Shown one piece after another: positions 1 to 64,000 of a DNA stretch of 64,000 bases. The DNA lies in contig CAYGGK010000001.1 in NCBI GenBank assembly GCA_964349555.1, positions 120,330 to 184,329 on the forward strand. Reading direction: 5' to 3'. Every line of letters starts with the position of its first letter. The first letter of the stretch is position 1. This DNA is from an uncultured Candidatus Saccharibacteria bacterium. GTDB lineage: Bacteria > Patescibacteriota > Minisyncoccia > Phycocordibacterales > Phycocordibacteraceae. Position numbers and translations under genes: made by a program. The notes beneath the pieces are model-generated. The model was given only the letters and a program-made list of their open reading frames with translations, had not been told where the DNA came from and searched no databases.

Positions 1-54
1 GCATTTGATCGGGCGCGCTTTGAAGGAAGGCTTGAGAAACCTCTTTCACACAGG

Positions 55-1656
55 ATGTTTTTTTATCTCGCAACGGTGCTCGCCCTGTTATTTTTTGTCC
101 TTACCGCTCGCGCCTGGAGCCTGCAGGTCACTGATGGCGAGAGCTTTGCCTCTTTAAGCGATAACAACAGTCTGAGCGTCACAACGCTCTTCTCCTCGCG
201 CGGGGTCATCACGGACTTCCAGGGAGTCATTCTTGCCGAAAATGTAGAACAACCGGACGACTCGCCTGACGACGGTCAGGGCGTCACACGACGCAATTAC
301 CCGGTGCCTTCTCTCGGTCAGGTCATCGGATACGTCTCGTACCCGAAGAAAGATGCGAAAGGGATTTACTACGACACGACCGAGAAGGGTGTTGCTGGCA
401 TTGAAGCGGCCTATGATTCGCTTCTTGCCGGGAAGAACGGCGTGATACTCACCGAAAAAGATGCGTTCGGCAAAGTTCGTTCGGGTGGCACCGTCGTTGC
501 CGCAGAAAGCGGGAAGGCCTTAAGACTTTCAATTGACGCACGGATACAAGAACTCTTTGCGCGCGCGATTGCGCAGACGGTGCAGAGCAAAGGATTTATC
601 GCCGGCTCCGGCATTATCATGTTGGTGGATACTGGCGCGGTGCGCGCAATGGTCTCCTATCCGAGTTACGACCCGAACGTTATTGCGAATGACAGTTCTC
701 CTGAAATTATCGCCGCGTATGCCGCGGATCCGGGACGTCCGTTTCTCAACCATGCCGTGAGTGGCGTCTATGCTCCCGGGTCTATCGTAAAACCATTCGT
801 TGCCGCCGGAGCCCTTACCGACGGCATTATCACACCGACTACAATCATCAATGACCCCGGGTTCATCTCATTGCCGGATCCGTATAATCCAGGCAAAAAA
901 TTCATCTTTAGAAGTTGGAAAGAGCTTGGCGCTATGGATGTGAGAGGAGCTCTCGCGTGGTCTTCAAGCGTGTTTTTTTATGAGATTAGCGGAGGATTCG
1001 GCTCTCAAAAAGGACTTGGCATTGACCGGCTTGAATACTGGTATCGTCAGTTCGGTCTCGGGAGCCCAACAGGGATAGATTTGCACGGAGAAGCGGACGG
1101 GCTCATCCCAACCCCCGCATGGAAGAAGGCAACGTATGACGAGCCCTGGTATCTTGGAGACACTTATTTTACGGCTATTGGACAATACTCCATGCAGGTG
1201 ACGCCGATACAAATGGTTCGGGCGGTCGCCGCCCTCGCCAGTGGGGGGAAACTCTTTACCCCGAGTCTGGTCGAGGGGTTCACTCCGACGTTGTCTGCGG
1301 ACACGACGCCGTCATACACAACCGTCTCCGCGAGCGCCGAAGCGCTCGCGGTCGCGCGCGAGGGTATGCGGCAAGCGGTGACGAGCGCGATTGCCGGCGC
1401 TCTGAATCTCCCGTATGTAAGCGTTGCGGCTAAGACTGGTACGGCCGAAACGGGTACGCACAACCAATATGTCAATTCATGGGTTGAGGGATTTTTCCCA
1501 TATGAAAACCCGCGGTACGCATTCGTTGTCGTGCTTGAAAGAGGGCCGGTTGGTACAGGGGGCCAAGCGACGCAAGCCATGCGCGAATTCTTCAGTTCTC
1601 TATACGCCGAAAACTCTCCTTATCTTGGTGACGCCGCAACAGCGCTTGCACAATAA
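55..1656 (+). CDS. Penicillin-binding protein 2-type peptidoglycan transpeptidase
   Basis: 533 aa with an N-terminal TM helix, the SxxK motif (SIVKP) and the KTG motif (AAKTGTAE). The overall layout is typical of class B PBPs. Confidence 0.8.
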   Translation: MFFYLATVLALLFFVLTARAWSLQVTDGESFASLSDNNSLSVTTLFSSRGVITDFQGVILAENVEQPDDSPDDGQGVTRRNYPVPSLGQVIGYVSYPKKDAKGIYYDTTEKGVAGIEAAYDSLLAGKNGVILTEKDAFGKVRSGGTVVAAESGKALRLSIDARIQELFARAIAQTVQSKGFIAGSGIIMLVDTGAVRAMVSYPSYDPNVIANDSSPEIIAAYAADPGRPFLNHAVSGVYAPGSIVKPFVAAGALTDGIITPTTIINDPGFISLPDPYNPGKKFIFRSWKELGAMDVRGALAWSSSVFFYEISGGFGSQKGLGIDRLEYWYRQFGLGSPTGIDLHGEADGLIPTPAWKKATYDEPWYLGDTYFTAIGQYSMQVTPIQMVRAVAALASGGKLFTPSLVEGFTPTLSADTTPSYTTVSASAEALAVAREGMRQAVTSAIAGALNLPYVSVAAKTGTAETGTHNQYVNSWVEGFFPYENPRYAFVVVLERGPVGTGGQATQAMREFFSSLYAENSPYLGDAATALAQ

Positions 1657-1685
1657 CAACACTCACGTACAATGCCAGCATCACT

Positions 1686-2159
1686 ATGAGCGATACGCAA
1701 GATATCGTCGTCTCGCAAGAAAAGTTTGATGAGATGATTAAAGAGCTGGAACACCTGAAGACGGTGCGTCGCACCGAAATAGCGAAAAACCTGGAGTATG
1801 CGCGGGCGCTCGGCGACCTCTCGGAGAACGCCGAGTATCAGGAGGCGCGCGATCTGCAAGCGGCGACCGAGGAGCGCATCAAGAAACTTGAGGAGTTGGT
1901 GAAGTACACGAAGATTTATACCAACGGCAAGAAAAAGAGCGAGGTCAGCTTCAATTCAAAAGTTTCAATAAAAAAAGAAGGGAACGATGATGTTCATGAA
2001 TATATCATTGTCGGAAGCGAGGAGGCAGACATGCGCGTGAAGAAACTCTCGCACGTCTCTCCCCTCGGGGCCGCGCTGATGGGAAAGAAGAAAGGTGACG
2101 TTTTCACCTTTGAGACTCCCGCGGGCAAACAGACCTACACGATAGAGAAGGTAGCCTAG
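1686..2159 (+). CDS. greA: Transcription elongation factor GreA
   Basis: 157 aa. An N-terminal coiled-coil (…KELEHLKTVRRTEIAKNLEYARALGDLSENAEYQEA…) is followed by a C-terminal FKBP-like domain, which is the GreA signature. Confidence 0.85.
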   Translation: MSDTQDIVVSQEKFDEMIKELEHLKTVRRTEIAKNLEYARALGDLSENAEYQEARDLQAATEERIKKLEELVKYTKIYTNGKKKSEVSFNSKVSIKKEGNDDVHEYIIVGSEEADMRVKKLSHVSPLGAALMGKKKGDVFTFETPAGKQTYTIEKVA

Positions 2160-2183
2160 GGAACATAATGGTACGATAAGCCC

Positions 2184-3755
2184 ATGCTTTGGGTCGATCG
2201 GGTAGCAAGCGAGATACGAGGTACGCGCACACCGCGCGACGGCAAGACGTTTGTTATTCGCGATGAAAAAACTATTTCGGGCCGCGCGCACGTTGGGAGC
2301 ATGCGCGGCGTCGCCGTGCACGGCCTCATTTCTGAGGTACTTGCAGAATATGGTATCGCGCAGGAGTTCCACTTCGAACTTAACGATTTTGATCCGTTTG
2401 ATTCCGTACCAGAGTATCTTGATGAGGAAAAGTTTAGGGAACATCTCGGGAAACCACTGTATACCGTACCGAGCCCCGAACCCGGCTTCGCGAATTACGC
2501 CGAATATTTTGGTGCAGAATTTATTGACGTGCATAAAAAGGCCGGTTTCTCCCCGCGTTATTATCGAGCGACTGAACTCTACCGCTCTGGGAAGATGGAT
2601 GAATTTATCAAAAAAGCGCTTGAACGCGCGGACGACATTCGTAGAATCCTGAAAGAAGTCTCCGGTTCCGCGAAGGATGAGTCATGGCTACCCGTTTCAA
2701 TCGTATGTGAGAAATGCGGAAAAATAATGACGACTCGTACGTATGATTTTGACGGTGAGACCGTTGCGTACACCTGCGACCGTTCTCCGGACGAGTGCGT
2801 ACCTTGTGGTTACGCGGGGCGCGTCGCGCCGTGGAGTGGTGCGGCGAAACTATTCTGGAAGGTTGACTGGGCGGCGAAATGGATAGCCCAGGGCGTTGAT
2901 ATTGAGGGCGGAGGAAAGGACCATTCAACAAAGGGAGGCTCCCGGGACGTCGCGAACCATATCGCGCGTGAAGTGTTCGGCTACGAACCGCCGTTTGATA
3001 TACCGTACGAATTCTTCCTCGTCGGCGGGAAGAAGATGTCTTCCTCTAAAGGTCGCGGGAGTAGTGCCAAAGATATATGCGACCTCTTTCCTACAGAAAT
3101 ATTCCGCCTCGCGCTCATCGGCAAAGATATTCGCGAGCAGATTGACGTGGACCCTTCGGGAGAGTCTGTGCCGAAAATCTACGACTGGTATGACGAACTC
3201 GCCCTTGGCGTGCGGGAAGGGAAGGCGGACGATTACTCGCGTTTGTACTCGCTCTGCGAGCTCCCGGAGAATCGCGCCGGACTCTCTGCTCCATGGCAGA
3301 TGAGATTTCGTGAAGTGGCGTTTATCGTGCAGATGCCGCATCTGGAACTCAAGGCAGAAGCAGAAATGGCAAAGGGAGCTGAGTTGACAGAAGATGAAGT
3401 TAAAAAGCTGGAGGAGCGCGCGAGGTCGGCGAAGTTTTGGCTCGCGGCGTATGCGCCAGAAGAATTTAAATATGAACTGCAAGAGAAGATGCCAAGCGTC
3501 GAACTTTCAGATGTGCAGAAAAGAGCTCTCGCCGGTCTCGCCGATTTTTTTGGGAGCGCGGAACGTTCGGGAGAAGAGCTCCATTTACGTCTCCATGAGC
3601 TCAAGACAGAAATTCCCATAGAACCGAAAGAATTGTTCCAAGCGATATATCGCGTATTTCTCAATCGCGATTCCGGCCCCAAGGCAGGATGGTTCCTCGC
3701 CGGTCTCTCGCGCGATTTTGTCATCGCTCGTCTCAAAGAAGTAGTGAATCAGTAA
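2184..3755 (+). CDS. lysK: Class I (archaeal-type) lysyl-tRNA synthetase
   Basis: 523 aa. It carries a HIGH-like region (RAHVGSMRG), a KMSKS-like motif (KMSSSKG) and a Cys-rich zinc knuckle (CEKCGK…C…C). The length matches LysRS-I. Confidence 0.55.
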   Translation: MLWVDRVASEIRGTRTPRDGKTFVIRDEKTISGRAHVGSMRGVAVHGLISEVLAEYGIAQEFHFELNDFDPFDSVPEYLDEEKFREHLGKPLYTVPSPEPGFANYAEYFGAEFIDVHKKAGFSPRYYRATELYRSGKMDEFIKKALERADDIRRILKEVSGSAKDESWLPVSIVCEKCGKIMTTRTYDFDGETVAYTCDRSPDECVPCGYAGRVAPWSGAAKLFWKVDWAAKWIAQGVDIEGGGKDHSTKGGSRDVANHIAREVFGYEPPFDIPYEFFLVGGKKMSSSKGRGSSAKDICDLFPTEIFRLALIGKDIREQIDVDPSGESVPKIYDWYDELALGVREGKADDYSRLYSLCELPENRAGLSAPWQMRFREVAFIVQMPHLELKAEAEMAKGAELTEDEVKKLEERARSAKFWLAAYAPEEFKYELQEKMPSVELSDVQKRALAGLADFFGSAERSGEELHLRLHELKTEIPIEPKELFQAIYRVFLNRDSGPKAGWFLAGLSRDFVIARLKEVVNQ

Positions 3756-3820
3756 AATTCGTTTGTATAAAAACAGAAACCGCCCGACAAAGCCGAACGG
3801 CTCTGAGGCGGCGCAATCGA

Positions 3821-4330
3821 TCAGGTGGGTTCAACCCGTTTCCTCACGAAAAATGTGTGCGCGAGTTCGATTTCATAAGTGCCATTCTTCTTCGTCACGT
3901 AAACGCCGCCAACAGCAATTCCTTCCGCTCCCATGGTCTTGAACGCGCGAGGCTTATCTGCGTGGTAGTCAGCGGACATCTTTCCAAAGCGTGCTTCGAG
4001 AGCTCCAGCAACGGCTCCTTCTAAGAAGCCAAGATTGAGCCAGCCTTCGCCGAGGCCAAAGCCGACATATGTGCCGCCAAATGGTTCCTTGTTGGGTCGG
4101 GGATGGGTAGACACTCTCGGAAGGCTGGTGATTGCCTTGTCATTCACCCTGACAGCCGCACAGAGGAGATCGAGATCAGCCAGTAGAGTGTCGCAGATTT
4201 GCTCGACGGCTGAGTTCGGCTTCTTCGAGAGTTCCTTGGCAATCCTGGTTAACTTATCGTAGATTTTTGGAAGCTTTCTTTTCGGCCCTTTTTTCCGAAC
4301 CACTTTCGCAGAGGCAGTATCTTTTGGCAT
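3821..4330 (-). CDS. Hypothetical protein with a Lys-rich N-terminus
   Basis: ORF 3821..4417. The likely start is the Met of MPKDTASAKVVRKKGPKRK. It is divergent from mraZ. No recognisable domain. Confidence 0.4.
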   Translation of the reverse strand: MPKDTASAKVVRKKGPKRKLPKIYDKLTRIAKELSKKPNSAVEQICDTLLADLDLLCAAVRVNDKAITSLPRVSTHPRPNKEPFGGTYVGFGLGEGWLNLGFLEGAVAGALEARFGKMSADYHADKPRAFKTMGAEGIAVGGVYVTKKNGTYEIELAHTFFVRKRVEPT

Positions 4331-4449
4331 GACTTTACTCCAGTTTGGTTGAGGGGATAGAAGCGAGAGAACCAGCGTTCCAGTGTAATCAGTAACATTA
4401 TACAAACACCGTGTCAATCCCTTGTACAGGTGTGGATAACTAAGATAGG

Positions 4450-4512
4450 GTGGTGGGGAGGAGTGGGATATACTTCACTGATGGCTAGTAGAGTGGGAAG
4501 CGGGAGTGGTGG
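4450..4512 (+). promoter_or_regulatory. Candidate MraZ operator
   Basis: GTGGG repeats sit about 10 bp apart, just upstream of mraZ: GTGGG at 4453 and 4463, GTGGG at 4493, GTGGT at 4506. Confidence 0.45.
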
Positions 4513-4544
4513 CCTATTCCCCAACCGATTAGCCGTCAGTCACT

Positions 4545-4985
4545 ATGTTTCTCGGAGAATATATTCACATTTTTGATCCAAAAAATAGGATTTCGATTCC
4601 ATCGAAATTCAGAAAGGACCTTGGCCGTGTCGTCGTTGTGACGCGCGGCCTTGATAATTGTTTGTACCTCTACTCTCGCAAGGCGTGGGAGAGGGAGGCA
4701 CGAACCTATGCGGCTGAAATAAATGGGAGCGCGGCACGGCGCGGTCTTGCGCGCCTTTTTCTTGCCGGTTCTTCCGAAGTTGAGGTTGATCGATCTGGCC
4801 GGGTGCTTGTTCCCGAGCACCTGAAGTCTTTTGCCTCAATCAAAGAAAAAGCAGTTATCGCTGGCGTCGCTGACCGAGTAGAGATATGGGAAGAACGCGC
4901 GTGGAAGAAGTACACCGCAGGCATCGAACGCGACGCTAACGCATTTGCCGAGACCCTTGATAGTAACGCCAGTAATAAACACTAG
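4545..4985 (+). CDS. mraZ: Transcriptional regulator MraZ
   Basis: 146 aa. Two MraZ/SpoVT-AbrB-like halves (MFLGEYIHIFDPKNRISIPSKFR… and …SGRVLVPEHLKSFA…). Confidence 0.85.
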   Translation: MFLGEYIHIFDPKNRISIPSKFRKDLGRVVVVTRGLDNCLYLYSRKAWEREARTYAAEINGSAARRGLARLFLAGSSEVEVDRSGRVLVPEHLKSFASIKEKAVIAGVADRVEIWEERAWKKYTAGIERDANAFAETLDSNASNKH

Positions 4986-4986
4986 T

Positions 4987-5934
4987 ATGGAAGCTCGCCA
5001 CGATAGCGTACTTATGACTGAAGTGCTTGAAGCGCTCAAGGTACAGCAGGGCGACACGGTAGTGGACGCGACCTTAGGAGGGGCCGGGCACTTCGGAGCA
5101 CTTTTTGCGGAGCTCGGAGAGGCCGGCGTCATTATCGGCATAGACGCCGACCCGGCGGCCGTAGAGCGCGGGCGCGAAGCGTACGCGCTCGATCGGCGCT
5201 CGGAGAGGCCGGTCGCACATATAGTGAATGACAATTTTCGCAACCTCTCTCGTATAGTGGAGAGGCTCGGGATTGGGTCGGTGGACGCGATACTCTTTGA
5301 CCTTGGTTGGAGCGGATATCAGATAGCTTCGCCGCGGGGCTTCTCGTTCCAAAATGAAGAGCCGCTTCTTATGACGTATGGAGAAACAGGAGAAACGGCC
5401 GCCGACATCGTCAACAGCTCTTCAGAAAAACAACTTGCGGATATGATTTTCACGTACGGCGAAGAGCGTTTCGCGCGCAGTATCGCGCGCGCGATTGTAG
5501 AAGCTCGCTCGAAAGAACGCATACTCACGACCGGCGCGCTCGTTTCCGCAATCAAGGCCGGTACGCCGAAGTGGTATCACGAGGGGAAGTCTCACTTCGC
5601 GACAAAAACATTCCAAGCGCTTCGTATCGCGGTTAATGACGAGATCGCGGCCCTTCGTGAAGGGCTCACTGCGGCGCTGAGTTCACTCGCTCCTGGCGGA
5701 CGACTGGCTGTCATCTCATTTCATAGCATTGAGGACCGCGTCGTGAAGAATCTATTGCGTGATGCGGAGCACGCCGGCGTTGGCACGGCGACTGCGAAAA
5801 AACCAATCGTACCGACACGCGCAGAAGTTCTCGCAAACCGCCGTGCGCGAAGCGCGAAGATGCGCGTATTCAAGCGGTCGACTGTTCATTCCGAGCTCAT
5901 GAGTCCCGTTGCGCCAATTTTTAGATATGTCTAA
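4987..5934 (+). CDS. rsmH: 16S rRNA m4C1402 methyltransferase RsmH (MraW)
   Basis: VDATLGGAGHFG SAM motif and FDLGWSGYQ. It follows mraZ directly. Start taken at MEARHD. Confidence 0.85.
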   Translation: MEARHDSVLMTEVLEALKVQQGDTVVDATLGGAGHFGALFAELGEAGVIIGIDADPAAVERGREAYALDRRSERPVAHIVNDNFRNLSRIVERLGIGSVDAILFDLGWSGYQIASPRGFSFQNEEPLLMTYGETGETAADIVNSSSEKQLADMIFTYGEERFARSIARAIVEARSKERILTTGALVSAIKAGTPKWYHEGKSHFATKTFQALRIAVNDEIAALREGLTAALSSLAPGGRLAVISFHSIEDRVVKNLLRDAEHAGVGTATAKKPIVPTRAEVLANRRARSAKMRVFKRSTVHSELMSPVAPIFRYV

Positions 5935-6223
5935 TTTTCGCTCATATGTCGTCGCGATTTCTCCAGTGACGCTCTGCTCTTTTGTAGTGGCGATTCTTGC
6001 CGTCGCGTATATTGGTCTTCTTGCCGTTGTTATGAACTACGCGGCGCTTACCGTTGAATTTTCGCAGTCGGTGCGGGACGAGGAGTCCGTCGTTGCGGCA
6101 CTTGAAGGGCAGTATCTTGCCGAGGTCGCGCGCATAACGACGACGGACTACACCAGTGACGGCTACGCGGTGCCGCTTAAGAAAGTGTTCGTTCGAATGA
6201 GCGGTGCGACTGCGTTGCGTTAA
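5927..6223 (+). CDS. FtsL-like small bitopic cell-division protein
   Basis: Small protein with a single TM helix, sitting between rsmH and ftsI. Its start overlaps the rsmH stop. Confidence 0.5.
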   Translation: MSNFRSYVVAISPVTLCSFVVAILAVAYIGLLAVVMNYAALTVEFSQSVRDEESVVAALEGQYLAEVARITTTDYTSDGYAVPLKKVFVRMSGATALR

Positions 6224-6232
6224 AACAGAATC

Positions 6233-8011
6233 ATGCGAGCGCAGTTCCGTTTCCGTATCCGCCTCATTCTTGCGGTCGTTATTTTTGTCGCGCTCTGTAT
6301 CCTTGTGAGACTGTATTTTGTTCAAATTGTGAATGGAGAAGAATACGCGCAGAAGGCCGATCGTCAATTCGCCTCCGGAAGCGGGCGACTCTTTGATCGT
6401 GGGACGATTTATTTCACTCGGAAGGATGGTTCGTTAATCTCCGCGGCGACGCTCTCCAGCGGCTTCCTCGTCGCCATCAATCCGCAAACGCTCACTGATC
6501 CAGAGTCCGCGTACGCCGCCATAACGGCCGTCGCTTCCTCAACGCTCTCACACAAGGCGTTTCTCGCCGCCGCCGCGAAGAAGTCGCAGGTATATATAGA
6601 AGTCGCCCATCGTCTCTCTGACGCTGAAGGACGCGCGCTTGCGACCAAGGAGATTCCGGGAGTACATGTGTTGCGTGAGCGCTGGAGGACGTACCCCGGC
6701 CTCTCTCTCGCCTCGCAGTCTATCGGTATCGTCTCCTACGGCTCCGGCGATATTCTTGCGGGACGAACAGGTCTTGAAGCGATGTATGACGACACGCTCG
6801 CTCGCTCCGGCGACTCGCTGTATAAGAATTTCTTCTCAGAGCTTTTTTCCAATGTCGGGAATATACTGGTTTCTACAAAAGAGGTTAGAGAGGGCGATAT
6901 CATAACGACTATAGAGCCGGAAGTGCAGACGCACCTTGCAAACAGTCTCGCAAAACTAAATAAGCGTTATACGAGCAAAGAGTCCGGCGGGATCATTATG
7001 GACCCAGCTACTGGGGCGATTATAGCGATCGTGAGTTACCCGAGCTACGACGGCAACGACCTTAAGAGTGTTGACCCAGCGAGGCTCGGCAATCCTCTCG
7101 TAGAGCACGTGTACGAATTCGGTTCTATCATGAAGCCTCTCACGATGACTGCGGCGTTTGACGCCGGAGTCATCACTCCGCGGACGACCTATAACGATAC
7201 GGGCTGTATTACGGTAAATACGAGAAAGGTCTGCAACTGGGACCTCAAAGCGCGCGGTGTTATACCAGTAGAGCAGATTCTTCTGAAGTCGCTGAACGTC
7301 GGGGCGTCGTGGATGGCGGCCGAGCTGGGGCAAGAAAGGTTTCGCGCATACTTCGTTAAACTTTTTGGACAAAAGACGGGCATTGATATGCCGAACGAGA
7401 CAGGGGCCCTTCTTGGGAATCTCTCCAAGCCACAGCAGATCGGGTATGCTACTGCCTCGTTCGGACAGGGAATCGCGCTCACACCCGTGCAAATGATTCG
7501 AGCTCTCGGAGCCATAGCCAACAAGGGGGAGATGGTCCAGCCGCACTTGGTAAGCGCGATACGCCTTGATTCCGGCATAGAGCGAAAACTGGACTGGAAT
7601 GAAAAAGTTCCTGTTTTTTCTACGACGTCCACGCGCGAGACCATCGAGATAATGGGGAAGTTAAATGACGAGATCCTCTCTGAGGGAAAAGCAAAGATTC
7701 CGACTATGTCGGTGGCGGTGAAGACGGGAACGGCGCAACTCACCACGCCTGGGGGTGGCTATTATACCGACCGTTTCTTCCACTCATTTGTCGGCTTTTT
7801 CCCTTCGTACAATGCGCGCTTCATTATCCTGCTCTACACGAATGACCCGCAGGGCGTGCAGTACGCGTCGGAGACGCTTACCGCGACGTTCCTTGATCTT
7901 GTACGCTTTCTAATTGATTATTATGCCGTGCCGCCCGATCGTGGATTCGATGAACTCACCACAGGTGGATTCGACGAACTCACCACAGGCGGTCTTCCTT
8001 CTGAAATATGA
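6233..8011 (+). CDS. ftsI: Penicillin-binding protein FtsI-type transpeptidase
   Basis: 592 aa with SxxK (SIMKP) and KTG (VKTGTAQ) motifs. It sits in the dcw cluster. The C-terminus ends with a GFDELTTG x2 tandem repeat. Confidence 0.8.
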   Translation: MRAQFRFRIRLILAVVIFVALCILVRLYFVQIVNGEEYAQKADRQFASGSGRLFDRGTIYFTRKDGSLISAATLSSGFLVAINPQTLTDPESAYAAITAVASSTLSHKAFLAAAAKKSQVYIEVAHRLSDAEGRALATKEIPGVHVLRERWRTYPGLSLASQSIGIVSYGSGDILAGRTGLEAMYDDTLARSGDSLYKNFFSELFSNVGNILVSTKEVREGDIITTIEPEVQTHLANSLAKLNKRYTSKESGGIIMDPATGAIIAIVSYPSYDGNDLKSVDPARLGNPLVEHVYEFGSIMKPLTMTAAFDAGVITPRTTYNDTGCITVNTRKVCNWDLKARGVIPVEQILLKSLNVGASWMAAELGQERFRAYFVKLFGQKTGIDMPNETGALLGNLSKPQQIGYATASFGQGIALTPVQMIRALGAIANKGEMVQPHLVSAIRLDSGIERKLDWNEKVPVFSTTSTRETIEIMGKLNDEILSEGKAKIPTMSVAVKTGTAQLTTPGGGYYTDRFFHSFVGFFPSYNARFIILLYTNDPQGVQYASETLTATFLDLVRFLIDYYAVPPDRGFDELTTGGFDELTTGGLPSEI

Positions 8012-9312
8012 AAAATATTCTAAAATTAATTGTTACCGGCATTCTTGGGCTCGTCGCGCGAGCGGTGATACGTCGATATGAGCCGCGCATCGTTATGGTG
8101 AGCGGCTCGGTCGGGAAGACCTCTACAAAGGATGCGGTCGCGGCGGTGCTCTCTACCCGTTTTTTCGTACGCAAGAGCGAAAAGAGTTTTAACAGTGAGT
8201 GGGGGGTCCCCTTTACCATTCTCGGAGTAAAAAATCCGTGGCACAATCCGCTCGCGTGGGGTTCAATTATAAAACGTTCCTTCACGCTCCTTTTTCTGCC
8301 GAACCACTATCCGAACATGCTGGTGCTCGAGGTGGGCGCGGATAAGCGTGGCGACCTCTCTCGCATACTGCGCATCGCGACGCCCCACGCGGTCGTGATA
8401 ACGCGCCTCCCTGAGATACCGGTGCATGTTGAAGCGTATACGTCGCCTGAGGAGGTGCGGGAAGAAGAATTTTCTCCCGCATACGCCTTGCCGCCTGCCG
8501 CGCCCCTTATTATTCCGGCAGATGACCCATACGCAAGAAACAATGCCGCGCGCATCCCCGCGCGCGTTATGTCATACGGTGTCGAGAGCGATGCAGACGT
8601 GCGAGTAAGCGGCGTTGATTTTTATGAGAGCGAAGGAAAAGTCGCCGGGATGCAAGCGAGAGTGCGTGTAGGTGAAGAAGAGGGGGACATCATCGCGAAC
8701 AATTCTGTCGGCATAACACAGCTCCTGCCGATCGCGGCCGCCCTTGCCGTCGCGCAGGCTCTCGCGATACCTCTCGACGAAGCACTTACTGCATTAAAGA
8801 GCTACGAACCGCCGCCCGGTCGCGGGCGTCTTCTCAGAGGGAAGAACGGCTCAATCATCATTGACGATTCTTATAACTCTTCACCTGCCGCGGCTGAAGA
8901 AGCGCTCGCGACCCTAAAGACGTTCCCGAGGGCGAAACGCCCCTCCGCCGCCGAGGCTACGAAGGGCAGGCGCATCGCGGTGCTTGGCGACATGCTGGAA
9001 TTGGGGCGTTATTCGGTAACCGAGCACGAGCGCATAGGAGTGCTCGCGGATGAGTCGGCTGATTTGGTTGTTGCAGTCGGCATCCGCGCGAAGACATTTG
9101 CCGGGGCGTTTAAAAAGTCTGAAGGTATGCTGTTTGATAGTTCACGCTCCGCCGCGCTTGCTCTCCCGTCTCTCATTCGTGAGGGCGACGTCATTCTTGT
9201 AAAAGGTTCCCAGTCCGTCCGCACCGAACGCATCGTTGAAGCCCTTCTCGCGAATCCCTCTGATGCCTCCCTCCTCGTTCGCCAAGAACCCGAATGGAAA
9301 CGGAGGTTATAA
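8008..9312 (+). CDS. murF: UDP-N-acetylmuramoyl-tripeptide--D-alanyl-D-alanine ligase
   Basis: Mur ligase P-loop VMVSGSVGKTSTKD. It follows ftsI. Its last ~27 codons are repeated twice downstream. Confidence 0.8.
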   Translation: MKNILKLIVTGILGLVARAVIRRYEPRIVMVSGSVGKTSTKDAVAAVLSTRFFVRKSEKSFNSEWGVPFTILGVKNPWHNPLAWGSIIKRSFTLLFLPNHYPNMLVLEVGADKRGDLSRILRIATPHAVVITRLPEIPVHVEAYTSPEEVREEEFSPAYALPPAAPLIIPADDPYARNNAARIPARVMSYGVESDADVRVSGVDFYESEGKVAGMQARVRVGEEEGDIIANNSVGITQLLPIAAALAVAQALAIPLDEALTALKSYEPPPGRGRLLRGKNGSIIIDDSYNSSPAAAEEALATLKTFPRAKRPSAAEATKGRRIAVLGDMLELGRYSVTEHERIGVLADESADLVVAVGIRAKTFAGAFKKSEGMLFDSSRSAALALPSLIREGDVILVKGSQSVRTERIVEALLANPSDASLLVRQEPEWKRRL

Positions 9313-9349
9313 GTCCGCGTCTCTGTGCTTGCCCGCCCGCCCAGTGCAC

Positions 9350-9392
9350 GCACAACTCAGCCCCGCCGTTTTAGGAGACATTGTAAAACGGC
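9350..9392. terminator. Hairpin between convergent murF and SET gene
   Basis: agccccgccgtttta…taaaacggcggggct forms a ~15-bp stem. Confidence 0.5.
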
Positions 9393-9411
9393 GGGGCTGG
9401 CTCCCTACGCT

Positions 9412-9813
9412 CTATGACTTACGCTTTATGCCCCGCTTTTTTAAATCTTTCTCGGCTTCAAACTCTAAATAATTTTGTGTTAGTTCCTCGCCCTTCTTTA
9501 TATCTCGTGCCGCAACTAGGTGCGCTTCGGTAAAGTTTTTGTCCTGCGTTACGATCGCCTCGTAGGAGTGGTTGATAAAGTGCGTAACATCAAAATCAAC
9601 GTGCCACTTTTGGCTTGGTTCGTCAAAAAATCCCCAATACTGTATTTCGCGCCTTTCCTTTTCGTCGAGTGAATCAAACTGTTCTGGAGTTAGGTTCACA
9701 TCAAGAAGCGGACTTTGGGTGTAGATGAGTGTCCCTGCCGGTATATTTTCGTCAGCGAACATGCCAACGCCGTGATGCTCTGATTTATCCAGTTTGTACT
9801 TGATGTGTATCAT
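9412..9813 (-). CDS. SET-domain protein (putative protein lysine methyltransferase)
   Basis: GVGMFA…IPAGTLI, an NHS(Y) pseudo-knot region (FINHSYEA) and an ELTQNY post-SET-like motif. Start taken at MIHIKYK. Confidence 0.55.
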   Translation of the reverse strand: MIHIKYKLDKSEHHGVGMFADENIPAGTLIYTQSPLLDVNLTPEQFDSLDEKERREIQYWGFFDEPSQKWHVDFDVTHFINHSYEAIVTQDKNFTEAHLVAARDIKKGEELTQNYLEFEAEKDLKKRGIKRKS

Positions 9814-9817
9814 ACTG

Positions 9818-10405
9818 CTATTTTCTAGTTTGTTTGCGCCACACGAGCATTCCGACAAAAGCGAGGTTTGCGAGAACGAGCGACGCTGGATAGAGCGCGG
9901 TTGTCCAAGTAAAACTCTCAAGCGCAAACAAACTGACGGCGAACTTCAAGCCGGAAAGCCCGTATGTCCAGCCATTCTCTGTTTCGGGGTTAAAAAATGC
10001 TTTGCGGAATGTCGGCACAAAAGCAACGGCATCAATAATCGTGATGATTATAACCGACCAGAGTGGATTGCCGGTGAAATACCAAATCGGGACAGTGAAC
10101 AGGGCGCTTGTAAAAAATATCCAGTCGTTTTTCGTTATAAATACCCGAGATGACGCTCCAAGGCCGACAGCCGCAAAACCGAAACTGCAAAGCGCGGTAA
10201 CGCCCGTAACCCACGCACCCGCGCCGCCGCCTTCGGTTATTTGCGCGACGAACGCTATTGCGGTCAAAAGTCCCCAGACGAACCAGCTGAATGCGTGCGG
10301 TTTGACCTTGCCTTGCAAAATCCCGCGCACATAAAACACATAACCGAACAGACCGAGCGCGACGGCTATGCCGCCTAATATTTCTTGCGTAGTGAATATA
10401 TCCAC
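9818..10405 (-). CDS. Hypothetical polytopic membrane protein
   Basis: Five to six hydrophobic helices, with a GTG start. It sits 4 nt upstream of the SET gene. Confidence 0.45.
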   Translation of the reverse strand: MDIFTTQEILGGIAVALGLFGYVFYVRGILQGKVKPHAFSWFVWGLLTAIAFVAQITEGGGAGAWVTGVTALCSFGFAAVGLGASSRVFITKNDWIFFTSALFTVPIWYFTGNPLWSVIIITIIDAVAFVPTFRKAFFNPETENGWTYGLSGLKFAVSLFALESFTWTTALYPASLVLANLAFVGMLVWRKQTRK

Positions 10406-10429
10406 AACTTCATTTTAGCAGTCTTCTTA

Positions 10430-10531
10430 ACCGATTTGTACTGGCGACACATCGTTGAGGCGCTCCTTGCCAACCCCTCCGACGCGTCCCTCCTCGTTCG
10501 CCAAGAACGCGAGTGGAAACGCAAGGGGTGA
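10430..10531 (+). repeat. Copy B of the murF 3' coding terminus
   Basis: In frame it encodes …DLYWRHIVEALLANPSDASLLVRQEREWKRKG*. It is about 80% identical to murF 9231-9312 and about 95% identical to copy C. Confidence 0.85.
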
Positions 10532-10616
10532 GGACTCCTAACCTACGCGGGAACGGCTCACATGGGAAGAAATGAGCCGTTCAGTGCAAATACTGAAAGG
10601 TACGGAGCGGGCTCCC

Positions 10617-11132
10617 TTATGAGAAACTTATAGCGGTTTTTATCTTTCCAACCAACTCCTCCACGCTCATATTGCTTGTATCAATAAGAACTGAACCGAG
10701 CCGCTCTTTTTTTAGTGCATCGGCCTTTTCCCACATCTCACCTACCCGCTCACGCGTAAGAAGACTTCCGGGCCGGTAGCCGCGTTCGTCCGCTCGCTTT
10801 TGCACGGTGTATTTATCGGCAAACAACAGAAATTCATATACATCGGCACCATGCGCTCGTCCGGCTTCAATCAGTGAATCAACCGTCTCTGATTGTGATA
10901 TTGCTTTGTCGATAATGACGTCCTGTCCCAATTTCAAGTGATGTCCGACGGTTTCGGCCGCTTTCTGGTATGAAATCTGAAGGCTCTCCGCTCGTCGTTC
11001 TTTGTAGTCCGGCACCGATCTTCGAATCTCATCAATATCGAGAAGCACAGAGTTCGGCATGTCCGCATGTAAAAGCTTTGAAATTGTCGATTTTCCTACT
11101 CCGGGCGGGCCATTAAGGATTATGAGTTTCAT
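10617..11132 (-). CDS. P-loop (AAA-type) small-molecule kinase-like protein
   Basis: Walker A ILNGPPGVGKST. At 171 aa it is in the size range of shikimate/gluconate-kinase-like or zeta-like NTPases. Confidence 0.5.
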   Translation of the reverse strand: MKLIILNGPPGVGKSTISKLLHADMPNSVLLDIDEIRRSVPDYKERRAESLQISYQKAAETVGHHLKLGQDVIIDKAISQSETVDSLIEAGRAHGADVYEFLLFADKYTVQKRADERGYRPGSLLTRERVGEMWEKADALKKERLGSVLIDTSNMSVEELVGKIKTAISFS

Positions 11133-11212
11133 AACGCATTATTCCGGCTTAAAGGCCTTTTTTCTTTCTGATACAAGGGATTTACGAGCGCGTAAATCTT
11201 TATTACTCATAT

Positions 11213-11620
11213 TCATTTCGGCGCCGTCTTGAACTGCGGCCAGTGGTCACAGATATCATAGTACGCACCCTTATCCTTCGTGAAAATGTGTTGCGCCGAT
11301 TTTATTCTAGCTTTCTCATCAAGTAGCCCGAGCAAAACGTAAACACGTGCATAGCCTTTTCTATCCCAAGTTATGGACGCCCCGCAGTTGCCGCAGAAGG
11401 TGCGAGTCGTGTTAGAGGATGATTTATACGACAGCAGTTTTTTCGTTCGGTTTATCTTGAACGAATCGCGAAGTGCGCCGACGAACGCGCCGTACATGCC
11501 GTAGTTCTTGCGGCACTGCGAACAGTGGCAAAACCACACGTCATCGAGCGAGCCGGTAAACGAAAATTTTATCGCGCCGCAGCCGCAGGAACCGCGATGC
11601 GTTTTTACCGTTGTCGTCAT
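11213..11620 (-). CDS. GFA/CENP-V family zinc-binding protein
   Basis: Cys clusters GSCGCG, CHCSQCRK and CGNCG. Start taken at MTTTVKTHRG. Confidence 0.6.
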   Translation of the reverse strand: MTTTVKTHRGSCGCGAIKFSFTGSLDDVWFCHCSQCRKNYGMYGAFVGALRDSFKINRTKKLLSYKSSSNTTRTFCGNCGASITWDRKGYARVYVLLGLLDEKARIKSAQHIFTKDKGAYYDICDHWPQFKTAPK

Positions 11621-11645
11621 GTCTTGAGTATAGCGGATTGCCATC

Positions 11646-11746
11646 CCGATTTGTACTGGCGACACATCGTTGAGGCGCTCCTTGCCAACCCATCCGACGC
11701 CTCGCTCCTCGTTCGCCAAGAACGCGAGTGGAAACGCAGATTATAA
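11646..11746 (+). repeat. Copy C of the murF 3' coding terminus
   Basis: Encodes …DLYWRHIVEALLANPSDASLLVRQEREWKRRL*. Confidence 0.85.
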
Positions 11747-12322
11747 ATCCATCTTTTTCTCGTTGAGCGTATCACGCCAGAGAGTAAGGGCCTCTTGCAT
11801 CTCAGTATCCTCAGGATAAACGGAAAGATATTCTTCCATTAGGGGGATTGCCTTATCTAGCTGGTTAAGCTGGCTATATGCAGATGCGGCAAGTAGAGCA
11901 ATCGCTTTGTCGCTAGGGAAGAATGCATACGCAGATTTAAACTCGTCAGCTGCTTCTTGATATTTTCCAACTTTGTACGCTGCTTGCGCGTTCTGCAGTT
12001 GTTTCTTTGCATGAATCAACGGCCGATTCTTTGGGTCGAGAGATGCGAAAAGACCTGAATCTGTTTTTGTCTGCACCGTGCGACTTGGTATAGCGGCGAA
12101 TGAGCCCGGCTTTTGAACAGCCACAAACTTCTTTTTACTGGAAGAGTTGTAAGACACTGCCGAAATACCAGTGCCCGGAATACCGACACTGGTATATGTT
12201 CCACGACTGTTTACACCAACTCGAGCGCCACGTACCCCGGCACTCAAGCCAAGACCCCCTTTACTCACATTGAGCTTCAATCCGGGAAGAATCTTAAATG
12301 ATTTGCGAAAACGGAAAGCCAT
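11741..12322 (-). CDS. DUF4236-like N-terminus with C-terminal TPR repeats
   Basis: MAFRFRKSFKILPGLKLNVSKGGLGLS motif, followed by TPR-like helices. Confidence 0.5.
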   Translation of the reverse strand: MAFRFRKSFKILPGLKLNVSKGGLGLSAGVRGARVGVNSRGTYTSVGIPGTGISAVSYNSSSKKKFVAVQKPGSFAAIPSRTVQTKTDSGLFASLDPKNRPLIHAKKQLQNAQAAYKVGKYQEAADEFKSAYAFFPSDKAIALLAASAYSQLNQLDKAIPLMEEYLSVYPEDTEMQEALTLWRDTLNEKKMDL

Positions 12323-12358
12323 CACTATATATTGTACCAAGAAGCAACGGAAACGCTG

Positions 12359-12430
12359 TGACCCTACGGAGAATCGAACTCCGGTTCCATCCTTGAGAAG
12401 GATGTGTCCTAACCGTTAGACGATAGGGCC
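12359..12430 (-). tRNA. tRNA-Glu (anticodon CUC)
   Basis: Folded by hand into a 72-nt cloverleaf. Acceptor GGCCCTA/TAGGGTC, anticodon loop TTCTCAA, T-loop TTCGATT. Confidence 0.7.
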
Positions 12431-12443
12431 TCACTGTTTTATA

Positions 12444-12472
12444 ACAAAAAAACACCGGTGTTGCCACCGGTG
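12444..12472 (-). terminator. Rho-independent terminator
   Basis: caccggtg-ttgc-caccggtg hairpin. On the - strand it is followed by a T-run, and an 11-G run adjoins it. Confidence 0.55.
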
Positions 12473-12485
12473 GGGGGGGGGGAGT

Positions 12486-12686
12486 TCAATCATCTTTTTC
12501 TCCCATTATTCTGTTTTGCAAACTGCGTGCCTGCACGTTGCGCCGCTCCTGTTCTTCTGCCTTCTCCAGAGCATCTCTTTTGCTCTTCGCTACTCTGAGC
12601 CTTTCTAGCGCTTCCTGAAGATCTGTCTGGCCGTGCTCCCCTTGGTTTGACTTGTCCATAGGACCTTTCTCCATATTGGTGGACAT
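12486..12686 (-). CDS. Small hypothetical coiled-coil protein
   Basis: 66-aa ORF with charged helices and a terminator downstream. No strong RBS. Confidence 0.25.
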   Translation of the reverse strand: MSTNMEKGPMDKSNQGEHGQTDLQEALERLRVAKSKRDALEKAEEQERRNVQARSLQNRIMGEKDD

Positions 12687-12728
12687 GAGTGAAGTATAAC
12701 AAATAATGGCGCTTGTCTATAGACGCTA

Positions 12729-13181
12729 TTAACCGAGAAGAGAGTCCACAACCGCTTTGACGTCGGCGCCGTCGGCCTTACCCTTAAGCTCCTTCATCAG
12801 CGCGCCGGTAAACTTGCCCGCATCCGCCTTCGACGAAATACCTAACTCAACCATTTTTGCCTTCGCGATAGGTACGATTTCTTCACGACTTATTTGGGAG
12901 GGGAGATACGCCTGCAATATGGCGAGCTCAAGCTTCTCCGGCTCTACGAGGTCGTGACGAGCCGCTTTCTCAAATTGCTCTATGGAGTCTTTTCTTTGGT
13001 TAACCGCTCTTTTAACAACAGCCAGTGCCTCGTCGTCGTTGAGGTATTCGTCGGGCTTGCGCCCTTTAGCAACGGCCTCGTTCGTCATGGCGGTTACAAG
13101 TGAGCGGAGAGTCCGGAGCCTTACTTCGTCGTGCGCCCGTAGGGCGTCGGGAATAGACTTCTTAATTTCTTCGTGGATAGC
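12729..13181 (-). CDS. GatB/YqeY domain protein
   Basis: All-helical, about 150 aa, with the typical YqeY layout (…AILQAYLP…ADGADVKAVVDSLLG). Confidence 0.6.
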   Translation of the reverse strand, partial: AIHEEIKKSIPDALRAHDEVRLRTLRSLVTAMTNEAVAKGRKPDEYLNDDEALAVVKRAVNQRKDSIEQFEKAARHDLVEPEKLELAILQAYLPSQISREEIVPIAKAKMVELGISSKADAGKFTGALMKELKGKADGADVKAVVDSLLG

Positions 13182-13206
13182 CATAAGGCAGAGTATACTA
13201 TACCGC

Positions 13207-14256
13207 ATGAGCCTGTTACAGATTTTCATACTTATTATAGTGTTAGTCTTCGTGCAGGGTATCGGCCTCTATTTCATGTTTCGCAAGCGCTCCGCACAGT
13301 CAGAGGAGGGGAGCGGCATGGTGCTCTTGCAACAGCAGATGCAGGAGCTTGCGCGCACGCTCGACACGCGCATGTCCGAGTCGTCGCGCGCGATGCAGGA
13401 GAGCTCCCACAAGCAATTTTCCGAGTCAAACCGACTTATCAAAGAGATCACGCAGGAGGTGACGTCGGTGAAAGAGATCGGCCGGCAGACGCAGGGCTTC
13501 GCCGAGCAATTGCAAAATCTGCAGGACATCCTCAAGAACCCGAAACAGCGCGGCATTCTCGGCGAATATTATCTGGAGACGGTCTTAAAGAACGTGCTCC
13601 CGCCCGGGATGTACAAGATGCAGTACCCATTTAAAAACGGCGAAATAGTCGATGCCGCAGTATTCGTGAGCGACAAGATAGTCCCGATAGACTCTAAGTT
13701 CTCGCTTGAGAACTACAACCGCCTCGTGCACGCAAGCGAGGCAGAGAAGCCCGCATTTGAGAAGGCGTTTGTGAACGACCTCAAGCTTCGTATTCAAGAA
13801 ACGGCAAAGTATATCCGGCCGGAGGAAAACACGATGGACTTCGCCTTTATGTTTATCCCCTCTGAGGGCATCTATTACGACCTCCTCACCAACCAGGTAG
13901 GTGGTGGGGAAGATGAGAACTTAATACAGAGGGCGGCAGGGAAGTGGAAAGTTATCATCGTCTCCCCAACCTCTTTTCTGGCCTATTTACAAACAGTCAT
14001 GCAGGGGTTGAAAGCGCTCAAAATAGAAGAGAAGGCCGTGGAGATACAGCAGAGGGTCGGGGAATTGGGGAAGCACGTCGCCGCGTATGAAGAGTTTTAT
14101 CGTAAACTCGGTGTCTCGCTTGGCACGAGCGTGAGCCACTACAATGCAGGCTACAAAGAGCTCGGCAAGATAGACAAAGATGTTTATCGCATCAGCGAAT
14201 CCAAAATCGACATAGAACCCGAACTCCTCGACAAGCCGGTACTGATTGAGGAGTAA
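13207..14256 (+). CDS. rmuC: DNA recombination protein RmuC
   Basis: N-terminal TM helix, a long coiled-coil, and the C-terminal RmuC nuclease-like region (…FMFIPSEGIYYDLL…). Start at MSLLQIF. Confidence 0.7.
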   Translation: MSLLQIFILIIVLVFVQGIGLYFMFRKRSAQSEEGSGMVLLQQQMQELARTLDTRMSESSRAMQESSHKQFSESNRLIKEITQEVTSVKEIGRQTQGFAEQLQNLQDILKNPKQRGILGEYYLETVLKNVLPPGMYKMQYPFKNGEIVDAAVFVSDKIVPIDSKFSLENYNRLVHASEAEKPAFEKAFVNDLKLRIQETAKYIRPEENTMDFAFMFIPSEGIYYDLLTNQVGGGEDENLIQRAAGKWKVIIVSPTSFLAYLQTVMQGLKALKIEEKAVEIQQRVGELGKHVAAYEEFYRKLGVSLGTSVSHYNAGYKELGKIDKDVYRISESKIDIEPELLDKPVLIEE

Positions 14257-14297
14257 AACTTGTTTTTTATAAGCATACGTGTTAGATTGCAGAGACT

Positions 14298-14615
14298 ATG
14301 GAAGTGGCCGTAATCAAGACCGGCGGGAAGCAATATGTCGTCTCCAAGGGCGACACTATTTCTATTGAGAAACTCCCCCAGGATTTGAAAAAGGGCGATT
14401 CGGTTGTCTTTAACGAGGTGCTCCTCGTTGACAACGGCTCGGACACGACCATCGGTGCGCCCTCTATCAAGGGTGCAGAGGTCAAGGGCACCGTTGTCCT
14501 CGCAGGTCTGGGGAAGAAGGTTGAGGTGGTGAAGTATAAGCCGAAGAGCCGCTACTACAAGCGCAAAGGGCACCGCCAGCCGCTCCTCAAGGTCAAAATA
14601 GACAGTATTAGCTAA
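14298..14615 (+). CDS. rplU: 50S ribosomal protein L21
   Basis: MEVAVIKTGGKQYVVSKGDTISIEKL…. Confidence 0.85.
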   Translation: MEVAVIKTGGKQYVVSKGDTISIEKLPQDLKKGDSVVFNEVLLVDNGSDTTIGAPSIKGAEVKGTVVLAGLGKKVEVVKYKPKSRYYKRKGHRQPLLKVKIDSIS

Positions 14616-14628
14616 ACACATCTACAAC

Positions 14629-15930
14629 ATGCAAATAGGGCGTTGGAATCATCAGTCTGCCGGCGCGTCCGGTAGTCATTCAAAATATTCAAAAACCCCA
14701 CGAAGAGAAGACTCTCGTGGTGCTCGTCCGTATGGACGGCCGCAAGGCGGCTTTGGCGGCAGGCCGAGCTTCGGAGGGCGAGGTGGCGGCAAGCGCGGCG
14801 GCTTCGGTTCCTTTGGCGAGACGGAGGCCGAGATTTCAAAGTTCATGAACAAGACAGTCGTAACGACCGAGGAGCCAGTCTTCATTCCCGAACACAAATT
14901 TTCAGACTTCAACATCAATGCGCACTTGAAGGCGAATATCGCCGCACGCAAGTACGAGAGCCCGACTCCGATTCAGGACAAGGCCATTCCGCACGCTCTT
15001 CTCGGCCAAGACGTCGTTGGCCTCGCTGAGACGGGGACAGGGAAGACAGCGGCATTTCTTATTCCGCTTATTGACAAGGTGATGAAACAAAAAGGCGAGC
15101 GCATTCTTATCATGGCGCCGACGCGCGAACTCGCGGTACAGATTGAAAAAGAACTTGCCGGTTTTGCGAAGGGCCTCGGCTTCCGCGGTATGGTCGCGGT
15201 CGGCGGTGCCAACATCAGCCCGCAAATTTCCCAACTGAAGCACAACCCGGCATTTGTTATAGGTACGCCGGGACGGCTCAAAGATTTAATGGAGCGGCGC
15301 GCGCTTGACCTCTCCGGTTTTGGCACCGTCGTTCTTGACGAAGCAGATCGAATGCTGGATATGGGCTTCATCGACGAGATGCGCACCATTCTTTCTAAGA
15401 TGCGCAAAGAACGGCACACGCTCTTCTTCTCCGCGACAATGTCCAAGGAGATCGAGCGGCTTATCGGCGACTTTCTTGACCAGCCCGTCATCATATCGGT
15501 GAAGCAACGCGACACGCCGAGCAGTGTTGACCAAGACGTTGTCCGCATCCCTCGCGGGAAGGATAAATTTGAGGTGCTTGCCGAACTTCTTAAAGACCGC
15601 GAATTTAGCCGCGTGCTCGTCTTTGGCCGAACCAAGTTCGGCGTAGAGAAGCTTGCGAAGGCGCTCTCGCGTCTCCATATCCACGCGGAGAGCATCCACG
15701 GCAATAAGACCCAGGGGGCGCGCCAGAGGGCTCTTGAGACCTTTAAGGCAGGGAAGGTGAGTGTGCTTGTCGCGACCGACGTCGCCGCGCGCGGCCTTGA
15801 TATCCCCGCGGTCTCACACGTTATCAACTACGACCTTCCCTCAACCTACGAGGACTATATCCACCGTATTGGTCGCACTGGCCGCGCCTCTCTCAAAGGT
15901 CGCGCTCTCACCTTCGTCCAGTCCCGCTAA
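14629..15930 (+). CDS. DEAD-box ATP-dependent RNA helicase
   Basis: Q-motif region, AETGTGKT, DEAD (VLDEADRM), SAT and HRIGRTGRA. The N-terminus is Gly/Arg-rich, so the start is uncertain. Confidence 0.85.
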   Translation: MQIGRWNHQSAGASGSHSKYSKTPRREDSRGARPYGRPQGGFGGRPSFGGRGGGKRGGFGSFGETEAEISKFMNKTVVTTEEPVFIPEHKFSDFNINAHLKANIAARKYESPTPIQDKAIPHALLGQDVVGLAETGTGKTAAFLIPLIDKVMKQKGERILIMAPTRELAVQIEKELAGFAKGLGFRGMVAVGGANISPQISQLKHNPAFVIGTPGRLKDLMERRALDLSGFGTVVLDEADRMLDMGFIDEMRTILSKMRKERHTLFFSATMSKEIERLIGDFLDQPVIISVKQRDTPSSVDQDVVRIPRGKDKFEVLAELLKDREFSRVLVFGRTKFGVEKLAKALSRLHIHAESIHGNKTQGARQRALETFKAGKVSVLVATDVAARGLDIPAVSHVINYDLPSTYEDYIHRIGRTGRASLKGRALTFVQSR

Positions 15931-15955
15931 ATGAAGGGTTTACGAAACCTTTCAT
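15931..15955. repeat. REP-like 25-bp hairpin
   Basis: atgaagggtttacgaaacctttcat: an 11-bp stem with one mismatch and a 3-nt loop. Confidence 0.7.
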
Positions 15956-16635
15956 TCCAAAACTAGTTTCGTCATCTTGCTATCATACTCGGCATCGCGA
16001 AGGTATTCGATAAGTGAGTCGCGGTAATCACTGAGCGATTTTTTGAAAAATGAAGTTGTGAGTACGGAAGGGAAGTTCTTCTTACCGACGTAGTCGAGGT
16101 AGCTGCTCCATCGGTATGAATCAAGATAATTCAACGCTTTACTTACACTCCCAATCCCACCCTTGCTACGCACACGCCATTCTCGTGCTTCTTTAAGATA
16201 ATCAAGAGGATTGAGATGAAGGTAGTGCAGGATGTAGAGGAAGTGCGGTTCCCGTTCGATCAAAATTTTCTTCGTACGACCCTGGAAAAGAGTTCCCTGA
16301 CGCTCATATCGTTCGTTGAAATAGTTTGCATAACCAACATTTAATTTACGAAGAAATAAACTAATACCACCCTCGATTCGCTCAGAAAGTAGAAGATGAT
16401 AGTGATTCTTCATGAGAACCCACCCATGAATATCCACCAACAACTTTCGTGCTTTCCTAAATGAAGGGTTTACGAAATCCCTCACGCCTGAAGAGTCAAA
16501 GAGACGCCAAAGATTATCGGCGGGAGCGGAATCGTTAAACTCATAGAGATCATGTACGAAACGTGCGTAGTCTTGGGTATCGAGGAACAAGTCACGGCCA
16601 TCAACCCCGCGGTTTAGTACATGCCACAGCTCCAT
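15952..16635 (-). mobile_element. IS200/RAYT-type Y1 (HUH) transposase
   Basis: WHVLNRG, the HYHLLLS HUH motif, GTLFQGR, YLHLNP and RWSSY. It is flanked by REP-like hairpins. Confidence 0.7.
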
Positions 16636-16650
16636 ACCTTTCCAGTATAC

Positions 16651-16675
16651 ATGAAAGGTTTACGAAACCTTTCAT
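16651..16675. repeat. REP-like perfect 25-bp hairpin
   Basis: atgaaaggtttacgaaacctttcat. A half-copy lies at 16461-16480 inside the transposase CDS. Confidence 0.7.
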
Positions 16676-16807
16676 GGGTGTGAATTATGTATGCGAGTGG
16701 TACCAGCCGCGCTTTCGCCTTTGTTCAGGGAAGATAGACCTTCGTCCATTCCAAACCTCCATAAATAAAGGAGGCCGTCACGAGACGGCCTCCCTACTCT
16801 CCGCACG

Positions 16808-17398
16808 TCACTGCTGATCGAGAAATGTTCTTACCTTCCTGAATGTTTCCCCGCGGTGAGAGACAGCGTTTTCTTCTTCAGTCGACATTTCTGCCCATGA
16901 GCGCGTATCGCCTATAGGAACGAAGAGCGCGCTGTATGGCATTTTTGACTGTGGAGGTACACGTGGGGCTTTGAGCATACTCCCCTGCACCTCTCCTTCA
17001 AATGCGTACTGCTCCCCTGAAGGTGATACGACTACAACGACGGCTTTGAAAGTTGCAGATCGGTCGAGGAGACCACCCATGCGCTTTAAGCAATAGTCTG
17101 TGATTTTTGACGTTTCTGCTCCTTCGCCAGCCCAACGCGCAGGATAGATCCCGGGTTCGCCACCGAGGCCCTTGATGAAGAGCCCGGTATCGTCGGCCAT
17201 CGTCCAAAGGTGCGGCTGTTGGTCGTGAACAAACCACGCCTTCTTCGCGGCGTTTTCCTCCAAGGACTTCCCATCTTCTATGGCTTCGCCTTTAACGCCA
17301 ATATCGTCGAGGGAAAGAATACTGTAGCGTGATCCAGCAAAGGACACTTGTACTTGTTCTCGCTTGCTCGGGTTTCTTGTCGCTAGTATAAGGTTCAT
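16808..17398 (-). CDS. rdgB: Non-canonical purine NTP pyrophosphatase (RdgB/Ham1)
   Basis: ATRNPSK, DTGL, GGEPG, ARWAG and SHRG motifs. Confidence 0.8.
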   Translation of the reverse strand: MNLILATRNPSKREQVQVSFAGSRYSILSLDDIGVKGEAIEDGKSLEENAAKKAWFVHDQQPHLWTMADDTGLFIKGLGGEPGIYPARWAGEGAETSKITDYCLKRMGGLLDRSATFKAVVVVVSPSGEQYAFEGEVQGSMLKAPRVPPQSKMPYSALFVPIGDTRSWAEMSTEEENAVSHRGETFRKVRTFLDQQ

Positions 17399-17437
17399 GA
17401 TGTTTCTCCCTTTGTCCACTCATGAAGATACCATACA

Positions 17438-18049
17438 CTAGGTTTCTTTGCGGTTGGTGAGCGCGGCGCGGAGGGTCTCGGCGTCGGAGTATTCGAGCTC
17501 AGAGCCGGTAGCGAGCCCGCGGCCGAGTATGGAAACCTTAAGGTGGTCGCGGTGCGCCGCGAGGAGCTCGCGCACGCGATCGCTCGTGTGTTCGCCCTCG
17601 CTGGTCGCCGAGAGGGCGAGGACGACTTCTTTCAAGCTTATCTGCGCAGAGAGGCGTTTCTTTACTGTTTCCAATAATTCTCTTTCACGAACAGAACCTT
17701 TCCCTGAGAGTGTCAACACGCCTCCGAGGACGAAGTATCGCCCGCGATATGTACCGGCGCGCTCCACCGCAGAGAGGTCCTGATCCTTCTCAACGAGCAT
17801 GAGGAGAGTATCGTCGCGTGTTTTATCGGAGCAATAATTGCAAACAGTCGTCGTGCTTCCGCCGTTATAGAAACGCATGCACAGAGAGCATTGGTGTACC
17901 GTTGTGCCTAAAGACGCGATAAGCTCAGCGAGCCTCGCGCGTTCAGCGGCCGAGACGGTCAATAGATAGTAGACAAAACGCTTTCCCTGTCTTGGTCCGA
18001 TGCCGGGGAGGTGTGCGAGCGCGCGTGCGAGTTCTTCTATATGGTCCAT
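17438..18049 (-). CDS. recR: Recombination protein RecR
   Basis: HhH region (LPGIGPRQGKR), a C4 zinc finger and a Toprim domain. Confidence 0.85.
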   Translation of the reverse strand: MDHIEELARALAHLPGIGPRQGKRFVYYLLTVSAAERARLAELIASLGTTVHQCSLCMRFYNGGSTTTVCNYCSDKTRDDTLLMLVEKDQDLSAVERAGTYRGRYFVLGGVLTLSGKGSVRERELLETVKKRLSAQISLKEVVLALSATSEGEHTSDRVRELLAAHRDHLKVSILGRGLATGSELEYSDAETLRAALTNRKET

Positions 18050-19426
18050 TTAGAATTCTCCAGCAAGTTCGCCGTAGCCCGACTTATCTACCGGCTGGAA
18101 GGTGGCGCGCTTTTCGTCAAAGTAGAGTTCGATTTTACCCGTGGGACCGTTGCGGTGCTTTTCTATAAGGATTTCAGCGACGTTCGGACGGTCGCTCTCC
18201 GGGTTACGCTTATCCTCGCGATGTATGAACATCACCACGTCCGCGTCCTGTTCAATGCTCCCCGAGTCGCGCAAGTCGCTCAAGCGCGGTTTTCCGCCTC
18301 GCTGCTCTACTGCGCGCGAGAGTTGTGAGAGCGCGATGACCGGAACCTTGAGCTCGCGCGCGAGCGATTTAAGCGAGCGTGATATTTCAGTAACCTGCTG
18401 CACCATCGAGTCGGAGGATCTTGTGGATGTGGGCGCCATAAGCTGTAGGTAGTCTACGATGAGGAGGCCGATGTTGCGCTCTCTTTTCAATCTCCGCGCG
18501 ACGGCACGCATAGCGAGAATGTTGTTACCCGGCTTGTCGTCTATAAATATAGGAGCCTTGGAGAGTATCTCTAGCGCGTCGCGTATACGATTGAAGTCTT
18601 CCTCTTCTTTCACTTGGCCGGTGCGCAGTTTCCACGAGTTAACGAATGATTCCGCCGCGAGCATGCGGTCAACGAGCTGTTCGGAGCTCATTTCAAGGGA
18701 GAATATGCCGACCGGAACGTTGTGGCGTACGGCGGCATTGCGCGCGATGTCAAGTGCAAGCGACGTTTTACCCATCGAGGGGCGCGCGGCGATGATGACG
18801 AGATCGGAGGGATGAAACCCCGAAAGAAGAGTGTCCAAATCGGGGAATCCGGATGGCACGCCGCGGATGCCACTTTCTTTTTTAGAGAGCGCTTCGATAC
18901 GATCCCATGCCTCGTGAATTTTATCGCCGATGGCGGTAATGATATGCGCAGAAGAGGCGTCCCCAATGGCGTAGATGCTCTTCTCCGCCTCATCCAACAC
19001 CTCCATCGTGTCGCGCGCCTCGTCGTATGCCAATTCGCCTATGCGATAGGCGGCATCGATGAGAGAGCGCATTAAAGATTTACGCGAGACGAGGTCGGCG
19101 TAATGAGAAAAGTTTCCCGGGGCCGGTGCCGACCCGACGAGCTCGGCGAGATAACTCCTGCCACCTCCGCGCTCCAACAGCCCTTGGTCCTGCATCCTCT
19201 GTGAGAGGGTCAGGAGGTCGATAGGTTCTCCGCGTTCGGCGAGCTCGCGCATCTCGCCGAATATGAGTCGATGCTTCTCTGCGTAAAAAGAGCCCGGACG
19301 AATCAAGTCCAGTACGTCGTGAATAGCGTCTGGTTTGAGTAAGAGAGCTCCGAGAAGGGCGCGTTCCGACTCAAGAGATTGGGGAGGGGTGCGGTCGGTA
19401 GCGGTCATTGCCATTGATTGTATCAA
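18050..19426 (-). CDS. dnaB: Replicative DNA helicase DnaB
   Basis: Walker A ARPSMGKTSLAL and the DnaB N-domain. Confidence 0.9.
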   Translation of the reverse strand: MIQSMAMTATDRTPPQSLESERALLGALLLKPDAIHDVLDLIRPGSFYAEKHRLIFGEMRELAERGEPIDLLTLSQRMQDQGLLERGGGRSYLAELVGSAPAPGNFSHYADLVSRKSLMRSLIDAAYRIGELAYDEARDTMEVLDEAEKSIYAIGDASSAHIITAIGDKIHEAWDRIEALSKKESGIRGVPSGFPDLDTLLSGFHPSDLVIIAARPSMGKTSLALDIARNAAVRHNVPVGIFSLEMSSEQLVDRMLAAESFVNSWKLRTGQVKEEEDFNRIRDALEILSKAPIFIDDKPGNNILAMRAVARRLKRERNIGLLIVDYLQLMAPTSTRSSDSMVQQVTEISRSLKSLARELKVPVIALSQLSRAVEQRGGKPRLSDLRDSGSIEQDADVVMFIHREDKRNPESDRPNVAEILIEKHRNGPTGKIELYFDEKRATFQPVDKSGYGELAGEF

Positions 19427-20883
19427 AGAGTCGTCCGAGTTAACACTGCTCCAGAAGGCCCGTCGTCCACACGATATCCACTTTTTTCAATGTTTTCTCG
19501 AATACGGTCGGCCTCCTCAAAGTCCTGAGAGGCGCGCGCCGCGGAGCGGCGCGCGAGCATCTCCCGTATCGGCGCGGGTATCGCGTCCTCTTGTAAGGCG
19601 CCCACGAGCGGAGGATTCAGGAGCGAGAGGCCAAGATGAGCGTCGGCATCAAGAATGAGCCCCCACTTTTCTTCAGGTGTGTACTCGTCACTCTTCAGGG
19701 CGTCCCAGATGATGCCGAGAGCTTGCGGGGTCGCGAGGTCGTCGCGAAGAGCGGCGAGAAACCGTTCTCGTACCTCAGAGGGCTCGCTTTTGCCTCCGGA
19801 CTCGTCAGCAAGATCTCGAGAAACCCTCCAGAGTCGTTCAAGCGCGCTTGCGGCACCGGCAAGCGCATCCCACGAGAAGGAGAGGGGAGTGCGATAGTGC
19901 GCCTGTAAGAAAAAATAACGCAGAGCGAGCGGGTGGAACTCTTTTGCAACGACGTCAGAAAGTACGACATCGTTCTTAAGCGACTTCGCAACTTTTTCTC
20001 CAAAGACGGTAAGGAACGCGTTATGTAACCAGTAGTGCACGAAGACCCGGCCGTTCGCGGCTTCTGATTGGGCAATCTCGTTGTTGTGATGAATGGCGAT
20101 GTGATCTTCGCCGCCGGTATGGATGTCAATCTCTTGACCGAGCAATGCGCGGCTCATCGCCGAACACTCAATATGCCAACCCGGGTTACCGCGACCCCAG
20201 GGGCTGTCCCATTGTTGGAGGTCATGAGGTTTTGCCGTACGCCAGAGGGCGAAATCGCTCGGGTGGCGCTTGTCTTTAGAGAGTGGGATACGCGCCCCTC
20301 CTTTTGTCTCGACGTCTTGTCTGTTGCCAAGTCTGCCATAGTTGGGAAATTTCCCAGTATCAAAATAGAGTCCTTCGCGCGTGCGGTAGGCGAACCCTTT
20401 CTCTTCAAGCGTTTTTGCGAGCGCCACCTGTTCTTTTATATACTCAGTCGCACGCGGGAAGCGGATATCGTCGGTGTCAATGTTAAGGTCCTCAAGGTCT
20501 TCAATGAATCGCTTTGTGTAGCGCTCTGCAATTGCTCCGGGCGTTGTCTGTTCGCGTTTTGCACCGACGGCCATTTTATCTTCGCCGCCGTCGCCGTCGC
20601 CGACCATATGACCGACGTCGGTGATATTGATGACGCGGTGTACGCGGTACCCCGCTCCGCCAAGGACTCGGGCGAGCGTGTCGGAAAAGACGTAGGCGCG
20701 AAGATTGCCGATGTGCGCAGGGCCATAGACCGTTGGGCCGCATGAGTACAGGGTCGCAAGGCCTGGTTTCTGCGGTATAAAAAGCTCCTTCTCTCCGGAG
20801 AGCGTATTAGTGAGAAAGACTCTTGACAAACGGCGTGGCTCGACGTCCTTCTGTTTTCCGAATCTGCGTGCAAGCCATTTCAT
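19423..20883 (-). CDS. cysS: Cysteinyl-tRNA synthetase
   Basis: CGPTVYGPAHIGNLR (HIGH) and GWHIECSAM. The start is uncertain. Confidence 0.8.
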   Translation of the reverse strand: MKWLARRFGKQKDVEPRRLSRVFLTNTLSGEKELFIPQKPGLATLYSCGPTVYGPAHIGNLRAYVFSDTLARVLGGAGYRVHRVINITDVGHMVGDGDGGEDKMAVGAKREQTTPGAIAERYTKRFIEDLEDLNIDTDDIRFPRATEYIKEQVALAKTLEEKGFAYRTREGLYFDTGKFPNYGRLGNRQDVETKGGARIPLSKDKRHPSDFALWRTAKPHDLQQWDSPWGRGNPGWHIECSAMSRALLGQEIDIHTGGEDHIAIHHNNEIAQSEAANGRVFVHYWLHNAFLTVFGEKVAKSLKNDVVLSDVVAKEFHPLALRYFFLQAHYRTPLSFSWDALAGAASALERLWRVSRDLADESGGKSEPSEVRERFLAALRDDLATPQALGIIWDALKSDEYTPEEKWGLILDADAHLGLSLLNPPLVGALQEDAIPAPIREMLARRSAARASQDFEEADRIRENIEKSGYRVDDGPSGAVLTRTTL

Positions 20884-20897
20884 TCGCCTAGGATACC

Positions 20898-22175
20898 ATG
20901 CATGTGCTAGAATATTGTGACATGGATTCAAGAGAAACCTACAGACGCGGAAGGTTCGTTGCGATATGCGGCGTTTCGTTTGCTCTCGTCGCTGTGCTCG
21001 CCTTTAGTGCCGGACTTGCCGTTGCCGGGAGCGGGCCTGCCGCCTCGATCGTCGCGCGCATCCCGCTTATCGGCGATGGGCTTGACGCAACTCCTAACCC
21101 GACCGTTGACTTTACTGATTTTTGGAAGGCGTGGAATGCCCTTGAGAAGCATTACGTCATTACTGACGCCTCCTCAACGCCCCCCTCGGTCGAGGAGAGA
21201 CTTTTTGGCGCTATAAAGGGCCTTGCGGCCTCGTATGGCGACCCGTATACCATCTACTTCCCGCCTGAAGAGGCAAAGGAATTCGCCGATAATATTTCAG
21301 GCAGTTTCGCCGGTGTCGGTATGGAAATAGGCATCAAGAACGGCGTATTGACGGTTGTCGCCCCCCTGAAGGGTACGCCGGCAGAAAGGGCCGGCATCAA
21401 GGCCGACGATCAGATCGTTACAATTGACGGGAAGTTTACCGACGGCCTCTCGATTGACAAAGCCGTGAGTCAGATTCGCGGCCCGGTTGGCACGACGGTA
21501 GAATTCACGATTGTTCGCGACGGCAAATCGTTGGACATCACAATAACCCGTGACATTATCCAGGTGCCGAAAACCGAAGACGGCCTTGATGAAACGAGCG
21601 GCGTGTATCGTATCGCGCTCTACGAGTTCACCGCGACTTCCGCAGACCTTTTCAATCAAGCCTTCGCACGATTTAAGAAGTCCGGCTCAAAAAAGCTTGT
21701 TATAGACCTGCGAAGTAATCCCGGCGGATATTTGAATTCGGCAGTAAATATAGCGAGCCATTTTCTCCCTCGAGGGACGACCGTGGTGACTGAAGACTTT
21801 GATAATAAAGAAAGAAACCAGGTCCACACCAGTCTCGGCTATAACGACGTGCCGGAGGGGACGAAGATAGTCGTGCTCATTGACGGCGGTTCGGCCTCCG
21901 CCTCGGAGATTTTTGCGGGCGCTCTGCAAGACACCCGCAGGGCTACTATCATCGGCACCAAGTCTTTTGGCAAAGGTTCAGTACAAACGCTATTAGACCT
22001 CGGAGACGGCTCGCTTAAGATTACCGTCGCCCGCTGGATAACGCCGGGAGGACACTGGATTATGGATAACGGCGTTACGCCGGACATCATCGTGCCGTAT
22101 ACCCAAGAAGATGCCACCGCAAAACGCGACCCTCAAATGGCGCGCGCTATTCAATTTTTGACTACGGGCTCATGA
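20898..22175 (+). CDS. S41 C-terminal processing (tail-specific) peptidase
   Basis: PDZ domain, GGSASASEIFAGALQD and KSFGKGSVQ. Confidence 0.8.
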   Translation: MHVLEYCDMDSRETYRRGRFVAICGVSFALVAVLAFSAGLAVAGSGPAASIVARIPLIGDGLDATPNPTVDFTDFWKAWNALEKHYVITDASSTPPSVEERLFGAIKGLAASYGDPYTIYFPPEEAKEFADNISGSFAGVGMEIGIKNGVLTVVAPLKGTPAERAGIKADDQIVTIDGKFTDGLSIDKAVSQIRGPVGTTVEFTIVRDGKSLDITITRDIIQVPKTEDGLDETSGVYRIALYEFTATSADLFNQAFARFKKSGSKKLVIDLRSNPGGYLNSAVNIASHFLPRGTTVVTEDFDNKERNQVHTSLGYNDVPEGTKIVVLIDGGSASASEIFAGALQDTRRATIIGTKSFGKGSVQTLLDLGDGSLKITVARWITPGGHWIMDNGVTPDIIVPYTQEDATAKRDPQMARAIQFLTTGS

Positions 22176-22194
22176 TAGGGTAGGGTAGCGCTAT

Positions 22195-22638
22195 ATGAAA
22201 ATTATTTTACTGAAGGATGTAAAAGGGGTGGGGCGCACTCACGAGTCGGTAGAGGCAAGTGACGGACACGCGCTCAACTACCTCATCCCAAAGAAACTTG
22301 CCGTCCTCGCGACGCCGGTGACGGTGAGAGAAGCTGAGCTGCGTCGCAAGCAAGCGACGGATCGTGCAGAGCTTGACACCGTTCTTCTTGCCCAGAACCT
22401 CGCGGCTCTTGCTGAAGCGCGCGTCGTGATAAAAATGAAAGCGAACGAAAAGGGCCACCTCTATGATGCGGTAGGGAAGTCCGACATACAAAGAGAGGTT
22501 AAAGAACAGTCGCGCATTGACCTGCCGGAGGACGTGATAAAGCTGGAGAAGCCGATTAAAGAACTTGGTGTTTTTGATATTCCAGTCGCCACGGGCGATA
22601 CGTTCGGAAAATTCTCCCTCACGATTGAAGCAGAGTAG
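22195..22638 (+). CDS. rplI: 50S ribosomal protein L9
   Basis: MKIILLKDVKGVGR…. Confidence 0.85.
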   Translation: MKIILLKDVKGVGRTHESVEASDGHALNYLIPKKLAVLATPVTVREAELRRKQATDRAELDTVLLAQNLAALAEARVVIKMKANEKGHLYDAVGKSDIQREVKEQSRIDLPEDVIKLEKPIKELGVFDIPVATGDTFGKFSLTIEAE

Positions 22639-22644
22639 TTTTGT

Positions 22645-24342
22645 TCAAAGATTCTCTTTATTTTCTTTTCTTCCAAGTTCTTTAATAATTATTTCCACTA
22701 AGTCCGGGTGGTAGTGTTCGGCCTCATGTCCTCTTGACTTCTGTTTTTCAAACCACCCCGGGTTAGACACCCTATATTTCTCCGCAAAAGATATTATTGT
22801 AGAACCGTCTGCCTTAACAGCACGCCTAAGACTCTTCGCACTTTCCCACCCATCTTTCTTTCCCGGCGTTTCGTTAAAATGTTCTACCATTTTTTCCACT
22901 AAGTCCGGGTGGTAGTGCTCGGCTTTTTGGCTTCCTGACTTCTGTATTTCAAACCACTCCGGGTTAGATACCCTGTATCTCTCCGCAAAAAATTTTATGT
23001 TACGATGAGCTGCCTTAACAACACGCATAAGACCACTTGCGCTTTCCCACCCCTCTTTCTTTCCCGGCGTTTCGTTAAAATGTTCTACTATTTCTTTCAC
23101 TAAATCCGGGTGGTAGTGTTCGGCCTCATGTCCTCTTGACTTCTGTTTTTCAAACCACTCCGGGTTAGATACCCTGTATCTCTCCGCAAAAGATTTTATT
23201 TTACGAAGGTCTGCCTTAACAATAGGTATAAGACTCTTCGCACTTTCCCACCCATCTTTCTTTCCCGGCGTTTCGTTAAAATGTTCTACCATTTTTTCCA
23301 CTAAGTCCGGGTGGTAGTGTTCGGCTTCTACACTTCCCGACTTCTGTCTTTCAAACCACCCCGGGTTAGACACCCTATATTTCTCCGCAAAAGATATTAT
23401 TGTATGACCACTTGCCTTAAAAATATGCCTAAGACTTCTCGAACTTTCCCACCCCTCTTTCTTTTTTGGTACCTCTTTTATGTGTTCAAAATCTGATTTT
23501 GGGACGTTTGGTTTTTTATCGTCATTAACATCGAAATTTTCGGTTAAATACGTAAGCATACGTTCACGCCATTTGCTGTTTTGTCGTAGCACGCTACCAA
23601 TGGCAGGGTCTTCTTCTATATATTTCTTGTATTCGTCTTTGTCTGTCGTATCCAATCTCTCTATACTGATTACTTTTTGTAAAATTTTGTCTCTATCAAA
23701 TATAAAACTCGCGTTACCTTCTTCTTCGCAGATATACACCACTCGGTTTAACTCGGGTATTTCTACCCTGAAGTACGGATAACGCCGCATCATATTATCT
23801 GTAGTTTCTCCCTTTATAATTTTAATATCATCCTCTGTGGTGTCCTCGGCAGGGTCGTTTATGTATATATGAAGGTCATTTTGAAGGATATACATAAGAG
23901 TAGTCAATCTTGGTATGAGGTTCTTCTCTTCTAATCCCTTACTGCTTCCGGGGACGATGGGGTTATTTTCTTTGGAGGGGGGAACAAATACTTCTTTTGA
24001 TACGCCAGTCATTCTCGCTATGTTCCTTTCTAAGTCGTATATAGATTCTTTTCTTTTTGAAATAGCGTCTAGAGTATCGGTTACTGACTGCAATCCTAGA
24101 TACCCCAGAGCGGCATCTTCCAGTTCTTTTCCTATATAAGTCGTTCCGGGATTTTTTTCTTTATATTCAGAAGTTGCTTTAGACACAATGAGAATCAACG
24201 TGTCCACTGCCTCATCGTAGAAAGTATGTACGTTATCTGGGTTTATACTTGTGTGTAGGAGGTTGTCATACTCAACCTTAAGCGAGTTTTTTAAAGATTC
24301 AGGACGGGCTCTGTATTCTTTACCTGATAAACGACCCTCCAT
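22645..24342 (-). CDS. Hypothetical protein with four C-terminal 67-aa tandem repeats
   Basis: 201-bp DNA repeats across about 22690-23493 encode K(K/E)GWES…SFAEKYRVSNP(G/E)WFEKQKS…AEHYHPDLVEKMVEHFNETPGK four times. The ~300-aa N-terminal domain is unique. The gene is AT-rich compared with its neighbours. Confidence 0.6.
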   Translation of the reverse strand: MEGRLSGKEYRARPESLKNSLKVEYDNLLHTSINPDNVHTFYDEAVDTLILIVSKATSEYKEKNPGTTYIGKELEDAALGYLGLQSVTDTLDAISKRKESIYDLERNIARMTGVSKEVFVPPSKENNPIVPGSSKGLEEKNLIPRLTTLMYILQNDLHIYINDPAEDTTEDDIKIIKGETTDNMMRRYPYFRVEIPELNRVVYICEEEGNASFIFDRDKILQKVISIERLDTTDKDEYKKYIEEDPAIGSVLRQNSKWRERMLTYLTENFDVNDDKKPNVPKSDFEHIKEVPKKKEGWESSRSLRHIFKASGHTIISFAEKYRVSNPGWFERQKSGSVEAEHYHPDLVEKMVEHFNETPGKKDGWESAKSLIPIVKADLRKIKSFAERYRVSNPEWFEKQKSRGHEAEHYHPDLVKEIVEHFNETPGKKEGWESASGLMRVVKAAHRNIKFFAERYRVSNPEWFEIQKSGSQKAEHYHPDLVEKMVEHFNETPGKKDGWESAKSLRRAVKADGSTIISFAEKYRVSNPGWFEKQKSRGHEAEHYHPDLVEIIIKELGRKENKENL

Positions 24343-24361
24343 CGAAGCAGAATAGTTTTAT

Positions 24362-24634
24362 TTAAATAACGTCGGCGACGGTTTTGGTCATGATGCGGCC
24401 CGTAAAGCTCGTTTTACGTCGCGTGCGGTAGGCGACCTTGCCCTCAGAAAGCGCGAAGAGCGTATGGTCCCGGCCGACGGCGACATTCTTTCCCGCTTCA
24501 ATCTTCGTCCCGCGCTGGCGGAGGATGACCATTCCCGGGCGCGCTGAGGCGCCGTCAGAGAGCTTTATGCCGAGATATTTCGGGTTTGATGTATTAAGGT
24601 TTTTTGCCGAACCTCCGGCTTTTGTTGATGCCAT
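24362..24634 (-). CDS. rpmA: 50S ribosomal protein L27
   Basis: MASTKAGGSAKN…RQRGTK…GRDHTLFA. Confidence 0.85.
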   Translation of the reverse strand: MASTKAGGSAKNLNTSNPKYLGIKLSDGASARPGMVILRQRGTKIEAGKNVAVGRDHTLFALSEGKVAYRTRRKTSFTGRIMTKTVADVI

Positions 24635-24770
24635 AGTGGTATGTGTTTTACTGCGCAATTATAGCAAAAGCACGCGATTCATGCAAATTCGTGTACCCGA
24701 TATAAAAGACCGCCTGGGGGAGTTTGTGCTCCCACGCAGGCGGCCTGTAAGAGGAAGATTTAGGCGGTTT

Positions 24771-25172
24771 TTACAGGGACGAGCCGATTTCCACCCTCGC
24801 TACCTCGTTGAGATATTTATGTCCCGCCTTAACCGCTAAGATTTTGGTCTCGAGGAGTTTTTCAATGGCGTTTTTCAGCCTCCCAGCTTTCCCAGCGCCA
24901 AATGGAATCGTGATGATGACGTCCTTGGTGCCAGTGAAGATGTCCAGTTCGCCACCAAACTGCTCTTGTAAGTCTTCAGGAGCACCGATAGGTAATACCG
25001 CCACTCCATTGCGGATAACCACAATGATTAACGGCTCAACCCCGTTTTTTTTAAATTCCCAGAGATCTTGGGGGATGTATATCACCACCCCTGGATCGGC
25101 ACTTTCCCCCTTACCCATTAAGAAGTCACGTTTAGGTGCCGGAAAACGAACCAAGCGACGAGTACGTCCCAT
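24771..25172 (-). CDS. Hypothetical protein
   Basis: ORF 24771..25268 immediately upstream of rpmA on the same strand. A terminator-like hairpin follows at about 24690-24735. Confidence 0.35.
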   Translation of the reverse strand: MGRTRRLVRFPAPKRDFLMGKGESADPGVVIYIPQDLWEFKKNGVEPLIIVVIRNGVAVLPIGAPEDLQEQFGGELDIFTGTKDVIITIPFGAGKAGRLKNAIEKLLETKILAVKAGHKYLNEVARVEIGSSL

Positions 25173-25277
25173 AAGAATTCTCCCCTTCCTGTGAAGACCA
25201 AATGCTATCGGATTGATAGCTAGCTTGAATGATACAGCAGAATCTATTTTCAGCAAATTATTGCGCAAGCCACGTGC

Positions 25278-26045
25278 TTGGCATGTTATGCTTTAAGAAG
25301 CATGAATGATGACTTAACACGCGACCCATCCATACACGAGACGGCCGAAAAGCTTGCCAACGTCGTTCACGAAGGGCATCGCACGATGCCCGAGGACCGC
25401 CCGCTCCTTGTTTGCAAACCAAAGAAAGTAGAGTCGTGGCGCATATTTAAGATAATGTCTGAATTTATAGAAGGGTTTGATATTATCCGCCGCTACGGCC
25501 TCGCGGCGACTTTTTTCGGCAGTGCGCGAACCTCTCCTGAAGATAAGGTGTATGAGCAGGCGACGGAACTCGCCGGACGCCTCGCGAAAAAGGGGTTTGC
25601 TATTGTTACAGGAGGCAGTTTGGGCATTATGCAGGCTGCAAATAAGGGAGCATTTGAAGAGGGAGGAGCCTCGGTCGGGCTGAATATTAACTTGCCGGAG
25701 GTGCAGGTCTATAACCCCTACCTTACCGAGAAATTCGGCTTTGAGCATTTCTTCGTGCGGAAGGTTATGCTCGCGTATGCGTCGGAAGTGTATGTCTATT
25801 TCCCCGGCGGCTTCGGTACGTTGGACGAATTCTTTGAGATAGTAACGCTCATACAGTCAAAGAAGATACGCAAGGTGCCGATCGTTCTGTTTGGAAAGGA
25901 ATTTTGGGAACCACTGCTCGCATTTATTGAAACGACCCTGTACCAGAGGCGCGCGGCTATTAACGAAGAGGACATGCAGATCTATACACTCGTCGACTCG
26001 GTTGACGAAGCGTACGACTACATAACCGCGAACGTCACTTGTTGA
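25278..26045 (+). CDS. LOG family protein (cytokinin riboside 5'-monophosphate phosphoribohydrolase-like)
   Basis: TGGSLGIMQAANKGA and PGGFGTLDEFFE. Confidence 0.75.
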   Translation: MACYALRSMNDDLTRDPSIHETAEKLANVVHEGHRTMPEDRPLLVCKPKKVESWRIFKIMSEFIEGFDIIRRYGLAATFFGSARTSPEDKVYEQATELAGRLAKKGFAIVTGGSLGIMQAANKGAFEEGGASVGLNINLPEVQVYNPYLTEKFGFEHFFVRKVMLAYASEVYVYFPGGFGTLDEFFEIVTLIQSKKIRKVPIVLFGKEFWEPLLAFIETTLYQRRAAINEEDMQIYTLVDSVDEAYDYITANVTC

Positions 26046-26200
26046 GGGAGGGAAGGGGACACCTGTTGTCGTGATACTATATCTTCATGAGACGCATTAA
26101 ATATTCGAGCAAACGGCTTCAGCTTTACGCGTTTTGGACCGGCTTTTTAAGCACCTTAATTAGCTTAACTCACGTCATCGTCATCGCGTTAAAAAAATAA

Positions 26201-27166
26201 TCAGTTATTAAGCTCGCTTCCCCCGTGGAATTTTTCGTGTATATCGCGGAGTCGTTTATTCGTCACGTGCGTGTAGATCTGGGTTGTCGCGACGTTTTTA
26301 TGTCCGAGCAATTCTTGCACACTGCGCAGGTCTGCGCCGTGGGAGAGAAGGTCGGTCGCGTAGCTGTGCCGGAGCGTGTGGGGAGTGACCTTTTTTGAGA
26401 GGCCCGCGAGTACCGCGCATCGGGATATCATTTTCTGAATAGAGCGCGGGGACAAGCGTTTTGCGTCCGCGTCATCCTTGTGTCGGAAGTTTATAAAAAG
26501 GGGAGTATGCACGTCGCGCCTCGCCACGAGATACGTTCGGAGCCATTCGGCCGCCCGAGGTGAGATAAAAATGGTTCTGACATGATTCCCTTTACCAACG
26601 ATAGATAATTCGTAGGTCCGTGTATGACTTTTGTCGTTAAGAAACGAAACTTGGTCCGTATCAAGCGCGACAAGCTCGCTGATGCGCATGCCAGACGAGA
26701 AAAAAAGTTCCATAATGGCCCGATCGCGCAAGCCGTTTAAAGTTGCTACGTCAGGAACTTTCATCATCTTCTCCACATCGTGTACGTCAAGGAAGGAAAG
26801 AGTCTCTTCTGTCTTTTGTTTTGCCAATTTAATTTTTGAAGAAGGAAGAGACTCTATGTCGCGATCGGCGAGATAGTTGAGAAACGCGCGCAGAGCTATA
26901 AGGTAATAGTTCTGGGACTTTTTGCCGAGGTATCCGCCGGAAGGTGTCGTATATTTGCGTGCGAGGTAGAGACGATAATCCCATATATGCTTTGGCGTGA
27001 GTTCGTGAGGCAAGAGTCCCTCGTCTCCATTTTTCTTCAGCCAGCCCATAAAAAGTTGTAAGTACTGCTTGTAATTTTTTTGCGTATTACTCGACAGTCC
27101 TTTTTCAACCTCGCAGTAATCGAGGAAGGGAAGGAGGTGGTTAGAGAGCGATTGCTTGTCGCGCAT
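26201..27166 (-). CDS. Tyrosine site-specific recombinase (XerC/XerD-like)
   Basis: R…HTLRHSYATDLL…LGH…TQIYTHV catalytic box. Confidence 0.8.
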   Translation of the reverse strand: MRDKQSLSNHLLPFLDYCEVEKGLSSNTQKNYKQYLQLFMGWLKKNGDEGLLPHELTPKHIWDYRLYLARKYTTPSGGYLGKKSQNYYLIALRAFLNYLADRDIESLPSSKIKLAKQKTEETLSFLDVHDVEKMMKVPDVATLNGLRDRAIMELFFSSGMRISELVALDTDQVSFLNDKSHTRTYELSIVGKGNHVRTIFISPRAAEWLRTYLVARRDVHTPLFINFRHKDDADAKRLSPRSIQKMISRCAVLAGLSKKVTPHTLRHSYATDLLSHGADLRSVQELLGHKNVATTQIYTHVTNKRLRDIHEKFHGGSELNN

Positions 27167-27265
27167 TCCTCAAGAATAGCAGATAAGGTAGGTTCGCACA
27201 ATATATGTAAAACGAATACATGTGGATAGAAGAACCGGGCCGCTCTCTTCTTATCGCGATGGCTT

Positions 27266-27430
27266 CTATCGCACGAGATTGACAATCCACTGCCACGCCA
27301 GGGATGCGAGTTGTTGGAGGTAGAGAAGGTTCTGTTGACCGGCTGGAGAGTCGATTATTGCCCGCAGTGAAATATTAAAAAACGAGAGGGCAAGAAAGAG
27401 TACGAGGATCCAGAAAATAAGCCTAAGCAT
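27266..27430 (-). CDS. Small hypothetical membrane protein
   Basis: Single TM helix, 54-67 aa. Confidence 0.25.
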   Translation of the reverse strand: MLRLIFWILVLFLALSFFNISLRAIIDSPAGQQNLLYLQQLASLAWQWIVNLVR

Positions 27431-27477
27431 GCCTCTAATTATACACCCTCTCCCCTCCCATCGCGTCAAGCCGAGAT

Positions 27478-28740
27478 TTAAAGATACAGCAGAGGATCAA
27501 GGTACGCATTTGGAGGTGCGATCGGTATAGTCACAACCGATCTATTCCAACAAGTGAATTGTTTAAACTGGACCGCCTCGGCGATATATACGCCAAAGTG
27601 AAGGTGGGGACCGGTCGCGTAGCCTGTGTTGCCGGAAAATCCGATAATCTGACCGGTAGAAACACTAGCTCCCTTCTGCACATTGACAACGGAAAGGTGC
27701 GCATACAGTGTCGCGAGACCGTTCGGGTGGACAACGAGCACCCACTTTCCGTACTGACAGTTCGGCACCGCGCCTTGGTTAATCGAGAGTACGGTTCCTG
27801 AAAGCGCGGAGCGAATGGGTGTGCCGGTGAGCGCACGAAAGTCTACGCCGTTGTGCGTCCCGGAAACATAGAGTCGTTGAGAGGAGGAAGTTTTACCGAA
27901 CTGTTGCGTGACGAGTACGTTGTCAAGCGGCCATCTCAAAACTCCCTTGCCCACGGGAGGAAGACGTCCTGGGTCGAGCACATATTGGAGTTGTGATTCA
28001 AGCCTAAACAACGCCGCCTCAAAGGCAGTTTGTTCGGCTTTCTTATTTGCCACTATTTTTTGATAGGCGCTTTCTTGATTCTTTGTGTCGGCCAGAAGTT
28101 TCTGTTGCGCCGCCTTTTGGATATCGACAGACCTTTTCTGCACGGCAAGCTCGTTTTGAAGTGCTACAAGAATTGCCCTTTCTTTTGTTACCGCGTCACG
28201 ATCTTCGGCGAGCTCTGTGCGCACGGCGCGCAAATTCTGGATGTCACTTGCGAGCGCTTGATTAAATTGCGCCGCCTGGTCGGTTGCTTGCCATGCATCG
28301 CGTAAGGAACGCGAGGAGATAACTTGAATGACGAGCGGGGACTGTTCCGTCTCGACAATGCCGCGAAGCGCCTTCGCAATCGCACTTTGGTTTTCGGCAA
28401 TAGATTCTTCTTTATCACCGATAAAAAGCGTGAGCTCTTTTATTTTAAGATTAACCGAAGCGATTTTGTTCTGAGTTACTTTTATTTCGCTCGCAAGCTT
28501 CTTTTGGGAGAGAGCGAGTGCGTTAATAGTTGACTGGAGGGTGTCTTTCTTCGAACCAAGAACATCGAGTTGTCTTTGAAACGAGGCAATTTCGACTTTG
28601 AGCGCTTCGAGCTGGCGGTTATTCTCATCAATCTGGGACTGGATGCTGGCCGCTGATTGTGCGTGAGTGACAGCCGGAACGTATGAGACACACGAAAGAA
28701 AAAGAAAGAAAAGACAGCAGGTAGTGCGCGAGCAACTCAT
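27478..28740 (-). CDS. M23 family metallopeptidase with N-terminal coiled-coil (EnvC-like)
   Basis: Signal peptide, a long coiled-coil, then HNGVDF…HLHFGVY zinc ligands. Its ATG sits right after the gltX stop. Confidence 0.75.
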   Translation of the reverse strand: MSCSRTTCCLFFLFLSCVSYVPAVTHAQSAASIQSQIDENNRQLEALKVEIASFQRQLDVLGSKKDTLQSTINALALSQKKLASEIKVTQNKIASVNLKIKELTLFIGDKEESIAENQSAIAKALRGIVETEQSPLVIQVISSRSLRDAWQATDQAAQFNQALASDIQNLRAVRTELAEDRDAVTKERAILVALQNELAVQKRSVDIQKAAQQKLLADTKNQESAYQKIVANKKAEQTAFEAALFRLESQLQYVLDPGRLPPVGKGVLRWPLDNVLVTQQFGKTSSSQRLYVSGTHNGVDFRALTGTPIRSALSGTVLSINQGAVPNCQYGKWVLVVHPNGLATLYAHLSVVNVQKGASVSTGQIIGFSGNTGYATGPHLHFGVYIAEAVQFKQFTCWNRSVVTIPIAPPNAYLDPLLYL

Positions 28741-30056
28741 CCATCGAGTATACCAATAGCTTTCTCTATACGCGAAGCCGCTTCTTCTTTGCCGAGAATT
28801 GAGATAAGAGTGAAAGGATCTGGAGAACGTTCTTGTCCGGACAGCGCGTAACGCGCCGGCCAAAGCACAGATCCCCTTCCCCCCTTCCCTTTTGTTTCTT
28901 CCGCATCAGCAAGTGGCATAATAACCTCCTTAACCGCTTCGGCGGAGGCATCCTCGGGGAGAGTTTGTATGAGCTCCAGAAGGTCTTTCAGAGCTCTTAT
29001 CGCTGTGCCGGGGCGGTCGTGGGGTTCTTTTACAAGGAGCTGATTTTTATCAAGCGTTGGCTCGTTAAAAAAACAAGAGAGTTCTCCCGCAAGCATCTCG
29101 CGCGCCTCGCTGAAAGTTTTTGCGCGATCTTTCAAGAGCGGCACGAGTTTGGCACTTGGAAGATGAGCTTCCAAGTGGGTGAGGAAATCGGAGTCAGAAA
29201 GTTCACGCATCCAGTGCTGATTAACGGAGAGGAGTTTTACTTCATCAAAGATGGCGCTTCCCTTCTGCACGCGTGAAAGATCGAAAGCTTCAACGAGCTC
29301 CTCTCGAGAGAGGTATTCTCGCTCATCGCCGGGGTTCCAACCCAGGAACGCAAGATAATTAAGCATCGCTTCTGGCAGAATTCCCTCGTCGCGATATTCA
29401 GTCAAAGCTTTTGCGCTGGTACGTTTACCGAGCTTCTTACGCGCACTATCTAAAATGAGCGGCAAGTGCGCATAGAGAGGTATTGGGAGACCGAGGGCCC
29501 TTTGTATAAGCATCTGCCGTGCCGTGTTTGATATATGATCTCCGCCGCGGATAACGTGGGTAATCTTTTCATCCGCATCGTCTACCACAACGGCAAAGTG
29601 GAAAACGGGTTCGTCAAGAGAGCGCGCAATGACAAAATCGCCGAGGTCGTCCACGCCAGTCGCTATCTCGCCGCGTATGATATCGGTGAATATCACCATC
29701 CCGCCTGGATTTTTAAAACGGATAACCTCTTCCCTATCGCCGGGAGCCTTTGGCGTTTCTTTTGAAATGTAGGCGGCACCGTCGGCAATGAGCTTTTCTA
29801 AAAGTTCGCGATGCCGTGCTCGGTGTTCGCTCTGGCGGTACTGCTCATCTATCGGGAGTTGGAGCCACGCAAGAGTGTCGATGATGTTTTTTTCGTATTC
29901 TGGCTTTGATCGCACGGCGTCAGTATCTTCTATACGCACAATAAACTTTCCGCCTTCGTGTTTCGCGAAGAGATACGCGAACACCGCGGTCCGATAATTT
30001 CCGGCGTGCATGAAGCCGGTTGGTGATGGAGCGAAACGAGTAACGACCTTGCTCAT
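28737..30056 (-). CDS. gltX: Glutamyl-tRNA synthetase
   Basis: TRFAPSPTGFMHAGN (HIGH) and VRIEDTD. Confidence 0.85.
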   Translation of the reverse strand: MSKVVTRFAPSPTGFMHAGNYRTAVFAYLFAKHEGGKFIVRIEDTDAVRSKPEYEKNIIDTLAWLQLPIDEQYRQSEHRARHRELLEKLIADGAAYISKETPKAPGDREEVIRFKNPGGMVIFTDIIRGEIATGVDDLGDFVIARSLDEPVFHFAVVVDDADEKITHVIRGGDHISNTARQMLIQRALGLPIPLYAHLPLILDSARKKLGKRTSAKALTEYRDEGILPEAMLNYLAFLGWNPGDEREYLSREELVEAFDLSRVQKGSAIFDEVKLLSVNQHWMRELSDSDFLTHLEAHLPSAKLVPLLKDRAKTFSEAREMLAGELSCFFNEPTLDKNQLLVKEPHDRPGTAIRALKDLLELIQTLPEDASAEAVKEVIMPLADAEETKGKGGRGSVLWPARYALSGQERSPDPFTLISILGKEEAASRIEKAIGILDG

Positions 30057-31192
30057 GACTTGTGCGAGAGACTGATAGCGAGTAACTCGTTGGCAAGAAT
30101 ACGCGCGGCGTCCAGGTCGGTGAAGCCCTCTGCCCCCGCAATCATACGTTTCGCGAGTTCGGGGTCGTTCACGATACGCTGTATTTCAGACACGAGAAGG
30201 TGCGGGGCAAGATTCTCTTCTTCGAGTACGACGGCCGCTCCTGTCTGAGCATATGCGTATGCGTTGGTACGCTGGTCGTGACTCACTGACTCCGGGATAG
30301 GGATAAGAATTGACGGTTTCTTCCAAAGGCCGATCTCGGCGATAGAGTTGGATCCGGCGCGCGAAACGATGAGCGTTGCCGCTCCGGCGGCCCTCTGGAG
30401 CGAAACCTCGTCTAAGTAGTTGATAGGGTGGTAGCGCTCGGCATGCGGGTGCTTTGTGAGAATGACTTGAGAAACCGCTTGAACGTTTTTAAAATTCGCT
30501 TGACCGGTCTGGTGGATGACGTTCGCGAAGGAGACGAGGTCCGGCAAGGCCGAGAGGACGACCTCGTTTATCTTCACGGCGCCTTGAGAGCCGCCCAAGA
30601 TAAGGATCGTCGGTATATTTGATTCAAGTCCGAGATACTGTCGCGCGCCCTCAAGCTCTACGCGCGCAAGGGCCTTACGAATCGGGATGCCAGTACGGGC
30701 GATCTTACTTCGCGTTTTTTCTGGAAACAGTACTGCGGCGCTATCGTAAGAAATAGCGATTTTTACCGCGAACGGCGCGGCAAGCAAGCTCGCTCGGCCC
30801 GGCTTCGCATCCGATTCGTGAATGACAACGGGAATACCCAAGAGCCGCGCCGCGAGTATCGTTGGAACACTGCCATACCCGCCCTTGCCCATCACGACGT
30901 CAGGGTATAAGCGAAAAAGTGTCACAATCGCTCTTGCCGTCCCGGCGAGCGTAACGAACAAGTCGGTCACATTCAAAAATGAAAAGTAACGTCGCCACTT
31001 CCCTGCCGGTATGGAGACGTAGGTGATGCTGTTTTCAAAAAGCGCCTTTTCATCAAACGGGGTCGGGGAGAGATAGTAAAGCTTTGGTTCAATAAGGCGC
31101 TTCTCGCGCGCCACGTCCCGGACAGCCTCGGCAATGGCGATGATCGGGTAAAAATGCCCTCCCGTCCCTCCTCCGGTGAACACGATGGTCAT
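30053..31192 (-). CDS. murG: Undecaprenyl-PP-MurNAc-pentapeptide UDP-GlcNAc transferase
   Basis: FTGGGTGGHFYP. Confidence 0.85.
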   Translation of the reverse strand: MTIVFTGGGTGGHFYPIIAIAEAVRDVAREKRLIEPKLYYLSPTPFDEKALFENSITYVSIPAGKWRRYFSFLNVTDLFVTLAGTARAIVTLFRLYPDVVMGKGGYGSVPTILAARLLGIPVVIHESDAKPGRASLLAAPFAVKIAISYDSAAVLFPEKTRSKIARTGIPIRKALARVELEGARQYLGLESNIPTILILGGSQGAVKINEVVLSALPDLVSFANVIHQTGQANFKNVQAVSQVILTKHPHAERYHPINYLDEVSLQRAAGAATLIVSRAGSNSIAEIGLWKKPSILIPIPESVSHDQRTNAYAYAQTGAAVVLEEENLAPHLLVSEIQRIVNDPELAKRMIAGAEGFTDLDAARILANELLAISLSHKS

Positions 31193-31211
31193 ATTAAGAC
31201 TATATCAGTTT

Positions 31212-32309
31212 TCAGTTCTTGCGGTGGGCGGCGATGTTGAGGATAAGGCCGCACATGATGAGGACAGCCATGAGTGCGGTTCCACCGTGCGAGATGAACG
31301 GCAGTGGCATACCGGTGAGCGGAATAATGCCGAGCATAGCCGACATGTTTATAAAGGCCTGCACGATGATAAGGCAAGAAAACCCGAGCGCGACAAGTCC
31401 ACCAAAAAGGTCGTGCGAGTTCCCCGCTATTACGACGCCTCTCGCCGCGAGCGCGACAAAAAGTATGACGAGGATTACCGCGCCGACAAATCCGGTTTCT
31501 TCGGCAAAAACGGCGAAAATGGAGTCCCCATCTGGCTCCGGTAAATAATTGAATTTCCCAGCGCTCTGACCGAACCCCCTGCCGAGGAGTCCTCCCGAGC
31601 CGATAGCGATGAGCGACTGCTGGATTTGATACCCACTGCTAAGCGAATTCGCCGACGGGTCAATAAATGTTTTGACGCGCTCCAACACATACGGTCGCGC
31701 AAGGACAATCATAAGAAGAGCGAGGATGGCGCAGACCGCCAGAATCGCCGAGTCCCGCCACGGAGCCCCGGCGGCAAAATACATTATCCATCCGGTAATG
31801 AGAATGAGAATAGTTGCAGAGGTATTCGGTTGAGCCAGTAGAAGAACGCTTGGGAGAGCAAGCAGAGCGATAAATGGCAGTATTCCTTTTTTCGGATCTG
31901 CGAGCCCACGCGCGCGCGGCGCAAGCCACCACGCGAGAGCAAGGACGAAGCCGATTTTCAAGAATTCAGCTGGTTGAACGGTCGTAAAGCCAAGGTCAAT
32001 CCATCGTGTGGCTCCTCCGGAATGGAACCCTACGCCGGGAACGAAGACGAGCGCGGTAAAAAAAACAGTACTCAGATATAGGTATGGCGCGAGACTTTTT
32101 ATACGCGCGAGCGGAACCGCTCTCGCGATAAGAAGTGCCACGCACCCGAGCCCAAATCCAAGTCCTGCCTGGATTAGGATGTCCCGTGACACGGAACTGC
32201 TTTCGCGCGCGAGGAGTCCGAGGGAGGCGGAAGAGAAGATCGCGAGACCAACAAGCACAATACCAAGTACGAGCATAAAAAACACTCGGTCACCGGAGAC
32301 AAATTTCAT
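31212..32309 (-). CDS. ftsW: SEDS family peptidoglycan polymerase (FtsW/RodA)
   Basis: Ten TM helices with SEDS motifs. Confidence 0.8.
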   Translation of the reverse strand: MKFVSGDRVFFMLVLGIVLVGLAIFSSASLGLLARESSSVSRDILIQAGLGFGLGCVALLIARAVPLARIKSLAPYLYLSTVFFTALVFVPGVGFHSGGATRWIDLGFTTVQPAEFLKIGFVLALAWWLAPRARGLADPKKGILPFIALLALPSVLLLAQPNTSATILILITGWIMYFAAGAPWRDSAILAVCAILALLMIVLARPYVLERVKTFIDPSANSLSSGYQIQQSLIAIGSGGLLGRGFGQSAGKFNYLPEPDGDSIFAVFAEETGFVGAVILVILFVALAARGVVIAGNSHDLFGGLVALGFSCLIIVQAFINMSAMLGIIPLTGMPLPFISHGGTALMAVLIMCGLILNIAAHRKN

Positions 32310-32312
32310 ACG

Positions 32313-33389
32313 CTACTTAATAAGAGCAACTGTCATACCGAGGATGGCGCACATGATTGAGATGATCCAGTAACGCATGGTGACCTTATACGAGGGCCAC
32401 CCGATCGCTTCGAAATGATGATGGAGTGGCGCGATGCGGAACATCTTCTTCCCCCACATTTTTTTTGAAACGACTTGAACAATGTTTGAAAGGACCGTAA
32501 CAATGAGAGGAAGCGCAATGATAAAAAGCGCCGCGACACCGTACCCGTTCCCCGGCGTATCGGTCATAAAGGCGATAACGGCGAGCGTCAGCGTGAGACC
32601 CATGGTCCCCGTTTCTGTCATCCAAAATCGGGCGGGTGGAATGTTGAACCAGAGAAAGGCGAGTATCGCGCCCGTTAAGGTCGCCGAAAATGCCGCTAAG
32701 TTGATCTGGTCTTGGAAATATGCGATGCCTGCATACGCCATGAAGATAGTGCTAAAGACGCCGCCTGACAACCCGTCGATACCGTCTATGACTCCTCCCG
32801 CGTAGAGCCCCAGCGATACCAGGATAAAGAGAGGGACGATAAGCGCGCCAAGGTAGAGAACCCCATCGGCGGGGATACCGATTGATACCATACCGAGCTT
32901 CACATAGAACCACCAGCCAATAAAACTGGAAATAAGCGTGACGAAGAGAAGCCGCGTGCTTAGTGGCATACCTTGCTTGCCTGACGGCTGGATATCAAGC
33001 AGGTCGTTGACAAAGCCGACCAGCGCGCCCGCCAAAAGAGTGAAGAGGGGGACCCACGTCTGACTGCGACTGAGAAAGTCGAGTTTTTGTATAAACGGTG
33101 ACGATATTAGTTGGGACAGCACCCACGTCCCTCCGGTAACAAGAATGACCGTCACCCAAATAAGAATACCGCCCATGCGTGGCGTGGAGGTCTCGGTTCC
33201 CGCGTGAACTGTCGCACGAAGCCTCTCGAATTCGGTTGCCGGAGTGCCGTCAAGTGCGATCTTTGTTGCCACCTTCTTCCACAAACGATACTTATATAGA
33301 TAATGCGTAAGGAGAGGAGCCAACAAAATTCCAATAACGAAAGCGGCTATGGCTGGGATGAAAACTTTAATGACACCGCTCTCAATCAT
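32313..33389 (-). CDS. mraY: Phospho-N-acetylmuramoyl-pentapeptide transferase
   Basis: NDLLD and VIDGIDGLSGG. Confidence 0.8.
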   Translation of the reverse strand: MIESGVIKVFIPAIAAFVIGILLAPLLTHYLYKYRLWKKVATKIALDGTPATEFERLRATVHAGTETSTPRMGGILIWVTVILVTGGTWVLSQLISSPFIQKLDFLSRSQTWVPLFTLLAGALVGFVNDLLDIQPSGKQGMPLSTRLLFVTLISSFIGWWFYVKLGMVSIGIPADGVLYLGALIVPLFILVSLGLYAGGVIDGIDGLSGGVFSTIFMAYAGIAYFQDQINLAAFSATLTGAILAFLWFNIPPARFWMTETGTMGLTLTLAVIAFMTDTPGNGYGVAALFIIALPLIVTVLSNIVQVVSKKMWGKKMFRIAPLHHHFEAIGWPSYKVTMRYWIISIMCAILGMTVALIK

Positions 33390-34336
33390 AATGAGACGCT
33401 ATTTGCGAAGTGCGTGAGCGTTGCGGCAAGGAGCGTAGCGCCATCGGTAAAGCGCGCTTTCTGCGAAGAACCAAGTACGACGATGGCGATTGGGTGCCCC
33501 ATACCCGCATCAAAAACAATCGCAAGATTACCACCAGCAAGATCGGTATAGCCCGTTTTTGAGAGTAGAAGGCCAGGAATCGTCTCGACCAGCTGGTTGG
33601 TATTTTTTACTGAAAAAGAGGTACCTCCCACCGAGACCGCCTCGGCAGAGAGCTTTGTTGTCGCGGCGGCAATTGCGGGCGCTATCTCTACGAGAGCTCC
33701 AGCGACGCGAGCGAAATCTCGTGCGGAGCCATAGGCACCCGAGACAGCCGTGTTCATATCAAGACCGCTACTGTTAACTGCGTACGTTTGAGATAATCCG
33801 AGTGAGGAGACGGCGCTCGCGAGAAGGTCAATCTGCGTACTGTTTCCTCTCTCGACGGCCGCGTCCCCGATCGCAACGGCTCCGTCGTTGAGAGAAGCCG
33901 TAAGGGTAAGGCGTGCAAGATCGAAGAGCGAAAATGTTTGACCTACAGAAAACGTGCGCGGCCCCTCTGAGGAAGCGGCGCTCTTGTGGATGGTGATTAG
34001 CGTGTCTGGCGATAGCACCGTGAGAGCGCCGTAGACCGTAAGGAGTTTAGTAAGCGAAGCCAGCGGGAGTTGCGCGTCAGCGTTTTTTTCATATAGCGTT
34101 TCTCCGGTCGCTAGATCATAGACGATGGCCGCCTGCGCTTCAAGCGGAACGTGAGCGAATGCGTCTGGTGCGACAGAGTTTTCAATCGTAATAGAGTCGG
34201 ATACAGACTGCTCTATGGGAACGCTCGGTATGAGTAAAAAGAGAGCAAGAATGCCGGAGGCGACAAGCAGGGCAATGCCGGCTTCGCGCATAGAGCGGGT
34301 ATCATGAGCGAGCTGCCTGAGGTCGGGGATGTTCAT
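33386..34336 (-). CDS. D-alanyl-D-alanine carboxypeptidase (S11)
   Basis: SLTK (SxxK) and KTGYT. Confidence 0.7.
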   Translation of the reverse strand: MNIPDLRQLAHDTRSMREAGIALLVASGILALFLLIPSVPIEQSVSDSITIENSVAPDAFAHVPLEAQAAIVYDLATGETLYEKNADAQLPLASLTKLLTVYGALTVLSPDTLITIHKSAASSEGPRTFSVGQTFSLFDLARLTLTASLNDGAVAIGDAAVERGNSTQIDLLASAVSSLGLSQTYAVNSSGLDMNTAVSGAYGSARDFARVAGALVEIAPAIAAATTKLSAEAVSVGGTSFSVKNTNQLVETIPGLLLSKTGYTDLAGGNLAIVFDAGMGHPIAIVVLGSSQKARFTDGATLLAATLTHFANSVSL

Positions 34337-34881
34337 GCGGGTTCGGTTTCAATAACCGCCTGAGCGGCCGCGCTGAGCTCTGCGGAGCGCGGGAGGTCCT
34401 CAGCGCGTGTGATGCCCAAATAAGCAAGCGCCTCGGTCGTGAGACCGTATCGCATACGTCGTTTATCCCGCTCGTCTTCCCTCCCCTCTATCAACCCGCG
34501 CATAAGAAGGGTGTGGAGCGATGCAGATGAGTTAACGCCACGCACCCAGTCTATCTCGCCGCGCGTGGCTCCTCTTTGGTACGCGATGACCGCGAGCGTC
34601 TCCATACTCGCTTTCCCTAAGTCGCGCGCGAGTTCGTTCTCGCGGAGTTTTTTCACGATAGGAGCGGCTTCACTCGCGGTTCGCATTTCAACCTCACTCT
34701 CTGTTTCTATGACCGACACGCCGCGCCCATCAAGCTGTTCGACTAGAGCCGTAAGGGCAACCTCCAGTTCGGCGTCTGTAAGACCAAGTAGTGCACAAAG
34801 GCGTTTTTTCTCGAGCGGTCCGCCGGAGGCGAACAGTAGAGCTTCAAGTGCGGCGGGAGGTGTAAGCATCTCTCTTAGCAT
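34333..34881 (-). CDS. scpB: Segregation and condensation protein B
   Basis: Tandem winged helices (…AYQRGATRGEIDWVRGV…). Confidence 0.75.
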   Translation of the reverse strand: MLREMLTPPAALEALLFASGGPLEKKRLCALLGLTDAELEVALTALVEQLDGRGVSVIETESEVEMRTASEAAPIVKKLRENELARDLGKASMETLAVIAYQRGATRGEIDWVRGVNSSASLHTLLMRGLIEGREDERDKRRMRYGLTTEALAYLGITRAEDLPRSAELSAAAQAVIETEPA

Positions 34882-34892
34882 ACTATGAAATG

Positions 34893-35636
34893 CTAGCCAT
34901 AATGAGGGATATTGGTGGGGGCAGTGTGGCTGATGCGGATGTCGCCGTGGAGAGTATGCTGCTCGGCCGCGACGGCGCCCTGCTTGACGAGTTCCAGTAG
35001 GGCGAGGAAGGAGACGATGACTTCTACACGCTCTTTTCTGCTCTTGGAAAACTCATTGAAAGAGAGTGCGAGCGCGCTCTGTACGCGCTTCGCGAGCAAG
35101 TCCATCATTTCTTCAATAGTAACGAGCGGTATGGCGCGCGCCTCAGGCAATTCTTCTACCACTTCGCGGGCGGCGAGCACGCGTGCGAGCGCCTCGGCAA
35201 GTGCATTCGTCGAGAGATCTTCGGAGGGGGCAAATGAAACTTCTCTCACTCGCTCCCCAGCCGGTAGCATGACTGCTCTTCCGAACATTCGCGAGAGTTC
35301 TCGGGCCGCTTCGCGCACCCTCTCATACGCCTCCAGTCGGCGTTTAAGGTCTTCAACGTCGGCACTCTCCTCGTCGGTAAGGGCGAGATCTGGAATGAGG
35401 GATTTGGATTTGATGAGGAGAAGAGTCGCGGCAATCTGGATGAAATTCGCCGTTTCTTCAATGGGAAATGTGTCTTGTGCGCGTACATGCTGAATAAAAT
35501 CTTCGGTGATATCTGCGAGCGCGAGGTCGTTCACGAGCAATTTGCGCGTCTCGATGAGGTCAAGCAAGAGCTCAAACGGGCCCTGGTATGCGTCCGTCTT
35601 GATTGAGAATCTTTCTTTAGTAGTTACCGGTTCCAT
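34893..35636 (-). CDS. scpA: Segregation and condensation protein A
   Basis: FELLLDLIETRKL kleisin N-terminal motif. Confidence 0.75.
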   Translation of the reverse strand: MEPVTTKERFSIKTDAYQGPFELLLDLIETRKLLVNDLALADITEDFIQHVRAQDTFPIEETANFIQIAATLLLIKSKSLIPDLALTDEESADVEDLKRRLEAYERVREAARELSRMFGRAVMLPAGERVREVSFAPSEDLSTNALAEALARVLAAREVVEELPEARAIPLVTIEEMMDLLAKRVQSALALSFNEFSKSRKERVEVIVSFLALLELVKQGAVAAEQHTLHGDIRISHTAPTNIPHYG

Positions 35637-37024
35637 TGTTCAATAAAGCGAATTAGGAGTCGTACTGGTGTTCCGGCGGCGCCTTTGCATAGCTCGTCGC
35701 CGGGCGCGGCGGTCATTCTTGGAGCTATGTCGAGGTGCGCCCACGGGCACTCCAGCTCTTTTGCAAATTGCCAAAGAAACATCCCGCCGTCGATGGCGCC
35801 TCCATAACGACTCTCAGCGCCACCCGGCACATTTTTAAGATCCGCAAACGTCCCCTTCACGCGGTCTTCGTATTCGTCCCACAAAGGAAGCCGCCACACA
35901 TAATCGCCCGACGTCTCGGCATCTTGAGAAATTTTTTCTGCAAGCGCATCGTCGCGTGTGAGAAGCGCGCTCGCGTGGAGGCCGAGCGCGGAGACCGCGG
36001 CACCAGTCAATGTCGCAATATCAATGACGACCGATGGCTTGAAGCGCTTCGCATACGAGAGCGCATCGGCGAGGATGATTCTGCCTTCCGCATCGGTGTC
36101 CAGCACCTCTATAGTTTTACCTGAGAGAGATTTTAGTACGTCCCCCGGACGATACGCATTATTGCCCGGCATATTTTCAACCGAGGGGATAAGACCGACT
36201 ACCGATTGTTTTAGTTTCAGTCGGGCGGCGAGCGTTACGGCGTGAATAACCGAAGCGGCACCCGACATATCCATGTGCATTTCATAGATGCCGGTTGACG
36301 GCTTAAGGTTGAGTCCGCCGCTATCGAAGGTAACGCCCTTACCGGCAAAAACAATCGGTCTTCGATTGTTTTTGCCACGAGCGACATTCGATGGGCGATA
36401 TTCCATTATGGTGAAAGTCGGCTTCTCGCTTGAGCCCTTTGCGACGCCAAGCAAGGCCCCCATACCAAGCTTCTTCATCTCTTTTTTTCCTAGAACCGTT
36501 ACTTTAATTGGCAGACCCTTCGCGGCGCTACGCGCCGCGTTTGCCAAAGCCGTCGGTGTCATGTCGCCCCCGGGAGTGTTCGCGAGCGCGCGGCAGGCAT
36601 TCACGGATCTTCCGATTTCTTGACCCTTCCAAATTGCCTTGGCGTCAGGAGATTTTCCATACAAAAGCATTTCTTCTACGACATCCCAGCCATCTTCTGG
36701 CTTCGCCTTGAAGATATTGAAATCAAAGTTCGCCATCTCAAAGTTCTCTGCGGCGGTCTGCGAATCATAAAATTTTTTAAATGTATCAAGTTGGAGGGCG
36801 ATTTTTTTAATTTTATTTGCCTTCGCTACCCGCACGATAGTACGACATAAGATTCTAAATTTTCTCGCATTCATCTCCTCCGGCTTCCCTACCCCCAACT
36901 CCAACCTCTCTATCCCCTTCTCATGCACAAAGCGCCGAGACTCTTTCGGTTTATCAATAAACTGCACGCGTACATACCCTTTCGGTGCTTTTTCAATATC
37001 TCCTTTCTTGGGCGTGATTTTCAT
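35624..37024 (-). CDS. pepA: Leucyl aminopeptidase (M17)
   Basis: NTDAEGRIILADAL and the M17 catalytic domain. Confidence 0.8.
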   Translation of the reverse strand: MKITPKKGDIEKAPKGYVRVQFIDKPKESRRFVHEKGIERLELGVGKPEEMNARKFRILCRTIVRVAKANKIKKIALQLDTFKKFYDSQTAAENFEMANFDFNIFKAKPEDGWDVVEEMLLYGKSPDAKAIWKGQEIGRSVNACRALANTPGGDMTPTALANAARSAAKGLPIKVTVLGKKEMKKLGMGALLGVAKGSSEKPTFTIMEYRPSNVARGKNNRRPIVFAGKGVTFDSGGLNLKPSTGIYEMHMDMSGAASVIHAVTLAARLKLKQSVVGLIPSVENMPGNNAYRPGDVLKSLSGKTIEVLDTDAEGRIILADALSYAKRFKPSVVIDIATLTGAAVSALGLHASALLTRDDALAEKISQDAETSGDYVWRLPLWDEYEDRVKGTFADLKNVPGGAESRYGGAIDGGMFLWQFAKELECPWAHLDIAPRMTAAPGDELCKGAAGTPVRLLIRFIEQWNR

Positions 37025-37028
37025 TGCG

Positions 37029-38351
37029 CTATTCTTTCTCGGTCGATTGTGAAGAAAGGAGAGTATCAATGCGATTCATGTCGCGCGGAAAGAGAGACGC
37101 TTCGCGGACGTTCGGGAGGTTAAGCATCTTCATTGTGAAGCGGTCAAGACCGGTCGAGCATCCGCCGTGTGGGGGAATACCGTATTTAAATGCCTGGAGG
37201 TAAAAACTGAACTTCTTTGGGTCCATCCCTCTCTTTTCAAAACAAGCAACCATTTGTTCGTAGTTATGGATGCGTTGCGCGCCACTGTTTATTTCAAGTC
37301 CACGGAACAAGAGATCGAATCCGCGACTAAGGCCCTCAGTGTCGTCCGGCATAGTGTAAAATGCACGAACTGTTGCTGGGAATTTAGTGATGAATACAAA
37401 GTCACTCTCGTGCTCTTTCAGTGCCCATTCAGAAATCTTACGCTCACCTTCTGGATCGAGGTCGTCTTCATTCGAGCCAACGATCTTTTGTGCTTCGCGA
37501 AGTGTGAGTACGGGAAATTTCTCACCGAGTTTCGGAATATCAGCATTAAGTAGCAGGAAGGTGTCTCTGTGCTTTTCTGTAACTTCATCCACCACGTCTC
37601 GAATAACTCGCTCAAGTACCACCAACACGTCCATTTCATCTTTAATGAATCCCATCTCGAAGTCCATTTGAGTGCTCTCCGAAAGATGTCGAGTAGTTGA
37701 ACTTTTCTCTGCACGGAAAACCTTAGTAACTGTCGACACTCGTTCGAATACACCAACCAGAATTTGCTTGTAGAGCTGCGGACTTGTCGCAAGATATGCG
37801 GCTGGGTGATCGTAGTAAGCAACCTTAAAAACCGCAGAACCCCCCTCAGCATCGCCACCGACAAGGCCGGGCGCTTGAAATTCAGTGAACCCCTGCTTCG
37901 CAAGCGAGCGTCGATACGCATCAACGATTGTCGCCTGAACGGAGAAAATATGTCGTGCACGTTCGGAGCGGAGAGTGAGCGGCAAGTGGTCAAGGTAGGT
38001 GTCCAGGTTGACTTCAGTATCTTTCTCAAACGGAAGTTCCTGCGCCTCGGCGAGGATGGTGATGGTGACCGCTTCAAGCTCCACGTTCCCATTCAGTCCT
38101 TCAACACGCATTTTTTCCGGACGCTCATTCACGACCCCCTCTATTTGAACAACCCATTCAGGGCGAAGCGTCTGTGCCGCAATAACCGCCTCGTGGTGAT
38201 TGGGGAGGCAGACGCACTGTACCTTCCCCGAGCGATCGCGAATGTCCAAGAAGACAAGCTTCCCGTGGTCACGGCGGACGTCCACCCAGCCTGAAATGGA
38301 GACAGTCTCGCCGACATGCTTCCCAATCTCCCCAATAAGCGTTCGCTCCAT
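37029..38351 (-). CDS. aspS: Aspartyl/asparaginyl-tRNA synthetase (class IIb, archaeal-size)
   Basis: N-terminal OB fold, motif 3 GGCSTGLDR. 440 aa. Confidence 0.8.
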   Translation of the reverse strand: MERTLIGEIGKHVGETVSISGWVDVRRDHGKLVFLDIRDRSGKVQCVCLPNHHEAVIAAQTLRPEWVVQIEGVVNERPEKMRVEGLNGNVELEAVTITILAEAQELPFEKDTEVNLDTYLDHLPLTLRSERARHIFSVQATIVDAYRRSLAKQGFTEFQAPGLVGGDAEGGSAVFKVAYYDHPAAYLATSPQLYKQILVGVFERVSTVTKVFRAEKSSTTRHLSESTQMDFEMGFIKDEMDVLVVLERVIRDVVDEVTEKHRDTFLLLNADIPKLGEKFPVLTLREAQKIVGSNEDDLDPEGERKISEWALKEHESDFVFITKFPATVRAFYTMPDDTEGLSRGFDLLFRGLEINSGAQRIHNYEQMVACFEKRGMDPKKFSFYLQAFKYGIPPHGGCSTGLDRFTMKMLNLPNVREASLFPRDMNRIDTLLSSQSTEKE

Positions 38352-38356
38352 AAGGT

Positions 38357-39319
38357 CTATAATGCCACGCCAATAGCGCGGCGCACTTCTTCCATCTTCG
38401 CTTCGCTCACGGCGCGCGCCTCCTTCTTCCCTCTCGCGAGGACGTCGTCAACAACGCTGTGGTCATCGGTAAGTTCTTCATACTTCGCGCGCATGGGCGC
38501 GAGATAGCGATCGAGATCTTCTATGAGTTTCTCTTTAAGCGCCTTGTAATTGCCCGCGTTACTACCATATATCGTAGCGAGTTCCTCTTCGCTCCGGACG
38601 AGTTTGTGAATCGCGTACACGTTTTCAGGACGACTACCAGACGAATCCGTCACGATACTCATCACACACCTCGCGAGATCAATGTGCGAAGCGAAGAGTG
38701 GAATACCATTTCCATAACTCTTGCTCATTTTACGGCCATCGATGCCGGGAACGATAGCGACCTCGGGCATGATGTGCGGCTCGGGGAGTTTGAAAATATC
38801 GGTCTTAAAAATACGGTTAAATTTTTCCGCAGTGTCGCGCGCGTATTCCACATGTTGTTTTTGATCCTGACCCACGGGCACAATGGCCGCATCATAAAGG
38901 AGAATGTCAGCCGCCATGAGCATCGGGTAATTGAACGTGCCGACGGACACCTCCTCTCCTTTCGCGGTGGCGTCTTTATAGGCATGTGCGCGCTGGAGGT
39001 ACGGCATGGTGGTAATCGTGTCAAAAATCCAAGCAAGTTCGGTATGTGCCGGCACGTCCGACTGTTTGAAAAGAACCACGTCGTTCGGATCAAGACCGAT
39101 AGCGAGATATGCCATAACACAGTCTCGTATGAGCTTCTGCATCGTTTGTGCGTCTTGAATGAAGTTAAGGGTATGATAATCTGCCACGAAAATGTAGGCC
39201 TTATAGGTACCGGTGTTTAAAAGGTCGATCGCCGGTTTCATCGCGCCAAAGTAGTTACCAATATGAATGTCACCGGTTGGTTTTATGCCAGTGAGAAGGA
39301 CAGATTTTCGGCCGTTCAT
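38357..39319 (-). CDS. trpS: Tryptophanyl-tRNA synthetase
   Basis: GIKPTGDIHIGNY and KMSKSYGN. Confidence 0.85.
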   Translation of the reverse strand: MNGRKSVLLTGIKPTGDIHIGNYFGAMKPAIDLLNTGTYKAYIFVADYHTLNFIQDAQTMQKLIRDCVMAYLAIGLDPNDVVLFKQSDVPAHTELAWIFDTITTMPYLQRAHAYKDATAKGEEVSVGTFNYPMLMAADILLYDAAIVPVGQDQKQHVEYARDTAEKFNRIFKTDIFKLPEPHIMPEVAIVPGIDGRKMSKSYGNGIPLFASHIDLARCVMSIVTDSSGSRPENVYAIHKLVRSEEELATIYGSNAGNYKALKEKLIEDLDRYLAPMRAKYEELTDDHSVVDDVLARGKKEARAVSEAKMEEVRRAIGVAL

Positions 39320-39469
39320 GATAGATACCATATCATAAAATTATTCTTTCAAACACACTTGTTGACGTTTGGCGCCGGTCAAAGTATATTCAGCACCAGA
39401 GAGAGTTTCCAGTAAACTGTGCCGCAGATTCCGCGGTATGAACAACGCTCAACATTGGGAGGATAGAAA

Positions 39470-39886
39470 ATGGAGTCGGAACACAAGATACGCCTTCGGA
39501 CAGAAACCCATGTTAGATTTTGGCATGATGATGAAATGGTCAGCACGGAACGGTCTAGTGGTGACCTTAAGAATCTTGTCATTCCGGACGACGTCTTCGC
39601 CATCCAGTTCTTTGATATCGGCTCCTGCACCGTGAGCCTCTGCGGGCAGTTCATGAGGCTCACTAGTGAAGAATTCGACGTGTCCCCGCGGCTCTACGTT
39701 AATGGGAGGATCCTTACACTTGAGGAGTTCAAGACTCAACTACCAGACGAGTATGACGAGTTCCTCAGAAAAGCATACCCTGGCAATTATTATAGGGTGG
39801 TCCTCTGCAGTAGTGGTCAGTGGCTACCGTTTTGCGAGGATGACAGGATTTGTTCAGTAGACTCAAGGCTCGCTAAGACGGACTAG
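39470..39886 (+). CDS. Hypothetical protein
   Basis: 138-aa ORF with no recognisable motif. A terminator hairpin follows at about 39915-39942. Confidence 0.35.
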   Translation: MESEHKIRLRTETHVRFWHDDEMVSTERSSGDLKNLVIPDDVFAIQFFDIGSCTVSLCGQFMRLTSEEFDVSPRLYVNGRILTLEEFKTQLPDEYDEFLRKAYPGNYYRVVLCSSGQWLPFCEDDRICSVDSRLAKTD

Positions 39887-39948
39887 ACAGAAAACGTGGC
39901 AACGTACATTTATGGGCTCCGCGCAAAACCCGCGGAGCTCTAACTTTT

Positions 39949-40551
39949 TCAATCACTGGAATTATGCTTCATCGCCTTTTTGTGTTGTTTCTCCTTCCAT
40001 CTCTTGAATGGAATACCCAAGCCAATCTTAAACAGCTTATTAAGAACTGGCATGATTCTTTTCATGGCCGGAGAAAGGATTGGATAATGGGGACTTGTGG
40101 GTTGATTCTCCAAAAATTGAAGCCATTCTTTAGGCAAGCTATGCTCCACAGCTCCTTCAAGAAGAATGTTCATATATCTTTTAGAGGGCCTTAAATGCTT
40201 GATGCCGGTATTCTCTGACCAAAAAACGTGCGCGGTTTTTAGTCCACTTCGTGTTCCCAATACCTCAAGATTAAGATTTTGGTATTCTCCTCCGCCCTCC
40301 ATTTTGTTAAGTATACTTATCTCATTCTGCGTCATGTGATAAAGCACCCCGTAGATTTTACTACTATCGTGTTTTTCGACATTGGCAAAAGAAGGCTCGA
40401 TAAGCGGTATTCCTGGATGGTCAAACACGAGCCTGTAGCCGTTAAGCTCCGCGGGCTCGGAAGAACGAGGGCGCATTCCTCGACTCTCGAGAAATATCTT
40501 TGAATTCATGTTCGCTCCAAACGCGAAATACCAGAAAGGATCAGACGTCAT
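39949..40551 (-). CDS. Gamma-glutamyl cyclotransferase (AIG2/GGCT-like)
   Basis: YFAFGANM motif. Start taken at MTSDPF so that it does not overlap the tRNA. Confidence 0.55.
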   Translation of the reverse strand: MTSDPFWYFAFGANMNSKIFLESRGMRPRSSEPAELNGYRLVFDHPGIPLIEPSFANVEKHDSSKIYGVLYHMTQNEISILNKMEGGGEYQNLNLEVLGTRSGLKTAHVFWSENTGIKHLRPSKRYMNILLEGAVEHSLPKEWLQFLENQPTSPHYPILSPAMKRIMPVLNKLFKIGLGIPFKRWKEKQHKKAMKHNSSD

Positions 40552-40559
40552 ACTTTTTG

Positions 40560-40642
40560 TGCGCCGGGTTGGATTCGAACCAACGAAGACCGAAATCAAG
40601 GCGTTTACAGCGCCTCCCCGTTGACCACTTGGGTACCGACGC
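40560..40642 (-). tRNA. tRNA-Tyr (anticodon GUA), long variable arm
   Basis: Folded by hand into an 83-nt structure. Acceptor GCGTCGG/CCGGCGC with one G·U pair, anticodon loop CTGTAAA, T-loop TTCGAAT. Confidence 0.65.
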
Positions 40643-40650
40643 GCACCCCA

Positions 40651-41280
40651 TCATCCTATCATTTTTAGTCGATATTCGTCTATCCAACGAATGATTTGCT
40701 CGAAGAATTTCTTATCCGAATAGCGAATGTGCACAAGCCCGTGGACCATACGCGGCCCGCGCCAACTATGCGTCATGGAGGCTTTCTTGATGTAAGGTTT
40801 TGTAAAGTGATTGATTGACAACTTGAGAAGTTTGCACCAAAAGCGCTTCAGATTTTGGATACTTTGTCCCTCGTATGCGTACAGATGCAGTCGAATTCTC
40901 TTTTGATCTATCCCACATACTTCAGAAAGGAATTTCCAAAAAATAAGTACCATGTCTGGATCTGAATTTGCGAAGTCAACCGTCCCTCCTCTTGCTTTAT
41001 AGCCTTCAGCCCAGTACAACATAATCGCCGCTATCTTGAGTTGTTCCTGCTCACTCGTTAACTTCTGTTTCAATTCATATGAAAGAGGCTTCGACTCAAA
41101 TCGAATGCGGTTGGTCTCCTGCGCGGAACGACGAGACACTTTGAGTTTGCGAAGAGTGTAATAGGCCGCGTGAATACTAATACCAAAATGATTGGCCATT
41201 TGTTGTGCACTTAGTCCGTTTCGATATAAGCGAGCCGCTTCTTTTTGCTGTTCCAGTGGAAGCGCCATTTTGACAGACAT
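40651..41280 (-). CDS. HTH-domain protein with LAGLIDADG-like region (possible free-standing homing endonuclease)
   Basis: N-terminal HTH (LSAQQMANHFGISIHAAYYTLRK). A LAGLIDADG-like IMLYWAEGYK…VDFANSD sits mid-protein. AT-rich. Confidence 0.35.
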   Translation of the reverse strand: MSVKMALPLEQQKEAARLYRNGLSAQQMANHFGISIHAAYYTLRKLKVSRRSAQETNRIRFESKPLSYELKQKLTSEQEQLKIAAIMLYWAEGYKARGGTVDFANSDPDMVLIFWKFLSEVCGIDQKRIRLHLYAYEGQSIQNLKRFWCKLLKLSINHFTKPYIKKASMTHSWRGPRMVHGLVHIRYSDKKFFEQIIRWIDEYRLKMIG

Positions 41281-41341
41281 ACTAGAATTATCTCAAATAG
41301 GAGTTGAGAGTCAAACGGACTTATACACAGAAATGTTTACT

Positions 41342-41397
41342 TTAGTACAAGAATGAGGACGCCTTGTTTGCCCTTGCGCACGAGCGCGTAGCCGCCG
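41342..41397 (-). repeat. Diverged duplicate of the tyrS 3' coding terminus
   Basis: Read on the - strand it encodes VGGYALVRKGKQGVLILVLK*. This is identical to the TyrRS C-terminus at the protein level and different at the nucleotide level. Confidence 0.8.
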
Positions 41398-41497
41398 ACG
41401 CAATGCGCCCACTATAGCGGATGCGGCACTTTTTTCAAAATCAAGAACCATGTAAGTTCATAAATGTCTTTCCTCAGTTCCCAAAACCTTCCCATGG

Positions 41498-41541
41498 AAC
41501 TATCCCCAATTTTACGCTATAGCGTTATTTATGTGCTGGTG
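41498..41541. repeat. Palindromic element (core TACGCTATAGCGT)
   Basis: tccccaattttacgctatagcgttatttatgtgctggtg. The first 22 nt are the exact reverse complement of 62964-62985. Confidence 0.7.
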
Positions 41542-41563
41542 CCGACTGGTAGGATTCATAAAT

Positions 41564-42145
41564 ATGAAGAAGGTCGAGGCTGAGGCGAAGGTGAAGCGAC
41601 GGAGACGTGATTTGCACAATATCATTTTAGCAACGATTGCTGTCGCCGGGATTCTTACTGTCGCAGCCGTAGCGCCAAACGCAATGCGCCTCCTTAAAAC
41701 GACCGGCATAGACGCCCGTCTTCGGTATAAAACAAAACGGGTGCTTGGGAGATTAAAGCAGAAAGGTGAAATCGAGTTCGTTGAGAAGGATGGCAAGACC
41801 CTTGTACGGCTTACCGAGCGTGGCGAACAAGCGCTCGCGCTACATGCCGAGCGGCTAAGGCTTGCGGGCGAAAGGCCCAAGAAATGGGATCAACGCTACC
41901 GGCTGGTGATGTTTGATGTCCCAGAAAAGCGTAAGCGGACTCGAGATCTCTTGCGTCGAGAAATGAGAGAGGTCGGTTTCCTTCGTATACAGGACAGCGC
42001 GTGGCTCTACCCTTACGACTGTGAAGAGTTTGTTGCGCTTTTGAAAGCGGACTTGCATATCGGGAAGGATGTACTCTACGCCGTCATTGAATCAATTGAA
42101 AACGATGCGTGGATCCGAAAACATTTTAATCTTCGTACAGATTAA
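41564..42145 (+). CDS. Winged-helix + PaaX_C/Cas2-fold domain protein
   Basis: N-terminal TM helix, a wHTH (…LKQKGEIEFVEKDGKTLVRLTERGEQAL…) and a C-terminal YRLVMFDVPEK…GFLRIQDSAWLY β-α-β core. Confidence 0.5.
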   Translation: MKKVEAEAKVKRRRRDLHNIILATIAVAGILTVAAVAPNAMRLLKTTGIDARLRYKTKRVLGRLKQKGEIEFVEKDGKTLVRLTERGEQALALHAERLRLAGERPKKWDQRYRLVMFDVPEKRKRTRDLLRREMREVGFLRIQDSAWLYPYDCEEFVALLKADLHIGKDVLYAVIESIENDAWIRKHFNLRTD

Positions 42146-42165
42146 GACTAACCGCTTCCCGACAT

Positions 42166-42203
42166 CAGCACAATAATTACGCTATAGCGTAATTATTGTG
42201 CTG
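42166..42203. repeat. 38-bp perfect palindrome
   Basis: cagcacaataattacgctatagcgtaattattgtgctg. It shares a TACGCTATAGCGTA core with 41498-41541 and 62958-62985. Confidence 0.8.
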
Positions 42204-42264
42204 GTAGGGGAGGTAAATTTTGGGCGGTTGATTGGGCGGTCGGTATGTGGGTACTTATTATTTT

Positions 42265-43518
42265 TTATTTCAAAACGAGGATGAGGACGCCTTGTTTGCC
42301 CTTGCGCACGAGCGCATAGCCGCCGGAAAGATCGCCGGGGTAAATTTTTTGGTCGGGATTCTCAATCGTCTGGTCTGAAAGAGTAATGCCCTTTCCTTCT
42401 ATCAGCCGGCGAGCGGCGCTTTTAGAAGTTGCAAGGCCACCAACGACAAGCGCGTCAGCGAGCGGGGAGCCGTCAGCGACGTCTTTCTTTGTGAGAACTA
42501 CGGAAGGCGCTTCGGCGAGTGCCACCGCGAGCGCTTCGCGGGAGAGCCCGCTAAACGGCGTGTCGCCGAAGAGGGCGTCAGTCGCGGCCGCGACCTGCGC
42601 GGTCGCGGCGGGCCCGTGAACTATCTCGGTCACAAGTCGAGCGAGCGTCTCCTGGGCTTGCCTCTCGCCTGGGTTCCGTTGATGGAGCTCCATAAGGGCG
42701 CCAATTTCAATAAGCGACAGGAAGGTATACACCTTCAGATAATTTTCAATACCCTCGTCCGGAAGGTTTATCCAAAATTGGTAGAAACGGAAAGGGGACG
42801 TCTTCTTCGCGTCAAGCCAAACGGCGTTCCCTTCGCTCTTGCCGAACTTTTTCCCGCTCGCATCGGTGACGAGTGGAAATGTGAACGCAAATACTTCTTT
42901 CCCGGCACGTTTTCGGATTAAATCGACACCAGAGAGGATGTTTGTCCACTGGTCGGAACCGCCGATCTGAAGGTCCACGCCGTACTTTTCGTTAAGCGTC
43001 AGGTAATCATAACCTTGCAAAAGCGCGTAGGAGAACTCGGTAAAGGAGATGCTCTCGTCTGGTGTGTCGAGACGTTTCTTTATAGTCTCGCGTTTGATGA
43101 GGTCGTTGACTGTGAAATGTTTACCGATATCGCGTAGGAACGGCAATAGCTTAACCTTGGAGAGCCACTCCGCATTGTCTACCATCTTGAAAGGAATCTT
43201 GCCGAGGATCTTTTTCAGCTGTATTTGAAGCGCGCGGGTATTGGCGACGACCGTTTTTTCATCCAGCATCACCCGCTCCCCCACCTCTTTAGGGTCGCCG
43301 ATCATGCCGGTACCACCGCCCACAAGAAAGACAAGTTTATTACCAGTGTCGCCGAGTCGCCTCATGAGGAGCATGAAAACGAGGTGTCCTATGTGGGCTG
43401 AATCGGCCGTTGGATCAATACCAATATATATAGTCCTTGGCGCGGCTAGTATCTTTTCTAAATCAGTAGACGAGTGTACTGCCAGCCCGCGCGCCTTCAG
43501 CTCTTCAGCTAGAGTCAT
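42265..43518 (-). CDS. tyrS: Tyrosyl-tRNA synthetase
   Basis: GIDPTADSAHIGH (HIGH), KFGKS and a C-terminal S4 domain. Confidence 0.85.
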   Translation of the reverse strand: MTLAEELKARGLAVHSSTDLEKILAAPRTIYIGIDPTADSAHIGHLVFMLLMRRLGDTGNKLVFLVGGGTGMIGDPKEVGERVMLDEKTVVANTRALQIQLKKILGKIPFKMVDNAEWLSKVKLLPFLRDIGKHFTVNDLIKRETIKKRLDTPDESISFTEFSYALLQGYDYLTLNEKYGVDLQIGGSDQWTNILSGVDLIRKRAGKEVFAFTFPLVTDASGKKFGKSEGNAVWLDAKKTSPFRFYQFWINLPDEGIENYLKVYTFLSLIEIGALMELHQRNPGERQAQETLARLVTEIVHGPAATAQVAAATDALFGDTPFSGLSREALAVALAEAPSVVLTKKDVADGSPLADALVVGGLATSKSAARRLIEGKGITLSDQTIENPDQKIYPGDLSGGYALVRKGKQGVLILVLK

Positions 43519-43530
43519 AGACAGATTATA

Positions 43531-45330
43531 TCACTCCTCGTCATCGTCAGCCCCACCGAGGAATCCGCCAGCCTGTATCTCCCACAGCTTTTTATACAGA
43601 TTACTTTCTTGCGCAATCAGTTCCTGATGAGAGCCTGTGAGTACGTTCCTCCCTTCTTCCATCACGATGATTCTGTCCATTTTCATAATGGTGGAGAGAC
43701 GGTGCGCGATGGCAATAACCGTTTTCCCCCCCATAAGCTTCAAAAACGCGTCTTGAATAAGAGCTTCCGACTCTGAGTCAAGACTTGAAGTCGCTTCGTC
43801 GAGGATAAGAATAGGTGCGTCCTTGAGTATCGCGCGAGCGATTGCTACCCTCTGACGTTCGCCTCCCGAGAGTTTTACTCCGCGCTCTCCTACGTAGGTA
43901 TCGTACCCTTGCGGGAGGGCCGAGATGAATTCGTGGCAGTGGGCACGCTTAGCCGCCTCAATCACCTCTGCTTCGCTCGCGTCACGCCTCCCATAGCGGA
44001 TGTTGTCCCGAAGCGTTCGGTGGAAGAGGAGCGGCTCCTGCGGGACGAAGGATATGAGGCTCCTCAAGCTTTCTTGGGTTACTTCACGTATGTTGTGACC
44101 GTCGATAGTGATGGTTCCCTCGGTTGGGTCATAGAGACGTAAGAGGAGTTTTGTAACGGTAGACTTGCCAGCGCCCGAGGGACCGACGAGGGCAACTTTT
44201 TCTCCTCCGGTAACATGAAGCGAAAAATTATTAAGTACGGAACGGTCACCGGTGAAAGAGAAAGAGACTTCGTTAAAGTGTATTTCGCCAGAAGTAAGAG
44301 TGAGCGCTCTTGCTCCGGCGACGTCCTGAATGCTCCGTGGCGTTTCTATAATATCCACCATTTCTGACGCATCGGCAAAAGCATCGTACAGTCGGCGGAA
44401 AGTGTTGCCGATATTCCATACCTGGTCGATGAGCCCCACTATATACACTTGGATGAGTACAAAATCTCCGATGGTAAGAAGCCCGCGTTGCCAGAGGAGC
44501 ACTGCTCCGGCGAGCAGTCCCACCTCGACGATAACCGCAAGCGCATACTGAATACCTTGAATCCAGGAGTCTGCTAACCACGAACGCAGGGTTGCCTCCT
44601 TCCACGCCCTTACAATCGAACTGAAGTAACCTGTCTCGTACTTCTCCGCGGCGAAGAGTGTGACCGTTGAGTGATTGCTGATAGCGTCCGAGAGAGCCCC
44701 TGTCATTCGACTGTCTTCTTTAACACGTGCGACGCGGAGCGGGTGGCGCCAACGAGTCAGAAATATTTGAATTATCACAAAGAGAATAAACCACGCGAGA
44801 AGAGAGAGCCCTAGCCACGCGTTTCGTATGTATAAGACCGTGATACTTCCCGCCGCAAAGAGGAGAGTGGGAAGGAAGTTCATCATCACGCTATCAAACA
44901 CTTGCTCGTAGGCGCGAGAATATCGGGTAACACGACGCGTGAGCGTTCCGGCGAAGTTAGAAATGAAAAAATCGTGGCCTTGGCGAATCAGATAGCTAAA
45001 CGCCGAGTCAGCCAAATCCATCATGACTCGCGCCTCAATGTGCATGATTGAGATTCTTTGGATGTGCCGCGCGATCCAGCCACCTGCGCCGACAACTGCA
45101 TACATCGCCAGGATTCCGAGAGCCGTTACGGTAATTGCTTCTGGTACTACCCCGCTCGTGAGCGTGTTGATAAATTCTCGTAGATACAGAGGGCCAATAA
45201 GGGAAGCCGCCTGCATACCGAAGGTCCCCAGCACGGCAAAAAGAAGAATTCCGGAATATTGCAGAGACGCACTCGTATACGCCCGTAACACAGGGAGAAT
45301 GCGCACGTCCTTTTTTCGCTCGTCTGACAT
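43531..45330 (-). CDS. ABC exporter, fused permease/ATPase
   Basis: Six TM helices plus an NBD with Walker A GPSGAGKST, the signature LSGGERQR and Walker B ILDEATS. Confidence 0.85.
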   Translation of the reverse strand: MSDERKKDVRILPVLRAYTSASLQYSGILLFAVLGTFGMQAASLIGPLYLREFINTLTSGVVPEAITVTALGILAMYAVVGAGGWIARHIQRISIMHIEARVMMDLADSAFSYLIRQGHDFFISNFAGTLTRRVTRYSRAYEQVFDSVMMNFLPTLLFAAGSITVLYIRNAWLGLSLLAWFILFVIIQIFLTRWRHPLRVARVKEDSRMTGALSDAISNHSTVTLFAAEKYETGYFSSIVRAWKEATLRSWLADSWIQGIQYALAVIVEVGLLAGAVLLWQRGLLTIGDFVLIQVYIVGLIDQVWNIGNTFRRLYDAFADASEMVDIIETPRSIQDVAGARALTLTSGEIHFNEVSFSFTGDRSVLNNFSLHVTGGEKVALVGPSGAGKSTVTKLLLRLYDPTEGTITIDGHNIREVTQESLRSLISFVPQEPLLFHRTLRDNIRYGRRDASEAEVIEAAKRAHCHEFISALPQGYDTYVGERGVKLSGGERQRVAIARAILKDAPILILDEATSSLDSESEALIQDAFLKLMGGKTVIAIAHRLSTIMKMDRIIVMEEGRNVLTGSHQELIAQESNLYKKLWEIQAGGFLGGADDDEE

Positions 45331-45339
45331 TACCGTATC

Positions 45340-45861
45340 CTAACGTGCGAGGAAGAAGATACCAACCGCGGGAGCGATGAACCACCAGAAGAAATATGTT
45401 TTCGACGCAAAGAAAGCGTCAATCGCGGGCGTGAATTGGTACACGTCCGCTACCGGGAACACATGGTACGCAAGCGCGATGAGGAATGCGGCGGCAAGGA
45501 ATGAAAGCGCGATAAGCCCGAATAGGCCGACGTAAAGAAAGTCAGAGGCGACAACACGCCGCAGGATCATGTAGAAGAGAAGCGAGAGACCGAGATACAG
45601 GCCCGCCTGCGCGAGAAGCGCAGTGGTCGCCGGCTCTACCGGCAGATACGACGAGTATGGAAATACGGCGTACACCGCATATGCGCCGTAGAAGGCGAGG
45701 AGTATCGAGACGAGCGTGGCGCGCCCGGCGCGCCACGCGAAAAGGAAGAAAACTGCAAGCAAAATAAGGACAATCAAAAAATCACTCGCGAAGTTCCACG
45801 CGCTAAGCGCCGTATTCGTCGCCAACTCGTTCACCTGTGCCAGCCCTTCGGTAGCGGTCAT
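45340..45861 (-). CDS. Hypothetical membrane protein
   Basis: Four to five TM helices, co-directional with the ABC exporter. Confidence 0.4.
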   Translation of the reverse strand: MTATEGLAQVNELATNTALSAWNFASDFLIVLILLAVFFLFAWRAGRATLVSILLAFYGAYAVYAVFPYSSYLPVEPATTALLAQAGLYLGLSLLFYMILRRVVASDFLYVGLFGLIALSFLAAAFLIALAYHVFPVADVYQFTPAIDAFFASKTYFFWWFIAPAVGIFFLAR

Positions 45862-45877
45862 GCTTTATGTATACACC

Positions 45878-46972
45878 CTAAAGCCCCTCGGTTTTAAGGT
45901 TTTCAACAACTGTACGAGCCTTGCCGGATAGTTTATGAGGGAGGGCGACTTCAAGGCGAATAATGAGGTCGCCGCGAGCCCCATCAAGCGGGATGCCCTT
46001 GCCGGCTACGCGCAGTAATTCTTCTGCGCGTTTCATCGGCGGGATTTTTACTTCCAGCATCTTCCCTTCCAGCGTTTCAACGGAAACCGTAGTGCCAAGC
46101 AGTGCGTCAGTGAGCTTCATTGGCAAACTCATAATGAGATTTGAGCCGTCGCGGCGGAATGTCGCATGCGGCTTCACGTGCACCTTCACATACAGGTCTC
46201 CCGCGACTCCAGTCTTAATCGCCTCGCCCTGCCCCGTCATGCGTATCATCTCGCCATTATCAATGCCGGCGGGAATTTGTATCTTTATCTCCTCCTGTTT
46301 GCGCTTCACTCCTTGCCCCTTACACTCTAGACATTTTTCTTTGGGAACCTTCCCGCTCCCGTTACAGACGGTGCAGGTACGCACAGAGGTAAATTGTCCG
46401 AGGATTGAGTTACGCGCCTCGTGGACACGCCCGCTCCCGTTACAGGTCGTGCATTTTTCTAGTTCGGTTCCAGCTTTTGCGCCGGAGCCGTGACATATCG
46501 TACAGGCAGAAACCTTCGCGAGGAGGACCGTGCGTGTCGTGCCGAACACCGCATCTTTGAAAGGAATTTCTAGATCAATGGAGATATCGCGCCCTCTCGG
46601 CGTCTGGGCTCTGCCACCTCTTCCGGAGAATATGTCGCCAAAGATATCGCTAAAGTCGAACTCCGCGCCGTCTTGTCCGAATCCGCCTCCACTGAAATCA
46701 AATCCGCCAAACGGGGAACCTGTTTGCCCAGAGCCTGTCGAGGGGCCGCGACCCCCAGCAAAAGATTGTCCGTACGTATCATACTCGCGGCGTTTCTTCT
46801 CGTCGCTTAAAACCGAATACGCCTCGGTGATTTCTTTAAACTTGGCTTCATCGGTGCCTCCCTTGTCGGGGTGATATTTATGCGCGAGTTTGCGGAACGC
46901 CTTCTTGATGTCGTCCGCACTCGCCTTCTTGTCCACTCCGAGCACGCTGTAATAATCTTTTGTTGTTGCCAT
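45878..46972 (-). CDS. dnaJ: Chaperone DnaJ
   Basis: J-domain (HPD), a G/F region and four CxxCxGxG zinc repeats. Confidence 0.9.
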
Positions 46973-47022
46973 GTCTTTCTATTATACTCTTACTTGTTTT
47001 TGTATGCAAAAAAACCGCCCCC

Positions 47023-47856
47023 TCATCTTGCGATAAGAAGGGCGGTTTCGAGTGAGGTCACTTCAACGATCTTGGATGCTAGTGGGGTCTTAAGGTCCCT
47101 CGCGACGGCCTCATAAGCATCCCAGAACTCGTACACGTTGAATAAGTCGCCGTGCTTCTCCGCCCGATCTTTTACTAGGGTGATGAGGCGAACTTTTCTT
47201 TTAGCAACCAAAACAGCACTGGCGATAAAGATCTTATAGGAAGTAACGCGGTAGTCGCGGTCGGTTCGGAACGCGAGCTCAGAGAACTGGTGCCTCCACT
47301 TCTCACTTTCTTTAAGCAACATGCAATACTGACCGCGTTGGCCCTCGAGCAAGGAACGGATTTTTGCGTCCCTTGGCGGGTTGAGGGAGAGATCCCTGAA
47401 GATGGACAACTCCTCCTTGCGGCGCCTCTCCGCGTCCTGCCTTTCGCGTTTTCCCCGCTCCTGTTTCTTGGTAAGAATTGCTCTTTTCGCCTCACCTGAA
47501 GAAGTGAACCTCAGGTCCTTTTCAAAAAACTTGAGGAGCTTATCGAAGAGCGATTGCAGATTGCTCGTTGCAACAGTTGAATCAGTGGAACTGCCGACCA
47601 AGTACTGTTTGTTGCTTACTTCATTTTCAACGTAGTATTTGACCACCGCATCATAGAGGGACCTCGCCCTCTCAGTACTTAGGTGATACGTGTTGTCTAT
47701 ACCAGTAGCGGTGAACTTCCCCCTCCAGGCAATGTTCCCGGGAAAAAGTTTCTTGAGCTGAGCGATATCACTGACCGATAGACCCGCGGATACCTTAACG
47801 CGAGTCCCTGCCCGAATTCCTTCCGGCCGAACTTTAAAGCAGAACTGTACTTCCAT
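47023..47856 (-). CDS. Hypothetical protein
   Basis: 277 aa, Lys/Arg-rich in the middle, no recognisable domain. Its promoter, leader and first 11 codons are duplicated at 48476-48590. Confidence 0.45.
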   Translation of the reverse strand: MEVQFCFKVRPEGIRAGTRVKVSAGLSVSDIAQLKKLFPGNIAWRGKFTATGIDNTYHLSTERARSLYDAVVKYYVENEVSNKQYLVGSSTDSTVATSNLQSLFDKLLKFFEKDLRFTSSGEAKRAILTKKQERGKRERQDAERRRKEELSIFRDLSLNPPRDAKIRSLLEGQRGQYCMLLKESEKWRHQFSELAFRTDRDYRVTSYKIFIASAVLVAKRKVRLITLVKDRAEKHGDLFNVYEFWDAYEAVARDLKTPLASKIVEVTSLETALLIAR

Positions 47857-47937
47857 GTTCGTTACCCCCTATGTGTTTGTTGAGAACTAGACTTTCTTCC
47901 AAAGTTAATATTACTTAAAAATCAAGAGACGTCAAAT
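47824..47937 (-). promoter_or_regulatory. Promoter/leader/5'-coding repeat, copy 1
   Basis: On the - strand: TTGACG, a 16-nt spacer, TAATAT, then about 45 nt, the RBS agggggt and ATG GAA GTA CAG TTC TGC TTT AAA GTT CGG CCG GA. Confidence 0.6.
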
Positions 47938-48033
47938 TAAAAACTTGACTTGTCTGTAGTAAAGACAGGCGCACATACCCGAGGGTTGCGCGCCTGTGTT
48001 GGTTGCTGGATTTCAGACTAGGCCAGACCTTGA

Positions 48034-48267
48034 CTAGATCTCGACCAACTTGTAAATGAAATGTTTCTTGCCCGTTTGCTTTTTAGCGTATTTGCGAAAT
48101 CCTTCCGCCTCCGCCATAGTGCCGTGATGAACCTCAGTATGATACGAGTAGACGCAGACACCGTCCTCGAGGTCTGGCCATGGTCGACCGATACAATAGC
48201 TAAAACGTAGCGACGCGGAAGCCTTCGTGGGACGTTTCTGTTTACTTGGCTTACTCGACATTTGCAC
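48034..48267 (-). CDS. Small hypothetical protein (77 aa)
   Basis: Strong RBS gaaggag 7 nt upstream. A terminator-like hairpin sits downstream at about 47965-47995. Confidence 0.4.
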   Translation of the reverse strand: MQMSSKPSKQKRPTKASASLRFSYCIGRPWPDLEDGVCVYSYHTEVHHGTMAEAEGFRKYAKKQTGKKHFIYKLVEI

Positions 48268-48475
48268 TTCTCCTTCTCATGGGTTACTTCCCAACATCGG
48301 TTGGAAAGGCACGGTTTAATTCTCTAAAAGCATAGCACAGGAGTTGAAAAATTGTGCAAGCAAAATTAGTAGGTCTTTTGGCAAATTTTCATCAACATAG
48401 ACTAGAACTTCTCTTTGAATTCCGCATCCTTCGGCCCTTCTGCAGGGCCGTCAGGACCTCCATTTTCACCTCCGG

Positions 48476-48590
48476 TCGAACTTTAAAGCAGAACTGTACC
48501 GTCATGTTCGTTGCTCCCTCTGTGTTTGTGTTTGTTGGGAACTAGTCTCTTCCGAAGTTGATATTACTTAAAAGTTAAGAAACGTCAAAC
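48476..48590 (-). promoter_or_regulatory. Promoter/leader/5'-coding repeat, copy 2
   Basis: Same TTGACG-16-TAATAT promoter and leader. It encodes MTVQFCFKVRPE, then diverges and stops after 37 codons. Confidence 0.6.
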
Positions 48591-48614
48591 CCCGCGAGGC
48601 GAAGCCTCGCGGGG
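48586..48614 (-). terminator. dnaK terminator hairpin
   Basis: ccccgcgaggc-gaa-gcctcgcgggg. Confidence 0.5.
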
Positions 48615-48640
48615 TTTGTGTTGAAATCAAACTTCCCTTC

Positions 48641-50533
48641 TTATGGTTTCTCTTTAAATTCCGCGTCGGTGGTGGGAGCCTCTCCACCAGAGTCGGGACC
48701 TCCGGCTTCGCCTGCGGGGGGTGGTGTCTCAGTCTGTTTTGACATAGCCTCGCCGATTTTCATGAGCGCGGAGGAGAGCGCGTCGGCCGCCGCGGAAATC
48801 GTTGAGGGGTCTTCGCTGTTGCGCGCTGTCTTGAGCGCGTCAATCTTATCCTGCACTTCTTTCACCACTTCTGCCCCAGCTTTTTCTCCATGCTCTTTTA
48901 TTGCTTTCTCGCCAGCGTACACGGCTTGGTCGGCGATGTTGCGCGCCTCCACGAGCTCTTTACGCTTTGCGTCATCCGCCGCGTGCTCCTCGGCGTCTGC
49001 CGCCATTTTATCAATATCAGCCTTTGAGAGGCCGGTGGAGCCTTCGATGCGAATACTCTGCTCTTTCCCCGTAGTCTTCTCTTTTGCTTTCACCGTCAAA
49101 ATACCCGAGGCATCAACGTCAAAGGTTACTTCCACCTGCGGCATGCCACGCGGAGCCGGCGGGATGCCGTCAAGCATAAATTTGCCGAGCGATTTGTTGT
49201 CGGCGCTCATCGCGCGCTCACCCTGGGTGATATGGATTTCCACCGACGGCTGATTATCAGCGGCGGTAGAAAACGTCTGTGAGCGACTGGTTGGTATCGC
49301 CGTGTTGCGCTCCACGAGCTTGGTCGCCACTCCCCCCATCGTCTCTATGGAGAGCGAGAGCGGGATCACGTCCACAAGAAGGATGTCTTTCACGTCGCCC
49401 TGGAGAATGCCCGCCTGGATAGCGGCGCCGATAGCGACAACCTCGTCGGGGTTCACCATCATGTTCGGCTTTTTGTTGAAAAACTTCTCCACGGCCGCCT
49501 GGAGGGCGGGCATACGAGTCTGTCCGCCGACAAGAATTACTTCGTTGATATCGCCAACCTTAAAGGGCGACGCCTCCATCGCGCGCTTAGTGATGCTCAT
49601 CGCGCGTTCAATGAATTCGCTTGAGAGGTCCTCAAGCTTCGCTCTCGTCATCTTTATAAGGAGGTGGCGCGGGCCGGAGGCGTCAGAGGTAAGAAACGGA
49701 ATATTTATCTCCGTCTCCATCGCGCTTGAAAGCTCTATCTTTGCCTTCTCAGCCGCTTCGTCAAGGCGCTGGCGCGCGAGCGCGTCGCTTCGCACATCTA
49801 TCCCGCTTTCTTTTTTGAATTCGTCGGCGAGCCAGTTGATAATCTTCTGGTCGATGTCCTTGCCGCCGAGATGCGCGTCGCCGTCTGTGCTTTTCACCTC
49901 CAAGACGTCTCCGCCCACTTCCAAAATGGAAATGTCGAACGTACCGCCGCCGAAGTCAAAGACCGCAATCTTCTCGTCCTTCTTCTTATTGAATCCATAG
50001 GCGAGCGCTGCAGCCGTCGGCTCGTTGATGATACGGAGCACTTCAAGGCCGGCGATCTGGCCGGCCGCTTTGGTTGCGCTACGCTGGTCATCGTTAAAAT
50101 ATGCGGGGACGGTGATAACCGCCTGGGTAATCTTTTCTCCAAGTTTCGCCTCGGCGTCTGCCTTCAGCTTGCCAAGTATCATCGCCGAAAGTTCTTCGGG
50201 ACGGTACCACTTATCGCTCATCTTGACCTCGATGCCGCCCTTCTCCGCCTTGCGCATCTCAAAGGGCACCGAGTCCTTGTCCTTCTGCACCTCGGGCTCG
50301 TCAAAAGAGTGGCCGATGAAGCGCTTTATCTGAAAGATGGTGTTCAGCGGGTTCGTCACCGACTGGCGTTTCGCGAGCGTACCGACGATGCGCTCACCAG
50401 TCTTCCCTATCGCGACAATGGAGGGGGTTGTGCGGGCGCCTTCGGCATTCTCCAGCACACGCGGCTCGCCACCCTCGACGACCGCCATCGCTGAGTTAGT
50501 AGTGCCCAAATCTATACCGAGTATTTTTGCCAT
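48641..50533 (-). CDS. dnaK: Chaperone DnaK (Hsp70)
   Basis: [14 protein letters not shown]…. Confidence 0.95.
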
Positions 50534-50568
50534 AGGTTTTTAAAGTTAGCGAGTATATAATACGTTTC

Positions 50569-51099
50569 TTATTTCTTATTTGCAAAGTGCCCGACGCGGA
50601 CCTTGGCCGGACGGATGACATTTTCTCCAATTCGCCACCCTTTTTCAAGCAATGTTGTAACGGTGCCGTCCATTTCAAGAGAGTCGGCCGCGTCCTGCCC
50701 AAGCGCGTCATAGAGCGCGGGGTCAAATTGCTCGCCCACGTTCCCGACCTCTTCAAGTCCAAGCGAAGCGAAGGCGCTCTCGAGTTGTTTTGCGATAGCC
50801 AAAAATCCTTCCGGTATCTCCCCATGTTCCTTGGCGCGCTCAAGGGCGTCAAAGGCGGGCAGAAGGGTCTCTACTGCCTTAACCTTTCCCTTAAACTCCG
50901 CCGTCTTGCTGTCGGTTTCAAATCGCTTGAGCGCATTAACATAGTCGGCCTTCGCCCTCTGCCAGCCGTCCATATATTCCTGCTTCTCCTTCCGGCACGC
51001 CTGTAGCTCCCCGCGCATCTTCGCGACTTTATTTTCTTCAAGGGGCTCGATATCCTCAGACCCTTCTGCATCAATCTCAACTCCTTCTTCGTCCATCAT
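50569..51099 (-). CDS. grpE: Nucleotide exchange factor GrpE
   Basis: Coiled-coil followed by a C-terminal β-domain (…KGWRIGENVIRPAKV…). Confidence 0.8.
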   Translation of the reverse strand: MMDEEGVEIDAEGSEDIEPLEENKVAKMRGELQACRKEKQEYMDGWQRAKADYVNALKRFETDSKTAEFKGKVKAVETLLPAFDALERAKEHGEIPEGFLAIAKQLESAFASLGLEEVGNVGEQFDPALYDALGQDAADSLEMDGTVTTLLEKGWRIGENVIRPAKVRVGHFANKK

Positions 51100-51146
51100 T
51101 ACAGTATGCTCCAAACCAGGTTTCAAATCAAATAACACTGATCACC

Positions 51147-51503
51147 TTATCTTGACAGCACGATAATACTCGCCTCAATTTCAGTATGGCAATTTTTACA
51201 AACCAAAACACATTTTTTAGCTTCTCGTAAAATGCTGTCCCATGAATATGAAAGTCCTTTTACACTCAAAGCAAAAGTCTTTGTTTTCGGATTCGTATGA
51301 TGAAAGTCTAATGCTCCTGCATATTTTTTATATCCGCAAATGACACATTTCCCTCCAAAAATTTCTACAAGTTTCTCTTTTTTCTCGCGCCTATGGTTTA
51401 TGACCCATTCAGAAGCGCATTTACCACAGCGGAAAGCACCATCTGGTCTCGGAAAATGTTTTGTCTGACCATGTTTCTTACATGTTTTTATCATTAAAGA
51501 CAT
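51147..51503 (-). CDS. HNH endonuclease family protein
   Basis: CxxC…CxxC zinc knuckles, then DFHH…N…CH. Confidence 0.55.
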   Translation of the reverse strand: MSLMIKTCKKHGQTKHFPRPDGAFRCGKCASEWVINHRREKKEKLVEIFGGKCVICGYKKYAGALDFHHTNPKTKTFALSVKGLSYSWDSILREAKKCVLVCKNCHTEIEASIIVLSR

Positions 51504-51583
51504 TATAACACCCTGTGTTAGGTTTGGTGAGTGGCTGGGGTTGGTATATAATGGCGATGGTCAATGTTATTGGCCATTTATAT

Positions 51584-51656
51584 TCCGCGGTAGCTCAGCT
51601 GGTAGAGCGCCTCGCTGTTAACGAGGATGTCCTTGGTTCGAGTCCAAGCCGCGGAG
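51584..51656 (+). tRNA. tRNA-Asn (anticodon GUU)
   Basis: Folded by hand. Acceptor TCCGCGG/CCGCGGA, anticodon loop CTGTTAA. Confidence 0.75.
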
Positions 51657-51723
51657 CTAGAGTTGATAGATAGAGTGAGTCGTGATATATAAAAAATAAG
51701 ACGAACGGTTGAAAGGGGGAGTC

Positions 51724-52029
51724 ATGAACCTGAGAAGCATTCGTCAGACGGCTGACACGGCCGCGATTGCGCTGGACAAGCTGGGTGATAGGGTTCATCC
51801 AGCAGTTACGAGAGCTATCGCGGCACACTTTGAGCTCGAGAAGAAGCAGACTGGCGAGCTCGGTGTTGAGTTTCTCCAAGGCTTTTATTCGGGCGCATTT
51901 TTTGTACACAGCTGGCTTCTTAAAACCGCCGGCCCGACTGCGGCACCCACTCAGATGGTGGCGCAATTGACCATCGAGGCCGCCCGACAATACATCGGCC
52001 ACATCGAAAAACTGGTCGAGAAGGGCTGA
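51724..52029 (+). CDS. Hypothetical protein
   Basis: About 100 aa, sitting right after tRNA-Asn. Confidence 0.3.
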   Translation: MNLRSIRQTADTAAIALDKLGDRVHPAVTRAIAAHFELEKKQTGELGVEFLQGFYSGAFFVHSWLLKTAGPTAAPTQMVAQLTIEAARQYIGHIEKLVEKG

Positions 52030-52286
52030 GCCGTCACACCGGCGGAAGAAAGGACAACCGTCCCGACTTCCTCACTCGGTGCGGCGGTTCTTTCTTTTTA
52101 TACACAGGTTTGAACTTCTTCTACCACCACAAGAGTACTTCCATTTTTATAGTCGCTGCACTCCTTAAAAATTAGGTCGCCAGCGGGAGCTTGACAGTTT
52201 TGTGTCTTTATGTTAGCATCCCCTCAGAGGTTCCTTTGGCCACTGGGCTGACCTCACCCGATCACAACCAACTATGGAGGTGTTAA

Positions 52287-52853
52287 GTGAATCCAATCAG
52301 AAAGTTTCCTGGTCATTTCGCGGGGGCATTTATCCCGCGCGTGGGCGTAGACGGCATGGTTGAAGTGTTAGTCATCGGCGTCTTGCCCATCCAGTACCGC
52401 GAAGCCAATAATAAACTGCGGTTGCAGAGACTCCAGGTGAAGATGCCGGGAGGATGCGCCCAGAACCATGAGGAGAACGCGAACCTGTCACTGGCGCTCG
52501 TCCGCGAACTGCACGGGGAGATCGCCAAGGATGACGACTTCCAAGTCAGCCTTGGCAAGCAGGTCTTCCAGCGCGTCAAACCGGGCCGCAGTCCTAGTGA
52601 ACCGAAACACCGACAGTCTTTCTACTACACACAGTTCCAGGGCGAGCTTCGCAATGAGGATGTGGTGGAGGACGAGGGTGATGAGATCCTTGCGCCGCCG
52701 TGTTGGGTTGAGGCGCGGCAGTTATGGAGCACGATATTCCCCAGTCATCGTGAGCCGCTGGTTGCCGGCCTGGAACATCTCGCTCTCGCTTCTCCAGAAG
52801 TTGCGTACCAGTATTCGGACATTCTCGCCACACGTCGATCTGGGCAGTCTTAG
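52287..52853 (+). CDS. Nudix hydrolase-like protein
   Basis: Nudix-box-like GGCAQNHEENANLSLALVRELHGE. Noticeably more GC-rich than its surroundings. Confidence 0.45.
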   Translation: MNPIRKFPGHFAGAFIPRVGVDGMVEVLVIGVLPIQYREANNKLRLQRLQVKMPGGCAQNHEENANLSLALVRELHGEIAKDDDFQVSLGKQVFQRVKPGRSPSEPKHRQSFYYTQFQGELRNEDVVEDEGDEILAPPCWVEARQLWSTIFPSHREPLVAGLEHLALASPEVAYQYSDILATRRSGQS

Positions 52854-52961
52854 CTCCGATTATTGCCTTTCGGCATTAATCACGGCGTCGTTGGAATAGT
52901 TATTCCAGCGACGCCGGTTGTTTTTGTACGAAGATCCTCTATCAAACAAGAGCCCCATAGC

Positions 52962-53405
52962 TCAATCATCCAAATCAAGTGGCTTCACTGGTTTCATCAC
53001 GGCTTTGGGATTCTGTTTCCACTCGTCGGATACATCGGCGTAGAGTTCGAGTTCGTTGCCGTCCGGATCAAGTATGTAGATGCTATGCGTAACGCCATGA
53101 TCCCCAGTGCCCACAATAGTGACGCCGTTTTGTTTGAGTTCGCGATACGCTTGCCTCGCATCGTCGTTTGAATCGCCGATTTTGAATCCGATATGATAAA
53201 GGCCCGGAGTCGGGTACTCACTTTTGACCGGACTCCCACCAATTTCGATAAGCAATAATTCATGGTGAGTTCTTCCTGACGAAAATAACGCCGTTCCTTC
53301 ATCGCGATGGATTTCATGAAAACCTAGTGTATGACGGTAGAAGTCAGCCGAACGCTTTAGGTTGGATACATAGAGAACAATATGGCCGAGTTCTTTAATG
53401 TGCAT
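52962..53405 (-). CDS. VOC (glyoxalase/bleomycin-resistance/dioxygenase) family protein
   Basis: Paired βαβββ modules (HIVLYVSNL…, HIGFKI…). Confidence 0.6.
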   Translation of the reverse strand: MHIKELGHIVLYVSNLKRSADFYRHTLGFHEIHRDEGTALFSSGRTHHELLLIEIGGSPVKSEYPTPGLYHIGFKIGDSNDDARQAYRELKQNGVTIVGTGDHGVTHSIYILDPDGNELELYADVSDEWKQNPKAVMKPVKPLDLDD

Positions 53406-53460
53406 AAGGTCATTGTACCTCGCAGCAACCTCTGTTCTTCCATACTGGTTAGCTTAGACA

Positions 53461-53649
53461 ATGACTGAACGTATACTGTTGAAATTATTCTGGGTGATGA
53501 TGCTGTTGTGCGCGGGGTCGGCGTTGGCCCTTATCTGGATGGGCGACATTTTTCCAGAGAAGCTTGTCCCCACCTTCTTTATCTTAGGTTTCGCGAGCTT
53601 CTTAATTTGGGCACCTCTCGTTACATATAAATTCTTAGCGAGACTCTGA
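53461..53649 (+). CDS. Small membrane protein
   Basis: Two TM helices, 62 aa. Confidence 0.25.
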   Translation: MTERILLKLFWVMMLLCAGSALALIWMGDIFPEKLVPTFFILGFASFLIWAPLVTYKFLARL

Positions 53650-53738
53650 AATTTCGTAGGTTCTCATTTCAATACAAAAGTTCGAACGTCGTCAAAGACG
53701 CAGAGCAGAAACAAAAAAGGGGCAGTGGATGCCCCCAG

Positions 53739-54341
53739 TTATAAAACAATTCGATACCCCTTCCCTTTAACATTCTCTATCGAAAGGTTTGGGTTAATTT
53801 CCTCCAGCTTGGACCTTAGTTTAAAGATGGTGACACCAATGTCTTCACTCTTTCGAACGGCAACCTCGCCCTTGAGAAGGACCATCGACTCGAACAGAGC
53901 GTATTCAGTCCTATTCAGTTCGTAACGATACTTACCAAGCTCGCCTATAAGCTGATTAAACGAACTGATAATCCTGCGGCGGTCAATCGCCTCCAGGTGA
54001 GCGACTAACACACAAACCGGAGTCGAATCATCGTAGACAAAAGCTGCCCCCGAATCAAGAAGTTTTACTCTCTCTTCAGGACATCCGCTACCACGAGCAA
54101 TCATGAGCGTCCTCTCGTGGCAACGTCTCGGTATCTCCCTTCTCAAAACAAAACAGGGAGATTTCCCGGTATTCGCCGTAAAGAGGTCTCTTTGCGGAGC
54201 GAAAACAAAGTGCGGAATTTCAGAGTGCCTGAGGGCGGAAAAAAGATCATCCCTGTTTTCCGCCTCCCACCATTTCCAGTTCTTTCTAAGAAGGCAGTCT
54301 GGCGGAGTTTGTACACCAAGACTGTATATGTTAAGTCTCAT
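53739..54341 (-). CDS. OmpR/PhoB-type winged-helix DNA-binding protein without a receiver domain
   Basis: C-terminal LNRTEYALFESMVLLKGEVAVRKSEDIGVTIFKLRSKLEEI…VKGKGYRI. Confidence 0.5.
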   Translation of the reverse strand: MRLNIYSLGVQTPPDCLLRKNWKWWEAENRDDLFSALRHSEIPHFVFAPQRDLFTANTGKSPCFVLRREIPRRCHERTLMIARGSGCPEERVKLLDSGAAFVYDDSTPVCVLVAHLEAIDRRRIISSFNQLIGELGKYRYELNRTEYALFESMVLLKGEVAVRKSEDIGVTIFKLRSKLEEINPNLSIENVKGKGYRIVL

Positions 54342-54704
54342 CCAAATCTCCTCTTCCAAAACGGCCAGTTTCTTTTAGGGAGAGAAACCAAGGAACTCCT
54401 ATCTAGAAGAATACGCCTGCTCAACAAAAGACTTTTTGTCTCTGTGGATAACCAACATGCCACGCCAAATTTTTCTTGACAAATGTGCCCTACTCAGTCA
54501 TTATACGAAGCATAGGAGGTCTGTTTGCCCCCGCACAAGTAACCTCCTTGGCAGGCCGCGTCCTTTGTACGCAGCCAAAGGTGGCCTGCCGGGAGCGAGT
54601 AGTATCATGGCAGTGATCCTCGCTCCCACGCCCCCCTTCCCCGCTCTTTCGCCCTACTCCCGTCTTTAACGGGAGTTTCATTTTTCGTACAATTAGCTGT
54701 TAGA

Positions 54705-56117
54705 ATGGGGGCACACAAAAGTAACGACATGATCCCCAATCACTCGCCGTGGATACAACAGCTGAAACGAACGAGGCCCGTCGTTCCTCTCGACAGAGAC
54801 GTACGAGCCGACGTGGCTATCGTCGGAGGCGGCATTGCCGGTGTGGTAACCGCCTTTTTCACCTTGCGCGACACGGACAAGACCGTCGTGTTACTTGAGG
54901 CGGACAAGATTGCCCACGGGGCGACCGGGCACAACGCCGGACAGATTACCAGTTATTTTGAACGGCCTCTTTTTGAGCTGGTGGAAGAGTTCGGCTTGGA
55001 GCTTGCCGCAGACGGCCAAAAATCCATAGAGTCCGCTTGGGCGTTGCTCGACCAAATCATCGCCGAAGCGGGGCTAGAGACGCCGCTGTACCGCTTCACC
55101 GGCTACGCCGGACTCTCAAATCTTGAACAGCTCCTCGTGTATTTAAAAAATAACCGGTGCCGAGCACAGGGAGGGCTTCAAGCCGAAGCGATCACGGTTG
55201 CTCTCGAGTGGGACGGACGGGGCGATATACCGGAAGAATACAAAGACATTTACTCTACAGCCGCACACAAAGACGTGCTCGGGTTACTCGAGACAAATAA
55301 TTCTGATTACATCGCCTCGGTTTCGTATCAGAAAGGTTGCATAAACAGTGCTCTCTTTTCAGAAGAGTTGATCGGATACCTCGCTACGGCGTACAAAGGC
55401 CGTTTTTCTTTTTTTGAGGGCAGTCCGGTGCAAACAGTACGACTTTCTAACGACAGTGGAATATTGGAAGTGGTGACTCGTCGCGTTGAGGCGAAAAAAA
55501 TCGTGCTCTGCACCAACGGGTTTGAGTCCTTTACGATCCAAAACGACGCCGGAGAAGAAATTGACACGACCTTCCACCATTCGGTCGTCGGTCGTGTCGG
55601 GTACATGTCGGGCTATATTGAGCCGCTTAATCACCCCCCGACAGCCATTAGCTACTTCCCAAAAACAAACGGGCACAGCGGCGACCCGACCGGCGAAAGC
55701 TACTTTTACCTCACCCGACGGCCGCACGAGCACGAGGGTAAGGATTCATACAATCTCGTTTGCACCGGAGGACCCGAAAAAGTTCTCCCTAACGGTGCCG
55801 AATATTCTCGTGGAGACTCGTGCTCTGAAGACATGCGTACGGTTATTGACGATTTTTTGCATGACAACTACGACAAGTACCCAAAGCAAGAAGTTGAATA
55901 TTCTTTTTGCTGGCACGGGCTCATGGGATATACGCCAAGCGGCATCCGGCGTATCGGCCCAGAACCGCGCAATCCCACGCTCCTCTATAACCTCGGCTGT
56001 AACGGGGTGGGTATTTTGCCGTCAATATTTGGCGGCAAACGTATCTCTCAGTTTCTACGCGAGGAACATCTAGAAAAATCCATCTTTGACCCTTATACTG
56101 AAACCTATGTTGAATAG
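54705..56117 (+). CDS. FAD-dependent oxidoreductase (DAO family)
   Basis: VAIVGGGIAGV dinucleotide-binding motif. Confidence 0.7.
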   Translation: MGAHKSNDMIPNHSPWIQQLKRTRPVVPLDRDVRADVAIVGGGIAGVVTAFFTLRDTDKTVVLLEADKIAHGATGHNAGQITSYFERPLFELVEEFGLELAADGQKSIESAWALLDQIIAEAGLETPLYRFTGYAGLSNLEQLLVYLKNNRCRAQGGLQAEAITVALEWDGRGDIPEEYKDIYSTAAHKDVLGLLETNNSDYIASVSYQKGCINSALFSEELIGYLATAYKGRFSFFEGSPVQTVRLSNDSGILEVVTRRVEAKKIVLCTNGFESFTIQNDAGEEIDTTFHHSVVGRVGYMSGYIEPLNHPPTAISYFPKTNGHSGDPTGESYFYLTRRPHEHEGKDSYNLVCTGGPEKVLPNGAEYSRGDSCSEDMRTVIDDFLHDNYDKYPKQEVEYSFCWHGLMGYTPSGIRRIGPEPRNPTLLYNLGCNGVGILPSIFGGKRISQFLREEHLEKSIFDPYTETYVE

Positions 56118-57039
56118 CATATTTATTCTCATAGTCGCTATGGGCATGGTCATCAAGGGAGCAACGATGGCTACCACCTACGCCGAGCGGCTGGCGAAGA
56201 GTTACCGGTTATCGGAATACGCTGTCGGCTTCATTATCGTTTCCGTCATTTCGGTCTTGCCAGAGGCGTTTATCGCGATTAATTCCGCAATTGAGGGCGT
56301 TCCGTCGTTCGGACTCGCCATGCTGTTCGGGTCGAATATTACGGACCTGACGCTGATTTTCGCCATCATCGTTTTTTATGCTGGAAGAGGGTTAAAAATT
56401 GAGAGTAAGGTCTTGAAAAATCACGCGACCTATTCGTTCGTGCTTTTATTGCCGCTGGTATTGGGTCTTGATGGGCACTTTTCCCGACTAGAAGGGCTGG
56501 CTCTTATCATCGCCGGACTGGTGTTTTATTACAGCGCCTTGAGGGAGGGAATGGAAAATAGGCCGGCGTTGAACGAGAATGGGTACGACTGGCATAAAAG
56601 TTTTCTACTGTTGATGTTCAGTATGGTAGTGATGGTCATTGGTGCGTATTTTACCGTTACGTCGGCTACGTCTATTGCGTCTCACCTGAACGTTAGTCCG
56701 ATTCTCATCGGCATGCTTATTGTAGGACTCGGAACTGCCGTACCCGAATTATTCTTCTCCCTGAAATCAGTGAAGAGGCGCGAGGACTCCTTGGCGGTCG
56801 GGGACATTCTCGGCATCGTGCTTGCCGATGCCACCATCGTTGTCGGTATTCTCGCGCTCATAGATCCGTTCTTTTTCCCTCAAAAGATTATTTATGTCAC
56901 CGGTGCGTTCATGATCGTGGCTTCGTTTATTCTGTTCCACTTCATGCGCTCCAGACGAACGCTCTCAAAGAGAGAAGCTTCTTTACTCCTCGTCTTCTGG
57001 CTGGTCTTTGTGTCTGTGGAGTTTATTATTACCCGGTAA
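56086..57039 (+). CDS. Ca2+/cation antiporter (CaCA, YrbG-like)
   Basis: Two α-repeat regions (GSNITD and GTAVPELF). Confidence 0.65.
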   Translation: MTLILKPMLNSIFILIVAMGMVIKGATMATTYAERLAKSYRLSEYAVGFIIVSVISVLPEAFIAINSAIEGVPSFGLAMLFGSNITDLTLIFAIIVFYAGRGLKIESKVLKNHATYSFVLLLPLVLGLDGHFSRLEGLALIIAGLVFYYSALREGMENRPALNENGYDWHKSFLLLMFSMVVMVIGAYFTVTSATSIASHLNVSPILIGMLIVGLGTAVPELFFSLKSVKRREDSLAVGDILGIVLADATIVVGILALIDPFFFPQKIIYVTGAFMIVASFILFHFMRSRRTLSKREASLLLVFWLVFVSVEFIITR

Positions 57040-57200
57040 CGACTCCCTTTTCAATGATGATGGGGGTGCGCGTGGAATCCTGTGCCGCCATATAGCCAAG
57101 TCCGAAGCTTGCCAGCGCGACGACTATCATAACAAGAAGGGTACCGAGTTTCGATGGACTCACCACAGGTAACATGTTAAGTACGATACCATAGAATGCA

Positions 57201-58661
57201 ATGATCGCGCGTCCCGATATTCTGTTCTTCTCCGCCGCGTGCGGCTTCGTCGCGGGGACCGTCGCTGGCGGACTGGGAGTCCCGCCGCTTGTCGCTCTTT
57301 TCCTATCCGTTTTTTCAATTTTCGTTGTTTTATTTTTCCGGAAAATACTCGTGGTAGTGGCTCTCGTGGTTGCGGGACTCTTTCTTTTAGGAAATGTGTA
57401 CTACGCCATCGACGACTACGCCTACCGCTCCGCCGAGCGCGCGGCGGAACAAGTTGTTTATTTTGAAGGCATCATCGTAGACGAGCCGCGCCGCTCTCTC
57501 AAAGATCAAACGGTAAAAGTGGAGTTGATACGCGCCGATGTTGAAAACGCGCTTGGAAGCCGTCTCTACCTCCGGACAGAACTTTATCCGGAACTCTCGT
57601 ACGGCGGAATAGTGCGCGTCTCGGGAGTAGTCGTCGCTCCGCCGAAGGATTCATACGGTAACTATATAAAGAAAGAGCGCATGCACGGCACGATGTTCTA
57701 TCCAGAAATAGAGGTCATTGGCGACGAAGGCAACGCTGTTCTCGGCGCGCTCTTTAGCGTGCGACAGTCCATCAAGGACCATATAGGACGCCTTTTTGTC
57801 CAACAGCATGCCGCCTTTCTCTCTGGGATCCTTTTGGGCGATAAAGATGAATTCTCTCCGGAATTTTTGAATAAGCTCTCAACAAGCGGCACGATGCATT
57901 TGATGGCGCTTTCGGGCCTGAATATGACGATTATTGTATTTATCGCTCTCGCGGTTTTTTCGGTCGTGTTTCGCGGGAGGAAACGCCCGCAATTTATCGC
58001 GACATTCGGTGTCGTAGCGCTCTTCGTGGCGATGACTAGCTTCCAGGTATCCGCCATTCGCGCCGCACTCATGGCCTTCGTTGTTGGTCTCGCTGACGTC
58101 ACTCACCGGCTCTACAGGCCTCATAACGCCATCGCGCTTGCGGCGCTTATCCTCACCCTATGGAATCCGAAGGCTCCGGTATTCGATCTCGGGTTCCAAC
58201 TCTCTTTCCTTGCGACACTCTCGATCATTTACTTCGCACCGGCTCTGAAGCGTCTACCGTTTCTGCAAGCTGACGGCGCGTTCGGATGGCGCGACGCGCT
58301 TGCCATAACGCTCGCCGCCCAGCTCGGCGTCGCGCCGATAACGATCATCAGCTTCGGCAACTTTTCTTTCACCGCGCTTTTTGCAAACATCGGAATTCTC
58401 GCGGTTATCCCCCTCCTGACAGTTATGGGCTTTCTCGTCGTACTCTTCTCAATGGTCTTCCCTCCGCTAGCCTTCCTCGTCAGCCAGCCGATCGCATTTC
58501 TTATAGACTACGTCGTTGCGGTTGTTGAAACATTCGCAACAGTGTACATACCGTTTAATCCCAACATAGGGGTAACACTCGCGGTGATATATTATTGCGT
58601 GATGATATGGATATGCTGGCGCTGGTCTCCCGCATTTAAAACAGATGAAAAATCCTCTTGA
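57201..58661 (+). CDS. comEC: ComEC/Rec2 N-terminal membrane (competence) domain
   Basis: DUF4131-like region and the polytopic competence domain. Confidence 0.7.
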   Translation: MIARPDILFFSAACGFVAGTVAGGLGVPPLVALFLSVFSIFVVLFFRKILVVVALVVAGLFLLGNVYYAIDDYAYRSAERAAEQVVYFEGIIVDEPRRSLKDQTVKVELIRADVENALGSRLYLRTELYPELSYGGIVRVSGVVVAPPKDSYGNYIKKERMHGTMFYPEIEVIGDEGNAVLGALFSVRQSIKDHIGRLFVQQHAAFLSGILLGDKDEFSPEFLNKLSTSGTMHLMALSGLNMTIIVFIALAVFSVVFRGRKRPQFIATFGVVALFVAMTSFQVSAIRAALMAFVVGLADVTHRLYRPHNAIALAALILTLWNPKAPVFDLGFQLSFLATLSIIYFAPALKRLPFLQADGAFGWRDALAITLAAQLGVAPITIISFGNFSFTALFANIGILAVIPLLTVMGFLVVLFSMVFPPLAFLVSQPIAFLIDYVVAVVETFATVYIPFNPNIGVTLAVIYYCVMIWICWRWSPAFKTDEKSS

Positions 58662-60114
58662 TAAAAAAGTCCTATTCCAGCTCGCCGTCGTCGGCGCGGT
58701 CGGTTTAACAGTATGGATCTGGTTTGGCATACTTTTTACGCGAACGCCGTCCGACACGCTATACGTTCTTGACGTGGGGCAAGGAGATAGTCAATTAGTC
58801 GTCCTCGCCTCAGAAGACGGCAAGTCGGTAATAAAAATTCTTATAGACGGTGGCAGAGATAAAACAGTGCTGTATGCCCTCGACGAGGCGCTCGGAAACT
58901 TGAATGATAAATATATAGATCTCGTTATTCTCACGCAGACTGACCTTGACCACATGGGCGGGATTATTGAAGTTACACAACGGTACGACGTCGGTATGTT
59001 CGTATCGAACGGACGCGAGAGAGACTCTGACGCATACGCGGCATTGCGAAAAACGCTCACCGACCGCGGCATCAATACAATCGCCCTCCTTGAAGGAGAC
59101 TCCATACGTTACGGCGATAACATCCTGACCGTTCTCTCACCGCATCAGGAACGCTTGAAAAGCAAGAGCACAAATGAGGCGAGTCTCGTTGTCATGCTCC
59201 AGTCGGGAGGTACAAAAACACTCTTTACCGGAGACATCGGCTTCCCTACCGAAAATGAGCTTCTTGAGAAAAAAGTTGACCTTACGGCCGACATCCTGAA
59301 GGTCGGGCATCATGGCTCAAAATATTCTTCCGGCGAGAACTTCCTCGCCGCTGTGCGACCAACGATTTCAGTTATTGGCGTCGGTATGAAAAATGGGTAC
59401 GGACATCCTGCGGCGCGCGTGTTAGAGACTCTTGAGCTTGCCGGTTCGCGTGTGTATCGTACCGACCTTAATGGGACCATCAAAATTCCACTAGGCGCGA
59501 GCGAACTCGCGCGCACAGAAACGCCTCGCGAGAGCTCTCTGGCGGCGCTTATAAGCATCGCGACAGGTGACTACGCGCAAACGGGCTTCACAACGATCTC
59601 CTTGCAACAGGCGCGGGAGGAGGCAGGCGAATCCGATCTCGTTCCATACAAAAAATGTTCGTTCCATACCGAGGGCAGCCCTCGGTATTCGCCGGTCGTC
59701 ATCAATGAAGTTGCGTGGATGGGTTCGCTCTCCGGCGCCACGCATGAATGGATAGAATTACACAATGTCTCATCGGCACAGGTGGATATGTCCGGCTGGC
59801 AGCTTCTAAATGAGAATGAGCGGCTCCGCGTCACCTTCCCGCAGAAGTCAGTATTTAATCAATCTTACCTTCTGCTCGCGCGCAGTGCCGCCAGCGAGGC
59901 GCTCGGGTTTGACGCCACGCTCGTCTTTACCGGCTCTCTGCGCAACAGTAATGAAGGCCTGCGGTTATATGACAATGAGTGTAATCTAATAGACGAAGTG
60001 CCCGTCTCTTTAAAATGGGTCGCTGGAAATAACACATCAAAACAGACGATGGAGCGCATGCCCGATCTGTCGTGGCGCACCTCCATGAGCCCTGGAGGCA
60101 CCCCGAACAACTAG
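58645..60114 (+). CDS. comEC: ComEC C-terminal metallo-β-lactamase domain + lamin-tail domain
   Basis: YVLDVGQGDS…, HHGSKYSS, and an LTD (VVINEVAWMG…EWIELHN). It overlaps the upstream ORF by 17 nt in a different frame. Confidence 0.7.
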   Translation: MKNPLDKKVLFQLAVVGAVGLTVWIWFGILFTRTPSDTLYVLDVGQGDSQLVVLASEDGKSVIKILIDGGRDKTVLYALDEALGNLNDKYIDLVILTQTDLDHMGGIIEVTQRYDVGMFVSNGRERDSDAYAALRKTLTDRGINTIALLEGDSIRYGDNILTVLSPHQERLKSKSTNEASLVVMLQSGGTKTLFTGDIGFPTENELLEKKVDLTADILKVGHHGSKYSSGENFLAAVRPTISVIGVGMKNGYGHPAARVLETLELAGSRVYRTDLNGTIKIPLGASELARTETPRESSLAALISIATGDYAQTGFTTISLQQAREEAGESDLVPYKKCSFHTEGSPRYSPVVINEVAWMGSLSGATHEWIELHNVSSAQVDMSGWQLLNENERLRVTFPQKSVFNQSYLLLARSAASEALGFDATLVFTGSLRNSNEGLRLYDNECNLIDEVPVSLKWVAGNNTSKQTMERMPDLSWRTSMSPGGTPNN

Positions 60115-60152
60115 TTGAGCTCCCTCTGTCAAGTAACTAGAAAACTGCTACA

Positions 60153-61178
60153 ATGTGGACAATGAATCGCGGTTTTATGATACGGCTCGGCCTCGGAGCG
60201 CTGTCTGTAATCATCATGGGAGGAGTGCTTTCGTCGTTCCCTACCCTGCTTGCGCTCAATATCGAGCGAGAACAGGAACAGGCTCCCCCAAGCATGCACG
60301 AACAGTTCCCTGTCACGGTTAACCCGAAAGAAAAGACGATAGTTGAAAATGACCTGGTAAATGCGTTTCTTGAGAGCGACGGCTCTCCGCTCCAAGCGAC
60401 GGCATGGAACGTCCAAAACGTATTTCAAGACCTGTTTGCGTGGATCGCTGTGACGGTAGCAAATGTACCTTTGTACCAAACCCTCGCGGCCTCTGACGGC
60501 CGCTTCGTCAATATCACCCCGGGGATGCGCAAGGAACAGGTGGCGAGCGCGTTCGCAAATGTTCTCGGGTGGAACGCGAAGCAGAAAAAAGAATTCCTCA
60601 CCGCCTCGCCGTATGCATCTCTCCCGCTCCCGGAGGGTTCGTTTACTCCGGGAATCTACGTGGTCACAGTCGGCACCTCACCCATTGAGGCGCAGGCGCT
60701 TGTGAATGACCGATTTTCCAAAAATATTTTGGCCCGCTACGGCTCGGAGACGGCCAAAGCGGTCCCTCTTGAGCAGGCGCTCATTATCGCCTCGCTTATT
60801 GAGCGCGAAGCGGCCGGGCCCGACGATATGCGCTTCGTTTCAGGTGTTATTTGGAACAGGATTTTTATTGACATGAAGCTCCAGATAGACGCGACGCTTC
60901 AATACGCGAGAGCAAATACAACCGGAGCGAAGAGTTGGTGGCCGCAAGCGCTCCCTGCCGACCGATTCATCAAGTCGCCGTACAACACCTACCTGCATAA
61001 AGGGCTACCTCCCTCGCCGATAGCGAACCCGTCGGTCGCCTCCGTGCTCGCCGCCCTTAATCCTAAAAAAACTTCCTGTATATTCTATTTCCACGATGCG
61101 GCTGGAGGATTCCACTGCGCCGACACCTACGCAGGGCACGTCGCACTCTTAAAGAAATACTACGGCCGCGGAAAGTAA
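60153..61178 (+). CDS. mltG: Endolytic murein transglycosylase MltG (YceG family)
   Basis: YceG domain, …YFHDAAGGFHCADTYAGH…. Confidence 0.75.
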   Translation: MWTMNRGFMIRLGLGALSVIIMGGVLSSFPTLLALNIEREQEQAPPSMHEQFPVTVNPKEKTIVENDLVNAFLESDGSPLQATAWNVQNVFQDLFAWIAVTVANVPLYQTLAASDGRFVNITPGMRKEQVASAFANVLGWNAKQKKEFLTASPYASLPLPEGSFTPGIYVVTVGTSPIEAQALVNDRFSKNILARYGSETAKAVPLEQALIIASLIEREAAGPDDMRFVSGVIWNRIFIDMKLQIDATLQYARANTTGAKSWWPQALPADRFIKSPYNTYLHKGLPPSPIANPSVASVLAALNPKKTSCIFYFHDAAGGFHCADTYAGHVALLKKYYGRGK

Positions 61179-61834
61179 CCTGATTCAATGAGTTTGTAGT
61201 CGCGCGGGAAGAAGTGTTGGGCAATTTTGAATATGCCATACGCCATAAACGGCGCGGCGAGTACGTCTATTGAGTAGTGTGCATGCGCCAAGAGCACGGC
61301 AACTCCAAAAATGAACGATAGAGACATAAATATGTAACGCGCATATGGAATATCCCAGAAAATGAGCGCGGCGAGAAACGGGAGCCCCGTGTGACCCGAA
61401 AAGAATAGCCCCGTCTGCAAGTTGAGGTACAAATAAACCGCATCAAAAAAACCTGACCCGAGGGCTATGTTATCGGGATGGATACCGATATGAGTGAGCG
61501 AAATAAATATCGCCCTAATAATGACAAAGAGCGCAAGCGCTTTCAGCGTAAAAAGGACGTGCCTTGGCTTTGAGAACACAAAAAGCGTGGAAAGAATAGC
61601 GGCCATGAAAGAAACTTCAACAATGACGAAATTCGTGTCGAGAGCAGGAATGTTGTTCAAAATGAGATCGCCTACATGGTTAGAGGTTGAGCGCAAAGAA
61701 TAGACGAACACATAGAACGTGGCGAAGTATTCGGCGAGATAGGCGGCCCCGAGCAAGGCGAGCGCGCTAAGAAACGAAGGGAGTCGTTCGCTAGAGAATA
61801 GGTCCCGTAAGCTGAAGGTGTCAGGGGGTTGCAT
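61160..61834 (-). CDS. PAP2 family membrane phosphatase
   Basis: SGHTG and AHAHYSIDV motifs. Confidence 0.55.
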   Translation of the reverse strand: MQPPDTFSLRDLFSSERLPSFLSALALLGAAYLAEYFATFYVFVYSLRSTSNHVGDLILNNIPALDTNFVIVEVSFMAAILSTLFVFSKPRHVLFTLKALALFVIIRAIFISLTHIGIHPDNIALGSGFFDAVYLYLNLQTGLFFSGHTGLPFLAALIFWDIPYARYIFMSLSFIFGVAVLLAHAHYSIDVLAAPFMAYGIFKIAQHFFPRDYKLIESGYFPRP

Positions 61835-61959
61835 TTCTATAGAGTATATGCTATGCTCAACGTATCAACCAGCGGCTTAATCCAGAGAAGTGGGATCGAG
61901 CTTCTATCTTCGGCTACTGATTTGATACATTAGTCACACAATCATCTCTATTGTTATCT

Positions 61960-62169
61960 ATGCAAAACGGCACAGTAATCAAGAAGAACGAGAAGGGCTT
62001 CGGCTTTATTAAGGTCGACGGCGCGCCGGAAGGCGCGAAGGACCTCTTCTTCCATTCAAACGAGCTCAAGAACGTTTCGTTCGACGAGCTCCAGGAAGGG
62101 GACAAGGTTTCTTTTGAGGTTGGCGACAGCCCAAAAGGCCCGAACGCTCTCAACGTCAGCAAAGCCTAA
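61960..62169 (+). CDS. cspA: Cold-shock protein (CSD)
   Basis: KGFGFI (RNP1) and FFH (RNP2). A terminator hairpin follows at 62188-62215. Confidence 0.85.
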   Translation: MQNGTVIKKNEKGFGFIKVDGAPEGAKDLFFHSNELKNVSFDELQEGDKVSFEVGDSPKGPNALNVSKA

Positions 62170-62235
62170 GTCATTCGACCGAGGCTCGAGAAAGCGCCCC
62201 GCTTTGCGGGGCGCTTTCTTGTTATACTTCTAATA

Positions 62236-62952
62236 ATGTCTGACGCATTTATGCCGAACAAAGGAAAACGCCTGGACGCTGTTGCGCTCGGCGTGAGCTA
62301 TTTGCGCCTCCCCATTAAAACGCGCCTTATTAACGTCGGTGACGACTTGACGCAACTTCTTGAAGAATATGTGCGACCGCACCTTAAAAACGGAGACATT
62401 CTTTTTATCAGCGAGAAGATTGTCTGCATCACGCAGGGACGCATCGTACGCCGCGATGATGTACGGACTTCGTGGCTCGCGCGGTTTCTCTCGACAAAGG
62501 TGCGCAACTACGCGGGAACGCCTCAATTCCGCGGGCTCGGCCACGGCACCGCGCCGGCGATGCAACTGCTTATTGAAGAAGCGGGATACCCACGCACCCT
62601 CTTCGCCGCCTTTGTTTCGGCGCTGACCCGCCCGCTCGGCATCAAGGGCGCGTTCTATTATCTGGTCGGTAAGCAAGCGAAGTCTATTGACTGCCCGATG
62701 TCGTGGACTATTGAACCATTTCAAGAATATGCAAAGCGAGCGCCCGCAGACCCTGACGGTGTCGCGAGAAAAATTAAAGAAGCATTCGGTGTAGAAACGG
62801 TTATCGTTGACGCGAATTACCGCGGAGCATTCTCGCTCGGCAAGTCAACGCGCAGCATATCGGAAAAACTCATACGCGAACTCCTCGCAGACAACCCCGC
62901 CGGCCAAGACAGCGAAATGACGCCTTTCTTCATCGTTCGCCGCCGACATTAG
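62236..62952 (+). CDS. CofE/F420-0:γ-glutamyl ligase-like protein
   Basis: …GDDLTQLLEE…GDILFISEKIVCITQGR… and …VETVIVDANYRG… resemble the F420 ligase fold. Confidence 0.45.
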   Translation: MSDAFMPNKGKRLDAVALGVSYLRLPIKTRLINVGDDLTQLLEEYVRPHLKNGDILFISEKIVCITQGRIVRRDDVRTSWLARFLSTKVRNYAGTPQFRGLGHGTAPAMQLLIEEAGYPRTLFAAFVSALTRPLGIKGAFYYLVGKQAKSIDCPMSWTIEPFQEYAKRAPADPDGVARKIKEAFGVETVIVDANYRGAFSLGKSTRSISEKLIRELLADNPAGQDSEMTPFFIVRRRH

Positions 62953-62957
62953 CACAT

Positions 62958-62985
62958 AAATGACGCTATAGCGTAAAATTGGGGA
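62958..62985. repeat. Third copy of the palindromic element
   Basis: tgacgctatagcgtaaaattgggga. Confidence 0.7.
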
Positions 62986-63032
62986 TAGTGCCTTGAAATG
63001 TTTTGGAGACTGAGAAATCGCATTCGCCGCAG

Positions 63033-63668
63033 TTAGGTTCGCGTGTCGGACTCTTTCCACTCGATGAGTCTCCCCGCCTTGAGCTCCATGGTGTCGGCCT
63101 TACGAACATGGCGCCAATTCCCCTTTGGAACAAGGTTGTAATGAGGGAGCACGCCCAAGGCCTCAACGATAGTTCTCACTCTTTCTTCAGAGGTTATCCA
63201 ATCGGTGCCGAAACGTTTTAAATTAAGCGGCCGCGAGTAACACTCAAGCGTCTTCTCCCCCGTTTTATTCAAGAACCATTCATGAAAATAAGAGAGCGCG
63301 AGCTCGCGGGGCGTACGATAGATTGGGTCGCGGAACCGTATCGTTGCGTGATTCGTCTTACTGATGGCACCCCAGAAACCGTCACGCTTGTAGAGCGCAA
63401 CAACATGGTCAACATCTCCCCTGCCGAGGCGCGCCGAGAGATTCATTATGAGCGGCGGCTCCCCATGGAGCAAAAGCGCGGCGGCGGCGAGTAAGGCGCC
63501 CTCTGTGCAATGTGCCTTCTTCTCCTTAAGAACTTGACGCACCGACATCTGTGTCTCGTCCTTTTTCTCCCAGTTCATCGGAATGCGGTCCAAAAAATCT
63601 TGTATCTTGATCGGCGTGGAGAGCTCTCGTAAAACACTCTCCTCGCTATGCGTCAGGCCAAACTTCAT
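63033..63668 (-). CDS. Transglutaminase-like cysteine peptidase superfamily protein
   Basis: Putative Cys (AHCTEGALLAAAALLLHG), His (DVDHVVALY) and Asp spaced as in papain-fold or lasso-B2-type enzymes. Confidence 0.35.
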   Translation of the reverse strand: MKFGLTHSEESVLRELSTPIKIQDFLDRIPMNWEKKDETQMSVRQVLKEKKAHCTEGALLAAAALLLHGEPPLIMNLSARLGRGDVDHVVALYKRDGFWGAISKTNHATIRFRDPIYRTPRELALSYFHEWFLNKTGEKTLECYSRPLNLKRFGTDWITSEERVRTIVEALGVLPHYNLVPKGNWRHVRKADTMELKAGRLIEWKESDTRT

Positions 63669-64000
63669 CTAAAATTCATCAAAGTCAGACGTGATGTTCA
63701 CCGTCACAGAGTCGGAAAGAGAGTCGCAGGTGATGGTGTAGGTGGATTGGGCGGAGACGGTCACGGCCTGAGACCCTGAGGAGGTTGTGGTCGAGACCCC
63801 GGGGCCGGTAACGGTGCAGGAGTTCACGCCAGTGGCGCTCCAGGAGATGGTCGTTGAGTTCCCGGAGGATACTACTCTCGCAGGGTCGGCGTTGATGGTT
63901 ACGTTTGGGGGGAGGACTTCAACAGTCGCAAACGAGGGGGCGGAGGTCCCGCCCGGGCCACTGCAGACGACTTGGTAGTTGTGGGGGCCCACCGTAGTGA
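63669..64000 (-). CDS. Secreted Ig-like/β-sandwich repeat protein, C-terminal fragment
   Basis: Thr/Ser-rich β-strand repeat (…TITCDSLSDSVTVNITSDF). The ORF runs off the end of the window. Confidence 0.4.
   Translation of the reverse strand, partial: TTVGPHNYQVVCSGPGGTSAPSFATVEVLPPNVTINADPARVVSSGNSTTISWSATGVNSCTVTGPGVSTTTSSGSQAVTVSAQSTYTITCDSLSDSVTVNITSDFDEF

What the first reader, a model, noticed from the sequence alone, without database searches (positions are those of the whole stretch)
22645..24342. AT-rich gene with four perfect-period 201-bp tandem repeats inserted between rplI and rpmA
The C-terminal half is made of four 67-aa repeats that are nearly identical at the DNA level, in the region from about 22690 to 23493. 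Each encodes GWES…SFAEKYRVSNPxWFEKQKS…AEHYHPDLV…HFNETPGK. The N-terminal ~300 aa are unique.

Base composition and codon usage differ from the flanking ribosomal protein genes, which points to horizontal acquisition. High DNA-level identity between repeats implies recent expansion or ongoing concerted evolution, with the potential for copy-number variation. The repeat itself is unfamiliar. It could be a nucleic-acid- or cell-wall-binding module in a defence or surface protein.
Basis: seen in the sequence. Interest (0 to 1): 0.6.

Follow-up and report, generated by a model that had tools for sequence, protein, structure and literature searches.

The report
Inserted gene with four DNA-binding-like repeats
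A foreign-looking gene in a tiny uncultured (CPR/Patescibacteria) bacterium sits between two ribosomal-protein genes that are direct neighbours in related genomes. It joins an unknown, conserved domain to four tandem copies of a new variant of the winged helix-turn-helix fold, which usually binds DNA.

Summary
**Observation:** mostly confirmed. ORF 22645-24342 (-) encodes 565 aa: a unique 293-aa N-terminus, then four units of exactly 67 aa (201 bp). The units are 75-87% identical in DNA (57-73% in protein), not "nearly identical".

**Foreign origin:**
- GC3 is 0.39, against 0.50-0.68 in 13 other genes of the window.
- In 65 syntenic loci from relatives, rplI and rpmA lie next to each other (64 convergent, 49 within 150 bp). 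None carries this gene.
- It is therefore a lineage-specific insertion.

**The repeat:**
- It folds with high confidence (pLDDT 94) as a MerR-type winged helix-turn-helix.
- It matches no Pfam family at threshold.
- Elsewhere it occurs in 1-8 copies or more, fused to SF2/SNF2 helicases, methyltransferases, once to a sigma factor and once to a restriction-endonuclease-like domain.

**The N-terminal domain:** its "EEGNA" core has no known relative. In other CPR genomes it carries other repeat types instead, including the Pfam "integrase repeat".

**Copy number:** contigs with identical flanks carry 4 repeats or 1. Real variation and assembly error cannot be separated without reads.

**Best reading:** a horizontally acquired, stand-alone, multivalent DNA-binding protein with an unknown effector domain. 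The surface/cell-wall reading is rejected; a defence role finds no support.

The parts
22645..24342 (-). Whole ORF: 565 aa plus stop codon. It is a stand-alone gene lying 19 bp downstream of rpmA on the same strand, and convergent with rplI (6 bp spacer).
   Evidence: The identical protein is called on ENA contig L003.
24007..24300 (-). N-terminal helical bundle, aa 15-112. It is variable or dispensable: the shorter 'class C' relatives lack it.
   Evidence: AlphaFold model m80434cd27f68, pLDDT about 90 in this part. Class C proteins align only from aa 117 onward.
23533..23994 (-). Conserved alpha/beta 'EEGNA' core, aa 117-270. Invariant residues are R145, G178, R186, Y190, E207, N210 and K235. 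The core is acidic (aa 117-290 has pI 4.8). It is an orphan domain.
23263..23463 (-). Repeat unit 1 (aa 294-360), a winged-HTH-like module.
23062..23262 (-). Repeat unit 2 (aa 361-427).
22861..23061 (-). Repeat unit 3 (aa 428-494).
22660..22860 (-). Repeat unit 4 (aa 495-561). Its last helix diverges (EIIIKELGRKEN). It is a mosaic of unit-2-like and unit-1-like stretches.
23295..23325 (-). A 31-nt stretch in unit 1 that is identical to 22692-22722 in unit 4. The crossover that produces the 1-repeat allele (a 603-bp deletion) falls here.
22692..22722 (-). The partner 31-nt stretch in unit 4.
22195..22638 (+). rplI (ribosomal protein L9), the left flank of the insertion site.
   Evidence: Pfam Ribosomal_L9_N and Ribosomal_L9_C.
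24362..24658 (-). rpmA (ribosomal protein L27), the right flank. It is called as 90 aa on related contigs. The target gene is probably co-transcribed with it.
   Evidence: Pfam Ribosomal_L27. Gene calls on L001-L003. A promoter-like site at 24687-24658 is a consensus match only.

Best explanation
The gene is a horizontally acquired, stand-alone gene of a CPR/Patescibacteria (Kaiserbacteria/Paceibacteria-like) genome. It was inserted at the permissive convergent junction between rplI and rpmA.

**Proposed function.** It encodes a cytoplasmic, multivalent DNA-binding protein.
- The four 67-aa units are each an independent MerR-type winged helix-turn-helix: strand, helix, turn, helix, beta-hairpin wing, helix.
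- They are joined by short linkers, so the array should hold on to DNA through several weak or short contacts at once.
- The array tethers the conserved, acidic N-terminal 'EEGNA' alpha/beta domain to that DNA. The activity of that domain is unknown.

**How the units differ.** Differences between units fall on helix 1, the turn, the start of the recognition helix and the wing tip. In this fold those are the usual DNA-facing elements. The hydrophobic core is under purifying selection.

**How the array changes.** Array length changes by unequal recombination between units.

**Shown here:**
- the insertion and the foreign codon usage;
- the predicted fold;
- the fusion partners;
- the pattern of variation between units;
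- the existence of 4-unit and 1-unit alleles in assemblies.

**Inferred, not shown:**
- that the units bind DNA;
- that the variable surfaces set binding preference;
- that the N-domain is the effector.
For: **1. Insertion**
- 65 of 80 related metagenome loci hold both L9 and L27. In 64 they are convergent and in 49 they are at most 150 bp apart.
- No locus has an N-domain or repeat hit.
- Relatives with 90% identical DnaB have an empty site (L137) or an M15 peptidase there (L133-135).
- GC3 is 0.39, against 0.50-0.68 in the other genes measured.
- Homologues sit at other places in other genomes: rnhB|rpmF, and after lepA.
- No neighbouring gene is conserved across 39 loci.

**2. Fold**
- The four-unit model has pLDDT 94.3. 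Every unit has the same order of secondary-structure elements: two helices, a beta-hairpin, then a helix.
- Longer arrays of the same repeat pass Pfam HTH_29, 'winged helix-turn-helix'.
- hhalign links the repeat to a second wHTH-like repeat type at 91% probability.

**3. Partners**
- The repeat profile finds 937 cluster representatives among 1.84 billion.
- Of the 32 long proteins scanned, 24 have SNF2-type helicase domains, 11 have Methyltransf_11, and others have ResIII/DEAD. Single cases have sigma-70 regions 2+4, an EC042_2821 restriction-endonuclease-like domain, or DnaB_2.
- Shorter relatives are EcoAI-R/RadD-like SF2 helicases.

**4. Variation**
- Scaffold codons have dN/dS 0.13-0.37 (undefined in one pair with no synonymous change). 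Variable patches have 0.86-1.6, and 7.0 in one pair.
- Family-wide entropy is low at core positions (W6, L12, I23, R31, P35, W37, F38, E49, Y51, H52, P53, L55). It is high on helix 1, the turn and the wing.

**5. Charge and location**
- Units have pI 7.2-9.3 and the N-domain about 4.8-5.4. There is no hydrophobic segment.

**6. Array length**
- Orthologues have 1-8 units.
- Contigs with identical flanks carry 4 or 1 units, with the junction in a 31-nt identical stretch.
Against: - No experiment and no sequence-level homology to a proven DNA-binding domain. Pfam, NCBIfam and PDB sequence searches give nothing at threshold for this protein.
- Winged-helix domains can also bind protein or RNA.
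- The repeat units are only neutral to mildly basic.
- The N-domain has no recognisable catalytic or binding fold, so half of the protein is unexplained.
- Elevated dN/dS in the variable patches rests on few substitutions and could be relaxed constraint on surface loops.
- Low GC3 could in principle reflect expression level rather than origin.
Confidence: 0.6

Rival explanations
1. Selfish homing-type element. The orphan N-terminal domain is a new kind of site-specific nuclease and the wHTH array is its DNA-recognition module, as NUMOD modules are in free-standing homing endonucleases. The gene would spread by cutting empty intergenic sites between conserved genes and being copied in by repair.
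For: - The insertion is precise, essentially only the ORF, with 6 bp and 19 bp spacers, between conserved genes. The site is empty in relatives.
- Codon usage is foreign.
- Family members sit at different housekeeping junctions.
- No recombinase travels with it. The nearby Xer-like gene is syntenic in relatives.
- DNA-binding-like arrays are swapped between family members.
- The core has an invariant set of charged residues: R145, R186, Y190, E207, N210, K235.
Against: - The N-domain is strongly acidic.
- The same junction also holds unrelated genes in other lineages: an M15 peptidase and a pilin-like gene. It is therefore simply a permissive site.
- The family was not found in viral, phage or plasmid collections.
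Confidence: 0.13
2. Chromosome-organising or anchoring protein, working like RacA or pSK1 Par. The wHTH units bind repeated chromosomal sites, and the N-terminal helical bundle and core mediate oligomerisation or attachment.
For: - The best structural matches of the unit are the Par and RacA DNA-binding domains.
- The N-terminal part contains a four-helix bundle.
- The gene sits among housekeeping genes and is probably co-transcribed with rpmA.
Against: - The gene is absent from close relatives. Its distribution is patchy, and it has foreign codon usage. A core chromosome-organising function is therefore unlikely.
- Par and RacA have one wHTH followed by a coiled coil, not an array behind an alpha/beta domain.
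- The fusion partners of the repeat are enzymes acting on DNA.
Confidence: 0.12
3. The repeats are not DNA binders. They would be protein- or RNA-interaction modules that use a winged-helix scaffold, and the protein would be an adaptor.
For: - There is no sequence-level link to proven DNA-binding families.
- The units are only mildly basic.
- The strongly conserved His/Tyr/Trp residues (HPEWF, EHYHPDL) are unusual for MerR-type HTHs.
Against: - The fusion partners are nearly all DNA enzymes or a sigma factor.
- The fold matches are DNA-bound domains.
- In orthologues the array is replaced by other wHTH-like repeats.
Confidence: 0.1
4. Surface or cell-wall-binding repeat protein, or a component of a known anti-phage defence system.
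For: - The gene is a tandem-repeat, AT-rich accessory gene.
- Some relatives of the repeat are fused to SNF2 helicase plus methyltransferase.
- One helicase form lies next to an integrase.
Against: - There is no signal peptide or transmembrane stretch. The longest run of small or hydrophobic residues is 8.
- The predicted fold is a cytoplasmic wHTH.
- PADLOC has no hit.
- No partner gene is conserved in 39 loci.
Confidence: 0.04

Closest known systems
MerR-type winged helix-turn-helix DNA-binding domains, as in pSK1 Par (PDB 8csh) and B. subtilis RacA (PDB 5i41)
   Different: - No sequence-level match to any Pfam, NCBIfam or PDB family.
- It has its own signature: GW...R..[HN]PEWF...E[HY]YHP[DE]L.
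- It occurs as head-to-tail arrays of 1-8 units or more, not as one domain followed by a dimerising coiled coil.
Pfam PF14882 INT_rpt ('integrase repeat unit')
   Same: It plays the same architectural role. It forms a tandem array C-terminal to the same EEGNA domain in other CPR genomes (L038; related units in L012 and L019). It also sits between the SF2 helicase and the wHTH array in helicase fusions.
   Different: It is not homologous to the window's repeat (hhalign probability 3%). The window protein has no INT_rpt hit.
DNA-binding tandem-repeat proteins (TALE, STAR, MOON, pTERF; Hu et al., NAR 2024, PMC11417379)
   Same: Units of constant length in tandem, variable copy number, and fusion to effector domains.
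   Different: - The fold is different.
- Variation is spread over about 25 surface positions rather than 1-2 specificity residues.
- The full text of that paper has no occurrence of 'Patescibacteria', 'Candidatus', 'winged' or 'helix-turn-helix'.
- No binding data exist for this family.
Free-standing homing endonuclease genes with modular DNA-binding domains (NUMOD modules)
   Same: A single-ORF insertion between conserved genes, presence/absence polymorphism, foreign composition, and modular DNA-binding-like C-terminus.
   Different: No LAGLIDADG, GIY-YIG, HNH or PD-(D/E)xK domain was found. The NUMOD4 hit is below threshold (17.3 bits against 23.4).

Membership tests
MerR-family / HTH_17-type winged HTH (sequence families) | Match to the Pfam or NCBIfam family model above its curated cut-off | tested here: not met
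   No MerR, MerR_1 or HTH_17 hit for the window protein at E up to 0.1. There is no NCBIfam hit of that kind.
MerR-family / HTH_17-type winged HTH (fold) | Helix-turn-helix followed by a beta-hairpin wing and a further helix | tested here: met
MerR-family transcription regulators / Par / RacA (architecture) | A single N-terminal wHTH followed by a long dimerising coiled coil, with or without an effector-binding domain | tested here: not met
   Each unit ends in a 12-13 residue helix (18 in the last unit) and is followed directly by the next unit. The array is C-terminal.
MerR-type wHTH (function) | Binds duplex DNA through the recognition helix and the wing | not testable with these tools
   This is inferred from the fold and the fusion partners. 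EMSA, SELEX or a co-structure is needed.
Pfam PF13551 HTH_29 | Score at or above the gathering threshold of 28.1 bits | tested here: not met
   No hit for the window protein. Relatives with longer arrays do pass, for example P0081 at 38.6 bits.
Pfam PF14882 INT_rpt | Match to the INT_rpt model | tested here: not met
   No hit in the window protein. hhalign of type 1 against INT_rpt-like units gives 3% probability. Orthologue L038 does match, at E 1.4e-24.
Homing endonuclease (free-standing) | A recognisable nuclease domain (LAGLIDADG, GIY-YIG, HNH, PD-(D/E)xK) | tested here: not met
Homing endonuclease (free-standing) | Presence/absence polymorphism at a conserved genomic site | tested here: met
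   The site is empty in 49 loci (gap of 150 bp or less) and in the relative L137 (DnaB 90% identical).
Homing endonuclease (free-standing) | Cleaves the empty target site | not testable with these tools
   Needs an in vitro cleavage assay.
TALE-like programmable repeat arrays | Near-identical units that differ at one or two specificity residues | tested here: not met
   Units are 57-73% identical in protein. Differences are spread over unit positions 8-25, 40-47 and the last helix.
Known anti-phage defence systems (PADLOC-DB) | Match to a defence-protein model, and a conserved partner gene | tested here: not met
   No PADLOC hit. No neighbouring gene family occurs in more than 6 of 39 loci.
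Secreted / cell-wall-binding repeat protein | A signal peptide or membrane anchor | tested here: not met
   The N-terminus MEGRLSGKEYRARPE is polar. The longest run of small or hydrophobic residues is 8.

The most novel reading that the evidence does not exclude
The EEGNA domain is a new DNA-acting effector, possibly a nuclease or recombination factor, carried by a selfish single-gene element that spreads between CPR genomes. Its interchangeable arrays of small winged-HTH or integrase-repeat modules would form a combinatorial DNA-address system. The variable helix and wing residues of each unit would read a few base pairs, and unit number and order would set the target. That would be a new class of modular, potentially re-programmable DNA-recognition arrays, which CPR helicase-methyltransferases and a sigma factor also use.
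Probability: 0.1. Interest if true: 0.8.

Novelty: new variant of a known kind. Interest (0 to 1): 0.55.

Why it matters
- **A new repeat family.** It adds a previously undescribed sequence family of winged-HTH modules. The profile search found 937 clusters at 50% identity. All family members here that carry an organism label are labelled CPR/Patescibacteria, apart from a few MAG contigs labelled otherwise. Unusually for this fold, the module occurs as long head-to-tail arrays.
- **An orphan domain.** It defines a conserved domain, the EEGNA core, that is combined with at least four different repeat types. Such cassette swapping points to a general way in which these reduced genomes target proteins to DNA.
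- **A case of gene gain in a CPR genome.** This is a single ORF dropped into a convergent ribosomal-protein junction, with the empty site documented. A 4-versus-1 repeat difference within one strain is also seen in assemblies. If real, it is direct evidence for rapid array remodelling.
- **A possible tool.** If the units prove sequence-specific, the family would be a candidate scaffold for engineered DNA binders.

Tried and rejected
**Sequence-family searches**
- The whole protein against Pfam, PHROGs, NCBIfam, PADLOC and PDB sequences gave only sub-threshold noise: NUMOD4 at 17.3 bits, a PezT 'FR..HP' motif at 30 bits against a cut-off of 470, FRAT-87 at 23 bits, and a PHROG terminase at E 8e-4. 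I treat these as chance or as generic HTH resemblance.
- The N-domain gave nothing convincing in Pfam on 20 members, a profile search of PDB sequences, PHROGs on 27 core sequences, or Foldseek against BFVD.

**Structure searches**
- Foldseek against AFDB50 could not be run because the library was unavailable.

**Searches that failed or found nothing**
- A profile search of the 5.8-billion-protein set with the core alignment returned only 4 short hits and not even the known members. It was uninformative.
- Viral contigs: the N-domain patterns gave no confirmed relative. A degenerate DNA pattern for WF...YHPDLV gave 10 chance matches with no repeat by HMM.
- tblastn against the phage and plasmid collections found no match.
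- No tRNA gene lies within about 8 kb of the gene on either side, so none marks an attachment site, and no flanking direct repeats were found.

**Ideas considered and dropped**
- A GIY-YIG-like reading of 'YFRV...VYIC' has no support from fold or Pfam.
- The Xer-like integrase 2 kb away as an island integrase is rejected, because it is syntenic in relatives that lack the gene.

**Literature**
- Searches found no description of this repeat or domain.
Full report
**1. What is in the sequence**

The minus-strand ORF 22645-24342 encodes 565 aa. Tandem Repeats Finder reports a 201-bp period, 3.9 copies, score 1088, at 22688-23464. At protein level the four units begin at aa 294, 361, 428 and 495, exactly 67 aa apart. 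In window coordinates they are 23263-23463, 23062-23262, 22861-23061 and 22660-22860.

- DNA identity is 75-87% and protein identity 57-73%. Of 201 columns, 138 are invariant.
- Synonymous divergence between units is 0.11-0.32.
- Unit 4 is a mosaic of unit-2-like and unit-1-like stretches, which points to exchange between units.
- The array is nevertheless among the more homogeneous in the family. In 6 of 25 orthologues, including this one, a unit's nearest relative lies in the same protein. In most orthologues the units are only 24-55% identical to each other.

The window holds a single copy of both the repeat and the N-domain.

**2. Context and origin**

By Pfam, the flanking genes are rplI (22195-22638, +) and rpmA (24362-24658, -). 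The spacers are 6 bp and 19 bp, so the insert is essentially the ORF alone. The gene is the lowest-GC kilobase of the window, at 0.406. Its GC3 is 0.39, against 0.50-0.68 in 13 other genes, so the difference lies in codon usage and not only in amino-acid content.

The organism is a member of Patescibacteria. Its DnaB is 88-89% identical to proteins labelled Candidatus Kaiserbacteria, Paceibacterota or Minisyncoccota.

A scan of metagenome contigs with the L9 protein returned 80 loci with L9 37-76% identical.
- The order dnaB-cysS-S41 peptidase-rplI, then convergent rpmA, then the LOG-like gene and Xer, is conserved.
- 65 loci contain both L9 and L27. In 64 the two genes are convergent and in 49 they are at most 150 bp apart.
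- No locus contains the N-domain or the repeat.
- Where the gap is larger it holds other genes: an M15-type peptidase, or in one case a pilin-like gene.
- Relatives with DnaB 90% identical have an empty site (L137) or the M15 peptidase (L133-135).

The gene is therefore a lineage-specific gain at a permissive junction between two convergent transcription units.
- The Xer-like integrase 2 kb away is syntenic in relatives that lack the gene, so it is not an island integrase.
- No tRNA gene lies within about 8 kb on either side and no flanking direct repeats were found.
- Full-length homologues in other CPR genomes lie elsewhere, between rnhB and rpmF or after lepA.
- No neighbouring gene family recurs in more than 6 of 39 loci. 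The gene works on its own.

**3. The repeat**

An AlphaFold2 model of aa 290-565, built on 32 aligned four-unit arrays, has mean pLDDT 94.3. All four units show the same order of elements: helix, helix, beta-hairpin, helix, preceded in most units by a short strand.

- then a long list of MerR-family N-terminal domains, a mycobacteriophage Xis, GlnR/TnrA and MarR/ArsR-type winged helices.

No sequence family reaches threshold for the window protein. Longer arrays of the same repeat do pass Pfam HTH_29, "winged helix-turn-helix".

Across 356 units from the family, the conserved positions are G5, W6, L12, I23, A27, R31, [HN]34, P35, E36, W37, F38, E49, [HY]50, Y51, H52, P53, [DE]54, L55, V56 and I59. 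From their hydrophobic character and the model I take these to be mostly core positions. Variable positions lie on helix 1, the turn, the first turns of helix 2 and the wing.

Within the window protein the same split appears in substitution rates.
- Scaffold codons have dN/dS 0.13-0.37 in five of six pairs; the sixth has no synonymous change.
- The variable patches have 0.86-1.6, and 7.0 in one pair.
- The counts are small, so this is a tendency and not a test.

In MerR-type domains the recognition helix and the wing contact DNA. That statement is established knowledge of the family, not something tested here.

The units are neutral to basic (pI 7.2-9.3). The N-terminal part is acidic (pI 4.8-5.4). 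There is no hydrophobic segment.

**4. Where else the repeat occurs**

A profile of the four-unit array, scored against 1.84 billion cluster representatives, finds 937 proteins at E of 0.001 or less and 345 at 1e-30 or less.

Among the first 80 homologues the array is C-terminal in all but one (P0036, where it is N-terminal) and has 1-8 units. Three main architectures are seen:
- the EEGNA N-domain plus array, as in this gene;
- a shorter form that keeps only the alpha/beta core plus array;
- an SF2 helicase of the EcoAI-R/RadD/ResIII type plus array, sometimes with an INT_rpt unit in between.

Of 32 longer proteins (1016-1831 aa), 24 have SNF2-related helicase domains, 11 also have Methyltransf_11, and 9 have ResIII. 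Single cases carry sigma-70 regions 2 and 4, an EC042_2821 restriction-endonuclease-like domain, OST-HTH or DnaB_2. One helicase form lies directly after a phage-integrase-family gene.

The partners are thus overwhelmingly proteins that act on DNA. This is the main indirect argument that the array is a DNA-targeting device.

**5. The N-terminal domain**

The model (pLDDT 81.6, pTM 0.79) shows a helical bundle (aa 15-112) and an alpha/beta part (aa 134-267).

The alpha/beta core (aa 117-270) is the conserved piece. It is found in 87 related proteins. Its invariant residues are R145, G178, R186, Y190, E207, N210 and K235, within a motif C-[DEN]-E-E-G-N-A-[ST].

A scan of one genome per species found 37 loci encoding the domain. 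Most of the MAGs are labelled as CPR lineages: Nomurabacteria, Paceibacterota, Moranbacteria, Magasanikbacteria, Kerfeldbacteria, Shapirobacteria, or 'Saccharibacteria'. Four contigs carry Gammaproteobacteria or Coriobacteriia MAG labels.

In these genomes the domain is joined to different C-terminal tandem repeats:
- type 1, as in the window;
- type 2, an INT_rpt-like repeat. L038 matches Pfam INT_rpt at E 1.4e-24; 12 proteins carry this type;
- type 3, 'GEWKGFY..HWgt', in 7 proteins. hhalign probability to type 1 is 77% over the HTH part;
- type 4, a repeat whose sequence pattern resembles Xis/MerR-type HTHs, in 3 proteins. hhalign probability to type 1 is 91%.

The core is therefore a constant module that is given different small-domain arrays.

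**6. Copy number**

The 565-aa protein is encoded on two assemblies. One is L003, which is 100% identical to the window over 7.7 kb.

Two other contigs are from assemblies with neighbouring ENA accession numbers (L001 of 189 kb, and L002).
- They are identical to the window in their flanks, apart from one substitution and contig-end differences in L002.
- They lack exactly 603 bp, leaving one chimeric unit.
- The junction lies in a 31-nt stretch shared by unit 1 (23295-23325) and unit 4 (22692-22722).

All are short-read MEGAHIT k141 contigs. The four distinct units cannot be an assembly invention, so the 4-unit allele is real. The 1-unit form may be a true deletion allele or a graph shortcut. 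Reads are needed to decide.

**7. Interpretation**

The best-supported account is a horizontally acquired, stand-alone gene for a cytoplasmic protein. In it, four winged-HTH modules tether an orphan, conserved, acidic domain to DNA (confidence about 0.6).

| Rival | Confidence | Main point for | Main point against |
|---|---|---|---|
| Homing-type selfish element with a new nuclease | 0.13 | The mode of insertion | No nuclease signal at all |
| RacA/Par-like chromosome organiser | 0.12 | Fold matches of the unit | Patchy, foreign distribution |
| Non-DNA adaptor | 0.10 | No sequence link to DNA binders | Fusion partners act on DNA |
| Surface or defence protein | 0.04 | AT-rich accessory repeat gene | No export signal, no PADLOC hit, no partner gene |

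**8. Novelty**

The fold class is known. The following were not found in any family library or in the searchable literature: the sequence family, its use as long tandem arrays, the orphan EEGNA domain, and the swapping of array types. I rate the finding as a new variant of a known kind, with moderate interest.

Noticed in passing
window 22555-22568 and 22673-22686: A perfect 14-nt inverted repeat, ATTAAAGAACTTGG. One arm lies in the 3' end of rplI and the other in the 3' tail of the inserted gene. Both arms encode the peptide IKELG. They are 104 nt apart and bracket both stop codons. I expect about 0.02 such matches by chance in 3.4 kb (my own estimate). RNA folding of 22545-22696 uses this stem: -38 kcal/mol, z = -3.0 against shuffles. 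It could be a shared 3'-end structure for the convergent transcripts, or a trace of the insertion event.
   Followed up: partly
window 24771-25268 (-), overlapped by 24808-25194 (+): The 165-aa ORF is called as a gene upstream of rpmA on related contigs. It has no Pfam, NCBIfam or PADLOC hit and no tblastn match in 80 syntenic loci. Relatives have an unrelated 116-117 aa ORF on the opposite strand at that position. This stretch is a second variable spot next to rpmA, and which strand codes is unclear.
   Followed up: partly
related loci L057, L059, L071, L072, L082, L086, L133-L135, L104: In other lineages the rplI/rpmA junction holds other genes: a roughly 170-175-aa M15-type peptidase (Pfam Peptidase_M15_4 on L133-135), or in L104 a 491-aa pilin-like gene. 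The junction is a recurrent site of gene gain.
   Followed up: partly
L001 and L002 against window 22692-23325: An allele with an exact 603-bp deletion (three units) occurs in two short-read assemblies of the same strain. The flanks are identical.
   Followed up: partly
window 26201-27166 (-): The tyrosine recombinase (Phage_integrase family) 2 kb from the insert is conserved in position in relatives L048, L049 and L058 (78-81% identical). It is probably the housekeeping XerC/D-like gene and not part of a mobile island.
   Followed up: yes
L133 11548-11865; L136; L137: In close relatives rplU (L21) is not next to rpmA. It lies about 8 kb away beside a DEAD-box helicase, which is unusual compared with the common rplU-rpmA operon. 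IS200/IS605-type Y1 transposase ORFs occur nearby in L136 and L137.
   Followed up: no
L139 4980-8733: A helicase carrying seven units of the same repeat lies 86 bp downstream of a phage-integrase-family gene, in a block of hypothetical genes after lepA. A full-length EEGNA homologue (P0003) also sits directly after lepA in another genome. This may be an insertion hot spot or a mobile element.
   Followed up: no
P0057 aa 331-363, and one member of alignment A3: Some units of the repeat family score above the Pfam cut-off for PF09713, 'Plant protein 1589 of unknown function' (35.2 bits against 27.8). The window protein has a faint precomputed hit to HTH_AT3G52170. This may be a distant link to plant HTH-like domains.
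   Followed up: no
window 40001-41000, 51001-52000, 53001-54000, 16001-17000: Other kilobase blocks have GC of 0.44-0.47 against a window mean of about 0.52. They may be further acquired genes and were not examined.
   Followed up: no

Follow-up and report, generated by a model that had tools for sequence, protein, structure and literature searches.

An orphan tyrS terminus between tyrS and tRNA-Tyr in a CPR bacterium probably marks the end-to-end joining of two spacer alleles

The interval between tyrS and tRNA-Tyr in this 64,000-nt stretch of DNA, referred to here as the window, probably combines two versions of the tyrS–tRNA-Tyr spacer that a single illegitimate recombination has placed one after the other (rough probability 0.8, from sequence comparison). 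The terminus of tyrS, about 19–20 codons and the stop, is present again 928 bp downstream of the intact gene end. This orphan end most likely belongs to the homing-endonuclease-like ORF209 that follows it, not to the PaaX-like gene that the two ends appear to bracket. The relatives used for comparison are from Ca. Kaiserbacteria/Paceibacterota, and the labels L001 onward denote the compared contigs and lineages. The features of the locus are as follows.

42265..43518, minus strand: tyrS, intact, 417 aa (Pfam tRNA-synt_1b, 2e-77)
42264..42325, minus strand: direct-repeat copy 1, the 3' end of intact tyrS
42166..42203, no strand: perfect palindrome of 38 nt, CAGCACAATAATTACGCTATAGCGTAATTATTGTGCTG, where tyrS and the PaaX_M gene converge
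41564..42145, plus strand: PaaX_M/Cas2-like gene, 193 aa, alternative start at 41531 (Pfam PF20803, 1.2e-16)
41469..41544, no strand: left flank of the PaaX_M gene, with the half-palindromic site TTTTACGCTATAGCGTTATTTATGTGCTGG
41402..41452, minus strand: relic of a tRNA-Tyr promoter, haplotype A (-35 box TTGAAA from 41438, -10 box TATAGT to 41411)
41395..41401, minus strand: tRNA-Tyr stub, acceptor stem GCGTCGG, the first 7 nt of tRNA-Tyr
41337..41397, minus strand: orphan tyrS 3' fragment, codons 398-417 and stop, class 2 tail ATT CTT GTA CTA AAG TAA
41281..41336, minus strand: haplotype B spacer, beginning ACATTTCTGTGTATAAGT, with the ORF209 promoter (TTGACT, 16 nt, GATAAT)
40651..41280, minus strand: ORF209, 209 aa, with an N-terminal HTH and a C-terminal putative LAGLIDADG-fold domain carrying the invariant motif LYWAEGYK
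40559..40642, minus strand: functional tRNA-Tyr (GTA), variant type GCGTCGGTACCCAAGTGG (ARAGORN; Rfam, 53 bits)

The first-pass annotation had described a duplicate of the tyrS end downstream of tyrS, and pairwise alignment confirms it as a 62-nt direct repeat (41336-41397 against 42264-42325) of 89% identity, with a BLAST E value of 8e-15. The extent given for the fragment, 41342-41397, was slightly too short, the stop codon lying at 41337-41339. Both copies translate to GGYALVRKGKQGVLILVLK followed by the stop. All 7 differences are synonymous (6 at the third codon position and 1 at the first position of a Leu codon), and 7 random substitutions left the peptide unchanged in a fraction of 4.5e-5 of 200,000 trials. 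These counts support the view that both copies evolved as working gene ends; the orphan fragment would have served as the functional end of tyrS in a different lineage, which would account for its synonymous differences. The in-frame stop described 5' of the fragment is also there, as the TAG within the TATAGT -10 box.

The two ends have different relatives. The last 16 nt of intact tyrS (42265-42280), from the class 1 tail ATC CTC GTT TTG AAA TAA, agree at 16/16 positions with L089 and L006 and at 15/16 with L007, all three lacking ORF209. The tail of the orphan fragment agrees at 16/16 with the intact tyrS ends of L093, L095, and L192, and at 14/16 with those of L094 and L190. Over the whole gene, tyrS has about 72% nucleotide identity to any of the compared relatives. 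The core of the repeat is identical at 43 of 44 positions; a conspecific donor deduced from this value was dropped, since L190 likewise reaches 43/44 and the core is merely conserved.

Among the relatives, three arrangements of the locus are found. Haplotype A, in L086 and L089/L090, has tyrS ending in GTT TTG AAA TAA, the palindrome-flanked PaaX_M gene, then tRNA-Tyr, with no duplicate of the tyrS end. Haplotype B has tyrS ending in GTA CTA AAG TAA, a conserved 56–61-nt spacer, ORF209, then tRNA-Tyr; it occurs with full-length tyrS in L093, L094, L095-97, L190, and L192-195, and no second tyrS-end copy is found in pure B genomes. Comparison with genomes that lack the insert, suggested in the first-pass annotation, gave an empty allele in L007 and L008, consisting of tyrS, about 25 nt, and tRNA-Tyr. 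A TyrS scan of the genome collection returned only four close relatives (L006-L009), none of the window's species, but sufficient to reveal the empty allele as well as a B allele from a distant lineage. Neither a pure A nor a pure B allele was found in any conspecific genome.

The tail of tyrS follows ORF209 through these genomes. Class 2 is carried by 5/5 ORF209-bearing lineages with 63-75% ORF209 identity and by the window fragment, class 1 by 5/5 lineages without ORF209, and the more distant L009 (54% to ORF209) has a third kind of tail. In the window the fragment is contiguous with ORF209, and the 56-61-nt spacer between them is near-identical in L093, L094, and L095, where it lies 3' of full-length tyrS. 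Because tail, spacer, and ORF209 all match full-length tyrS–ORF209 genomes, the recoded terminus travels with ORF209 and not with the PaaX_M gene, to which the fragment had at first been assigned. The tRNA-Tyr beyond ORF209 is identical to that of L093 and L095; haplotype A and empty lineages carry GCGTCGGTGGCGGAGTGG. L192-195, which have ORF209 with an A-like tRNA-Tyr D arm, led to rejection of a strict coupling between ORF209 and the variant tRNA-Tyr.

The window has the order A, then truncated B: on the left, the DNA up to the joint is collinear with allele A, and on the right, beyond it, with allele B, the joint leading from A tRNA-Tyr position +7 to B tyrS codon 398. With left matching A and right matching B, the orphan tyrS end is most likely a piece of allele-B tyrS brought along with ORF209. 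If a single genome had duplicated its segment between tyrS codon 398 and tRNA-Tyr +7 in tandem, with later divergence of the copies, this would also leave a single microhomology joint; such a duplication had been named as one alternative that could refute the earlier interpretation. It is contradicted by the contents of the units, which hold unrelated genes (PaaX_M and ORF209), and by the match of tail and spacer to the intact allele B of other lineages, which divergence in place cannot yield. Only synonymous differences separate the copies even though tyrS translation does not include the fragment. Such a duplication is very improbable.

The joint itself can be read to the nucleotide. Upstream of it, the promoter relic TTGAAA-16-TATAGT (10/12 in a promoter scan) aligns with the tRNA-Tyr upstream regions of L007, L008, and L086, and ATTGCGTCGG corresponds to the conserved flank and start of tRNA-Tyr in L007, L008, L086, and L089. 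The promoter and the first 7 nt of tRNA-Tyr are fused to tyrS codon 398 as GCGTCGG/CGGCTAC, the last 3 nt of the stub (CGG, 41395-41397) overlapping the start of tyrS homology as microhomology. The left edge of the fragment is this fusion. There is one new joint with short microhomology, collinear on its left with L086/L089 and on its right with L093-L095; judged from its sequence, it is a scar of illegitimate recombination and not an att site. Just upstream of the promoter relic lies a possible older, decayed tyrS-end relic, TTCTTGATTTTGAAAAAAG, which scores 16/19 against the tyrS end of L007, a score reached by 4 of 2000 shuffles.

Could the joint be an assembly chimera of co-occurring strains with allele A and allele B? 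The contigs of L190, L192, and L193 stop just past ORF209, which suggests strain heterogeneity at the hotspot. Against this, three samples assembled independently of one another (L001-L003) carry the identical 121-nt junction sequence, and the gene arrangement around it holds on contigs up to 190 kb. The recurrence of the same joint indicates that the structure is real, and the joined parts share only 3 nt, far under the k-mer overlap of an assembler. A chimera is therefore scarcely credible.

The gene between the two tyrS ends had been interpreted as a PaaX_C-like cassette whose insertion at the 3' end of a gene restores the gene's terminus. In its 193-aa protein, a hydrophobic helix at the N-terminus is combined with a winged HTH and a Cas2-like domain. 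PaaX_C gave no Pfam match in this protein; the match is to PaaX_M, the Cas2-like central domain. Regulators of the PaaX family combine wHTH, PaaX_M, and PaaX_C, so the window protein shares a domain with them and is not a full PaaX. Its homologues form 399 clusters, the closest of which (79-80%) are likewise convergent to tyrS. The palindromic flanks described earlier are present: the 38-nt palindrome, whose homologue in L086 and L089 has the same location, and, left of the gene, a related site at 41512-41540. The 38-nt palindrome may act as an operator, a bidirectional terminator, or both.

If the PaaX_M gene and its palindromes were a mobile cassette, it would have entered the tyrS 3' end with its own terminus and pushed the native end downstream. 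The topology fits this, as site-specific or Campbell-type integration, and a circle holding the 44-nt core, class 1 tail, PaaX_M, and tRNA stub would give the exact product by homology. PaaX_M genes are patchily distributed in at least 4 contexts, each with a pair of near-identical 29-39-nt palindromic sites; a 69-nt piece of the left flank occurs again, solo, at 62951-63017; and the decayed tyrS-end-like sequence sits beside the tRNA promoter on the cassette's far side. Several observations make this account improbable. In L086 and L089/L090 the cassette occupies this site and tyrS has no duplicate, and no duplicate of a neighbouring gene end was seen at the other examined PaaX_M loci; at those of L178 and L182-184 the palindromic sites of the cassette itself are the sole repeats. 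The terminus now joined to tyrS, which such a cassette should have supplied, is the ordinary one, also present in the PaaX_M-free L006, L007, and L008. The fragment's left edge is a tRNA stub and not a repeat boundary common to other insertions. The cassette encodes no recombinase, its sole product being the PaaX_M protein; the sole tyrosine recombinase of the window (26201..27166, XerC/D architecture) is 15 kb away. Finally, the cargo between the duplicated murF ends in this window is unrelated to the PaaX_M cassette.

These murF ends bear out the earlier statement that the pattern recurs in the same genome. Together with a relic near dnaK, they are listed below.

9228..9316, plus strand: murF 3' end copy 1, ending in EWKRRL and stop
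10431..10530, plus strand: murF-end relic copy 2, ending in EWKRKG and closed by an in-frame stop of its own
11646..11750, plus strand: murF-end relic copy 3, ending in EWKRRL and stop
48471..48589, minus strand: 5'-region relic of a 277-aa gene, promoter and first 12 codons MTVQFCFKVRPE, downstream of dnaK

Between copies 1 and 3 there are 15 differences, 13 at third-codon positions, with 2 amino-acid changes, the same excess of synonymous change as at tyrS; none of 100,000 random trials gave so few amino-acid changes. Copies 2 and 3 share 16-22 additional upstream nt. The cargo encodes SET, a membrane protein, a kinase, and GFA, and none of its genes was found in 80 related murF loci, so allele matching as for tyrS was not repeatable there. 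The only matches were to the murF-downstream region of L135, by two short hairpin elements that lie 3' of copies 1 and 2. The relic near dnaK has its intact counterpart at 47822-47936, in a gene of unassigned function (47023..47856). As it consists of a promoter and gene start, the process is not specific for the 3' ends of essential genes, as had been supposed. Relics of rmuC occur in the relatives L156, L160, and L103, and the rmuC cargo of L156 adjoins unduplicated rmuC in L163. Across three lineages, the rmuC relics have left edges that fall within about 25 nt of one another, which random breakpoints do not predict. All relics, at tyrS, murF, rmuC, and near dnaK, lie in hypervariable hotspots. 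Rfam scans of the tyrS and murF loci returned tRNAs only.

Gene 3'-end direct repeats that bracket an insert, and multi-unit arrays (murF here, rmuC in L160), are also features of tandem integrative elements with att repeats. Unlike those elements, the units here have no integrase in or beside them, the repeat edge is fused to an unrelated sequence, the tRNA stub, repeats are missing where this cassette occurs elsewhere, and one case is a 5' end.

The two-allele structure may have arisen after uptake of DNA from a relative with the other allele, a step for which the genome encodes ComEC. Homology would have guided recombination at one end of the incoming DNA, and microhomology at the other end. 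The window encodes RecR, RmuC, and ComEC, the last at 57201-60114 with a Competence domain and a metallo-beta-lactamase domain. Transfer of B into an A chromosome, of A into a B chromosome, or integration of a small circle via the 44-nt core would give an identical product. A mosaic test along tyrS for the recipient allele was uninformative, identity being about 72% everywhere but in the last 18 nt.

The trigger preferred here, at somewhat less than even odds, is a double-strand break made by ORF209, a putative endonuclease, near the 5' end of the resident tRNA-Tyr. Repair of the break would copy the B allele leftwards via ORF209 and 60 nt into tyrS. The usual left homology would be 0.9 kb off, beyond the PaaX_M gene, and the copied end would be captured by microhomology instead. 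Existing relics could in turn provide homology for unequal exchange, which may have produced the three-copy murF array. ORF209 may plausibly have made the break.

The motif of ORF209 contains the invariant acidic residue E92, and the ORF209 promoter scores 10/12 in the promoter scan. Pfam matched no LAGLIDADG family in it, Foldseek found no structural match in the PDB, and hhalign against an approximate I-CreI sequence was not significant. Amino-acid identity among lineages is 73-75% for ORF209 and about 80% for TyrS, so ORF209 is conserved no better than TyrS, a level that fits a long-resident, possibly domesticated DNA-binding protein. Conservation of the 40 nt preceding ORF209 resembles that of an operator.

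The same two alleles could have been joined with a different trigger, namely homology-facilitated illegitimate recombination after uptake, with ORF209 as a domesticated DNA-binding protein that has no nuclease role; this version may be right, with a chance just short of one in two. Similar relics at murF, dnaK, and rmuC, the presence of ComEC, the 3-nt GC-rich microhomology, and the pace (close to that of TyrS), constant position, and operator-like upstream conservation of ORF209 are all consistent with it. For the murF and dnaK relics, and for those at rmuC in relatives, no nuclease gene is nearby, which indicates that a nuclease is not needed for the general process. A version without nuclease leaves unexplained why the joint lies at most about 15 nt from the ORF209/tRNA-Tyr boundary of allele B, and why recoded tyrS codons always accompany ORF209.

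Known systems offer partial parallels. The closest analogue is probably the mobile ORFs (mORFs) of fungal mitochondria that carry a foreign gene C-terminus. These are LAGLIDADG or GIY-YIG endonuclease genes which enter atp6, atp9, cox2, or nad3 at the 3' end and bring a foreign copy of the C-terminus with them; examples are atp6 of Allomyces macrogynus and the case of Glomus sp. (PMC3630166), and C-terminal duplications are found beside endonuclease ORFs in Endoconidiophora (PMC6279837). As in mORFs, a gene with a LAGLIDADG fold (putative here) stands directly 3' of a conserved housekeeping gene, always with its own version of the host gene's last codons. In both, the two C-terminus copies differ mostly synonymously, ascribed to transfer from another lineage. 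Unlike mORFs, the present case is on a bacterial (CPR) chromosome, and pure B genomes keep no second copy. The native C-terminus is not displaced downstream of ORF209; the orphan B-type copy lies upstream of it. The order in the window is thus reversed, with an unrelated gene between tyrS and the orphan, and the orphan is the incoming copy. ORF209 also has an extra N-terminal HTH, lacks a Pfam LAGLIDADG match, and is a putative endonuclease.

Phage T4 has free-standing homing endonuclease genes, seg and mob, of which SegB lies in the T4 tRNA gene region. Like them, ORF209 is intergenic by conserved genes, with flanking variants that travel along, and sits at the border of a recombination mosaic beside a tRNA gene. 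The phage genes are mostly GIY-YIG or HNH and spread in co-infection, whereas the ORF209 family looks long resident in cellular genomes. Nuclease genes do occupy borders of genetic exchange between bacteriophages (PMC10055350). Homology-facilitated illegitimate recombination is known from natural transformation of Acinetobacter, Pseudomonas stutzeri, and Streptococcus pneumoniae (PMC6382021). It shares with the tyrS locus a single homologous anchor, a single joint where GC-rich microhomology spans 3-10 nt, the trapping of foreign DNA beside a conserved gene, and comEC. Those events come from laboratory crosses, whereas the present one is deduced from natural alleles, with both parental arrangements in relatives. 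WhiA, a transcription factor with two degenerate LAGLIDADG domains and an HTH, also combines this fold with an HTH and offers a possible model for a non-cutting, DNA-binding role. Unlike WhiA, ORF209 has a single putative LAGLIDADG domain, its HTH is N-terminal, and E92 is invariant.

CPR bacteria have tiny genomes and are not grown alone, and their gene exchange is hardly understood. The tyrS locus is a readable record of such exchange, as both parental arrangements are extant in relatives and the joint is legible to the nucleotide. It indicates that recombination among lineages reshuffles the genes present at fixed hotspots that lie between housekeeping genes. Short in-frame relics of gene ends that differ from the parent only synonymously are a practical marker of such events in metagenomes. 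For annotation, they are a warning: such fragments are neither simple-duplication pseudogenes nor att sites.

The HTH and putative LAGLIDADG-fold ORF209 family is unannotated and always lies between tyrS and tRNA-Tyr. A further reading, which must be called doubtful, is that ORF209 is an active free-standing chromosomal homing endonuclease, that the gene-end relics are footprints of cassette exchange, and that PaaX_M is a second mobile cassette. ORF209 would then home into the tyrS–tRNA-Tyr junction of Paceibacteria, bringing along recoded last codons of tyrS and, in certain lineages, a tRNA-Tyr variant of its own, as the cellular counterpart of fungal mitochondrial mobile ORFs. PaaX_M/Cas2-like genes with their 29-39-nt palindromic repeats could be an undescribed kind of mobile cassette. 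The relics at murF, dnaK, rmuC, and tyrS would be footprints of frequent small-cassette exchange between CPR strains at fixed hotspots, and an active ORF209 would be a chromosomal homing endonuclease with a defined, directly testable target.

The 3' end of tyrS occurs twice in the window, as the first-pass annotation had proposed. The 62-nt terminus at 42264-42325 is repeated at 41336-41397 with 89% identity (BLAST E=8e-15), and either copy encodes the peptide GGYALVRKGKQGVLILVLK followed by a stop. The locus consists of the following features.

40559-40642: functional tRNA-Tyr, a variant common to the ORF209 lineages L093 and L095
40651..41280, minus strand: ORF209, 209 aa, with an N-terminal HTH and a predicted C-terminal LAGLIDADG-fold domain
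41336-41397: orphan copy of the tyrS end
41564..42145, plus strand: PaaX_M gene, Pfam PaaX_M (Cas2-like central domain of PaaX), 1.2e-16
42265..43518, minus strand: tyrS, 417 aa, Pfam tRNA-synt_1b, 2e-77

The two copies differ at seven positions, all synonymous, and seven random substitutions left the peptide unchanged at a frequency of only 4.5e-5 (200,000 trials). Because chance cannot preserve an all-synonymous pattern in an untranslated fragment, both copies must, judging from sequence, have evolved as functional tyrS termini. The 121-nt junction sequence is identical in contigs of three separate assemblies.

The organism itself belongs to Ca. Kaiserbacteria/Paceibacterota, judging by the source names of its protein hits. 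In related Ca. Kaiserbacteria/Paceibacterota bacteria (loci denoted by L-numbers), the region between tyrS and trpS is variable, with tRNA-Tyr present in every case. Three arrangements are found.

Empty: tyrS, about 25 nt, tRNA-Tyr (L007, L008)
Allele A: tyrS, palindrome, PaaX_M (convergent), half-palindrome, tRNA-Tyr promoter, tRNA-Tyr (L086, L089/L090)
Allele B: full-length tyrS, 56-57 nt, ORF209 homologue, tRNA-Tyr (L093, L094, L095-97, L190, L192-195; more distantly, L009)

Among the compared lineages, two classes of tyrS tail (final 16 nt) can be distinguished. All lineages without ORF209, whether or not PaaX_M is present, end in ..(C/T)T(C/T) GTT TTG A(A/G)A TA(A/G) (class 1), and the tail of the intact window tyrS is identical to those of L089 and L006 (16/16). 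Five lineages whose ORF209 is 63-75% identical to the window protein end in ..CTT GTA CTA AAG TAA (class 2), followed by ACATTTCTGTGTATAAGT and a TTGACT-16-GATAAT promoter; L009, with an ORF209 of 54% identity, has a third type of tail. The orphan tail is identical to those of L093, L095, and L192 (16/16), and the 61-nt spacer between the orphan fragment and ORF209 nearly matches theirs. Given that the window tyrS shares only about 72% nucleotide identity with any of these relatives gene-wide, this agreement indicates that fragment, spacer, and ORF209 form one uninterrupted piece of allele B; the intact tyrS end and PaaX_M are allele A.

The PaaX_M genes of L086 and L089/L090 are 79-80% identical to that of the window, and the tyrS-end duplicate is absent from these allele A loci. 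The earlier proposal that a PaaX-like cassette generated the duplicate is thus not sustained: allele A lacks the duplicate, and the fragment belongs with ORF209.

The window tRNA-Tyr also differs in type from that of the A and empty alleles. The two tRNA-Tyr(GTA) types (window, L093, L094, and L095 versus L007, L086, and L089) have the same acceptor stem and differ in the D arm, anticodon stem, and variable arm. L192-195 are an exception to the pairing of ORF209 with the variant tRNA-Tyr.

In the empty allele (L007 7240-7290), the final two codons of tyrS form a TTGAAA, and 17 nt further downstream comes a TATAGT box, itself 9 nt ahead of the tRNA-Tyr +1. This TTGAAA (cf. window 42265-42273) is probably the -35 element of the tRNA-Tyr promoter, which would explain why terminal synonymous sites of tyrS are conserved at 89-100% against ~72% for the whole gene.

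Directly left of the orphan fragment, the minus strand reads TTGAAA-16 nt-TATAGT-GGGCGCATT-GCGTCGG/CGGCTACGCG, the slash marking the joint. TTGAAA and TATAGT are the promoter of a truncated tRNA-Tyr, and in L007, L008, L086, and L089 ATTGCGTCGG forms the conserved flank of tRNA-Tyr together with the start of its acceptor stem. Since promoter, flank, and acceptor-stem start are all recognizable, the allele A tRNA-Tyr has been cut after base 7 and joined to codon 398 of tyrS. The two partners have three bases in common (CGG, 41395-41397), which identifies the fusion at the sequence level as a microhomology joint; it is the sole novel junction at the locus. Directly upstream of the relic promoter, window 41429-41452 (minus strand) reads TTCTTGATTTTGAAAAAAG, which resembles the L007 class 1 tyrS end (TTCTCG-TTTTGAAATAAG) at 16/19 positions, a score equalled in 4/2000 shuffles. 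Possibly, this is a third tyrS-end relic, older and decayed, from the arrival of PaaX_M between tyrS and tRNA-Tyr.

Together, these comparisons show with high confidence that the window locus, as read from its sequence, is two natural alleles stacked via one illegitimate joint. The assignment of the orphan fragment to the ORF209 allele is likewise held with high confidence.

DNA of a relative with the other allele would have entered by homologous recombination on one side and illegitimate recombination on the other, a combination known in transformation experiments (discussed in PMC6382021). Uptake of foreign DNA by the organism is plausible because ComEC, RecR, and RmuC are encoded within the window.

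12982..14256: RmuC
17438..18049: RecR
26201..27166: XerC/D-like tyrosine recombinase
57201-60114: ComEC, as two overlapping ORFs (Competence and DUF4131; metallo-beta-lactamase and lamin-tail domain)

The same product is expected whether an A chromosome took up B DNA, a B chromosome took up A DNA, or a small circle integrated via the conserved 44-nt core. Our favoured hypothesis is the first of these, triggered by an ORF209-made break, because the joint is at most about 15 nt from the ORF209/tRNA-Tyr boundary of allele B. After a break near tRNA-Tyr, right-hand homology would be provided by tRNA-Tyr and left-hand homology by tyrS, 0.9 kb off and beyond PaaX_M; copying would pass through ORF209 into tyrS, where microhomology would capture the end. 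Sequence-level tests of LAGLIDADG membership for ORF209 were negative, its conservation across lineages is not above that of TyrS, and its link to the variant tRNA-Tyr is broken in L192-195.

The PaaX_M gene had been described as a PaaX_C/Cas2-fold gene flanked by palindromes. The Cas2-like domain stands, with PaaX_M (1.2e-16) rather than PaaX_C as the match, and the flanks are a 38-nt perfect palindrome (42166-42203) and a related half-site (41512-41540). All PaaX_M homologues examined have the same imperfect palindromic site upstream and downstream; its GCTATAGC core is invariant, and its arms vary between paralogues. The upstream and downstream sites match without a difference over 39 nt in L182-189 and over 36 nt in L178-180.

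Window: 41512-41540 and 42177-42205
L178: 3943-3978 and 4587-4622
L183: 3941-3979 and 4606-4644

At least four contexts are represented: tyrS, a class II aminoacyl-tRNA synthetase, an aminotransferase/pilin region (in the same genome as the window), and clpP. PaaX_M and its palindromes may together form either a mobile cassette or a self-contained regulatory module. A hydrophobic helix lies at the N-terminus of the protein, and its gene is convergent to an aminoacyl-tRNA synthetase gene at several loci. The convergent class II synthetase is called as two pieces in L182 (4826-6063; compare L183 4674-6065) and called as short fragments in L088 (3742-4623), which may reflect frameshifts or decay beside the cassette. 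A solo inverted copy of the PaaX_M left flank and palindromic site (62951-63017, 87% over 69 nt) sits exactly between two convergent genes, an F420-ligase-like gene (62236..62952), whose stop codon its arm overlaps, and an unknown gene (63033..63668). It could be a lost-cassette remnant, a MITE-like copy, or a bidirectional terminator.

Gene-end duplication does recur, as had been suggested from murF, and more broadly than proposed, extending to a site downstream of dnaK in the window and to rmuC in relatives. The murF gene (8008..9312) has two extra end copies (10431-10530 and 11646-11750), and every copy ends in an in-frame stop of its own (after RRL, RKG, and RRL). Copies 1 and 3 show 15 differences, 13/15 at third codon positions. 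The intervening cargo (SET, membrane protein, AAA_33/zeta-like kinase, GFA) is unrelated to PaaX_M and was found in 0/80 related murF loci, which share the frame PBP-murF-[0.45-3.5 kb variable]-YqeY-like-rmuC. Copies 2 and 3 have 16-22 nt in common upstream of the murF homology, which fits reuse of an older joint when strains that differed in cargo underwent unequal exchange. A restriction to essential-gene 3' ends does not hold: at the dnaK-downstream site, what is duplicated around a small insert is a 5' end, namely the promoter and the initial 12 codons of a 277-aa gene that is not known to be essential. The rmuC 3' end is duplicated once in L156 and L103 and twice in L160, and the L156 cargo also adjoins unduplicated rmuC in L163.

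Several further features accompany these regions. The rmuC-end relics (L160 8399-8470, 8891-8960; L103 5072-5140) are preceded by similar sequence, TTTTGATATGC(C/T)GGAG, and by a hairpin (for example ACATAGG..CCTATGT); across lineages the left edges of the relics lie within about 25 nt, a clustering not expected of purely random breakpoints. Downstream of murF, distant relatives have two conserved hairpin elements, AACGGCTCACATGGGAAGAAATGAGCCGTT and CCCCGCCGTTTTAGGAGA..TAAAACGGCGGGG, which are also present in the window (window 9358-9399, 10552-10601; L135 6483-6531, 6581-6662; L115 7063-7103) and have no Rfam match; in the window, the former follows murF copy 2 and the latter copy 1. At the same hotspot in three relatives, inverted repeats of 130-180 nt (98-99% identical) surround 1.4-2.3 kb (L125 6668-6800/8236-8368; L173 5684-5814/7230-7360; L135 6271-6451/8756-8937 and 8933-9062/10505-10634), one L135 arm beginning at the murF stop codon. 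In L174 (122-1360; 1563-1709), the C-terminal 49 codons of murF recur in inverted orientation (59% amino-acid identity) 200 nt downstream of the gene, at a short contig's end; this may be real or an assembly effect. In the window, a 565-aa gene (22645..24342) without a Pfam match contains an array (22683-23464) of 3-4 tandem units, each about 200 nt long, that are 85-87% identical.

The nearest described case is the mobile ORFs of fungal mitochondria, in which LAGLIDADG or GIY-YIG genes insert at the 3' end of atp6, atp9, cox2, or nad3 (PMC3630166; PMC6279837). These bring a foreign C-terminus copy while the native copy stays downstream, with largely synonymous differences (PMC3630166; see also PMC6279837). 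Allele B is alike, minus the leftover C-terminus copy. The window differs in being a bacterial chromosome, in its part order, and in that its orphan copy is the incoming one. LAGLIDADG endonucleases in rRNA insertions are already known from CPR bacteria (PMC11270868). The stacked tyrS locus is a variant of already known kinds of event; its interest would be higher if ORF209 were truly an active chromosomal homing endonuclease.

Follow-up and report, generated by a model that had tools for sequence, protein, structure and literature searches.

The stretch analysed here is a window of 64 kb; all coordinates are window positions, its lineage and locus are called W, and loci of relatives carry L-numbers. 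A small gene (41564..42145, + strand) lies in it in a neighbourhood of tyrS, trpS, tRNA-Tyr, an ABC transporter and dnaJ/dnaK. Its product, which we call mini-PaaX, has 193 amino acids and consists of a basic N-terminal helix, a winged helix and a Cas2-like PaaX_M domain. The ATG at 41564 is the probable true start; a 204-aa open reading frame from 41531 would begin inside a palindrome. The initial annotation had called the protein "wHTH/PaaX_C-like." The winged helix was indeed found, but the domain that goes with it is the Cas2-like PaaX_M (Pfam PF20803, E = 1.4e-16, 60.8 bits versus a cutoff of 24) and not PaaX_C, for which no Pfam match was obtained; the protein stops ~15 residues after PaaX_M. 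The Pfam Cas2 profile matched the 193-aa protein weakly and below its cutoff (E = 0.0064). More than 600 homologs, mostly of 193 aa, are present in Patescibacteria, and PaaX_M was precomputed for all 120 homologs listed. Since a search of the PDB sequences with the family profile gave nothing useful (best match uS8, E = 0.18), a fold search was needed. In the AF2 model (pLDDT 83), residues 33 to 83 form an H-H-H-beta-beta unit, and Foldseek returned E. coli PaaX (8a39) as its best PDB fold match, along with 3l09, 3kfw and many MarR/PadR winged helices. The match to 8a39 spans part of the 305-residue PaaX chain, with a TM score, normalised to the target, of 0.38.

Mini-PaaX thus shares with PaaX (E. 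coli, Pseudomonas phenylacetate catabolon) the N-terminal winged helix and the Cas2-like central domain, but is much shorter (193 versus ~305 to 316 aa), has a basic N-terminal helix and lacks the effector-binding PaaX_C domain and, therefore, any evident means of sensing phenylacetyl-CoA. Also, no paa genes are in the gene list of the W locus. Conservation in the family is highest in the Cas2-like half, which contains invariant acidic residues, among them those of an FD(I/V) motif that we take to be the counterpart of the beta-1 aspartate of Cas2. Between paralogs, the N-terminal DNA-binding half is 48 to 54% identical and the Cas2-like half 64 to 73%. Some members of the family carry the NCBI name "CRISPR-associated endonuclease Cas2," which our data suggest is misleading. 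The ferredoxin-like Cas2 fold is common to both, but the Cas2-like part of mini-PaaX is fused to a winged helix, there is no cas1 among the genes called around the locus and no adjoining repeat array, and the palindromes described below are single sites, not arrays.

Three copies of a palindrome are found in the window: one upstream of the mini-PaaX gene, one downstream of it and one between two convergent genes, a placement that stands as first described. They had been reported as a 14-bp perfect palindrome occurring three times. On re-extraction, the exact 14-mer TACGCTATAGCGTA was found once (42178-42191), but its 12-mer core ACGCTATAGCGT is exact at 41514, 42179 and 62963; the 14-mer versions at 41513 and 62962 each have one outer base off. 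When up to two mismatches were allowed, the 14-mer gave 3 matches in the window, with 0.06 expected, and none of 100 shuffles attained 3; the motif is thus above chance frequency in the window. The upstream site (site 1; 41499..41540, + strand; left half ACTATCCCCAATTTTACGCTA, right half TAGCGTTATTTATGTGCTGGT) has its dyad between 41519 and 41520, and its end is 25 nt from the ATG at 41564. It is a hybrid, with the left arm TATCCCC, the commonest type of the family, and the right arm GTGCTG, the type of the W clade; the orthologs L006 and L008 share this hybrid layout. It scored 38.3 bits with the family PWM, versus a maximum of 8.3 in shuffled windows. The downstream site (site 2; 42166..42203, CAGCACAATAATTACGCTATAGCGTAATTATTGTGCTG, dyad between 42184 and 42185, 29.4 bits) is located 20 nt past the mini-PaaX stop codon and 60 nt from the tyrS stop. 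That it is a perfect palindrome of 38 bp was borne out, and it is the strongest palindrome of the 64 kb, with a score of 19, while all shuffled windows stayed below 10.

The third copy (site 3; 62948..62989, - strand; + strand halves ATTAGCACATAAATGACGCTA and TAGCGTAAAATTGGGGATAGT; 39.2 bits) is a hybrid site, too, the reverse complement of site 1, and lies between the convergent genes 62236-62952(+) and 63033-63668(-). It was the one solo site in the 64-kb window in the family PWM scan. The identity of copy 1 to the reverse complement of copy 3, given before as 22 nt, is real but longer: 27 bases match exactly (41499-41525 and 62963-62989), and the likeness extends over ~100 nt at 77% or over 75 nt at 84%. 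A common tail, TTAT(T/G)TGCTGGT, had also been noted; it exists but was one base out of register, the tails in register being GCGTTATTTATGTGCTGGT and GCGTAATTATTGTGCTGGT. The tail adjoining site 1 (41467..41498, - strand) is common to the insert that carries site 3 and is restricted to the W lineage, not being kept in L006 and L008. A candidate stem in it (AGTTCC...GGAACT in copy 1) is, by eye, not preserved in copy 3. Small open reading frames reading out of sites 1 and 3 (27 and 12 aa) resemble each other only through the likeness of the DNA.

To what extent the sites belong to the gene can be seen across the family. In all of the 30 loci examined (29 curated family loci and the independent locus L054), a pseudo-palindrome of 38 to 42 bp is present on both sides of the gene, upstream and downstream. 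In 286 kb, 66 sites of at least 15 bits were found, of which 59 flank a family gene and 7 are elsewhere; shuffled sequence contained none. The family PWM and the site list came from loci picked by palindromy and are therefore partly circular, with L054 and the shuffles as the only independent checks. The two sites of a gene also covary: an upstream site and its own downstream site are alike at 32.8 of 42 positions, compared to 21.6 of 42 between loci, 19 of 29 upstream sites find their best match in the downstream site of the same gene, and the observed mean was attained in none of 10,000 permutations. Paralogs within one genome carry different palindromes, sharing only 13 to 20 of 42 positions, and the variants of the recognition helix follow the arm types. 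The palindrome of the L002 type reads ATCAACAACTTCTGCTATAGCAAGAATTGTTGAT.

Information in the half-site peaks at positions 1 to 5 (the centre, T-R-G-C-R) and 14 to 19 (the arm, GGGATA-like). With the arms at ±14 to 19 from the dyad, the two arm hexamers are 26 bp apart. According to a review (PMC9493321), E. coli PaaX has the operator TGATTC-N27-GAATCA and acts on its own promoter as a repressor that blocks RNA polymerase. Both operators are thus inverted hexamers, with a gap of ~27 bp and a total of ~39 bp for PaaX and of 26 and 38 bp for mini-PaaX, a likeness in geometry only, since the sequences differ. The mini-PaaX sites differ further in having a conserved central box, of the GCTATAGC or GCCATGGC type, and the gene in having a second putative operator downstream; moreover, the hosts are Patescibacteria, some of whose genomes have at least two paralogs, each with its own arms. 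At +6 to +11 of the gene-proximal half, a -10 hexamer (TAnnnT) is present in 17 of 29 upstream sites but in only 1 of 29 downstream sites. Of the 17 loci with the hexamer upstream, 15 have a start codon that begins at ~+20, counted from the dyad, a spacing suggestive of a leaderless mRNA. The predicted -10 hexamer and the start codon lie inside the upstream site, as would suit a self-repressed promoter of the PaaX type. The initial annotation had listed an operator for the adjacent winged-helix protein as one of several possible roles, and this option is the best supported by the co-occurrence in 30 of 30 loci, the covariation, the PaaX-like geometry and the overlap with -10 region and start. 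We therefore regard the three palindromes as candidate operators that are probably cognate to an autoregulated mini-PaaX repressor encoded between copies 1 and 2.

If the sites were bound by another factor, or were bidirectional promoter modules, their link to the mini-PaaX family would be one of chance. Indeed, the TATCCCC arm of sites 1 and 3 has a TAAAAT at +6 to +11 that is directed away from the gene, a tRNA-Tyr gene is in that direction in L006 and L008, and different types of sites cluster in L042, where three different palindromes stand in tandem within 150 bp. However, the near absence of the -10 hexamer from downstream sites does not fit promoter modules, the sites follow the adjacent paralog and not the genome, and their geometry agrees with that of the operator of the homologous PaaX. 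A chance link is thus improbable.

The palindromes could also act as nucleic acid hairpins, for example, as bidirectional terminators or as stem-loops that stabilise RNA between convergent genes. RNA of copy 2 indeed folds into a 19-bp stem on either strand (-44 kcal/mol, z = -7.2), and copies 2 and 3 are located between convergent genes. However, copies 1 and 3 folded no better than shuffles (z = +0.15, +2.1, +1.8), a terminator scan was empty at every copy, and no copy has the G+C-rich stem followed by a T-tract that characterises intrinsic terminators, copy 2 being the only one that forms a strong hairpin. In addition, the upstream site ends at the start codon in 15 of 29 loci, and a leaderless mRNA would contain little of it. 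Symmetry breaks are concentrated in the spacer (positions 6 to 10), so that pairing is least preserved in the middle of the arm of the would-be stem, and G:T mismatches are not in excess (22 of 146); this is the pattern of protein sites and not of hairpins. Taken together, a function as a hairpin is very improbable. A known RNA family was not found either: an Rfam gathering scan of the window returned tRNAs only.

A recombination site tied to the insertion of a cassette at tyrS had also been among the roles proposed. The palindromes would then be crossover sites at which a site-specific recombinase excises, inverts or integrates the gene cassette, in connection with the duplication of the tyrS 3' end. 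Two like sites do bracket one gene, the tyrS-trpS interval is variable among relatives, and a 62-nt copy of the tyrS 3' end (41336..41397, - strand) is close by. This copy has 7 differences, all of them synonymous when both copies are translated. Next to it is a promoter-like block, TTGAAA-16-TATAGT (41411..41438, - strand), and then GCGTCGG, which equals the initial 7 nt of tRNA-Tyr; the block is outside the palindrome family, and the same block is found between tyrS and tRNA-Tyr in L043, L044 and L045. The 41411..41438 block also holds a CTATAG. We considered the 62-nt copy as a target duplication of the regulator cassette, but it is continuous with the promoter and the initial 7 nt of tRNA-Tyr and runs on into an HTH_20 gene. 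It thus came with the HTH_20 gene in a separate insertion into the 5' end of tRNA-Tyr. Nor do the palindromes mark the boundaries of the cassette in relatives, for they are ~60 nt inside each end of the W interval that is absent from gene-free relatives. Because the tyrS duplicate belongs to a separate insertion and the palindromes are off the ends of the interval, a tie between palindromes and the tyrS cassette is not supported. Furthermore, no recombinase gene was seen near the locus, and the orientation of the gene relative to its neighbours was constant in all orthologs seen, which gives no sign of inversion. Of the readings weighed here, we consider crossover sites the least probable. The orthologs hold their position beside tyrS in W, L006 and L008 and beside tRNA-Leu in L002 and L021. 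Integration linked to tRNA genes was rejected as a general feature, since only the W clade and the L002/L021 clade directly adjoin a tRNA gene; a phage or viral origin was rejected as well, there being no relatives on IMG/VR contigs.

Copy 3 has a different history. It is part of a 79-nt insert (62944..63022, - strand) that consists of site 3 and a tail of ~35 nt and is homologous to a stretch that takes in the 5' leader of the mini-PaaX gene and site 1 and reaches ~41467 (84% identity over 75 nt). The insert is flanked by 8-nt direct repeats, TTCGCCGC, at 62936..62943 and 63023..63030, and supplies the last codons (RRH and stop) of an F420-ligase-like gene. In L052 the insert is absent, and the two convergent genes overlap by 4 nt; by our reading of the sequences, removal of the insert and one repeat copy restores the overlapping stop codons. 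Copy 3 thus originated by insertion. A "MITE/REP-like selfish element" had been suggested before, and what holds of this is the 79-nt insert with its 8-bp direct repeat against an empty site, whereas the low copy number and the syntenic orthologs do not agree with it; the MITE-like part of the story survives weakly. Like a MITE, copy 3 is a short, non-coding, intergenic insert with an 8-nt target-site duplication. Unlike MITEs, it has no evident terminal inverted repeats (its ends, CCGACATT... and ...GAAATCG, agree at ~5 of 7 positions at best), only this one extra copy exists in the 64 kb, and it derives from the inside of a promoter region, whereas a deletion derivative would have retained the ends of its parent element.

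A selfish system of palindrome and gene like REP/RAYT (REPtrons) would go further: a Cas2-like nuclease would recognise the flanking palindromes and occasionally copy palindrome segments or the whole unit, with copy 3 as one of the products. As in REPtrons, two short, clade-specific palindromes bracket the gene, and a solo copy is seen between convergent genes. The insertion of copy 3 and the tandem in L042 would agree with this, as would the conservation of the Cas2-like half with its acidic residues. Moreover, the interval with the gene and both sites, which an imperfect 11-nt repeat (TTTTGAAATAA and TTTTGAAAAAA) delimits in W, is missing between tyrS and tRNA-Tyr in L043 to L045. However, the protein is not an HUH/Y1 (IS200-like) transposase, its only Pfam domain being PaaX_M, and PaaX employs the same fold for dimerisation. 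The palindromes are at very low copy number in the 64-kb window, the 286 kb and JGI data, not dispersed in many intergenic copies: only 7 of 66 sites do not flank a family gene, and the half-site pattern of the clade was found in only 2 contigs among 241 million JGI metagenome records. The genes are syntenic over long evolutionary distances, with orthologs across Kaiserbacteria and Wolfebacteria, and the sites have the bipartite information profile of a protein operator, with symmetry breaks where hairpin substrates would not be expected to have them. The insert shares no ends with a larger unit, and direct repeats of 7, 8 and 11 nt fit microhomology-mediated events better than a single transposase. 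A REP/RAYT-like system is thus unlikely. Somewhat less likely still is that winged-helix/Cas2-like proteins and their bracketing palindromes are an unrecognised class of elements of Patescibacteria. In function it would be the counterpart of REP/RAYT, with a nuclease of the Cas2 fold that recognises its own palindrome and now and then moves DNA carrying it; copy 3, with its 8-bp target duplication, would be a relic of one such move. If the selfish-element reading were true, a Cas2-fold protein would be added to the few enzymes known to disseminate palindromic repeats. The window has a REP/RAYT-like example of its own, a Y1_Tnp-like open reading frame (15952-16635, Pfam match to Y1_Tnp) flanked by 25-nt palindromes.

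If the palindromes are operators of mini-PaaX, a dimer would read the two arm hexamers, which are centred ~32 bp apart, and the central box (T-R-G-C-R on each side; ACGCTATAGCGT in W) may be contacted as well, perhaps by the basic N-terminal helix. Since the upstream site overlaps the -10 region and the start of its own gene, binding there would repress transcription of that gene, as PaaX does at the Px promoter. The downstream site, which is more symmetric and has no promoter, could serve as a further anchor point. It might close a repression loop of ~650 bp or, as a roadblock, stop transcription that enters from the neighbouring gene, which is usually convergent (by a heuristic call, in 14 of 29 loci, with 9 co-directional). 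Each paralog would have its own arm sequence, and copy 3 would be a displaced copy of the upstream site that may or may not remain in use. Several observations do not fit an operator easily. Some sites are perfect over 38 to 44 bp, including the spacer, which is more symmetry than a dimer requires; no promoter that the downstream site could control is obvious, and site 3 sits between two gene ends. The TATCCCC arm of sites 1 and 3 is unlike the GTGCTG of the clade itself, which can be accounted for only by assuming a second paralog or another function. The -10 assignment is weak in the W clade (TTATTT/TATTTA), where a consensus promoter scan at the sites gave nothing, and the insertion of copy 3 with a target duplication is the behaviour of a mobile element.

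We found nothing on the mini-PaaX family in the literature on PaaX, Cas2-like proteins and the palindromes and transcription factors of Patescibacteria. The layout, with sites on both sides of the gene and a different palindrome for each gene copy, is new for these tiny uncultured bacteria in that it has not been described. Patescibacteria have very small genomes with few recognisable regulators. For the mini-PaaX family, the analysis offers a predicted operator of 38 bp, a rule by which the site of each paralog may be found, i.e., by looking on both sides of its own gene, and pairs of protein and site that could be tested in vitro without culture.

The 14-mer TACGCTATAGCGTA, which the initial annotation had counted three times, is exact only at 42178, and the copies at 41513 and 62962 are each off by one outer base; the 12-mer ACGCTATAGCGT has three exact occurrences in the window. 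At chance frequency, 0.06 matches with at most two mismatches would be expected in the 64-kb window, but three were found, and none of 100 shuffled sequences gave three. The 38-bp perfect palindrome at 42166-42203 (copy 2) was borne out, and no other palindrome in the window is as strong. Copy 1 (41499-41540) is indeed the reverse complement of copy 3 (62948-62989, minus strand), with 27 exact bases in common instead of the 22 claimed, and their similarity extends over ~100 nt at 77% (84% over 75 nt). A weight matrix made from the palindromes that flank related genes (family matrix) detected exactly three sites in the 64 kb, with scores of 38.3, 29.4 and 39.2 bits; the next-best position had 12.7 bits, and the maximum in shuffled sequence was 8.3.

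Copies 1 and 2 lie upstream and downstream of a gene previously described as wHTH/PaaX_C-like. Homologs place its true start at ATG 41564, which gives a protein of 193 amino acids (mini-PaaX); the listed ORF start, 41531, falls within the palindrome. Pfam identified PaaX_M (E = 1.4e-16), the Cas2-like central domain of PaaX, and the winged helix was recovered in an AlphaFold2 model, but PaaX_C was not found. In the model (pLDDT 83), a long, basic helix at the N terminus precedes a winged helix and a ferredoxin-like domain; the closest folds in the PDB are E. coli PaaX (8a39) and PaaX-like regulators (3l09 and 3kfw). The family is large and has so far been seen only in Patescibacteria (Kaiserbacteria, Wolfebacteria and other Paceibacteria). 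Some members carry the NCBI label "CRISPR-associated endonuclease Cas2," but in contrast to Cas2 of CRISPR-Cas systems, mini-PaaX has no cas1 among the called genes around its locus and no repeat array adjoining its gene. No relatives were found on viral contigs.

We compared 29 non-redundant loci: the window locus, L002 (a paralog on the same contig, 64% identical), L006 and L008 (80% identical orthologs) and 25 loci from GTDB species genomes. A pseudo-palindrome of 38 to 42 bp just upstream of the gene and another just downstream were present in all 29, and in L054, a 30th locus kept out of matrix building, the two top scores in 7.1 kb bracket the gene. A threshold of 15 bits yielded 66 sites in 286 kb of collected DNA, 59 of them flanking a family gene, and no site in shuffled sequence. 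The upstream site of a locus agrees with its own downstream site at a mean of 32.8 of 42 positions, versus 21.6 of 42 for between-locus pairs; the own downstream site was the best match in 19 of 29 loci, and the observed mean was reached in 0 of 10,000 permutations. Paralogs in the same genome have differing palindromes, CAGCACAAT...ATTGTGCTG at the window locus and ATCAACAAC...GTTGTTGAT at L002, with 18 of 42 positions in common (20 and 13 in two further paralog pairs), and the paralogous proteins diverge mainly in the N-terminal DNA-binding half (48 to 54% identity, compared to 64 to 73% in the Cas2-like half). Predicted recognition-helix variants are associated with particular arm types, in groupings that are clades and hence non-independent observations. 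The sites follow the protein rather than the genome.

The symmetrised half-site profile of 58 sites has two blocks. Positions 1 to 5 from the dyad are T, A/G, G, C and G/A, the G at position 3 being invariant, and positions 14 to 19 are GGGATA in most clades and GTGCTG in the clade of the window locus. A hairpin is expected to be equally constrained at all stem positions and to tolerate G:U pairs, but symmetry breaks are concentrated at positions 6 to 10, an AT-rich spacer, and downstream sites show no enrichment of G:T mismatches (22 of 146). Copy 2 did fold well as RNA (-44 kcal/mol; z = -7.2), but it was the only copy to do so (z ≥ 0 for copies 1 and 3), and a T-tract is absent at all three copies; a hairpin or terminator is a weak explanation. 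The gap between the arm hexamers is 26 bp. The operator of E. coli PaaX, which shuts down its own promoter through RNA polymerase exclusion, is reported as TGATTC-N27-GAATCA (review PMC9493321). Thus, the family site has the geometry known for the homologous PaaX. Its anatomy points to a protein operator, with binding predicted from sequence.

TAnnnT (for example, TATAAT, TAGAAT or TATACT) is present at +6 to +11 in the gene-proximal half of 17 of 29 upstream sites but only 1 of 29 downstream sites. Since the start codon begins at ~+20 from the dyad in 15 of these 17 loci, the -10 box, the predicted transcript start and the ATG would all lie within the predicted operator, and the mRNA would be leaderless. 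In the clade of the window locus, the upstream site stops 21 to 28 nt short of the ATG, and its weaker -10 candidate (TTATTT/TATTTA) was not called by a generic promoter scan. Downstream sites are more symmetrical than upstream sites (16.0 versus 14.8 of 21 paired positions; Wilcoxon p = 0.02). By a simple ORF heuristic, the neighbour facing the downstream site is convergent in 14 of the 29 loci and co-directional in 9, with none close in 6; the mostly convergent neighbours argue against downstream sites usually being operators of a downstream promoter. The downstream site might be a second anchor, for a loop of ~650 bp or a roadblock, which is the least supported step of the proposed mechanism.

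Copies 1 and 3 are hybrids of a TATCCCC arm, the commonest type in the family, and the clade's own GTGCTG arm, and this hybrid is likewise kept upstream of the L006 and L008 orthologs. The TATCCCC side holds TAAAAT at +6 to +11, directed away from the gene, and in L006 and L008 a tRNA-Tyr gene is on the side toward which it points. The upstream site may act on two divergent promoters, or a second paralog may also use it. On a 2.7-kb JGI contig without a family gene (Ga0209211_10077190; L042), three differing family-type palindromes (the window type, a GTGCACC type and a TATCCA type) are arranged in tandem within 150 bp (1-152), upstream of the gene for a 495-aa membrane protein; hence, sites of differing predicted specificity can cluster. 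At 7413-7455 of L043, 55 nt ahead of trpS, a near-perfect palindrome with arms of the L002 type (ATCAACAACTTGT.GCTATAGC...) stands alone in a part of the genome that lacks a family gene.

Copy 3 lies between two convergent genes within a 79-nt insert (62944-63022) that has the 8-nt direct repeat TTCGCCGC on either side (62936 and 63023) and is absent in L052, a relative in which the F420-ligase-like gene converges on a homolog of the 211-aa gene (72% identity), with a 4-nt overlap (TTAG). The insert provides the final codons of the ligase-like gene (RRH, stop); reading both sequences, removal of the insert and one repeat copy leaves ...CGCAGTTAGGTTCGC, exactly the overlapping stops of L052. 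With 10 occurrences of the 8-mer on the two strands of the window, accidental flanking of the insert has an estimated chance of about one in a hundred. The insert, present in all assemblies of this strain, is 84% identical to a stretch that begins in the 5' leader of the wHTH gene, includes site 1 and ends in a ~35-nt tail specific to the window locus. By this sequence comparison, one duplicative insertion of a site-bearing segment took place. A short insertion with an 8-nt direct repeat resembles a MITE, but unlike in a MITE, no convincing terminal inverted repeats were found on the insert; neither of its ends is common to any larger unit. A REP/RAYT- or MITE-like element would explain copy 3 and the bracketing of the gene, but copy number is low, the genes are syntenic and the information profile resembles that of an operator, all of which contradict this reading and make it improbable. 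The orthologs in the window, L006 and L008 all adjoin tyrS, and in both L002 and L021 (Kaiserbacteria and Wolfebacteria) the ortholog comes after the same tRNA-Cys/Leu/Lys/Leu cluster, which argues against frequent mobility.

Elsewhere in the window, other palindromes, unrelated to the mini-PaaX sites, form a classical REP/RAYT layout: a 227-aa ORF (15952-16635, minus strand), with the HUH-like motif NHYHLLL and a Pfam match to Y1_Tnp that is borderline (IS200-like; E = 1e-4, 22.9 bits versus a cutoff of 23), is flanked by the 25-nt palindromes ATGAAAGGTTTCGTAAACCTTTCAT (15931-15955 and 16651-16675; related copy at 16458-16485). A direct repeat of ~115 nt (47822-47936 and 48471-48589; 88% identity, 650 nt apart) lies in non-coding DNA between a 277-aa ORF (47023-47856) and dnaK, and a strong G+C-rich hairpin (48586-48618) comes after its second copy. 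Four tandem copies with a 201-nt period (22688-23590; 64 to 90% identity) and three 116-nt repeats spaced by ~1217 nt (9189-11738) are probably repeated protein domains or paralogous genes.

In L043 to L045, relatives with ~82% identical tyrS and no regulator gene, the tyrS stop is followed by ~10 nt, ATCCGCTATAGTG and tRNA-Tyr. A promoter-like TTGAAA-16-TATAGT of tRNA-Tyr is located at 41411-41438 (minus strand) in the window and just past tyrS in these relatives, where the last two sense codons of tyrS make up the -35 TTGAAA; thus, tyrS and tRNA-Tyr are packed there, the gene end overlapping the promoter. The regulator gene and both palindromes fill the interval between tyrS stop and tRNA promoter, which is empty in L043 to L045 and is edged by an imperfect 11-nt repeat (TTTTGAAATAA, 42265-42275, and TTTTGAAAAAA, 41430-41440, read on the minus strand). 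The palindromes had been considered as cassette boundaries, but compared to L043 to L045 they are situated ~60 nt inside each interval end. The promoter block is retained in the window at 41398-41438, together with GCGTCGG, the 7 nt with which the tRNA begins, and is joined there to a 62-nt duplicate of the tyrS 3' end that has 7 differences, all synonymous; the HTH_20 gene follows and then the intact tRNA-Tyr, starting with the same GCGTCGG. The insertion inside the tRNA-Tyr 5' end (40643-41404), comprising the HTH_20 gene (40651-41280, minus strand) and the tyrS fragment, has GCGTCGG at both ends. The duplicate thus arrived with the HTH_20 gene, and the synonymous differences suggest recent import from another functional tyrS allele. 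A target duplication by the regulator cassette was ruled out for this duplicate by its fusion to the tRNA promoter, the 7 nt and the HTH_20 gene. With the duplicate belonging to the HTH_20 gene and the palindromes inside the interval ends, the proposed recombination site tied to a cassette at tyrS is a weak explanation. The tRNA-Tyr gene (40559-40642) was found by ARAGORN; an Rfam scan at gathering threshold reports just the other two tRNAs. The whole tyrS-trpS interval (38357-43518 in the window; also L008 and L043 to L045) varies; what genes it holds differs from one examined relative to the next (the regulator gene, a DHO dehydrogenase, three unknown ORFs, or a GGACT-like gene and a 138-aa ORF), and looks like a hot spot of gene gain and loss.

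The remaining proposal, an operator for the adjacent winged-helix protein, is the best explanation, given that the sites flank the gene, track the protein and have PaaX-operator geometry; binding is predicted. The palindromes are probably PaaX-type operators of an autoregulated PaaX homolog without an effector domain. Such a mechanism is in itself unsurprising; the value lies in testable protein/site pairs in uncultured bacteria. Moreover, the data suggest that the recurrent annotation of this family as "Cas2" is misleading.
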